Source: a virus
Lineage: Duplodnaviria > Caudoviricetes
Reading direction: 5' to 3' (one strand)
IMG/VR virus record: IMGVR_UViG_3300022602_000279
Span: 1 to 32,860 of that record
DNA length: 32,860 nucleotides
Positions 1 to 32,860 of the stretch are shown here, one piece after another. Each line of letters starts with the position of its first letter. Position 1 is the stretch's first letter. The notes beneath the pieces were generated by a model. That model did no database searches. It worked only from the letters and a program-made list of their open reading frames with translations, and had not been told where the DNA came from. Made by a program: the position numbers and the translations under genes.

Positions 1-799
1 CCAGTTGTGTTAATGGGATAGCCGCAGTACTCTGAGTTGTTGCGTCAGCAAAAGTAATACCACCACTGTCTATTGTAAGACTACGACTAACACTATTGCT
101 ATTAATGGCAGTAGTCCAAAACTGTATATTGCTGCCATGATTGGATCCAGTTTGATCTTGACTGGCAACAAAGTCAATATGTGCGGTACTGATTGCAGGC
201 CAACCGGTGTTGCTGTAGGGTGTGGCACCGTAACGAGCAATAATATTGCCGCTTAGTACCTGTGTGGGTGCGTCAGCTGTGCCATTGTAACGACGACCAA
301 TGAATGCGGCATAGCTGTTGACCGAGTCATTGTAGATACGAGCCGGCAGGCTGTCCTGTCCGGTCAGGTGCAACAACACACCGGTATTTTGCGGAGCAAC
401 TATCGCTCCATCAGCCGATCCAATAATATCAATGGCGCTGTCATAACTGATGTTGGGCACATAAAAGTTTAGTGTACCATTTTGTAGTGTTTCAATAATG
501 GTACGACCTGATGTGGTCAATGCGTTGAATGCACCAAGAATGTTTACGTTACCTGTGCCGTTGGTATCAAGATTTAGATCTTCATTGGTGTTGGATGTGC
601 TGATTGTGGCACCAGTAATCACAAGGTCACCAATGTTGGCATTGGTCACTGCTACCGCGGCAGCTTGTCCGCCTGGTGTAACTCCGTCGCTGATACGGAA
701 TCCTTTGACGGAATCGTACCAGATACGACCTTTTTCGCCCACGTAGGCATTGGTGTTTCCGGCTTTGCTTAAACTTGTGAATAGTTTTTGAATTGCCAT
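1..799 (-). CDS. Virion/tail fibre-like protein with Mtd_N-like N-terminus (runs off the window start; not in ORF track)
   Basis: ATG at 799 opens an uninterrupted frame to the window edge: MAIQKLFTSLSKAGNTNAYVGEKGRIWYDSVKGFRISDGVTPGG... The G-E-x-G-x-x-W-Y-D...R-x-S-D-G-x-T-P-G-G motif is typical of phage tail-appendage N-termini, followed by beta-rich G/N/T sequence. Confidence 0.75.
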   Translation of the reverse strand, partial: MAIQKLFTSLSKAGNTNAYVGEKGRIWYDSVKGFRISDGVTPGGQAAAVAVTNANIGDLVITGATISTSNTNEDLNLDTNGTGNVNILGAFNALTTSGRTIIETLQNGTLNFYVPNISYDSAIDIIGSADGAIVAPQNTGVLLHLTGQDSLPARIYNDSVNSYAAFIGRRYNGTADAPTQVLSGNIIARYGATPYSNTGWPAISTAHIDFVASQDQTGSNHGSNIQFWTTAINSNSVSRSLTIDSGGITFADATTQSTAAIPLTQL

Positions 800-801
800 A
801 A

Positions 802-1413
802 TTAAATTTCTTCTCTTAACATTTTACATTTTTCAAAGTGATATTGTTTCATCTGCGGCAATCCACCAATTTTATTGCAATGAGGACATTCAACTTTGGG
901 TTTTGGCTTTTTCAATTTATTACGCTCTAATTCAGTCCAGACTCTGCCAGGTTTCCCTGCATTAACACCTATCAATGATTTTGAAACTTTTTCCTTGTGC
1001 CACTCTGCTAAAGGTCTGCCTTTAAGTGGACTTGGTTTACCTAATTTTTTTAGTGTCTTTAATCTTTTAGCAATAGATTTTGAAAGTTGTTTTCTACCTT
1101 TAAGGGTATTTGAAATCTTATTACGGAGTTCTTCTGTTAAAATTCTACCAGAACACCCTTCGCCACCATTAGTCATATTTCTTAATATACCAGTACCTAA
1201 ATCTTTACGACCATATTTTTCTATTAGATTTATTTCTAATTCAAAAGCATCAATTTCACTTAAATTTTCTGCTAATATTTTAATTTTAGATTTATCTTTC
1301 GGTACTACAACCGAATGTTTATGATCCCAAGCTCGATTGCCCTTTCCTTTACCAATATAGTAAGGTGTGTCGTTGGATTTTCTTAAATAGGCATAAACGT
1401 AATACGTGTTCAT
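802..1413 (-). CDS. Free-standing GIY-YIG-type homing endonuclease with NUMOD3-like repeats and a C-terminal CPHC zinc-finger-like motif
   Basis: YYVYAY...PYYIGKG...R...E..LI...LRNMTNGGEG catalytic module; basic repeats (KISNTLKGRK, KVSKSLIG); VECPHC...HFEKC tail; visibly more AT-rich than its neighbours. Likely start is MNTYY at 1413 (track start 1434). Confidence 0.8.
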   Translation of the reverse strand: MNTYYVYAYLRKSNDTPYYIGKGKGNRAWDHKHSVVVPKDKSKIKILAENLSEIDAFELEINLIEKYGRKDLGTGILRNMTNGGEGCSGRILTEELRNKISNTLKGRKQLSKSIAKRLKTLKKLGKPSPLKGRPLAEWHKEKVSKSLIGVNAGKPGRVWTELERNKLKKPKPKVECPHCNKIGGLPQMKQYHFEKCKMLREEI

Positions 1414-1423
1414 GTTATCTATT

Positions 1424-1780
1424 TTACGATTCAAAAGGTTCGTCTTCGTCAGCTATGGCAATAATGGCTGGTTTGATTCCTGCGTTTTGGCGCATGATTG
1501 CAAGTTCGTCTGGCTCACACTCACATGGTTCGCAACCACACTCCGTGCATGCTTCTTCACCGGCCATGCGTTTCATTAGATCAAGTTTTTGTTGTAGTGG
1601 AGCTACCATTGACTTGACATTGACCTGTGCCGCACCTTCGATTCCGGCTGTGTCAGCAGGTTGGCCTGCTTCAACGTCCACGATTTCGGGACGGTTGGTG
1701 ATTTCTGTTGAACTGCTTTGATTGGCTTCTTGTGCATCTAACACATCAGCTATTTTACGAATAATTTCACTGGCTCTCAT
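1424..1780 (-). CDS. Hypothetical acidic protein with a CxxCxCxxCxC cluster, probably virion/head-associated
   Basis: Likely start MRASEII at 1780, after the upstream stop; CTECGCEPCEC motif; acidic C-terminus. Confidence 0.6.
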   Translation of the reverse strand: MRASEIIRKIADVLDAQEANQSSSTEITNRPEIVDVEAGQPADTAGIEGAAQVNVKSMVAPLQQKLDLMKRMAGEEACTECGCEPCECEPDELAIMRQNAGIKPAIIAIADEDEPFES

Positions 1781-1791
1781 AGTTGTCCTTC

Positions 1792-2112
1792 TTACCAAGC
1801 AGCTACGTTAGCTTGTGTTGAATTGTTTGCTACAGGTACGGATTGTCCACTTGGAAATACATTACCAACCTGTGTAATGGTCATTGCAGCCACTCCGGCA
1901 ATGGGTAGTAAACTCAGGGTATTGCCAATGCCCTGCATGTTGACACCAGTTCTATAACCAGCTGGAATCATTGCATTCACGTTGCTGGTTGTTGATGCTG
2001 TACCGTTGATATTGGCGTAGCAGGCCACGTTGGCCACAACTATAACTTTGGTACTCGTGATTGGTGGAGTAGTTACAGCTGAAGCAGATACGTATGTGTA
2101 AGATATTGCCAT
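1792..2112 (-). CDS. Small beta-rich putative virion structural protein
   Basis: A/T/V/N-rich composition; AAGGA RBS; late-type promoter just upstream. Confidence 0.55.
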   Translation of the reverse strand: MAISYTYVSASAVTTPPITSTKVIVVANVACYANINGTASTTSNVNAMIPAGYRTGVNMQGIGNTLSLLPIAGVAAMTITQVGNVFPSGQSVPVANNSTQANVAAW

Positions 2113-2136
2113 GTTAAATTCCTTGGATGTTACAGT

Positions 2137-2145
2137 TATTTATCG
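2137..2145 (-). promoter_or_regulatory. Late-type promoter CGATAAATA
   Basis: T4-late-like TAAATA core in the short intergenic gap before the gene starting at 2112; the identical 9-mer occurs at 5288 and 28144. Confidence 0.65.
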
Positions 2146-3390
2146 TTAGAACGTCTGCGACCAACCGTTTACGGTCTTGGTCCAAATGGCTCGTACGTTT
2201 GCCCAGGTGTTTGTGGCTGTTTTAACCCGTACATTGGCTAGATAACCCCAGGTACCGCCACCAGTTTTGACTCTAGTGCCACCAGAATTTATCATTTGGT
2301 ACACAGCAGTACCATTCGGTGCTCCCAGTCCCGAAACCGGATCCCATCCTACAGCGGACGCATAGCCCACAGACAAGGGGCTATCATTGTTACCGGTGGT
2401 CAGGTCAAAATAAGCACTGGCGTTTGAGTATAGTATTTTGTGTACCGCATTTGCTACAGGTCTGCGTCCACCATTTAACGAAATATATCTTGCAAACATA
2501 CCGGCTATGATAGGAGCCGAAGCACTGGTACCGACCACGCTGCTGATAGCACCATTGTACCATAGCACATAAGTTTGAAATGGAGCAGATACATCAGGAA
2601 CTCCACGTCCTGTCAAGGTAGACACATGACTATAGTTGTTTGAAGTAAAGTACAAATTGGCGGTTAGGCCAGTTTGCCAGGTTGGTACAGAAAACAAGGA
2701 ACTGACACCACCACCCGATGAAGGTGAAACAGATTCTATAAATCTGGCATAGGTGCCGGTATTGTAATTCAATATGGTTCCGCCCACAGCAACCACGTTG
2801 GGACTGGATGCAGGATATTGTACTGCCAGAGCGCCGCCTGAATCTGACCCCAAGTCACCTGATGCTGCACAAATGGTTATTCCCTGTGCGGAGGCATTGG
2901 CCAAGGGGGCCGCCAGGTAATCTGTAGATTCTGTACCACCCCAGCTGATGGTGATCACATCGCAACCTTCGTTGACTGCACGGTTGACCACGTTGGCAAA
3001 ACCTGAAGTAGAATTTTGCCCGGTGTAGATAACAATGTTGGCGCTGGGCACCATACCGGCTATACAATATAAGTCTAGGGTATTTTCAAGACTGGCGTTG
3101 CTGTCACTAGTGCTAAACACATTGCCAGCTCCATCTACTAATACACTGGTAATATTTTGTGCAAGTGTTAGGCCTAAGTTACCAAGACTTTTTTGTAGGT
3201 CCGCTGGTAACCAACCGCCGCCCAGACTAACAATACCAACTTTTACGTTGGCGCCGGCACTGGCTGGCATCGAGTATGCAGTTGAAATAATAGGCGGGGT
3301 GACATTGAGTCCATTGATATAGTTACTGAGACTATCTGCTGGATCAGTTGATACAACTGACGTGGTTGAAATGCATGAATTAGCTGTCAT
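2146..3390 (-). CDS. S53 (sedolisin/kumamolisin-like) serine-carboxyl peptidase, mature domain only, with a short Trp-rich C-terminal extension
   Basis: E-x-x-L-D (SLENTLD; catalytic Glu/Asp), AASGDLGS (oxyanion Asp), YPASSPNVVAVGGT, GRGVPDVS, VGTSASAP (catalytic Ser), GWDPVSGLG (Ca-site region). Confidence 0.88.
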   Translation of the reverse strand: MTANSCISTTSVVSTDPADSLSNYINGLNVTPPIISTAYSMPASAGANVKVGIVSLGGGWLPADLQKSLGNLGLTLAQNITSVLVDGAGNVFSTSDSNASLENTLDLYCIAGMVPSANIVIYTGQNSTSGFANVVNRAVNEGCDVITISWGGTESTDYLAAPLANASAQGITICAASGDLGSDSGGALAVQYPASSPNVVAVGGTILNYNTGTYARFIESVSPSSGGGVSSLFSVPTWQTGLTANLYFTSNNYSHVSTLTGRGVPDVSAPFQTYVLWYNGAISSVVGTSASAPIIAGMFARYISLNGGRRPVANAVHKILYSNASAYFDLTTGNNDSPLSVGYASAVGWDPVSGLGAPNGTAVYQMINSGGTRVKTGGGTWGYLANVRVKTATNTWANVRAIWTKTVNGWSQTF

Positions 3391-3393
3391 GTG

Positions 3394-5265
3394 TTAAAAC
3401 GTCTGATACCAAATATCGCCGACGTTGCCCTGTGATCCAGTTGGTGCTACATTCGATACCCAGGTATAGCGAGCCACATTGGACACCATGGCAATATTGC
3501 CATTGGAATAAACAGGGCCAACGGATACAACATTGCCTGCGGTGAGATTTGAGTTAACTGCCAGATTGCCTTGTGTGGTAACGGTGCCATTGGCATTGCC
3601 CATCAATATAACATTGGCACTCAGGCCCATGTACAGGGTTGTGGTCAAGTTAAAGATGTTGGCAATTGGTGCTGTGGTTCTTAGGTGTCCACCAGAAGTA
3701 TATAAATTACCAGTGGCCGTGATATCTTTGGCCGAGGCAATGTTGCCCGATGCTGTGATAGTATTAGCTGATATATTTGCTGTGACAATGTTACCTGCAC
3801 TGATGTTGCCTGTAGCAGTCAGCAGATATGTGGCAACATTGGTGTTGCTGTAGGTTGGTGGAGCATAAGGCACACCATTGGCCCAGAATACACCTGACGT
3901 GGTTATAACGTTGCCAATGTTGGCCGTACCTGGAGTACGAATATTTCCAATAGTTGCTATGGTATAAACGGTAGCAGCATTAGCAACCAGTGTACCGGCT
4001 TCTACCAGTGGTGACTGCACACTGATATTGGAAATAAAGAAACCCAAGGTTGTGGTATTTCCCACAATAAAAATATTACTACCAGTGTATTGCCCTGTAT
4101 AGGTTGGCAAGTAGTTGGCCACATTGCTGTCACCGTAGGTTCCTGCTGATTTCTGGAATGTTAGATTGGCATAGGTACCCAGTGATGTAACATTGCTTTG
4201 TACTGCGGCAGTGACTAGATTGGCCGCTGTGATATTGGCACTTAAAGAATTAATTTGTTGTGACTGAATAGTAGCATTGGACTGCCAGGAGACCGTCACG
4301 TTGTTTATGGATACATTGGCTGAAGCCACATTGGCTGCCATGGCAGAATTCAAGGCATTGACGTAACCAACAACCGCTGAGTTGGCGGTAACTATGGCCG
4401 CATTGGAGCCAATCACATTGGCATTAATGGTGTTGATTTCTGATTGTAGTGTTGCAACATTGGCAGTCAGGGTTATTACATTGCCCTGCAGGGTTGTAAT
4501 GCTAGCATCATGCGAACTCAGAGTATCAAATACCGAGGTTAGACTATTGTTTACCACACCAAGATTGGCATCTAATACCTGTATGTGAACATTGGCAGCG
4601 GTAATGTTGGCGTTGATTGGTGCATAGTTTGAGTTGACCGAACTCAATCCAGATTGTAAATTTGCAATGACCACATTTGCCGCCGTCACGTTGGCATTGA
4701 CAGTATTGAGAATGCCGGCCTGTGTAGAAGCATTGGCGTACAGGTCATTGATAGAGCTGTTGAATCCAACAACATTGGTATTTAAATTGTTGATTGAACT
4801 GGCCAATGAACCGGTATTGGCCTGTAGGTTAGCCACGCTGGCACCGATATTGCCAATATTGGAAGTGATTTCACCAAGGTCTATTTCTATTTCACCAACG
4901 TTGCTTGTTAAGTAAGCAATATTACCCACAATGACTCCAACATTGGTTGACAAGGCCGCTACATTAGCATTCACCAATGCAACATTAGAACTACCAATAT
5001 TGGCGGCTATACCAGCAACATACACATTGCTGGCATTTGTTGCAGCAAGGACATTGGCATAACTAACTGCACCTATTACATCATTGACATAAAGTATTAC
5101 GTTACCAGTTCGCCCGGCAACAGAAGCAACCGGAGAATTAACTGTAACATTCCCGTTGGCAATATTGGCAAAATTTGAATCAATTATTTGGAATGCAGTA
5201 CGTAATGGGTTACCGGTTCCATCGTTAGCGGTGTTGCCTACAAAGACATTAGCGAAAATACTCAT
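3394..5265 (-). CDS. Tail fibre/baseplate appendage with T4 gp9/gp10-like N-terminus and long Asn/Ala/Val coiled coil
   Basis: N-terminal VGNTANDGTGNPLRTAFQIIDSNF (gp9/gp10-type motif); VASVAGRTGNV motif; heptad region; C-terminal APTGSQGNVGDIWYQ motif typical of fibre ends. Confidence 0.8.
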   Translation of the reverse strand: MSIFANVFVGNTANDGTGNPLRTAFQIIDSNFANIANGNVTVNSPVASVAGRTGNVILYVNDVIGAVSYANVLAATNASNVYVAGIAANIGSSNVALVNANVAALSTNVGVIVGNIAYLTSNVGEIEIDLGEITSNIGNIGASVANLQANTGSLASSINNLNTNVVGFNSSINDLYANASTQAGILNTVNANVTAANVVIANLQSGLSSVNSNYAPINANITAANVHIQVLDANLGVVNNSLTSVFDTLSSHDASITTLQGNVITLTANVATLQSEINTINANVIGSNAAIVTANSAVVGYVNALNSAMAANVASANVSINNVTVSWQSNATIQSQQINSLSANITAANLVTAAVQSNVTSLGTYANLTFQKSAGTYGDSNVANYLPTYTGQYTGSNIFIVGNTTTLGFFISNISVQSPLVEAGTLVANAATVYTIATIGNIRTPGTANIGNVITTSGVFWANGVPYAPPTYSNTNVATYLLTATGNISAGNIVTANISANTITASGNIASAKDITATGNLYTSGGHLRTTAPIANIFNLTTTLYMGLSANVILMGNANGTVTTQGNLAVNSNLTAGNVVSVGPVYSNGNIAMVSNVARYTWVSNVAPTGSQGNVGDIWYQTF

Positions 5266-5287
5266 TATTTTTTACCCTGTTATAGAG

Positions 5288-5296
5288 TATTTATCG
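5288..5296 (-). promoter_or_regulatory. Late-type promoter CGATAAATA for the fibre-protease operon
   Basis: Lies immediately after the uvsE terminator and 22 nt before the fibre ATG. Confidence 0.7.
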
Positions 5297-5302
5297 CAAA
5301 AC

Positions 5303-5329
5303 AAAAAAGCCCGCATCAGCGAGCTTTTT
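5303..5329 (-). terminator. Rho-independent terminator after uvsE
   Basis: Minus strand AAAAAGCTCGC-TGAT-GCGGGCTTTTTT: GC stem with one G-U pair, 4-nt loop, U-tract. Confidence 0.85.
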
Positions 5330-5346
5330 CGATCAGTATGTGTTAT

Positions 5347-6372
5347 TTATAAACCCAGCTGTTTGGCTCGGTTATATACCTGTTCGCTGGCTAGATTTTT
5401 GCCTTTGGATTCGCATTGTATGTCAAACTGGTCCCAAAATGTCAAAGCCCAATCGGTAACTGCACTATTCCAGTAGAAATCTGAATGTGCCCGCAATTTT
5501 TGTTTTTTGTGGCCTTCTACCAAAAGCGCCGCATAGTCGGGGGCAACAAGTGCGTCATGTCCCACAAGTATGTCTTCCCTGCTGATACTGTAATGCATAG
5601 CAGGGCGAACACCGCGCCAGCTATCAACAACTCGCCGAACACGTTCGTCGTTGGGCTGGAGATAGGCTCCTTCGCGTATCCAATAATGATGAACATCGAG
5701 CACAACAGGAACAAGATCAGAAATGGTAAGACAATCATTCAACCCCCAGGAGTTTTCTTCGTTTTCGATAGTGATACAGTTACGGGCTTCAGGACTCAGT
5801 TTCTTGTAGGCCTCTCTGATACCTTCGGGACCACGCTTGCCCGAGATGTGGACATTGATTTTAAAGTCTTGAAATGATCGACCATAGCCCATCCAGCGAG
5901 CCATGTCGGCATGATATTCAAATTCGTCAATGCTACGTTCAACTATGCCAGGATTCTCCGATGCCAACACACAGAACTGTCCGGGATGGAAACTGAGTCT
6001 AACATCAAGTCTACGTGCCGTTTCACCTATGGGTGCAAAGATACGTTCAAGATGATCCTGTATCTCTCTGCGTTGCCACCAGGCCTGCCAATCCTTCTCG
6101 GTATAGCCCTGTAGCATTTCTGAGCCCAAGCGCACCATACGACGTTCTGGCGGCAAGGTAGCCACACGCTCAATCATTTTCACAGCAGCCGCGGCATTGT
6201 GATTCATTATGTCCCACTGACGCTGTTCGGCTTCGGCTGGATGCTCACGCAACCAACGCATGGTAGTTGAACGCCCGTTAAGGTCCCGATCTTTTGCATT
6301 GACTTTCATGCCGCCACATTCGGACGGATCATTGAGCCATTTGCAACAGAAGCCAATACGTTTAGTGTACAA
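5347..6372 (-). CDS. uvsE: UV damage endonuclease (UvsE/UVDE)
   Basis: RIGFCC N-terminus, R-L-G-S, RLSFHPGQF, INVH, IENEE, LDVHH, HYS, RAHSD, ESKGK motifs of the UVDE TIM barrel. Likely TTG start at 6372 behind GAGGA (track start 6444). Confidence 0.92.
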   Translation of the reverse strand: MYTKRIGFCCKWLNDPSECGGMKVNAKDRDLNGRSTTMRWLREHPAEAEQRQWDIMNHNAAAAVKMIERVATLPPERRMVRLGSEMLQGYTEKDWQAWWQRREIQDHLERIFAPIGETARRLDVRLSFHPGQFCVLASENPGIVERSIDEFEYHADMARWMGYGRSFQDFKINVHISGKRGPEGIREAYKKLSPEARNCITIENEENSWGLNDCLTISDLVPVVLDVHHYWIREGAYLQPNDERVRRVVDSWRGVRPAMHYSISREDILVGHDALVAPDYAALLVEGHKKQKLRAHSDFYWNSAVTDWALTFWDQFDIQCESKGKNLASEQVYNRAKQLGL

Positions 6373-6640
6373 TATATTCCTCAAATTCGTAGTATACACT
6401 ACCCCGAGCTTCTGCGTCAACAATAGCCTGTTCGAATTCTTCATTTATACTGCGTATGTCTATGGCTATGTCCAGGGCTCGAAGTATAGCTTCACCGGCC
6501 TCGTGATGTTCGGTGTCCAATAGGCCTTCGCCAATTTCAACCAATTGTTCTAACACAATATCTAGTTCGTCAGCGGTGAGCTCTTTGATAGCAACTTTGT
6601 TATCAAGTATATCTTGAACTAGTAATTCTGGATCTCTCAT
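6362..6640 (-). CDS. Hypothetical highly acidic protein
   Basis: Coupled start/stop overlaps with both neighbours; E/D-rich helical sequence. Confidence 0.6.
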   Translation of the reverse strand: MRDPELLVQDILDNKVAIKELTADELDIVLEQLVEIGEGLLDTEHHEAGEAILRALDIAIDIRSINEEFEQAIVDAEARGSVYYEFEEYIVH

Positions 6641-6834
6641 TTTAGCTCCATGATTTGTTTGATTGCTTCTGTGGCTTCGGGGAATCCAGCACGGGCCTTT
6701 TGTTCCAGGGCAGATTCCATGTAGTGTTCTTGAAGCACATGTAAACTATTTACAAATTCAGGAATATCTCGTTTACTAATAGTATAACGAAAGTTAAACC
6801 GATTGTCGGGACGGGGAGTATCTTCGGGCCACAT
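6637..6834 (-). CDS. Hypothetical protein
   Basis: Tight packing in the operon; ATGA overlap with the next gene. Confidence 0.55.
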   Translation of the reverse strand: MWPEDTPRPDNRFNFRYTISKRDIPEFVNSLHVLQEHYMESALEQKARAGFPEATEAIKQIMELK

Positions 6835-6837
6835 AAT

Positions 6838-7050
6838 TTATCCTTGCACAAAAACTTCTACGGTCTGAATGTGACCTACAAATTCTTTGTAGGTCATCAA
6901 ACTATACGGGCTGTGATTGTAAAACTCCTGTGGCATTTTAATTCTAACACCATCTTTAAAACACTCATGAAAGGTTTTGATGTTGTCTTCTTCCACATCG
7001 TCCCAAGGACAGTATTCATAACCTAAATAATTGTATAAGCTGTTTTGCAT
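6838..7050 (-). CDS. Hypothetical protein
   Basis: GGAG RBS; tight packing. Confidence 0.55.
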   Translation of the reverse strand: MQNSLYNYLGYEYCPWDDVEEDNIKTFHECFKDGVRIKMPQEFYNHSPYSLMTYKEFVGHIQTVEVFVQG

Positions 7051-7052
7051 GA

Positions 7053-7295
7053 TTACTCCAAAAAATAAACAGTAAAAGCACGAGCATTTCTTTTGAGCGT
7101 GTCACGTTGTTGGCTATGTGGACCACGGTAACGGATACGAACATTGTACCCCAACTGCTTGAGACCCGTTCGGACTTTTTCTACCCTGGCTATAGGCACC
7201 ATACGCAGGTCGGGATATTCTCGAACAGTTTTGTACAGATCAGGTAACCCGGCTATAAAAGATTCAGTTATCAAATCACTGGGTTGATAATACAT
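7053..7295 (-). CDS. Hypothetical basic protein
   Basis: Tight packing; RIRYRGP motif. Confidence 0.55.
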   Translation of the reverse strand: MYYQPSDLITESFIAGLPDLYKTVREYPDLRMVPIARVEKVRTGLKQLGYNVRIRYRGPHSQQRDTLKRNARAFTVYFLE

Positions 7296-7296
7296 C

Positions 7297-7737
7297 TTAG
7301 TTGGCCTCGTAAGCGGCTTTGAGTTTTTTCATAAACTCGGCACGAATCTTGGCCGCTTCTCTTGGCGACATAGGTGCGTCCCAGTCAAACTTGTCTGTGG
7401 TGGGTTTTTTGATAGTGGCCTTGCGAGCGGAAAAAGTAGCCATTACCGTACGTGGCTTTTTGACTGCCTTGGGTTTGGCAAACGGATTTTCGTCTCGGAT
7501 TAAACTGGTAAGAAGGCCTGTGGCTTCGGGTGTATTATGATTGGGATATGAAATGGCCAAGTTAGTGAGCACATACTTAGCAGCATCATTCTTGGTCATT
7601 GGGTTAGGCAAGATTGCCATTGAGATGTCTGTATCACCCAGTTTGGCCAACTGCTGGGCACGAGCCATGTCGTTAGCAGTACGAAATTTTAACGCACCTG
7701 CTACACGGCTAAAACCTGCAAATCTTACTGTACTCAT
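7297..7737 (-). CDS. Hypothetical basic (K/A-rich) early protein, possibly nucleic-acid binding
   Basis: Strong TAAGGAG RBS; directly downstream of a near-consensus sigma70 promoter. Confidence 0.65.
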   Translation of the reverse strand: MSTVRFAGFSRVAGALKFRTANDMARAQQLAKLGDTDISMAILPNPMTKNDAAKYVLTNLAISYPNHNTPEATGLLTSLIRDENPFAKPKAVKKPRTVMATFSARKATIKKPTTDKFDWDAPMSPREAAKIRAEFMKKLKAAYEAN

Positions 7738-7766
7738 ACTAGCTCCTTATTAGTTACTATACAAGT

Positions 7767-7795
7767 ATTATACTATTTTGGCAATTTTGGGTCAA
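7767..7795 (-). promoter_or_regulatory. sigma70-type (early) promoter TTGACC-N17-TATAAT
   Basis: -35 at 7795-7790, -10 at 7772-7767, exact 17-bp spacer. Confidence 0.85.
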
Positions 7796-7941
7796 CCGTT
7801 GTGATCACGGCCTGGGTGCTTGGAACGGCGCTTGTAGCGGTCCTTGCGTTCAACCCGCTGGGGCTTGAACGGGGTGTCGCTTAAAAACAACACCCTGTGA
7901 GCACGGGTTTTTTGTGGGATTTTTACAACAATCTTATTCAT
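7792..7941 (-). CDS. 49-aa basic protein resembling the core of alternative ribosome-rescue factor ArfA (not in ORF track)
   Basis: MNKIVVKIPQKTRAHRVLFLSDTPFKPQRVERKDRYKRRSKHPGRDHNG*; fills the gap between two promoters; motif D-x-P-F...QRVE-x-K...Y-x-R-x-x-K-H. Confidence 0.65.
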   Translation of the reverse strand: MNKIVVKIPQKTRAHRVLFLSDTPFKPQRVERKDRYKRRSKHPGRDHNG

Positions 7942-7950
7942 AGTATAGTA

Positions 7951-7979
7951 ATTATACTATTTTGAGATTTTATGGTCTA
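7951..7979 (-). promoter_or_regulatory. sigma70-type promoter TAGACC-N17-TATAAT
   Basis: -10 at 7956-7951, -35 at 7979-7974; shares CAAAATAGTATAAT with the promoter at 7767. Confidence 0.75.
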
Positions 7980-8195
7980 GTGCAGGGTAGAATTACCAAT
8001 TTGCCCAGGATCTGTGATCCCAAACATCTTGAATATTTTTTGTATTTTTTTAGAGGTTTTAAAAGGAACAACCTCGGGTACAATTATCGACTTTAATTCA
8101 CCGTCTGGGCCAACAACAAATCCGTAATCTTCCTCGCCTAAATCGCCTTCGTAAATGCCATCTTCAATTGCCAACTCTTCGGATAACTTGCTCAT
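7977..8195 (-). CDS. Hypothetical protein
   Basis: GGAG RBS; acidic N-terminus, DYGFVVGPDGELKSI motif. Confidence 0.6.
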   Translation of the reverse strand: MSKLSEELAIEDGIYEGDLGEEDYGFVVGPDGELKSIIVPEVVPFKTSKKIQKIFKMFGITDPGQIGNSTLH

Positions 8196-8799
8196 TTGAT
8201 TGCTCCAGTCGTTTATTATATTTAATCGCTTGTCGTTTTAATTGTGTTAGTACTTTTGGGTCTTTACGAAAATGTCGCTGATAAAGTTGATAAGTCTTTG
8301 TCTGTTCTAATTTTGTTTGATATACTGCCATCTCACTTGAAATGTTAAATGCGTGAGCAAGTATTTCATCTTCGCAACCTAGATAATCCTGCATGGTTTC
8401 ACTATAACGCAGAGTAGTTCGTGCTCGATATCCTCGACCGTGACGGTAACCTCGTTGGCGACAATAATACTGATGCAGATACTCGTGAGTAACTACATCG
8501 GCCACATGGAATCCTATGCTATCCCAATCAGTTTGGTCAATGTAGCAAACCTGTTTACGACAAGGAAAAGTCAAGGTAATATAAATGCAAGGTTCGTCTT
8601 GGCTATCTTCGTGTGGGCGATATTCACCTTTGATCCAAAAGTTACCCGGTTCTACACGACTGTCTCGCTCGGTATTAAACACCAACTTGGAATCACGAAA
8701 CTGCATACGAATCAAATGTGTTAGACCCTCGGGCGTGTACCGCTTACCGCTGTGTCTCTCAGCGATGGTACGTAGACGCTCAAGGGCTTTGAAGAACAT
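8164..8799 (-). CDS. Putative HEXXH zinc metallopeptidase-like protein
   Basis: VVTHEYLHQY with downstream YLGCEDEILAHA (candidate third-ligand Glu). Confidence 0.6.
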   Translation of the reverse strand: MFFKALERLRTIAERHSGKRYTPEGLTHLIRMQFRDSKLVFNTERDSRVEPGNFWIKGEYRPHEDSQDEPCIYITLTFPCRKQVCYIDQTDWDSIGFHVADVVTHEYLHQYYCRQRGYRHGRGYRARTTLRYSETMQDYLGCEDEILAHAFNISSEMAVYQTKLEQTKTYQLYQRHFRKDPKVLTQLKRQAIKYNKRLEQSNEQVIRRVGN

Positions 8800-9486
8800 T
8801 TAGATATGTTGTGATTCAGAATAAAAGTAGTGTCCACCAACACGGGCAACATAATGCTTTTGTCGGGCCCATACCGGATGTATTGCCGTGGCATGGAAAT
8901 ATAGTGCATCACTGTATTTGGCTTGCCAGTCTGCATAGTCGCCCTGTAGCAATGCTGTGGCTACACGTTGACTTTCTTCCCAGCGTTCATCTGAATCTTT
9001 GGGCTTGTGTACAAACATGCACTTCCATGAGAACTGACATACTGCGACATTTTCAACTACCTTGGTAGTTTGTTTTTGATGTTCGGGTCGACCAAACCAT
9101 CCAGCCTGTACCATCTTGACGGTGGTAACTTCTCTGCTGCGTACGGTCTGTGTGCGTTGATTCACTACCGAGCAGATTGAATTGCCAAAGCGTCCATCAC
9201 GAACGCGATTGATGGTTACCATGGCCACTGCCACTTTGCCTTCCTCAGGCTCATTACCTGCTTCATAGTAGATATTGTGTGCAAGGCAATCAATATCCTT
9301 GCTGGTGATGTTGATGTCTACAATGGGACTCATTATAGCACCTACCAATGTGTCCAAGCGATCTTGTGCTTGTGTTTTGACGGTGTTAAAAAAACTTTGT
9401 TGCTGTACTGCCACTTCTTCTGCATGACCGGGTGCCATTACGGTCAGGGCTAATATTGCTACGATTGTTTGAATAATCGTTCTCAT
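8800..9486 (-). CDS. SleB-family (Hydrolase_2) cell wall hydrolase with N-terminal signal peptide
   Basis: CLAHNIYYEAGNE...GKVAVAMVTINRV...ICSVV...CQFSW...ALYFHA...GGHYFY; hydrophobic N-terminus ending GHA. Confidence 0.88.
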   Translation of the reverse strand: MRTIIQTIVAILALTVMAPGHAEEVAVQQQSFFNTVKTQAQDRLDTLVGAIMSPIVDINITSKDIDCLAHNIYYEAGNEPEEGKVAVAMVTINRVRDGRFGNSICSVVNQRTQTVRSREVTTVKMVQAGWFGRPEHQKQTTKVVENVAVCQFSWKCMFVHKPKDSDERWEESQRVATALLQGDYADWQAKYSDALYFHATAIHPVWARQKHYVARVGGHYFYSESQHI

Positions 9487-9554
9487 AAAGTCCTCCTTAA
9501 GTTGTACGTTCTTTTTAAGGAACGTTAGATATTTAAGTACATATCTATCCAGTA

Positions 9555-9583
9555 ATAATACTACTTTACCAATTGAAAGTCAA
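9555..9583 (-). promoter_or_regulatory. sigma70-type promoter TTGACT-N17-TATTAT, with a late-like TTAAATA at 9536-9530
   Basis: 17-bp spacer; one mismatch in the -10 box. Confidence 0.6.
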
Positions 9584-9623
9584 GGTAAGTAGCGTTTCTG
9601 AGCAAAAAACTGCCGTTAAAACC

Positions 9624-11573
9624 CTACTTATTCTGATTTATATACGTACTTAATGGGATACCTTGAGCCTGTGCCTGGCCCAAAAGCAGTGAAGGATTAG
9701 GATCGTTATTGACCGTAACTCCTTTGATTGAGAGCTTTTGAGTGTTTATATTTTCTGCTATGACCGAGCTGACAATGTCGCCACCAGCATCATTGGTTAT
9801 TAGATTGGCAAAGAAATAATAACTTCCTGCAGGACTGGATTGGTCTGATGCAGCCGATCCAATGCGTTGAGCAAATCCTTTTAGTCCGCCTGAATAGCCA
9901 GCATCAAATATTATACCGCCCTTGGGAATATTTGAAACTTCAGTTGCCAAATGATTTAAAGAAAGATAATAAGCATTGAGTCCGTTATAAAAAGCAACGT
10001 TGGTTGGCTGATTATTTAACGCAGTATTCACCGATGTGACAGCCGATTGTACTGGAGCAAGAGTAGCGGTACTGGTGTTTGCCGATATGTCTGTATAAAT
10101 TTGATTGACAAAAGTGACCAAGGATTGATCCAAGGCACGCAATGAACTTACCAAGTTAGTGGTATCTACGTTGCTGTAGTTTGAATTGCAAATGGTCAAT
10201 AATCCAGTGTGCGGGATTCCGGCTACCGACCCCAAATAGTCTACTAAAGTTGGTGTATTGAAAGGACCCGACCCTGTACCCAAGGTACTTAATAAATTGT
10301 TGGCAATGCTGTCGGGCAATACTACAGTTGATGCGGTGGTGATTGTATGTGATGTCTGAGGTATATCCAACGAGTTCAACAAGGTGGCCATGTCTGCCCA
10401 GGATTTGTAGTAGCCTTGACCAATTTTACTACTTAGATATGTGCCCAGGCTGGTAAGATTGGCAATGTTGGCCGCGGCCAACTGCTTATAGGTTGATGCA
10501 TCTACAATCTTTTCCAAGTTTAAATAATCTGCCAAAGAAGTGATGCCTGTGCCGGTGGTCTGAACATTTGTTGCTACAATCATTGATTCAAGGTCAGTGC
10601 CCTGTACAGTTGAATAGATATTGACTACTACTGCTGGACTATTTCCAGTCACGGTAGTGGTGGTCACTACATTGGCCACTGTGGGCAATTCAATTTGTCC
10701 AACGGGACTGGATATCTTAAATGAGCTGGCCGCCTGGGTGACCGTGGTTTTTGTAGAGCCAACTTGGCTTAGATTGTTTATGTTTAGGCCAACATTGGTC
10801 AGTTTGGTAGACAGCTGACCGTAGGAACCAAGTCCTTGATTCAGTAGGTTTTGACCAAACACATAAGGATCGGCCATGGTTGATATGTTGTTGATATCAT
10901 ACATGGTTCCCCACTTGGCAATTACTCCGGCTACCAATTCGCCGGTGGTGTTCAAACCTTTGGTCACAAGATCCAGTGGTCCGGTATAGCCAATACCACT
11001 TTGTCCGTAGGTTTTGCCCTTGAGCAGATACACACTGGCCACGGTATCAAACACCGAAGTTACATAGCCCGATGCGGTAGTATATACATTGGCAAATCCC
11101 TGCATGCCGTGAGCAAATGGCAACTCAGCTTGAGCCTGTAGGGTTCCAGTCCATCGAGCTGAACTGGTGATAGGAGGATAATTGAAACCTACCAGTTCAA
11201 CGTTGGCTGGGTCGTGTGGAATAGGAGCATATACTGGTTGTAGATATGTTCCGTAGGAAGCAATGGTAGTTGTACAGGTTGGGCCGATGTTGGCCGGGTA
11301 GTAGTCAATCAGCCATTGTGCGCCTGAAGTAACGCCTTGCCCCAGTGTGGCCACAAGATTGGTTACATCAAGGTTTCCTGCGTTGCTTAGATTTCCACCA
11401 AAGTTAAACAGGACATTTGTTGCCAGTTCTGTTGTGGTCCAGATATTGGCCACCAGAGTCATGGGAGCATGATTTTGGAACGTTGATATTTCTGCCAGTA
11501 GATTGGCCGAAGTAGTTAGGCCTTGCCCATTGAGAATAGTATTAGTGGCAACTAACTGAAGTGCTGTGGCCAT
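9624..11573 (-). CDS. Large putative virion structural (baseplate/tail-associated) protein
   Basis: Follows the PAAR gene; T/N/S/A/G-rich with low charge; no enzyme motif recognised. Confidence 0.55.
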   Translation of the reverse strand: MATALQLVATNTILNGQGLTTSANLLAEISTFQNHAPMTLVANIWTTTELATNVLFNFGGNLSNAGNLDVTNLVATLGQGVTSGAQWLIDYYPANIGPTCTTTIASYGTYLQPVYAPIPHDPANVELVGFNYPPITSSARWTGTLQAQAELPFAHGMQGFANVYTTASGYVTSVFDTVASVYLLKGKTYGQSGIGYTGPLDLVTKGLNTTGELVAGVIAKWGTMYDINNISTMADPYVFGQNLLNQGLGSYGQLSTKLTNVGLNINNLSQVGSTKTTVTQAASSFKISSPVGQIELPTVANVVTTTTVTGNSPAVVVNIYSTVQGTDLESMIVATNVQTTGTGITSLADYLNLEKIVDASTYKQLAAANIANLTSLGTYLSSKIGQGYYKSWADMATLLNSLDIPQTSHTITTASTVVLPDSIANNLLSTLGTGSGPFNTPTLVDYLGSVAGIPHTGLLTICNSNYSNVDTTNLVSSLRALDQSLVTFVNQIYTDISANTSTATLAPVQSAVTSVNTALNNQPTNVAFYNGLNAYYLSLNHLATEVSNIPKGGIIFDAGYSGGLKGFAQRIGSAASDQSSPAGSYYFFANLITNDAGGDIVSSVIAENINTQKLSIKGVTVNNDPNPSLLLGQAQAQGIPLSTYINQNK

Positions 11574-11576
11574 GGA

Positions 11577-11906
11577 TCAAGGCCCTACAAATACGTTGGG
11601 AATACCTTCGGTAACAAAATGTTGGCCACAGGTACAAACAGCACCCAGCATGGCCACTGGTCTTCCTTCAACCAATATGTTGGGAATACCCTTTGCGATA
11701 GTAGCAGCAGCACACTTGGGATTATACCCAGGTGCTTTTGGATTGTAAGGATTGCCATGAATGGTAACCAATGAGCCAACGGTGGCCACTGGCAGGCCTG
11801 CAGGGCCAACTCTTACTGTTGGTGCACCTATTGCTGTTACTCCCGGTGGCGGTGGAAATCCATTGATTGATTCAGGAATTCCAACGCAGGCTATTGGTAC
11901 TGGCAT
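11577..11906 (-). CDS. PAAR-like spike tip protein (T4 gp5.4-like)
   Basis: Three PAAR-type repeats (PIACVG, PVATVG, PVAMLG), His/Cys metal ligands (IHG, CTCGQH), terminal G-x-P-N-V-F-V-G. Confidence 0.85.
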   Translation of the reverse strand: MPVPIACVGIPESINGFPPPPGVTAIGAPTVRVGPAGLPVATVGSLVTIHGNPYNPKAPGYNPKCAAATIAKGIPNILVEGRPVAMLGAVCTCGQHFVTEGIPNVFVGP

Positions 11907-11907
11907 T

Positions 11908-12216
11908 TTAAGTGATTATTCCGCTTTTGGCTGGCTGAATACCTGTGGTAGTACGGATATAGTGATTTTCAATATCTGTAATTACGGGACCATGCATGAT
12001 AACATGCTCAGATTTCAGCGTTACATTAGTATTTATATCCGCAGAAATTAGGCTCTGCATGAGCCCCAGGCCCTGTGGGCTGGGAATAACCGTACATGGA
12101 CGATTTACTACATAGCCTTCGGAATTTTGTCCCACAATTTTGGCAACAATTTCGTCGCCAGTTACCATCTTGAAACACACGATATCGCCTTCGGCGTATC
12201 CTTTATTGATTAACAT
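11908..12216 (-). CDS. Hypothetical protein, possible Sm-like fold
   Basis: GDIVCFKMVTGDEIVAKI...V-x-R-P pattern seen in T4-like phage Sm-like proteins; C-terminal Y...TTGI...GIIT. Confidence 0.5.
   Translation of the reverse strand: MLINKGYAEGDIVCFKMVTGDEIVAKIVGQNSEGYVVNRPCTVIPSPQGLGLMQSLISADINTNVTLKSEHVIMHGPVITDIENHYIRTTTGIQPAKSGIIT
12030..12037 (-). promoter_or_regulatory. Internal TATAAATA late promoter candidate for the PAAR and 9624 genes
   Basis: Exact T4 late consensus inside the preceding gene, about 125 nt upstream of the PAAR ATG where structural genes begin. Confidence 0.45.
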
Positions 12217-12219
12217 ACG

Positions 12220-12465
12220 TTATCCTTTTAATTGATTGAAAAACTCTTCTTTTTGTCGTTGCAGGCCTTGAAATCCGCCTTCTACCAACAGCTTGCCGTC
12301 TTGATAAATCTGTGGCACCGTACGGTGTCCTTCACCAACAATAAACTCACGTGCTTCAGAGTCTAGGTCAATTCGAATTTCTTCAAACGCAATGCCTTTT
12401 AGTTTTAGCAGGCCTTTGGCTTTGTCGCAGAATGGGCAGTTGGCTTTAGAATATATAGTAATCAT
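12220..12465 (-). CDS. grx: Glutaredoxin
   Basis: CPFC active site, RTVPQI, GG motif; adjacent to RNR genes. Confidence 0.93.
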   Translation of the reverse strand: MITIYSKANCPFCDKAKGLLKLKGIAFEEIRIDLDSEAREFIVGEGHRTVPQIYQDGKLLVEGGFQGLQRQKEEFFNQLKG

Positions 12466-12493
12466 TATGAGCTCCTTTGTTTGAAAATTTGTT

Positions 12494-13240
12494 CTATAGT
12501 ATATTTAATTTTTTTACTTTTTCGTAAACTATTTCTGCCCAAAGTTCATGTACTTTATAGGTAGGATGTACACCATCGGGCTGTAGTCCTCCGGGGGTCT
12601 GTTGGGCCAGTTCAAAAATACCGTTGCGATCTGAATCCAAAAACACCCACTGATCAAAATCAATTTGATCAATCAAGGAATGTAGATTGTGGAATTGTGC
12701 AAGACCAAAATCAAAGTCACCCACCTGTGGCTGAGTTCCCCAGTAGTTCATGTAGCTACTCATCACATAAGGAATGCCCTGTTGTTTTAGGTATGCCTGC
12801 AGTTGTAAAATATTCAGCAGGGTCTCTGCGGCCATGCTGTTGTTGGTGCTTGACCTGTACAAGGGATCAAATATGTTTTTTAAAAATGGGTTGCGTTGCC
12901 AACTGCCCAGTAGTCCGCCACTGAACACATAGGTCAATCCGGTCTTGGTAGGATCGCAGTAGTCATAACGAGACAATGCGTTGACCAGGGTTGGGTCAAA
13001 GGTGTCTATCAGTAGATCTTTACGTGTGAGCCCACTCCACATTACTGCCACAAGATCTACGTCTTGTATTCCATGTAGTATGGGCTTGTTGGAAATATAA
13101 GTGTTGCCGGCACCTGAGTAACCGTGATTGGTCAAGTCAGCTGTCAGTAAGTCGGCCAAGTAGCGTGGCCACCCGCCCTGTGGATCACCCTCAAGCTGAT
13201 GCCCGTGGGTAAAACTGCATCCAATGGTATAGAGTTTCAT
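12494..13240 (-). CDS. SGNH-hydrolase-like protein
   Basis: IGCSFT (block I), GAGN (block II), DGVHP (block V DxxH). Confidence 0.7.
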   Translation of the reverse strand: MKLYTIGCSFTHGHQLEGDPQGGWPRYLADLLTADLTNHGYSGAGNTYISNKPILHGIQDVDLVAVMWSGLTRKDLLIDTFDPTLVNALSRYDYCDPTKTGLTYVFSGGLLGSWQRNPFLKNIFDPLYRSSTNNSMAAETLLNILQLQAYLKQQGIPYVMSSYMNYWGTQPQVGDFDFGLAQFHNLHSLIDQIDFDQWVFLDSDRNGIFELAQQTPGGLQPDGVHPTYKVHELWAEIVYEKVKKLNIL

Positions 13241-13245
13241 TGCTG

Positions 13246-14373
13246 TTACAGGCTTAGACCCTTGAAGGTATCTCCGTCAACGTCCTGTTTGGTACCACCG
13301 ATCACATAGGTAGTGATTTCTGTTTCTTGTGGTGCTACCTGTACTTCCGATCCGGCAATCCACTTCATGGTCCATGGTAAGGGATTAGATCCTGGCTTGA
13401 TGCCACAATCCAAGCCTACCGCGGTCATGCGCTTGCAGGTCAACCAGTCAACATACTGAGCCAACAAGACCTGGTTAAGACCAATCATGGATCCATCTTT
13501 GAACAAGTACTTGGCCCAGGTTTTTTCCTGTTCGGCAGCTGATAGGAACATGGCTGTGCATTCCGCCCGAGTTTCTTCACGGATCTTCACATAATCCGCA
13601 TCGTCCTGTGGTAGCAATTTTAATAGGGTTTGCGTGGACCCCAAGTGAACGTTTTCATCTCGAGCAATCAGTTTAATAATCTTAGCATTGCCTTCCATCT
13701 TTTTCAACTCAGCAAATGCCCAGGAACAAGCAAAGCTGACATAGAAGCGTATGCCTTCTAATGCGTTAACACTATTCAAGCACAACCATAATTTTTTCTT
13801 GAGTTCGTACATGTCAACTGTAATTTTTTTGCCATTGACGGTGTGTGTGCCAAGACCCAACATGCGATACCAACCCGAAGCTTCGATCAGTTCATCGTAA
13901 TAACGACTGATATCAGTAGCGCAGGCCACGATCTCATCCAAGTCCAAGAGTTCATCAAATACTTCGCTTGGATTAGCATATACATTACGAATAATGTGTG
14001 TGTAACTGCGGCTGTGAATAGTTTCGTTGAATGCCCAGGTTTCAATCCAGGTTTCTAATTCAGGGATGGTGGCGAGAGGCAAGAAGGCTAAATTAGGAGA
14101 GCGCCCTTGCACTGAATCCAGCAGTATCTGACGTTTTAGATTACTGGTAAAGATGTGTTTTTCAAAGTCAGTTAGTTCTTTGAAATCTTTAGCATCACGC
14201 ATGACATCTACTTCTTCTGGACGCCAAAAGAATCCCAACTGCTTGTCAGTCAGTTTGTCAAACTGACGATACTTCAGTATGTCGTAGCGTTGTACTGCTG
14301 GTGTACCGTTGGTATCTAAAAATGCCAGGGATTTGGTGTGATCTGTTTTGTTATTGATATTAAAAACTGACAT
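13246..14373 (-). CDS. nrdB: Ribonucleotide reductase class Ia beta subunit
   Basis: FFWRPEEVD, LLDSVQ, ETIHSRSY (radical Tyr), EGIRFYVSF, RDENVH, APQETE. Confidence 0.97.
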   Translation of the reverse strand: MSVFNINNKTDHTKSLAFLDTNGTPAVQRYDILKYRQFDKLTDKQLGFFWRPEEVDVMRDAKDFKELTDFEKHIFTSNLKRQILLDSVQGRSPNLAFLPLATIPELETWIETWAFNETIHSRSYTHIIRNVYANPSEVFDELLDLDEIVACATDISRYYDELIEASGWYRMLGLGTHTVNGKKITVDMYELKKKLWLCLNSVNALEGIRFYVSFACSWAFAELKKMEGNAKIIKLIARDENVHLGSTQTLLKLLPQDDADYVKIREETRAECTAMFLSAAEQEKTWAKYLFKDGSMIGLNQVLLAQYVDWLTCKRMTAVGLDCGIKPGSNPLPWTMKWIAGSEVQVAPQETEITTYVIGGTKQDVDGDTFKGLSL

Positions 14374-14382
14374 GGTGTCTCC

Positions 14383-16680
14383 TTAAATTACACAACTATC
14401 GCAATCGGCTGCATCTTCGACAGGATCCAACTCTTCACTCTTTGATAATTTTTCAACGTCAATTTCACCTTGACCATCATTGGTATTGAAATAGTATAAC
14501 TGCTTGCCGCCGTACTTGTAAAACTGGATAATGTCCTTGAGCATTTCACTCATGGGAATCTTTTCATCTGCATAAAAATGTGGATTGTATGAAGTGTTTA
14601 CGCTGATGCCTTGATCAATGTACTTTTGTAAAACTGCACACAGTCGCAGATATCCTTCTGGGCTTTTTTGATCCCATAGCAATTCATAACGGTTCTTTAG
14701 ACGACGATACTCAGGTACTACCTGTTTAAGTACACCGTGTTTGCTTTGCTTGACTGATACATAACTGCGAGGGGGCTCAATGCCGTTGGTAGCGTTTGAG
14801 ATTTGTGCTGATGTTTCAGCTGGCATTAGAGCCATTAGGGTAGCATTACGCTGACCAGTGGCTTTGGTTTGCTCGCGAAGTTCTGCCCAGGGCATACGTT
14901 CTTGGTGAGGAACTATCTCATCAATTTCTGCCTTGCGTGTGTCAATAGGCAGGATACCTTGAGACGATTTTAGATCTTGCCAACGACCACAGGCGCCTTG
15001 TTCAACGGCGAGATCAGCTGAGGCTTTTAATAAGTAGTAACTCCAGGCTTCGGCATACTCGTCAACAATGGCTACCGCCTCTGGACTGCTGTATGTTACA
15101 TCATTCTTGGCCAAAAAATAAGCAAAGTTAATAATACCTACTCCCAAGGGACGGAACTCCTCGGTGGCCAGTTCCGCCGCCCTAACAGGATAATTCTGAT
15201 ACGACAATAATGCATCTAAACCACGTACTGCCAGTTCGCACGGTTTCTGGAAGTCATGTGGGCTTTTTACATTGCCCCAATTAATTGCGCTCAAAGTACA
15301 GAGTGCAATTCTACCATCCTCGTCGTTGACATCCTTTAGTGGAACTGTTGGTAAATCAATTTCACAACAAAGGTTTGACATCTTTACGGGTGCTACACTT
15401 TCAATAAATGGACTATGTGTATTGGCATGGTCCACGTTTTGCAAATAGATACGTCCTGTATCTTTGCGTTCCTGCATAAAACGGGTAAACAGGTCTGCGG
15501 CTTTGAATGTTTTCTTACGAATCTTTGTACTGCGTTCAGCCTTCTCATACAGCTCTTTGAAACGATCTTGATCGTTAAAGAAAGCGTCATACATTTCTGG
15601 CACATCATGGGGACTAAAACAGGTAATATCGCCACCTTGAATTAGTCTTTCGTACATTAATTTGTTGAATTGAACCCCATAATCCATGTGACGTACACGA
15701 TTATCCTCTGTGCCCTTGTTGTTCTTCAACACAATAAGGTCTTCAATTTCCAAATGCCAGATAGGATAGTAAAGTGTTGCGGCACCATTGCGTACACCGC
15801 CCTGACTGCAACTACGTGTAGCCGACTGAAATAGTTTGTAAAATGGTACTACACCTGTGTGGTATGCGTCACCTGAACGGATGGGCGAACCCAATGCTCT
15901 AATTCGCCCGGCACCGATTCCAATACCAGCTTTCTGACTAACATACTTGACAATGCTACTACTAGTAGCATTAATGCTATCCAAAGAATCATCTGCTTCA
16001 ATAAGTACGCACGATGAGAATTGCTTCTGAGGAGTGCGTACACCGGCCATAACAGGAGTAGGAAGACTAATGTCTCCAAGACTGATTGCATCATAATAAT
16101 CCTTCACCCAGCGTAGACGTGTGTCCGTAGGGTACGATTGAAATAAGGTGGCCGCTATCAGCATATAGGCCATTTGTGGAGTTTCAAATATTTCGCCTGT
16201 AACACGATTTTGAACCAGGTACTTGCCGCGCCATTGTTCCATGGCCACGTAGGTAAAGTTCTCATCACGTGTGTGGTCAATTTTACTATCAAGTGTATTC
16301 CATTCATCTTCAGAATACGCTTCTAATAGGCCGCGGTCATAAAATCCCGATGCTACATTTTTCTTTACCAATTCCAGGAGAGTGCAAGGTTGGTAATCAT
16401 TGTAGACTTGCTTGCGTAAGTGATAGTTGATCAGACGCCCAGCTACATATTGATAATTGGGAGTTTCTTCTGAAATTAAATCAGCAGCACTTTTGATCAA
16501 GGTTTCTTGAATATCAGCTGTTTTGATACCGTTGTAAAATTGTATGTGGCTTTTGATTTCTACTTCACTGGCACTAACACCTGTGATACCTTGTGTTGCC
16601 CAGAATACTACTTTGTGTAACTTTTCTAAATCGAGGTCTTCTGTGTGACCTTCTCTCTTTGTAACTTTAATTGATGTCAT
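14383..16680 (-). CDS. nrdA: Ribonucleotide reductase class Ia alpha subunit with N-terminal ATP cone
   Basis: VTKREG ATP cone, QFSSC, SNLCCEI, PAETSA, QLYY, C-terminal CDSC. Confidence 0.98.
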   Translation of the reverse strand: MTSIKVTKREGHTEDLDLEKLHKVVFWATQGITGVSASEVEIKSHIQFYNGIKTADIQETLIKSAADLISEETPNYQYVAGRLINYHLRKQVYNDYQPCTLLELVKKNVASGFYDRGLLEAYSEDEWNTLDSKIDHTRDENFTYVAMEQWRGKYLVQNRVTGEIFETPQMAYMLIAATLFQSYPTDTRLRWVKDYYDAISLGDISLPTPVMAGVRTPQKQFSSCVLIEADDSLDSINATSSSIVKYVSQKAGIGIGAGRIRALGSPIRSGDAYHTGVVPFYKLFQSATRSCSQGGVRNGAATLYYPIWHLEIEDLIVLKNNKGTEDNRVRHMDYGVQFNKLMYERLIQGGDITCFSPHDVPEMYDAFFNDQDRFKELYEKAERSTKIRKKTFKAADLFTRFMQERKDTGRIYLQNVDHANTHSPFIESVAPVKMSNLCCEIDLPTVPLKDVNDEDGRIALCTLSAINWGNVKSPHDFQKPCELAVRGLDALLSYQNYPVRAAELATEEFRPLGVGIINFAYFLAKNDVTYSSPEAVAIVDEYAEAWSYYLLKASADLAVEQGACGRWQDLKSSQGILPIDTRKAEIDEIVPHQERMPWAELREQTKATGQRNATLMALMPAETSAQISNATNGIEPPRSYVSVKQSKHGVLKQVVPEYRRLKNRYELLWDQKSPEGYLRLCAVLQKYIDQGISVNTSYNPHFYADEKIPMSEMLKDIIQFYKYGGKQLYYFNTNDGQGEIDVEKLSKSEELDPVEDAADCDSCVI

Positions 16681-16688
16681 TGATTTCT

Positions 16689-17135
16689 CTAAATATAGTG
16701 TTCTAATTGTAAATCTACTGCTGTATAGGTACGTTTTGGTTTTAACGTGTCGCCGAGTTGTTTGATATTTACTAATTCTCCATCAATCATATTAAGAATA
16801 TATTTCCCCTGATCGATCCAAGCTAAATTGTACTCGTGTCCGGTTTTTGAGTCTTTATATACTCTTATTTCTAATTCTGTGGTGTGATCAGTTAGCAGTA
16901 TAGTATACACTATGCCCAAGCATTTTGCAAGATCACAATAGACGTTTTCTTCTAACAGCTCCCAGGGATCGGGCCATGTGGTTAAATCATCGGGATCCAA
17001 ATTGTAAGGAACAAAAGGTGCGTCTGCCCAAAATTCTGCCGTTTGCACCAAAGCCTCTTCAAGTGGTAATAAATTCAACGAAGATCGAAATTCACGCCAG
17101 GACCTTAACCGGTCCTCGGTTCGTAATTGAAACAT
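16689..17135 (-). CDS. Hypothetical protein, transglutaminase/C93-like fold suspected
   Basis: WPDPWELLEENVYC resembles the W-x-x-P-x-E...C segment of bacterial transglutaminase-like cysteine proteinases. Confidence 0.45.
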   Translation of the reverse strand: MFQLRTEDRLRSWREFRSSLNLLPLEEALVQTAEFWADAPFVPYNLDPDDLTTWPDPWELLEENVYCDLAKCLGIVYTILLTDHTTELEIRVYKDSKTGHEYNLAWIDQGKYILNMIDGELVNIKQLGDTLKPKRTYTAVDLQLEHYI

Positions 17136-17143
17136 ATTTTAAT

Positions 17144-17737
17144 TTATAATGATGTGAGTCTGTACTTCAATGTAGATGTGGTACTGGTACCCGTGGTATT
17201 ATAGTTCAAGTTGGCGTAGGTAGCATTTGCTGTCATTGTAAAGGCGCACACGGTTGCGGCGTCTTGGCTGTATTCTTCATCATAGCTGACGGTGCTGTTG
17301 CTAAAACTATACTTGATAGTACCAGTACGTTGTGCAGTTCCCTGGCTCAAGGTATAGGTAATAACGCCGTTGTTGGCAGTGGTGTTTGTGACCGTGCCTG
17401 TGGTTGCACCTAACAAGGTTGCCACGTTGCTGGATAAGCTGCCGGCCTGTAGTACTGCAATTTGATTGTTGATTGTGGTAACGTTGCTTTGTAGTACAGC
17501 AACATTATTGGTAATAGAACCAACGTTGGCTGAAAAACTGGTTTGATAGTTGAGAATACTAAATTGTGTTAATATTTCTGTTTGGCCTGTAATCGGCGCA
17601 CCTTCAGCAAGAGTACCGTTACCAATGTACAACTGACGTGTATCAACACTCCATGCCAATTCGCCAGCGTCTAATTGTGGCAAATCCTGGTTTAAACCTC
17701 TACGAGTTTGTATCTTACTAATTTGAACTATAGCCAT
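17144..17737 (-). CDS. Virion protein with Mtd_N-like N-terminal domain
   Basis: IQTRRG...LPQLDAGELAWSVDTRQLYIGNG; short coiled coil; beta-rich C-terminus; late promoter upstream. Confidence 0.75.
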   Translation of the reverse strand: MAIVQISKIQTRRGLNQDLPQLDAGELAWSVDTRQLYIGNGTLAEGAPITGQTEILTQFSILNYQTSFSANVGSITNNVAVLQSNVTTINNQIAVLQAGSLSSNVATLLGATTGTVTNTTANNGVITYTLSQGTAQRTGTIKYSFSNSTVSYDEEYSQDAATVCAFTMTANATYANLNYNTTGTSTTSTLKYRLTSL

Positions 17738-17758
17738 TGCGTTACCTCTGTTATAGTG

Positions 17759-17767
17759 TATTTATGC
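17759..17767 (-). promoter_or_regulatory. Late-type promoter GCATAAATA
   Basis: Intergenic, ahead of the GAGG RBS of the gene starting at 17737. Confidence 0.65.
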
Positions 17768-17771
17768 AGTA

Positions 17772-18746
17772 TCACAAAGTGTAATTCCAGTAATTTTTTA
17801 GCAAATGGCTACGATCATCTCTAACAACATTTTCCATGCCCGGGCCTGAAAATCCACACATATTGCACACACGTTCAGGGTTTTTTTGCCGTTCAATCCA
17901 GGCCGCAATTTCTGCATCTGTAGATTCTGGTCCCACAGTAGCATAGTCTGTTATGTAGGGTGCCCACGCTGGAGAATCTGTCAGGCCAAAGGTAGTCAAG
18001 GTATGTTCCAGGACTCCCATGGGCGGGCATTTCCACAAGCGGCCGCGATAAAGTGTTACAAATTCATTGGTCTGACATAGACCGTGATTAGTGGCGTAGT
18101 GATTGTCTTGATAAGAGTAAACTGGCCGCATGGTTTCGCCCTGCCCAAGATAGTGTACACACCAGTGCAGTTTGTATTGTTCACATGTGGTCAAGCCAAT
18201 GCCGGTATTGACTCCATTGACCAGCAACACGTACCAGCGTTTGGTGTTGACTTCATATTCATCCAGCCAAAGATTCCATTCAGCTGACTTAACTCCGGGC
18301 TGTTGTAAATGATACTGCTGTATGGCCGTTTTCAATTTTTTAACGTTGTCATTTACCTTGCTAAGATACGGGTCTATACCGGTCTGTTTACTGACCACAA
18401 GACTCAAGCTGACATCTAAATTAAATAGTTTGTCTACATTATCAATCAAGCGATCCAGGTAGTAACCATTGGTGTTGAGATTGATACCAACCTTGGGTCC
18501 CCATAGTTGATTGACTGCCAGGGCCCAGTCGACAAATTCTGGGTGCAACAAGGGTTCGCCGCCAAACAGAGTAATGGCCTTGGGTTCAAGTCGCTGAGAC
18601 CAAAACTCTAGCCAGTGCAGACTTTCTTCCAGTCTGACCAACCCCTTGATGTTTTTATGATCGCTGTGGGTCATACAACCTTTACAGGCCAGGTTGCAGG
18701 ACCTAATAATTGGAAGGTCGAGATGATTTATTTGAATTTTTTCCAT
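17772..18746 (-). CDS. Radical SAM protein with C-terminal Cys-containing (SPASM/twitch-like) region
   Basis: CNLACKGC, FGGEPLLHP, NTNG; C-terminal LC...WKCP...CNMC. ATG at 18746 is coupled (TAATG) to the exonuclease stop. Confidence 0.9.
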   Translation of the reverse strand: MEKIQINHLDLPIIRSCNLACKGCMTHSDHKNIKGLVRLEESLHWLEFWSQRLEPKAITLFGGEPLLHPEFVDWALAVNQLWGPKVGINLNTNGYYLDRLIDNVDKLFNLDVSLSLVVSKQTGIDPYLSKVNDNVKKLKTAIQQYHLQQPGVKSAEWNLWLDEYEVNTKRWYVLLVNGVNTGIGLTTCEQYKLHWCVHYLGQGETMRPVYSYQDNHYATNHGLCQTNEFVTLYRGRLWKCPPMGVLEHTLTTFGLTDSPAWAPYITDYATVGPESTDAEIAAWIERQKNPERVCNMCGFSGPGMENVVRDDRSHLLKNYWNYTL

Positions 18747-19456
18747 TATGCCGTCAGGTAGTACAACTCTACACGCTTGTTCCATTCATTGCAGTAATGG
18801 TCAAACTCATCGCCTTCAAGAACAAACTCCAGGTATTTAGGTGTCTCAAAAATGCCAGGTTCAAGCTCTTTTGGTTGCACACACATAAGAATAACACCTT
18901 TTCTGATGTCGGTTCCGTGCATGTTGTTGTGTGCCTGTGCATAGGCCGCCAGCTGTATAAAGTAGTCGGTGATGTACTCGCGACGTTTAACTTTGTTACT
19001 TTGTTTATAATCCATGATGGCCGGAGCACCGCCGTGTACTCCCACTGAGTCTGTGGTGCCAGCATATAGGCCACTATAATAAACAGGAACTTCAACTCCC
19101 CATACTTCGTCGATCCGTTCAAAGCCTTCCAGGATGACCTGTGCGGCCATGTACCACGAGGGCTGTGCAAACGGATTACCCGGTAACTCTTTCATTTCAC
19201 CTGTTTTGACATAGTGCTCCAGGTAACTGTGCATACGTGTTCCACGGTTAGCGGCTTCGGTAGTGATCTGCTGTGCTCGAGCTTCCCCAACGCTTTTTTT
19301 CCAGTTGGCCAAGGCGGCCTTGGATTCTGCACTTTTAGTACGGTCAAGGATTGTTGTAACGCTAGGAACTTTAGATCCATCAGGCAAACAATAATGCCGT
19401 TTTCCATCTATGGTGGTTCTATCGCAAGGAGTGTAGTTGTATTTGTTTACGAGCAT
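18746..19456 (-). CDS. PD-(D/E)XK exonuclease
   Basis: PSVTTIL, RGTRMH, E...YAGTTD...IMDYKQS, YFIQLAAYA. Likely start MLVNKY at 19456. Confidence 0.88.
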   Translation of the reverse strand: MLVNKYNYTPCDRTTIDGKRHYCLPDGSKVPSVTTILDRTKSAESKAALANWKKSVGEARAQQITTEAANRGTRMHSYLEHYVKTGEMKELPGNPFAQPSWYMAAQVILEGFERIDEVWGVEVPVYYSGLYAGTTDSVGVHGGAPAIMDYKQSNKVKRREYITDYFIQLAAYAQAHNNMHGTDIRKGVILMCVQPKELEPGIFETPKYLEFVLEGDEFDHYCNEWNKRVELYYLTA

Positions 19457-20094
19457 GATATCCAATCGGTTAGTGTGTTTGCTATCAGCTGATGTCCTTG
19501 CTGATTAGGGTGCCCCAGGTTGCCATGAAAATATTTGTTTTTGTTGGTAATATATTTACAGCCAAATAAATCTAAAAAATTTATGTTGCCTTGATCATAA
19601 AACTTAGTTCTGTCAAGCCCAGTAAAATCTTGGGTGGCCCAGTTGACACGAGAAAAACTCAATACATAATAGTCGTTTATACTATATTTCTGGCATAGAC
19701 CTTGTAATGCCACCGTTGTCATATAAAATTTAAAATGATCCAATGCCCTGGAATGCAGATATTTGTAGTAGTTTGCTGAAACTACATCATCAGGCAAAGG
19801 TCCTGTGGGAGAAACATTGGTACATTGTGCGCCGTTGTGTGTAAAATACTGAAACCTATGCAACCCCGTGAACGAAAATAGTGCGGTATATTGATAATGT
19901 TCAAATTCAGCCAGTCCAATAAATTTTTGTAGTTGTAGCAACATATTTTCTGCGGCTGTTGCTTGTATTGAATAATTTTCAAATTCAATTTGCTTTTTTT
20001 CTGCTATCAATTCACCGTAGGTTTTCTCTCCCGGTTGAAGTTCTGCACCTGCAGGCCAACTATCGCCAAATGTTATAAATTTTTGAACACGCAT
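19447..20094 (-). CDS. SGNH-hydrolase-like protein (GDSW type)
   Basis: FGDSWPAG and C-terminal GHPNQQGHQLIA; ATG at 20094 sits at the predicted TSS of the promoter at 20102-20130; AT-rich. Confidence 0.65.
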   Translation of the reverse strand: MRVQKFITFGDSWPAGAELQPGEKTYGELIAEKKQIEFENYSIQATAAENMLLQLQKFIGLAEFEHYQYTALFSFTGLHRFQYFTHNGAQCTNVSPTGPLPDDVVSANYYKYLHSRALDHFKFYMTTVALQGLCQKYSINDYYVLSFSRVNWATQDFTGLDRTKFYDQGNINFLDLFGCKYITNKNKYFHGNLGHPNQQGHQLIANTLTDWISCS

Positions 20095-20101
20095 ATTAGT
20101 A

Positions 20102-20130
20102 ATTATAACATCAACCATCTCAATAATCAA
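20102..20130 (-). promoter_or_regulatory. sigma70-type promoter TTGATT-N17-TATAAT (leaderless)
   Basis: -35 at 20130-20125, -10 at 20107-20102, 7 nt to the ATG. Confidence 0.75.
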
Positions 20131-20136
20131 TAAATA
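20130..20136 (+). promoter_or_regulatory. Late-type promoter ATAAATA (leaderless) for the plus-strand gene
   Basis: 5 nt before the ATG at 20142; no SD sequence. Confidence 0.6.
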
Positions 20137-20141
20137 TTTTG

Positions 20142-20888
20142 ATGAAAATTCTAGTAAGCGGCTGTAGCTTTACGCAATGGCCTGAATATCCAGGTGGTCC
20201 AAATATATGCTGGCCCAAATACCTAAAAGAGCTTGATCCTGCTGTAGAAATAACCAGTGTAGCCGAAGCGGCAGCCGGTAATCAGTACATCTGCGACAGC
20301 GTGGTACGTGCTGTGCTGGAACAGGACTATGATCAAATCTTGGTCATGTGGTCTGGTGTCAGTAGATTGGATTACCTGACCAGTGTGGAAGATCCGGCCT
20401 GGAATGAACTATTTGACAGCTATGGATTTTATCGTAGATTACCTGGCAACAAACTGGGCTGGATTTTCAGTGGTGGACAAATGGGTACCTGGTTTAAAAA
20501 TCCTGTGGCTCACAAAATGTTTTACGAAATGTACAAGGTCTCCAGTGAATTAAGTTTGGCTCACATCAATCTGATGGAAATAGTCAAACTACAAAATTTC
20601 TTAAAGGCCAAACACATACCTTATCGGTTTATGAGCTATGTAAACTACTGGAACACTGACAGTAACATAAGTCCCAATGGCGACTTTGGAGTTTATAAAT
20701 TTCCCGAATTGACTTATCTGCTAAACGAAATAGACTTTGATCAATGGGTGTTTACGGATGGGCGCAATGGCATTTATGAACTGGCCAAGTCAATGAATAA
20801 TTTTCAGGCGGATGGGTTTCATCCAGGTGCTGCGGCACAGGCTGAATGGGCAAAGATAATCAAACGACAGATTGAACAACAGCAGTAA
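20142..20888 (+). CDS. SGNH-hydrolase-like protein, paralog of 12494-13240; the only plus-strand gene
   Basis: SGCSFT, AAGN, VMWSG, DGFHP. Confidence 0.75.
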   Translation: MKILVSGCSFTQWPEYPGGPNICWPKYLKELDPAVEITSVAEAAAGNQYICDSVVRAVLEQDYDQILVMWSGVSRLDYLTSVEDPAWNELFDSYGFYRRLPGNKLGWIFSGGQMGTWFKNPVAHKMFYEMYKVSSELSLAHINLMEIVKLQNFLKAKHIPYRFMSYVNYWNTDSNISPNGDFGVYKFPELTYLLNEIDFDQWVFTDGRNGIYELAKSMNNFQADGFHPGAAAQAEWAKIIKRQIEQQQ

Positions 20889-21948
20889 TTTTATTTGCTG
20901 ACCATGCTGTCCAGTCAGTGGTCATGATGTAGTTGTGGTTGTGTTCTACTACATCACGTATTTGATTGTAGACCTGTTGTTGGTCCATGCTACACAATCT
21001 TTTAACCTGCTCAAAGGCCGCGGCATATCGCTCGTTGTCGTCAATGATATCATCATAACTTTCATCAATAACTGCACCAAAGGTTTTAAAACCTTGGTTT
21101 TGCAAATTGTGCAAAAATCGATATCCTGTAAAGGCAATAAACAATCTACGTGCTATCAAGGGCTTGGCAGTCTTTTCACTGAAGAAACTCAAGGTATTGT
21201 CGTGGTCAGTTTCGGCAATAACGCTGTAGGCCGTATCATTGAAAACAGCTATGGGAATAACTCTGCTTAGTCCTGTGCGTACACCGTGGTAATCAACCCA
21301 GTCAGCAGTACCAATTATTTTACCAACTGGAACACACCCTGGCTCCCAGGCAAAATAGTCTTTGGCATAAAAGTCATCCTCCTGCCAATTGCCGCCATAG
21401 GTCAGGATAAATTTATCTTGTAAATTGTTTTCTTTAACTGCATTGGCAACAAAAGTTCTGTGCGGTTTGGTTACACCCAGCAGAGCATCAAACATGCGTG
21501 GCTTGGTCACATAAGGTGTAAGCTCGGCTAACTTGTTGGGCAGTTGTTTGTAGACCAAGGTAGTGGTCTTGAACCAATCGCCCCAGAATATGATATGGCT
21601 GTTGATGTCATTGCGATCATTGACCTGTCCAGGCACTACCCAGTACACATTGTCATGATGACATTGTTCCCATATTTGCCAGTGGAAATTGTGCAGTTCG
21701 CTTTCAAAGGTAAAGACCAGCTGGCTGGCGGCACTCAGCTGATTTATTTTATCTTCAAACCCTTGATATGCGGCGCAGTTAATATCGTGGTCGCAATGTA
21801 GGCGATGCGTGGTAAATGCTATTTTAATGTCGGCTGGACTGGCCACGTACTCTTCAAAGCTGTGACAAACGGTGTATTCTGCAGGAAAGGCAACCTTGGG
21901 AATCCATTCGAGATCCAATATGTTGCTGTCACTATAAACCAGTATCAA
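20860..21948 (-). CDS. Putative glycosyltransferase-like protein (GT-B type, GT10-like C-terminal motif)
   Basis: YSVIAET...FFSEKTAKPL...F...G...GFKTF...IDESYD resembles the nucleotide-sugar-binding E...SEK motif of GT10. TTG at 21948 overlaps the iscA TGA. Confidence 0.5.
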   Translation of the reverse strand: MILVYSDSNILDLEWIPKVAFPAEYTVCHSFEEYVASPADIKIAFTTHRLHCDHDINCAAYQGFEDKINQLSAASQLVFTFESELHNFHWQIWEQCHHDNVYWVVPGQVNDRNDINSHIIFWGDWFKTTTLVYKQLPNKLAELTPYVTKPRMFDALLGVTKPHRTFVANAVKENNLQDKFILTYGGNWQEDDFYAKDYFAWEPGCVPVGKIIGTADWVDYHGVRTGLSRVIPIAVFNDTAYSVIAETDHDNTLSFFSEKTAKPLIARRLFIAFTGYRFLHNLQNQGFKTFGAVIDESYDDIIDDNERYAAAFEQVKRLCSMDQQQVYNQIRDVVEHNHNYIMTTDWTAWSANKITAVVQSVV

Positions 21949-22265
21949 ATTCGAAAACTTTCTCCGCACCCACAGCGGTCCTTTTCTTGAGGATTGCGAA
22001 ATTCAAAACCTTCATTGAGTCCTTGGCGTACATAATCTACTTCCATGCCATCAAGGAAAGGCAGGTCTTTTTGATCTACCAGGATTCCAAAGCCTGGTTG
22101 TGGGAAAGCCACTGACCCGGGCCAGACATCATCTACATATTCCAATATGTAGGCAAGACCTGAACAGCCGGTGGTTCGTATGCCCACGCGAATGCCAATG
22201 CCTGAACCGCGCTTTTCCAAATTGGATTTGATTTTTTTACTTGCTGTGCTTGTTACGGTAATCAT
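21945..22265 (-). CDS. iscA: A-type Fe-S cluster carrier IscA
   Basis: TTGCSGLAY, DYVRQGLNEGFEFRNP, CGCGESF. Confidence 0.95.
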   Translation of the reverse strand: MITVTSTASKKIKSNLEKRGSGIGIRVGIRTTGCSGLAYILEYVDDVWPGSVAFPQPGFGILVDQKDLPFLDGMEVDYVRQGLNEGFEFRNPQEKDRCGCGESFRI

Positions 22266-22614
22266 TTATGGCCGCCTTGATTGCATCTTCCGCAAGGATT
22301 GAACAATGGATCTTGACTGGCGGTAGTGCAAGTTCTTCTGCAATCTCACTATTCTTAATAGATTCTGCTTGAAGTAACGTCTTCCCTTTGACCCACTCTG
22401 TAACGAGTGAGCTCGACGCAATAGCCGAACCACAACCATACGTCTTGAATTTTGCATCTGTGATGATTCCATCTTCTACCTTTATCTGTAGTTTCATGAC
22501 GTCACCGCAGGCTGGAGCACCAACCATACCTGTACCTACGGTATCGTCTATTTCCATCTTGCCCACATTGCGTGGGTTTTCGTAGTGATCAATTACTTTG
22601 TCTGAATAGGCCAT
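22237..22614 (-). CDS. iscU: Fe-S cluster scaffold IscU
   Basis: YSDKVIDHYENPRNVG, GAPACGDVM, GCGSAIASSS, LPPVKIHCS. Confidence 0.97.
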   Translation of the reverse strand: MAYSDKVIDHYENPRNVGKMEIDDTVGTGMVGAPACGDVMKLQIKVEDGIITDAKFKTYGCGSAIASSSLVTEWVKGKTLLQAESIKNSEIAEELALPPVKIHCSILAEDAIKAAINDYRNKHSK

Positions 22615-22615
22615 G

Positions 22616-22783
22616 TTATTTCTTTACAGGTTGTTTAGGTGCCTGCGGTGCTGGCGCAGTGGGTGGTGTTGGTGCAGGTTGTGTGGTTGGAGGTTTTTTA
22701 AAACTATCCAGCAGTTGACCCAGGCCGGCAGCCATACCTGTACTGGCTATCAACATCATAAGAACAAAAGAAATAGATCTCAT
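22616..22783 (-). CDS. 55-aa putative secreted Pro-rich peptide (not in ORF track)
   Basis: MRSISFVLMMLIASTGMAAGLGQLLDSFKKPPTTQPAPTPPTAPAPQAPKQPVKK*; TAATG-coupled to the upstream gene and ends 1 nt before the iscU ATG. Confidence 0.7.
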   Translation of the reverse strand: MRSISFVLMMLIASTGMAAGLGQLLDSFKKPPTTQPAPTPPTAPAPQAPKQPVKK

Positions 22784-23088
22784 TAGTTAGGCACCAATAC
22801 TGTACGATAGCAGTTGCATGCGCCATCCACCATGGCTTCCCAATGGTAACCAGCCGGTGCTGGATATACCGGTTGTGCCGGAGGATAAGTCTGCTGTATA
22901 TAAACTGGATTTTGTTGTATGACCACCGGAGGGCGTGTGGCTTCGTACACAATGACACCGCCTACCACAGCCGGTGCGACCCATCCATAGCCAGGATGCC
23001 AGTAGTAGCGACCGCCACCGTGCCGCCAGTATTCGGCATGTGCCAAGGATGCAACAGCGAGTAGTACAACAAATAGAATTTTTTTCAT
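22783..23088 (-). CDS. Putative secreted Gly/Tyr/Pro-rich protein
   Basis: MKKILFVVLLAVASLAHA signal peptide; AAGGAG RBS; PPVVIQQNPVY...PAPAGYHW; C-terminal CNC. Confidence 0.75.
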   Translation of the reverse strand: MKKILFVVLLAVASLAHAEYWRHGGGRYYWHPGYGWVAPAVVGGVIVYEATRPPVVIQQNPVYIQQTYPPAQPVYPAPAGYHWEAMVDGACNCYRTVLVPN

Positions 23089-23106
23089 AGTAAACTCCTT
23101 CACGCT

Positions 23107-23135
23107 ATTATAACGTATTTATTGGGTTTGGTCAA
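23107..23135 (-). promoter_or_regulatory. sigma70-type promoter TTGACC-N17-TATAAT with ATAAATA embedded in the spacer
   Basis: -35 at 23135-23130, -10 at 23112-23107; ATAAATA at 23122-23116. Confidence 0.85.
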
Positions 23136-23146
23136 GGGGTTTTGGG

Positions 23147-23572
23147 TTACTTGGCGGCTTTGGCAGCCATTTTGCTAACAATTTTAGAAGCATCACCAGC
23201 CGGAGCACCTTGTGCACCAAGTGGATCTGAATCGTCCACGGTGTTTTCCGGCAAGGCCAGATAAACATACTTGATTCCGGTGTGTGGATCATCTTTGATA
23301 TCTTTGATTAAACTTTTGATTGTGTCGTTTGATTTTTGCGCGGCATCAAGTGCTGCAAAATTAAAAGACTCATGGCCAGGAATAGCACGTACACGTTCAA
23401 TTACTGTGTCAACAGCCACACGTGGAGTAACAGCACCCGAGTTAGCGGCTTCATTGCGAAGCCATTCTAAACTGGTAATTAAACCGGCATCGCCGCGAGT
23501 GTCTGCTTCGTCTTCGATGGCCGATGTATGATCATCAAGATCGGCCTCAAGAATAATATCTCTAATACGCAT
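23147..23572 (-). CDS. Hypothetical head-associated protein
   Basis: MRIRDIILE N-terminus; C-terminal VSKMAAKAAK; TAATG-coupled to the upstream gene. Confidence 0.55.
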   Translation of the reverse strand: MRIRDIILEADLDDHTSAIEDEADTRGDAGLITSLEWLRNEAANSGAVTPRVAVDTVIERVRAIPGHESFNFAALDAAQKSNDTIKSLIKDIKDDPHTGIKYVYLALPENTVDDSDPLGAQGAPAGDASKIVSKMAAKAAK

Positions 23573-24267
23573 TAACGACGACCGCGGCCTAGTTCTTCTT
23601 CGCCACCAACAGCAGCATCAGTTGCATCAAACCCGTCTGTATCTGCATCCAAGTCGCTTTCTTCTGGAGCGGCACCCAAGTCTGCACCAGGTTGTTCTTC
23701 ACCACCTACCGGAGCACCTAGACCCATGTCCATTGGCTGTTGTGTTTGCTCGCCAGCCAAGGCACGTACTGCTGTGTCGGCTTGTTCGCGACCTGTACTC
23801 AATGCTTGCCATAGACTCTGTAGCAATGGGCCAATTGCGGCTTTAAATTGTTCTGCTTGCTCAGCACCAATTTGATCACGGATAGTATCACTCAGTGCAG
23901 GCATTTGTTCGTTTTGCATTTTGCTAACAGTTTCTAGCATGTCTTGAACTTCGTCTACCATGTTCTTGGCTGCCAACACGGTTTCGCTACGTCCCATTTC
24001 GCTTTCAAACAGGCCTTGTTCAGAACCCATCCATTTGTCCAGGCCTTCTTTGACCAGCATCAATTCCATGTACTTGGCATTTTTTTCTGCTGTGTGAGCA
24101 CCATAAGATTTTTTAATTGCTTGGATATTTTCTCCAAGTGCCTTGGCCAAACGCTGTGCTTTGGCATAGGTTAAATTATCGTAGTCGATGCTAAAACCAA
24201 AGCGGCTTTCCATGACTTTGTTAATCTTTTGTGGTGTTACTTCGGTACGCATTTCAGAGAGTCTCAT
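23572..24267 (-). CDS. Putative prohead core/scaffold-like protein
   Basis: Helical body with an LFE-S site resembling prohead-protease sites and an acidic disordered tail; late-like GCTAAATA at 24300-24293. Confidence 0.45.
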   Translation of the reverse strand: MRLSEMRTEVTPQKINKVMESRFGFSIDYDNLTYAKAQRLAKALGENIQAIKKSYGAHTAEKNAKYMELMLVKEGLDKWMGSEQGLFESEMGRSETVLAAKNMVDEVQDMLETVSKMQNEQMPALSDTIRDQIGAEQAEQFKAAIGPLLQSLWQALSTGREQADTAVRALAGEQTQQPMDMGLGAPVGGEEQPGADLGAAPEESDLDADTDGFDATDAAVGGEEELGRGRR

Positions 24268-24273
24268 GATTGT

Positions 24274-24813
24274 TTATTCCCATATCTTGTAGTATTTAGC
24301 CGTTTTGTGTATTTTCAATATGTGTTCTCGAGCCAGATTTAGTCGGGTTTCTGCTATTTCCAACCTGGGCATTCTGGTATCCACAGTCACATAATCTTTA
24401 CGTTTTTGCGCTTGGTCTATGGTGTAGCGCAAACTTGCAAGGTCTGTATAGTTTTTATTTATTTCTTGATCCCAGTAGAGGATTTCATCTGAGCGCCAAT
24501 ACTGGCGCTTGGTCATGTAAATTGCGTAAAGTATTGCTGAGATCTTGCTTTCGAAGCGATGTACAAACTCCTGGTTAGGGTCAAGTACATCGCAGGTTTT
24601 GTTAGGGTTAACCGTCAGATGATAAAGCCCAACTCGATATCCGTTTTTTACAGGAATACACAAGGGAGCCGCGGCCTGTATTTGCATTTTACCTAGTTCG
24701 CGTTCGGTCCACTGCTTGATATAGTCGGTGGTTGCGTAGGTAATATTTCTAGGTATTGTTGGGCCGGTCTTTTTAGCGGATTTTCTTTTTGTAGGTGATT
24801 TGCCCATTTTCAT
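24274..24813 (-). CDS. Hypothetical protein
   Basis: Long ORF in operon; basic N-terminus, helical C-terminus. Confidence 0.6.
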   Translation of the reverse strand: MKMGKSPTKRKSAKKTGPTIPRNITYATTDYIKQWTERELGKMQIQAAAPLCIPVKNGYRVGLYHLTVNPNKTCDVLDPNQEFVHRFESKISAILYAIYMTKRQYWRSDEILYWDQEINKNYTDLASLRYTIDQAQKRKDYVTVDTRMPRLEIAETRLNLAREHILKIHKTAKYYKIWE

Positions 24814-24982
24814 TACGACGAAGGAGTATGTCCTGTTGCGTTAGTTGATTAGCTATTAGCTGTTCTCGCTCACTGAGAGTATTTTTTGATATGTTAGGTT
24901 CGTGTTGGAAACGTCCCAATAGATCTGCCTGTTCGTTATTTAAGGCAACTTGAATGTTGTTGATTAATTCTACAATTTTCAT
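24773..24982 (-). CDS. Hypothetical protein
   Basis: ATGA-coupled; MKIVELI N-terminus. Confidence 0.6.
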   Translation of the reverse strand: MKIVELINNIQVALNNEQADLLGRFQHEPNISKNTLSEREQLIANQLTQQDILLRRNENGQITYKKKIR

Positions 24983-25236
24983 TTGAAGTGTGATGCTATC
25001 AGCGTAATTATACCCGCTATTAGCACACCTAGTATACTGGTACCAATGGTGATTAGTGTTTTATTGCTGTCTTTGCCTACATTGCTCAAGCTGTCTTTGA
25101 TGTCTACAATATGTAGTTCCAGCTTGTCCATGCGGTTATCTAGACTAGATAATTTACTTTCCAAGTTACTATACCTTTCAGCACATAACTCTACATGCGC
25201 CTCAAGGCTTTTCTTTTCAATATCGGTAGATGACAT
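24979..25236 (-). CDS. Coiled-coil protein with C-terminal transmembrane helix (XhlA/holin-like architecture)
   Basis: Heptad LESKLSSLDNRMDKLE then hydrophobic LITIGTSILGVLIAGIITLIA. Confidence 0.55.
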   Translation of the reverse strand: MSSTDIEKKSLEAHVELCAERYSNLESKLSSLDNRMDKLELHIVDIKDSLSNVGKDSNKTLITIGTSILGVLIAGIITLIASHFK

Positions 25237-25257
25237 AACCCGCTTTTCCTAGTAAGC

Positions 25258-25318
25258 GATGCATTTTTGATGAGCCTGTCTGTGCCGTAATAGTGAGCCT
25301 TAATGGTGCCGTAGCATC
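25258..25318 (-). repeat. Two tandem TACGGCAC-N4/5-AGGCTCA units enclosed by a GATGC/GCATC inverted repeat in a 5' leader
   Basis: Minus strand: GATGC TACGGCAC CATTA AGGCTCA CTAT TACGGCAC AGAC AGGCTCA TCAAAAAT GCATC. Confidence 0.8.
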
Positions 25319-25324
25319 AACTAA

Positions 25325-25332
25325 TATTTATG
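25325..25332 (-). promoter_or_regulatory. Late-type promoter CATAAATA overlapping the upstream stop codon
   Basis: TAAATA core directly ahead of the repeat leader. Confidence 0.55.
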
Positions 25333-25765
25333 ACCCGTTGGGGTTTATTTGTCTAAAGTAGATATTTTTGATAGTGCCATAAGGATAAAAGATAGGTAGC
25401 ATGAAACGAGCTGTTTCTTCTAGTCCTGTAACAATTGGAACCTGCTCAAAGTCTTTTAGTAGACCACCCAATGGTTTCCCAGCAAGATCATACACACCAT
25501 CGGCCTCAATGGTCCAAAGCCAGTGCCACACACGATGTACACCAGAATAAAAGTCACCGAATTCAAAACGGTCTAATTCGCTTTCAATCATCACAGGTCG
25601 CTCAATCAGCTGAGGTTGTGTTCTGAGACCGATGCATTGTATCACAGTTTCCCAGTTGCGTTGTTGATCTCTCTTGAGTTCATTGTCGTTACCACGAATA
25701 ACTCCGGTAGCAGTAATGTCTACCAAACTTAAACCTTCAAAGAAATATAATCCCGCAGTTGCCAT
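25328..25765 (-). CDS. Hypothetical late protein
   Basis: SLVDITATG...RDQQRNWETVIQCIGLRTQP; GATAAATA at 25781-25774, 8 nt before the ATG. Confidence 0.65.
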   Translation of the reverse strand: MATAGLYFFEGLSLVDITATGVIRGNDNELKRDQQRNWETVIQCIGLRTQPQLIERPVMIESELDRFEFGDFYSGVHRVWHWLWTIEADGVYDLAGKPLGGLLKDFEQVPIVTGLEETARFMLPIFYPYGTIKNIYFRQINPNGS

Positions 25766-25786
25766 GATACAAGTATTTATCAGCCA

Positions 25787-25818
25787 TAAAAAAACCGCCA
25801 GTTAAAGCGGTTCTTTTA
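25787..25818 (-). terminator. Rho-independent terminator
   Basis: Minus strand AACCGC-TTTAACTG-GCGGTT followed by a T run. Confidence 0.8.
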
Positions 25819-25838
25819 TTTTTTAGCTTAACTAAAAA

Positions 25839-26300
25839 TTAGCTTGCTGCCAACTTGAAGTTCAAACTACCTGTTACGGTAGCTGTGTTAGCCCAGATAT
25901 TACCTGTGCTGTTACCAATGTTAGCTGTTAGACCTTGGATACGTGTCTGCAATGCTGAAGCGATTTGGCTTGTAGTCTGGATGTAAGCACCTTCGTTTGT
26001 TGAAGATGTTGCTTCGCCAGATTGGGCACCAGTTGCTTCTAAAAGAATACTGATTGCTGATGCATCAACTTGGTACATTGTGATTGTACTGTCTTGAGCG
26101 ATAGCACGTAGAATTGTTTCTACAGAACCACCTGTTGACAAATCGCCTGTACCAAAAGACTGACCTGAACCAGCAACAACGCGAATTGCGATTGGGTTCT
26201 TTGTTAAACCTGTTGCGATAATATTGCCTAGTGAACCAACGCCATTGTCAACGTTGACGATACCGTTTGAATCACCTGCATAACGTGTTTGGATTGCCAT
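25839..26300 (-). CDS. Putative abundant virion (head decoration-like) protein
   Basis: Monocistronic: late promoter at 26349-26341, TAAGGAG RBS, terminators on both sides; A/T/G/S-rich. Confidence 0.55.
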   Translation of the reverse strand: MAIQTRYAGDSNGIVNVDNGVGSLGNIIATGLTKNPIAIRVVAGSGQSFGTGDLSTGGSVETILRAIAQDSTITMYQVDASAISILLEATGAQSGEATSSTNEGAYIQTTSQIASALQTRIQGLTANIGNSTGNIWANTATVTGSLNFKLAAS

Positions 26301-26340
26301 TTTTAAATCTCCTTAATATATGTGCATCTCTGCATACTTT

Positions 26341-26349
26341 TATTTATGC
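26341..26349 (-). promoter_or_regulatory. Late-type promoter GCATAAATA
   Basis: Same 9-mer as at 17759; lies just past a terminator. Confidence 0.7.
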
Positions 26350-26356
26350 TATTTAC

Positions 26357-26377
26357 AAAAAAAGCGCACTAAGCGCC
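26357..26377 (-). terminator. Rho-independent terminator
   Basis: Minus strand GGCGC-TTAGT-GCGCT followed by a T run. Confidence 0.7.
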
Positions 26378-26397
26378 TACTTTGTGCATGTAAATAT

Positions 26398-27495
26398 TTA
26401 GCCCATTTTGGCAAACAAAGCCTGGCTAAAAACACCTCTGTGTACCAGTTTTATGGGCCCGTTGGGAGTGCTGAACACAAATCCTTCGCCGGCAGGTTGA
26501 CCATTTACATACTGCCCTAGTCCTTGAACCTGTTGCTCTAACTGCTCGGTCAGGTTGATTTTGAACTGATATATGGCATTCCACACAGCAAATATGGCCG
26601 CCAGTCCTTTTTTATTACGATACAGGTAACCGCCTTGGTTATCGCCTAGTAAAAATTTACGCAACTTTTGTGTGACATTGGCTGTCAACAACCATTCATC
26701 AAAGTCTGCAGTAGTTTGTCCGGTGATCTTTTTGTTTGCATATTGTTTTAATGCTGCACGAGCTTTGTCATCGAGCCCAGATAAAAATTTATCTATCACG
26801 GTAGAATATTGTGCCAGAGCTGTGACAGCTTTTTTGTGTAGTTGCACCGGATCATTGAGTGTAAATTTGATATTGGCATTGGGAGTCAAAATTGCCACTG
26901 GCGCATCAAATCTAAGTCCTTGCCCGTTCCACGGCTGTGGCCTGGCCTGCTGATCAGCCAGATATGTGTGTACCACTATACCGCCTATCTTGCCGGCTAT
27001 CTGTTGTCCAATATTGCTTTTTACAGGAACATGATATTCAACCACATTGGGTTTGAATACAAAATTACCTTTGACTGGCTTTAGCGGCAATGACCATAAC
27101 AGGTCTCCCCAAAAGTATCCAGGAACACGCCCTACTGCTTGATCTAAGCCAGCCCAGATGTTGTTGATTTGTTGATACAGGTTGCCACGGTCTTTACCGC
27201 GATTTTGATCATATCGGACCCAATCCTCTGGACTGGTCACTTGTCCATGTGGTTTGTCAAACATGTACTTGTCCATGACCGTCAATTTACCTTCAGGAGT
27301 TCGGCCAAATATTAGGGCCGGAAAACCGTCCCATTTGATTGTCAGCGTACCGGGATTCGTAATTACGTAACCCAGTGCGGCTACCATGCGTTCAGCCGGT
27401 GCAGTTCCGTCAAATATGGCATCTTCGGGGTGTGGGGTGCGAGCCGGGGCACTGGCAACTTCTAATAGTATTTCGTCAAGAAATTCAAGTTGCAT
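26398..27495 (-). CDS. ATP-dependent ligase-like nucleotidyltransferase (recalled as DUF6267-like; unverified)
   Basis: HPED, TIKWDG (motif I KxDG), GDLL (III), GEGFVF (IV), IKLV (V) of the RNA/DNA ligase-capping superfamily. Confidence 0.6.
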   Translation of the reverse strand: MQLEFLDEILLEVASAPARTPHPEDAIFDGTAPAERMVAALGYVITNPGTLTIKWDGFPALIFGRTPEGKLTVMDKYMFDKPHGQVTSPEDWVRYDQNRGKDRGNLYQQINNIWAGLDQAVGRVPGYFWGDLLWSLPLKPVKGNFVFKPNVVEYHVPVKSNIGQQIAGKIGGIVVHTYLADQQARPQPWNGQGLRFDAPVAILTPNANIKFTLNDPVQLHKKAVTALAQYSTVIDKFLSGLDDKARAALKQYANKKITGQTTADFDEWLLTANVTQKLRKFLLGDNQGGYLYRNKKGLAAIFAVWNAIYQFKINLTEQLEQQVQGLGQYVNGQPAGEGFVFSTPNGPIKLVHRGVFSQALFAKMG

Positions 27496-27884
27496 TATAG
27501 TTGCTCTAACGCTTGATTCAACAAGGCCGCTTTGGTATCAGGAATTGGTCTTCTATTGTCAGTTAGCCACTGACCAGAATTTGATAGTATATAATATTTT
27601 TTTTGATAGTAGGCAAAAGTGGGATCTTTTTGTGTTGCTGGCTTGATGCTGATTCCCAGCGATGTGTCAACCCAACCAGCACCCAATTTGCTAGGTGTTG
27701 ACTGTGGAGCAGTAGCAGGCGTCTGTGGAGCGGCAACAGGTTCTGTGGCACGTGCTGGATTGGGTTTAAATTGTCCAAGAGCCTGATCGCGCCCTGCCTG
27801 TGCGGCACGTTCTTGTTTGGCTCTAGCGGCCTTGTGTAGCAGTATTGCGTAGTCGCCCCACGAAGTTACTTCATTAACTTTCAC
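27495..27884 (-). CDS. Hypothetical protein with P/A/T linker
   Basis: GTG at 27884 behind AGGAG gives MKVNEV...; TAATG-coupled to the next gene. Confidence 0.6.
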   Translation of the reverse strand: MKVNEVTSWGDYAILLHKAARAKQERAAQAGRDQALGQFKPNPARATEPVAAPQTPATAPQSTPSKLGAGWVDTSLGISIKPATQKDPTFAYYQKKYYILSNSGQWLTDNRRPIPDTKAALLNQALEQL

Positions 27885-28122
27885 CGCGAATTCTCCTGAC
27901 ACCACGTTTGAATTTTTCTGGATCTTGACCGCGGATTGAGTTGAGTAATCTGCGTTCTAATTCATCGGCCTGTTCAGGTTCGTAGTTTTCACGAATATAG
28001 TTGATTAGATTGATGGCGCCCGAGATGACATGGCTGGCACGGCTTTCCACAAGATTCTCACGATCTTTGTGTACCAGCAACGTGTCTAGTTCGTCTAATA
28101 TACTACGGGCTCGCTTTTGCAA
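27874..28122 (-). CDS. Hypothetical helical protein
   Basis: TTG start behind GGAG; late promoter upstream. Confidence 0.65.
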   Translation of the reverse strand: MQKRARSILDELDTLLVHKDRENLVESRASHVISGAINLINYIRENYEPEQADELERRLLNSIRGQDPEKFKRGVRRIRGES

Positions 28123-28143
28123 GATATGCTCCAGTTTATGATA

Positions 28144-28152
28144 TATTTATCG
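28144..28152 (-). promoter_or_regulatory. Late-type promoter CGATAAATA
   Basis: At the boundary between the replication block and the head-related block. Confidence 0.7.
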
Positions 28153-28169
28153 GGTTTAAGAAAAAGAGA

Positions 28170-29252
28170 TTACGTAAAATAAGGTACCAGGTCAGGAAAT
28201 GCTGTTTTCCAGCTGTTGTTTCGGCGTGTTTCCCAGGTGTCAACAAATTTGCGCCAGGAATCCAATTCGGTCGGCGGGGGCAAATTGGCAATCATTTGGT
28301 GTATACGGTGTTCTGTTGGATACTTTTCCAAGACCGCTGTTCGCACAGGATCCGGCATTTTGTCTAGGTCCCAGGCGCTGTCAATGCAATTATGTATGTT
28401 GAGATCCGTTGGGTCGCCCAGTCTATTGGTAGCAAAATTGTCGCGGACCCATTGTTCAAGACGATCAAAATAATAGGTATTAAACAAATTGGCAGTGAAC
28501 TCCACCCTGAACATCATGTTTACAGGAGCGGTATTTTTAAGTCGCAGTAGATTTTCACTGACTTTGGTCCAGGGTAAGGGCCAACGCACATAGTCGAATT
28601 GTTCTTCTACACCGTCTAGACTGACAGAAAAAATCACCAGTTTGAATTGAGTCCATGCGGCCAGAGTCTCTTCAGATGGATATATTGATCCATTGGTAGT
28701 ATATTGCAACACCACCTGATCTGGGTGTGGTATGTGCTTGATGAATTTTAAATGTGTGTCAGTAAATAAAGGTTCACCACCAAAGAATTTGACATATTGC
28801 AACTTGGTTAACCCAACCGTGGTAACAATTTGATCAATGGCATTGTCGGTAGTGGTCTTATTGAATTTTGTGTATCCAGTGTTGCTTAGTTTGCTATTTT
28901 CTTTGGCCCAGAGTGAACTGAATCTTTCTGCACAGGTCACACAGGCCGCATTGCATTCGTTGTCCAAATGTATATCTATAGCAACAGGATCCGAGGATAG
29001 TTCGTCTGCCGGAATCCAGTCGGTAGACGCTTGCCGTAGACTTGCTTGACCTGCCTGTTCTTGTTTTTTACATTCACCGCAGTTGCTGGTCCACCCAGTG
29101 ATAGAATCAAATTTTTCTTTTTTATTTGTTAGAAAATTTTGATCAAAGACAACAGATTCATAGAAAAAACAACAGGGCTTTACCGTTAGGTCGTTGTTGA
29201 TTAAATTGAACGAATATCCATTTGATAGATATCCACAAAATTTATTGGTCAT
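28170..29252 (-). CDS. Radical SAM protein with N-terminal SPASM/twitch-like Cys motifs
   Basis: N-terminal FC...KPCC...CGEC; CNAACVTC; FFGGEPL; YTTNGS; VSLDG...YVRWP. Confidence 0.88.
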   Translation of the reverse strand: MTNKFCGYLSNGYSFNLINNDLTVKPCCFFYESVVFDQNFLTNKKEKFDSITGWTSNCGECKKQEQAGQASLRQASTDWIPADELSSDPVAIDIHLDNECNAACVTCAERFSSLWAKENSKLSNTGYTKFNKTTTDNAIDQIVTTVGLTKLQYVKFFGGEPLFTDTHLKFIKHIPHPDQVVLQYTTNGSIYPSEETLAAWTQFKLVIFSVSLDGVEEQFDYVRWPLPWTKVSENLLRLKNTAPVNMMFRVEFTANLFNTYYFDRLEQWVRDNFATNRLGDPTDLNIHNCIDSAWDLDKMPDPVRTAVLEKYPTEHRIHQMIANLPPPTELDSWRKFVDTWETRRNNSWKTAFPDLVPYFT

Positions 29253-30682
29253 TCAGATTTGGCCTTGAGTCCTGCCAGCATCTGTTTTAGCTTGGTACTT
29301 TCTACCGTGGCCGAAGGCGGTGGCGCTGTGTCGCGTTCTACATCAAATCCGTCACGTGCCTGCGGCAAGGATGGACTCAGGGTAGTTGTTGTTTTGATTT
29401 GATTTAAGATATTTGTTGCAGGTTTGTAGCCACCTGAATTGTCTTGACCTTCTTCGCCTGGATCGGTGATACGTAGACTTTCAATGTTGAACTCTAGATC
29501 TACCTTGGTACCTACTCCACTAGAACTACGAGTTTTCATCAGCTGAATTTGATAGCGACCACGCTCACGCATGGCACGACTTGTAAAGATACCAAACACG
29601 TTGTCGGCAGTATTGATCTTTGAGATACCACCTGAAATATGACTATGGTCAAATTCAATTTCTTCCACTGCCGATCTATTCAGCTGACTTGCTGTTATCA
29701 TTAGTATGTTGAATTCTCTAGCCAGGTTACGCAGTTCTTCTGACACATACTTGTCTTTGACAAACAGGTCATTGGGCGATACCTTGGCCGATACCGGCAT
29801 GACCAAGTCTAGGTAGTCAACCATGATAAAGTCTGTTTTCATACCGGTTTGTATTTCTAATTCTTTCAAGTAAGCACGAATCTGATTCACGTTGCTCTGT
29901 GCTGGCATGTACTTGATACGCAGTTTGCCAGACTTTTTGCCTACCATCTTGATTTTCATTTCCAAGGTATCTAGGTCCTTGAAAATTTCCTTGGTACTCA
30001 TGTTTGCAACCATGGCATCCATACGCATGGCAGTGAGTTCTTCTGATAGTTCTAAGGTCAAGAACACACCGTTGAGTCCCTGTGTCATCCAGTTGATGGC
30101 GATGTTCTGCATGAACAAACTTTTACCTGATCCAGATCCGCCAGCAAAGATATTGAGTTCGCCGCGATTCATACCACCAAACAAACGCTTGTCCATGGTG
30201 GGCCAACCGGTGGACACCTGTCCGTTGTTGTCTTTGATCCGTAAGAGTCTGGCACGTGGATCTTCAAAATAGTCTGTGCCCATGTCTTTGGTTAAACTGA
30301 TCTGTACTGCATCTTTGATCAGTTTTTCTACAGGATCGTAGTCGCCCTTTTCAAGTAAATCTGCTGCTTTTAAGATTGCACGTTCCAATTCGTTACGCCG
30401 ACTGAATCCTTCAAATTCTTCCAGGAACCAGTCGTAGTGTCCTTCTTTGAGTTCAGGTACCGGTTTGAGTTCTACACCAGTGATGGCTCGTATTTGTTCA
30501 TAGGTGGGCAGGGTTTTATGATCATCTGAATGCTGTTTGATAAACGCGGCCACCTCACGCAGGCTACGATCAAAGTTTTCGGGGTTGTAGATGTTTTGCA
30601 CCCGCACATAACTCTGTGCGTCTGTCATCATCATTTCTAAAAATAGTCGCTGTATTTCGGGAGTATATTCTTTTGTGCTCAT
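29249..30682 (-). CDS. Replicative DnaB/gp41-type DNA helicase
   Basis: Walker A GGSGSGKS, LELSE, Walker B IMVDYLDL, TASQLNR, KTR arginine finger. Confidence 0.95.
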   Translation of the reverse strand: MSTKEYTPEIQRLFLEMMMTDAQSYVRVQNIYNPENFDRSLREVAAFIKQHSDDHKTLPTYEQIRAITGVELKPVPELKEGHYDWFLEEFEGFSRRNELERAILKAADLLEKGDYDPVEKLIKDAVQISLTKDMGTDYFEDPRARLLRIKDNNGQVSTGWPTMDKRLFGGMNRGELNIFAGGSGSGKSLFMQNIAINWMTQGLNGVFLTLELSEELTAMRMDAMVANMSTKEIFKDLDTLEMKIKMVGKKSGKLRIKYMPAQSNVNQIRAYLKELEIQTGMKTDFIMVDYLDLVMPVSAKVSPNDLFVKDKYVSEELRNLAREFNILMITASQLNRSAVEEIEFDHSHISGGISKINTADNVFGIFTSRAMRERGRYQIQLMKTRSSSGVGTKVDLEFNIESLRITDPGEEGQDNSGGYKPATNILNQIKTTTTLSPSLPQARDGFDVERDTAPPPSATVESTKLKQMLAGLKAKSE

Positions 30683-30685
30683 AGT

Positions 30686-31723
30686 TTAATTATATAGTTT
30701 TCTTTTGTGTAGTTCAATTTTTAACTTATTCGTTTCTCGTGCAGCCAAAATACTTTTTAATACAAATAGTTTTCCGTAGCGTTCTACGGCCGCACCAATG
30801 TCCTTGCAATCTCGTTGCCATAACGGAAACGACACTGACCATCCATATTCTACCGCGGCATCCACCAGTTTGGCACCAGCACGATCAGCATCGGGTACCA
30901 CAATTACTTCTCTGGCAAGACCGTCTATGATATCAGCCTGCTGTTCTGAACACTCGTTGCCCAAGATAGCCACACCATCTATGGCCATGGCATCAAATGG
31001 GCCTTCGACCACTATGACAAACTTTGCATCAGATCTTTGCTGATCTGTATTGAACACATAACCAGGTTCGTGGCTGTTGTAGTACTTGGGCTTGATGCCA
31101 TCGTACAAGGCACGAGCTGTGTAGCCGATGATTTTGTTGCGCCAGGTAAATGGAACAATCACACGGCGATTCAAATTGTTTTGCTTTTCTGGTGTCCAGT
31201 AAAAATCATAACGATTTAGGTCAATGCGTCTGGCAGCTGTGTACAAGACAGCGTCGTGGAACTCTTGATGCACATCAGAATCCTTTAGGGTGTACCAGGA
31301 TTCCCAGCCAACAAATGTCTGTGCTTCTGCCGGCAAGGGCCTGGCCCTAAAGTTGATGGGTTCAGTTTCTTCCACTTCTACCAGAGTCTCAGGTGCCACC
31401 AGTTCACGGATACGAATAGCATCGATAACTAATCGCTTGATGGTGTTTTCGTCGGCACCTAACCAGGACAACAATTTACGGAACTTGTAGGTTAAATGAC
31501 GTCCGGGAACATATGAAGCACAAAAATTACAATTAAAGCAACTATAGCTAATATGTCCATCGCTATTGGTAATAAAACCGCCACGGCCTCGTGTATCAGC
31601 AGATTCTCCATTGTGCGTACAACAAACAGCATTACCCGACATCCATCCCGAACTGGAGTTGGTTTTTATTTTCCTACCCGATTTCCAGAGATTGATTGTA
31701 GCGTTAGCTATTTGATTGATCAA
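30686..31723 (-). CDS. DNA primase (zinc finger plus TOPRIM)
   Basis: NAVCCTH...SCFNC zinc-binding domain; RVIVPF...GYTAR...PKY; VVEGPFDA; PDAD; TTG start overlaps the endonuclease 3' end. Confidence 0.92.
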   Translation of the reverse strand: MINQIANATINLWKSGRKIKTNSSSGWMSGNAVCCTHNGESADTRGRGGFITNSDGHISYSCFNCNFCASYVPGRHLTYKFRKLLSWLGADENTIKRLVIDAIRIRELVAPETLVEVEETEPINFRARPLPAEAQTFVGWESWYTLKDSDVHQEFHDAVLYTAARRIDLNRYDFYWTPEKQNNLNRRVIVPFTWRNKIIGYTARALYDGIKPKYYNSHEPGYVFNTDQQRSDAKFVIVVEGPFDAMAIDGVAILGNECSEQQADIIDGLAREVIVVPDADRAGAKLVDAAVEYGWSVSFPLWQRDCKDIGAAVERYGKLFVLKSILAARETNKLKIELHKRKLYN

Positions 31724-32372
31724 GTCTTGTTACTTTCCAGTTGTTGTTATCTTTTCTTTTACGCACCACAGTTGTGTTATTATAACACTTTCTGTAGGCA
31801 TTAAACAACCTCCAGTAATCCACTCCAATTTCTTTTTTATGTTTTTCAGCAAAGCCTTTTAATCCAATATCGGTTTCCCAAACTCTGCCATCCGGTGCTT
31901 CGATTCTATATGACCCGTTATGCGAGTCGCTTTTTCTTTTTTTAGTTTCAACCGACTCTGGTTTTTCCTCAAATCGTTTTAGTTGTCCTTTACTACAATT
32001 TTGTGCTCGCTCTTTTTTCTTTTCTTCTGTCATATTAGCATGATGCTTTGTAGCATTTTGGCGGGCACAAGCAGAATCTACGCCCTTGCCGCCGGGGGTC
32101 ATATTATACCCCTCAACTAGAGTATTATATTTTGCTATCCAGAATATTTCTCTTTCATTGAGTTGCTCTGTTGTCCAGTTTTCGTTTTGCTCAATGATCT
32201 CAAACTTCATGTTATCCCACCCGTATTTTTTAATAGCATTTGCAATTAAACGGTCAGATTTAATATATTTTTCCAACTTGATATATGATTTGATTTTTTT
32301 ATCTACAGGAACTTTTGATTGTCCAACATATTGTCTGCCAGATGGGGAAGTAATAAGGTATATGTATTTCAT
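31704..32372 (-). CDS. Free-standing GIY-YIG homing endonuclease
   Basis: YIYLIT...QYVGQS...AIKKYG...LNEREIFWI...GYNMTPGG; ATG at 32372 just downstream of GATAAATA (32385-32378); AT-rich. Confidence 0.88.
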   Translation of the reverse strand: MKYIYLITSPSGRQYVGQSKVPVDKKIKSYIKLEKYIKSDRLIANAIKKYGWDNMKFEIIEQNENWTTEQLNEREIFWIAKYNTLVEGYNMTPGGKGVDSACARQNATKHHANMTEEKKKERAQNCSKGQLKRFEEKPESVETKKRKSDSHNGSYRIEAPDGRVWETDIGLKGFAEKHKKEIGVDYWRLFNAYRKCYNNTTVVRKRKDNNNWKVTRLDQSNS

Positions 32373-32411
32373 ACACATATTTATCCAAGTTACAATTAAA
32401 ACAAATACTTC

Positions 32412-32462
32412 CTTTTTGCCCGGTAAGATTCGCTTTACAGCGTCTTGGATAGAGTGTAACAT
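32412..32462 (-). pseudogene. Probable remnant of the original primase 5' end (MLHSIQDAVKRILPGKK), in frame with the endonuclease
   Basis: Aligns positionally with the primase's current N-terminus (MINQIANATINLWKSGRK) ahead of KTNSSSGW; sits at the TSS of a sigma70 promoter. Confidence 0.5.
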
Positions 32463-32469
32463 TCCTACT

Positions 32470-32498
32470 ATTATAGCAGAATTTTTGGATTAAATCAA
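32470..32498 (-). promoter_or_regulatory. sigma70-type promoter TTGATT-N17-TATAAT for the primase-helicase operon (leaderless)
   Basis: -35 at 32498-32493, -10 at 32475-32470, 7 nt to the ATG at 32462. Confidence 0.8.
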
Positions 32499-32502
32499 TG
32501 GT

Positions 32503-32860
32503 TTAGGCCGGACTTGATCCGTTATATCTAGTCAAATAATAGGTGGCATTTTGAAGATGTTCTGCAGCAGTCAATGCCCTAGTATATACATGTGCTACCG
32601 CAACTTTACCAGTTGTGTTGTTGGCATTGCCTTGGTATGCAAATATTTCTGGGGTTGATGCTGACGGTCTATTTACAGTAGAAGCACTGGTTCCATGAGC
32701 CACACCATTTATGTAGATAGTCCAGCCCGTAGTGCCGCTAAAACTCATCGAAACATAGTACCATGTATTGGCACTGAGTGTGATATTAGACCCTACTACT
32801 TGATAACCATCACCGTTATTATTACCAGCATATAATGTGGTACCACCGGCACCCCAAAAT
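32503..32860 (-). CDS. C-terminal part of a LamG/concanavalin A-like virion protein (starts beyond the window end)
   Basis: Frame open to the window edge: ...LSANTWYYVSMSF...WTIYING...GKVAVAHVYTRALTAAEHLQN. Confidence 0.8.
   Translation of the reverse strand, partial: FWGAGGTTLYAGNNNGDGYQVVGSNITLSANTWYYVSMSFSGTTGWTIYINGVAHGTSASTVNRPSASTPEIFAYQGNANNTTGKVAVAHVYTRALTAAEHLQNATYYLTRYNGSSPA

Follow-up and report, generated by a model that had tools for sequence, protein, structure and literature searches.

The window analysed here is the whole stretch of 32,860 nt of the virus record IMGVR_UViG_3300022602_000279. The record is a fragment with a completeness estimate of 9%, which would place the full genome size near 360 kb. 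It encodes UvdE, a cell-wall hydrolase, NrdAB, DnaB, a primase, IscU and IscA. NrdA has 58-61% identity to its best matches among cultured phages (DLP_6 and GAP32-like jumbo phages) and IscU 80-83% identity to beta- and gammaproteobacterial IscU; the iscU and iscA-like Fe-S assembly genes are adjacent (21945-22614, minus strand). In a sequence-only reading of the window, a hidden 49-aa ORF resembling the ribosome-rescue factor ArfA had been proposed. This ORF was recovered by minus-strand translation of 7941-7792, which ends in the stop codon TGA, and the ORF list of the window contains no competing long ORF in other frames over 7792-7941. The features of the locus are:

7951..7979, minus strand, sigma70-type promoter-like site, TAGACC-N17-TATAAT, 10/12 matches, with the same layout in 40/60 homologous genes
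7792..7941, minus strand, 49-aa basic ORF (net +11), a probable remote ArfA homologue of a phage-specific subfamily without the Gly-Lys-Gly (GKG) residues
7913..7930, no strand, second palindrome match with one mismatch, inside the ORF; may be chance
7867..7903, minus strand, codons Arg13-Phe25, conserved RxHxVLFxxxxPF, aligning to the helix and RF2-contact patch of ArfA (Asn14-Phe25), with Val17 at ArfA Ala18
7875..7892, no strand, palindrome TGTTG-N8-CAACA with one mismatch, located within the ORF and probably serving the downstream promoter as operator
7816..7866, minus strand, codons Lys26-His42, covering the basic Y-x-R-x-x-K-H tail and a strand predicted to pair with RF2; ArfA is three residues longer here
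7767..7795, minus strand, next promoter-like site, TTGACC-N17-TATAAT, 11/12 matches; its -35 box overlaps the ORF stop codon and it precedes a 146-aa gene (7737-7297)

All candidates of the first homologue search (9/9) were homologues. Viral contigs yielded 10 loci at first and then 124 confirmed loci among 141 candidate stretches. From these 124, 80 were kept, and 83 loci were reduced to 60 distinct proteins or genes, which were used for the counts. A profile search of 1.84 billion protein representatives gave 177 clusters at E ≤ 0.001. Without length restriction, 149 of the 150 representatives listed are ≤ 99 aa; the remaining one (463 aa) is a repeat protein. Pairwise comparison of the genes of 59 proteins gave 14,270, 12,389 and 28,868 differences at codon positions 1, 2 and 3, respectively. 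Given the 124 viral loci, the 177 protein clusters and this third-position bias (about two-fold over first and second positions), the 49-aa ORF is a real gene under purifying selection. In prokaryote genomes, searched with one narrow pattern, one of 42 candidate stretches was confirmed; with just this locus, the close family looks viral. The 9.5-kb contig with this match (VGVV01000021.1) was binned in an Ignavibacteria MAG and may be a mis-binned phage contig; the promoter layout of the match is phage-like. Among cultured phages, no credible match to the 49-aa protein was found (the five matches obtained have E ≥ 2 and lie in primase or hypothetical genes), nor any credible match to the family members P0153 and P0085. 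The GKG-less subfamily is carried by uncultured jumbo phages.

The promoter of the 49-aa gene consists of the -35 box TAGACC at 7979, a 17-nt spacer and the -10 box TATAAT ending at 7951. As the sequence-only reading had claimed, 9 nt without an SD separate the -10 box from the ATG. A lone promoter match is weak, as 48 were counted compared to 33 ± 6 in shuffles. Among the 60 distinct homologous genes, a -10-like box ends ≤ 12 nt before the ATG in 40 and at exactly 9 nt in 29. An SD is present in 8/60, SD and promoter layout occur together in 0/60, and neither is found in 12/60. This arrangement suggests a near-leaderless transcript, which would be made early by the host polymerase. The neighbouring 146-aa Lys/Ala-rich gene (7297-7737, minus strand) lies downstream of the strongest promoter match in 1-16000, occurs also near 23/60 homologous loci and has no match in Pfam, PHROG or the ESM Atlas.

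The sequence TGTTG-N8-CAACA has seven matches in the window, while 2.5 are expected. In the flanks of the homologous loci, 25 exact copies with the 8-nt spacer were counted, compared to 0-6 for other spacers, and 14 promoter matches lie ≤ 120 nt from such copies. Allowing one mismatch, the palindrome is present inside 40/60 homologous ORFs, over the VLF..D/NT codons. It occurs in all 28 ORFs whose stop overlaps the TTGAC promoter, and that promoter is found in 0/20 palindrome-free genes. The palindrome probably serves as operator of the next gene and as a transcription-factor site in this phage clade. The residues VLF, ILF or VLW are kept in 20/20 genes without palindrome; hence, the palindrome is not the cause of the protein conservation. 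An apparent mid-gene RNA hairpin (mean z -2.0; -1.7 compared to -0.3 for the 3' half) is not considered a regulatory RNA, since the DNA palindrome accounts for it.

Searches with the 49-aa protein alone gave no match in Pfam or PHROGs and no ArfA in the PDB, where three unrelated matches were obtained at E 1.4-5.1. Against a bacterial ArfA profile, the protein scored 4.5 bits, about the 99th percentile of shuffles. In the ESM Atlas, an ArfA-named cluster ranked no higher than 23, with a score of 0.90 and the name ArfA on 23% of its members; it was taken as a lead. A 10-sequence profile matched ArfA exclusively in the PDB (E 0.4-0.7). Profile A3 (59 sequences, close relatives only) had no PDB match, which was counted against a rescue function. 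Profile A4 comprised the 49-aa query and 120 of the 150 representatives listed, while 30 of < 35 or > 60 aa were left out. With A4, six of 177,635 PDB sequences were matched at E ≤ 10, all of them ArfA (best E 6.2e-4), and this was counted in favour of rescue. Alignment of A4 to 10 bacterial ArfAs using hhalign gave a probability of 94.4% and a pairwise E of 8.7e-8 over 40 columns. The profile-profile probabilities with ArfA were 23%, 79%, 77% (A3) and 94.4% (A4); the ArfA signal rises with profile diversity. Conversely, with a profile built exclusively from bacterial ArfAs, ≥ 10 bits were reached by 35/121 members, 0/121 reversed and 0/2,420 shuffled sequences. A4 outscored all 1,000 shuffles for 6/10 bacterial and 3/7 phage ArfAs, whereas for 4/10 bacterial and 4/7 phage ArfAs some shuffles matched its score, which was counted against.

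Among the 150 representatives listed, Pfam ArfA (PF03889) was touched at E ≤ 0.1 by 10 with none above the cut-off (best score 20.3 bits, cut-off 25.5 bits). DUF7230 (PF23876), which has no assigned function, was touched by 57 with three above its 27-bit cut-off; the likeness concerns the C-terminal half, mostly profile positions ~15-36 of 42, and the 49-aa protein itself has no match to DUF7230 and stays below that cut-off. NCBIfam matched 0/121 members at E ≤ 0.01. PHROGs 2701 and 6310 were matched by 27/121 and 25/121 members, respectively; the 49-aa protein matches neither these nor PHROG 18092, all three of which have no assigned function. The annotated ArfA of Pseudoalteromonas phage J2-1 has the ArfA N-terminus, no GKG and 29.3 bits on A4, and exceeds both Pfam cut-offs (ArfA 41.3 bits, DUF7230 28.6). 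It thus forms a bridge between ArfA, DUF7230 and the 121-member family. The ArfA resemblance is significant for the family and not for the 49-aa protein alone. The likeness to ArfA proposed by eye therefore holds at the profile level (A4 search of the PDB, bacterial ArfA profile and hhalign). By these comparisons, the 49-aa protein would be a remote ArfA homologue and not a PF03889 member, since it falls below the Pfam cut-off and has neither the KGKGS loop, nor Ala18, nor the nonstop control of ArfA. An AlphaFold2 model gave an extended peptide (pLDDT 83, pTM 0.32); the Foldseek search with it found no fold match and is uninformative.

For ArfA, Leu19, Leu24 and Phe25 are described to bind RF2 Trp319 while the basic tail fills the mRNA tunnel; Ala18 packs on Ile11, and ArfA truncated at Asn47 is still functional (PMC5378476). 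Leu19 and Phe25 are held to explain the RF2 specificity (PMC5378476, PMC8012679). The variant Ala18Thr binds and recruits RF2 and does not activate it, so that release fails (PMC5378476, PMC8012679, PMC12646239), and none of the KGKGS residues is individually essential (PMC6299226). The segment of E. coli ArfA given in the sequence-only reading agrees with the real sequence. In the profile register, Phe25 corresponds to ArfA Phe25, Leu18 to Leu19, Val17 to Ala18, Tyr36 to Tyr39, Arg38 to Arg41 and Lys41-His42 to Lys44-His45, so that the by-eye identity of QRVE with QRVE is shifted by one. The F...Y-x-R-x-x-K-H motif, whose loss would have spoken against the proposal, is kept: among the 121 members, Leu18 is found in 116, Phe25 in 108 (plus 12 Tyr), Tyr36 in 105 (plus 11 Phe), Arg38 in 121, Lys41 in 120 and His42 in 109. 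Accordingly, the protein has the Y-x-R-x-x-K-H basic C-terminal tail of ArfA. Within the RF2-contact patch, Leu19 and Phe25 are retained; the Leu24 position is Thr in the 49-aa protein and Leu in 44/121 members, which was counted against rescue.

The spacer between F and Y is 10 residues in 97 members, 11 in 7, 12 in 1 and 15 in 7 (unmatched in 9), compared to 13 in 10/10 bacterial ArfAs, which indicates a deletion of Gly35-Lys36-Gly37 in the family. The KGKGS loop is present in 0/121 members. The loop had correctly been described as missing, but three residues are lost and not the whole KGKGS. Similarly, the peptide is indeed a C-terminally short form, but does not stop just after KH, since seven residues follow, which is also the family median. 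Position 17, equivalent to Ala18, is Val in the 49-aa protein, and Val in 55, Ala in 27 and Ile in 19 of the 121 members; a beta-branched residue occupies it in 74/121 members and in 60/60 close genes, with or without palindrome. The N-terminal HxxGxIxDN minidomain (Gly9, Ile11, Asn14), which in ArfA becomes ordered to open RF2, is replaced by a nearly invariant RxH, and this was counted against rescue. Thus, neither Ala18 nor this minidomain is found in the protein. The HxxG part is also missing from an annotated Pseudomonas ArfA. Judged from the residues, the docking parts of ArfA appear retained and the activation part rebuilt.

Compared to ArfA (YhdL, PF03889; PDB 5U4I, 5MDV, 5H5U, 5MDW, 7OJ0, 5MGP), the family shares the size of the active form, the helix-region Leu19 and Phe25, the strand region, the tail, a net positive charge (+11, ArfA +8) and a likely beta-/gammaproteobacterial host range. 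It differs in the absent Gly35-Lys36-Gly37, a one-residue insertion (Pro24), RxH in place of HxxGxIxDN, mostly Val/Ile at Ala18, the lack of a 3' hairpin, of a hydrophobic tail and of an -AA end, scores below the Pfam cut-off and a viral, hardly cellular occurrence.

Bacterial arfA is the product of a nonstop mRNA and is controlled by tmRNA (PMC8012679). In the 60 genes, the best 40-nt hairpin within the last 63 nt has a median of -6.1 and a minimum of -11.1 kcal/mol, compared to -18.0 for E. coli arfA. Ends in -AA were found in 0/121 members and the tails are polar, with no hydrophobic tail. A terminator filter, which recovered 2/5 bacterial controls and missed E. coli, gave weak mid-gene matches in 5/60 genes and none in the window. 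The hairpin before the stop and the unstable tail through which ArfA is controlled are therefore not found in the family, and the weak 3' hairpins and the missing hydrophobic tail support the earlier view of a layout without tmRNA-type feedback. In Photobacterium, Pseudoalteromonas and Pseudomonas, short ArfAs have the C-termini -IAA or -MAA, which resemble an ssrA-type degradation tag and are perhaps a built-in substitute for nonstop control.

A permuted betaproteobacterial-type tmRNA above the Rfam cut-off was found in 5/18 records, all examined records being carriers of the ArfA-like gene, and in 3/3 carrier records ≥ 75% complete. The signals were at first sub-threshold. The genes are:

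L115, 684-1080, permuted tmRNA gene
L116, 577-954, permuted tmRNA gene
L117, 151-582, permuted tmRNA gene
G008:C1:82614-83002, permuted tmRNA gene
G013:C1:56026-56415, permuted tmRNA gene

Two of the phage tmRNAs have the tag ANDEQFALAA, and the L117 copy has an unusually long tag of 24 residues. Phage tmRNAs as such are already known (PMC4131195). In these carrier records, the co-carried tmRNA points to a betaproteobacterial host and to an investment in ribosome rescue; a betaproteobacterium would accordingly be the host. In five records, one of them complete, searches for an RF-1 domain, PTH2 and a canonical ArfA were negative; the peptide would accordingly depend on the RF2 of the host.

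With a confidence only slightly on the positive side, we read the 49-aa peptide as an unregulated early rescue factor of the ArfA type using host RF2. The host polymerase would transcribe the gene early into a near-leaderless mRNA, and the peptide would bind host ribosomes stuck on broken messages and recruit host RF2. RF2 would then be activated and the ribosome freed; of ribosome binding, RF2 recruitment and RF2 activation, the last is predicted least securely. This reading is supported by Leu in 116/121 and Phe/Tyr in 120/121 members at the RF2-contact positions, by the activity of ArfA cut at Asn47 together with the short family tail after KH, by the dispensability of each single KGKGS residue and by the tmRNA of sister phages. 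It is further supported by the ArfA-domain gene of pelagiphage HTVC027P (gp30), for which high transcription is described in both early and late infection (PMC12753301). It is weakened by the proposal that the KH tails of ArfA and BrfA are convergent (PMC8012679), and by Val or Ile in most members at a position where A18T inactivates ArfA.

Because of these changes at the activation site and the different N-terminus, the peptide could be a blocker instead of a rescuer, which is considered rather unlikely. Like ArfA(A18T), it would bind nonstop ribosomes and RF2 without opening RF2, untagged release would be blocked, and nonstop products such as Neo of the DRT2 defence would be left to the phage tmRNA for tagging and degradation. 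The beta-branched residue in all close genes, the divergent N-terminus with the known A18T phenotype and the tmRNA of sister phages agree with such a decoy, as do the up-regulation of ArfA in DRT2 defence and its proposed role in the release of Neo there (PMC11100668). However, Ala in 27/121 members makes Val and Ala look interchangeable in this scaffold, and the steric argument may not transfer, since the Ala18 partner Ile11 is not kept. A stuck peptide would presumably also obstruct SmpB-tmRNA in the same channel, the role of ArfA in DRT2 is a proposal, and the neo mRNA may acquire stop codons (PMC12039810). That such decoys are widespread in jumbo phages and act together with phage tmRNA as a counter-defence via the choice of rescue pathway, so that stop-less messages, e.g., the DRT2 neo mRNA, are diverted from untagged release and end in degradation, is distinctly unlikely.

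It is also quite improbable that the peptide binds the A site and mRNA channel with another output, either working with RF1 or with either release factor, as ArfT does, or shielding and parking idle ribosomes without release. The tail is the best-conserved ArfA-like part (Arg38, Lys41), the RF2-activating N-terminus differs, and the 40-aa ArfT works with RF1 or RF2 (PMC6299226, PMC8012679); on the other hand, the RF2-specificity residues Leu19 and Phe25 are retained, and no hibernation factor or other non-ArfA protein was matched by A4 in the PDB at E ≤ 10. BrfA (Bacillus) and ArfT (Francisella) are small basic rescue peptides recruiting release factors, as predicted for the family, ArfT being likened by description. 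With BrfA the KH motif is common (PMC8012679), but no BrfA chain was matched by A4 in the PDB. Least probable is an unrelated basic peptide binding another nucleic acid, with a convergent or compositional likeness and a conservation partly due to the palindrome and the overlapping promoter: the sequences are short and K/R-rich, the single protein is not significant, A3 had no PDB match and the palindrome overlaps the VLF..D/NT codons in 40/60 genes, but composition-preserving shuffled and reversed controls fail, A4 matched no other basic protein among the PDB sequences at E ≤ 10, the likeness spans 40 columns with a single 3-residue gap, palindrome-free genes keep VLF, ILF or VLW, and third-position differences prevail.

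If the peptide is a rescue factor, uncultured jumbo phages, a large group, would carry a two-part kit of ArfA-type peptide and tmRNA which annotation has missed. ArfA function would then be compatible with the absence of GKG, of Ala18 and of the N-terminal minidomain known so far, and the family would offer a natural set of variants for studying RF2 activation in the absence of a stop codon. In the case of a decoy, the peptide would represent a new counter-defence at the level of translation and a starting point for peptides that inhibit ribosome rescue. Under either reading, a 49-mer is easily synthesised and tested.

Published annotations already include phage ArfA genes, e.g., Citromicrobium phage RXM gp10 (PMC8953757); the loop-less subfamily is unnamed. 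RXM gp10, HTVC027P gp30 and the J2-1 protein (ATN93434.1) are, like the family, described as small ArfA-family phage genes, J2-1 likewise without GKG. The openly accessible main-text literature yielded neither a description of the GKG-less subfamily nor a phage ArfA tested for function, and the accessible part of a jumbo-phage review on rescue genes has no occurrence of 'Arf' (PMC7824862). A tblastn search of the phage collection with E. coli ArfA gave 12 records. The seven examined are all above the Pfam ArfA cut-off and six of them have the K-G-K/R-G-S loop, whereas the 49-aa family has neither property. ArfA homologues above the Pfam cut-off are missed or mislabelled in GenBank at L096 995-1135, L094 1534-1653, L098 989-1111 and L100 998-1138. 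Those of pf16 and RsoM2USA are uncalled, with opposite-strand ORFs annotated there, that of CRP-212 is merged into the upstream CDS, and the copy of phage Arash is labelled 'ribosomal protein L2'.
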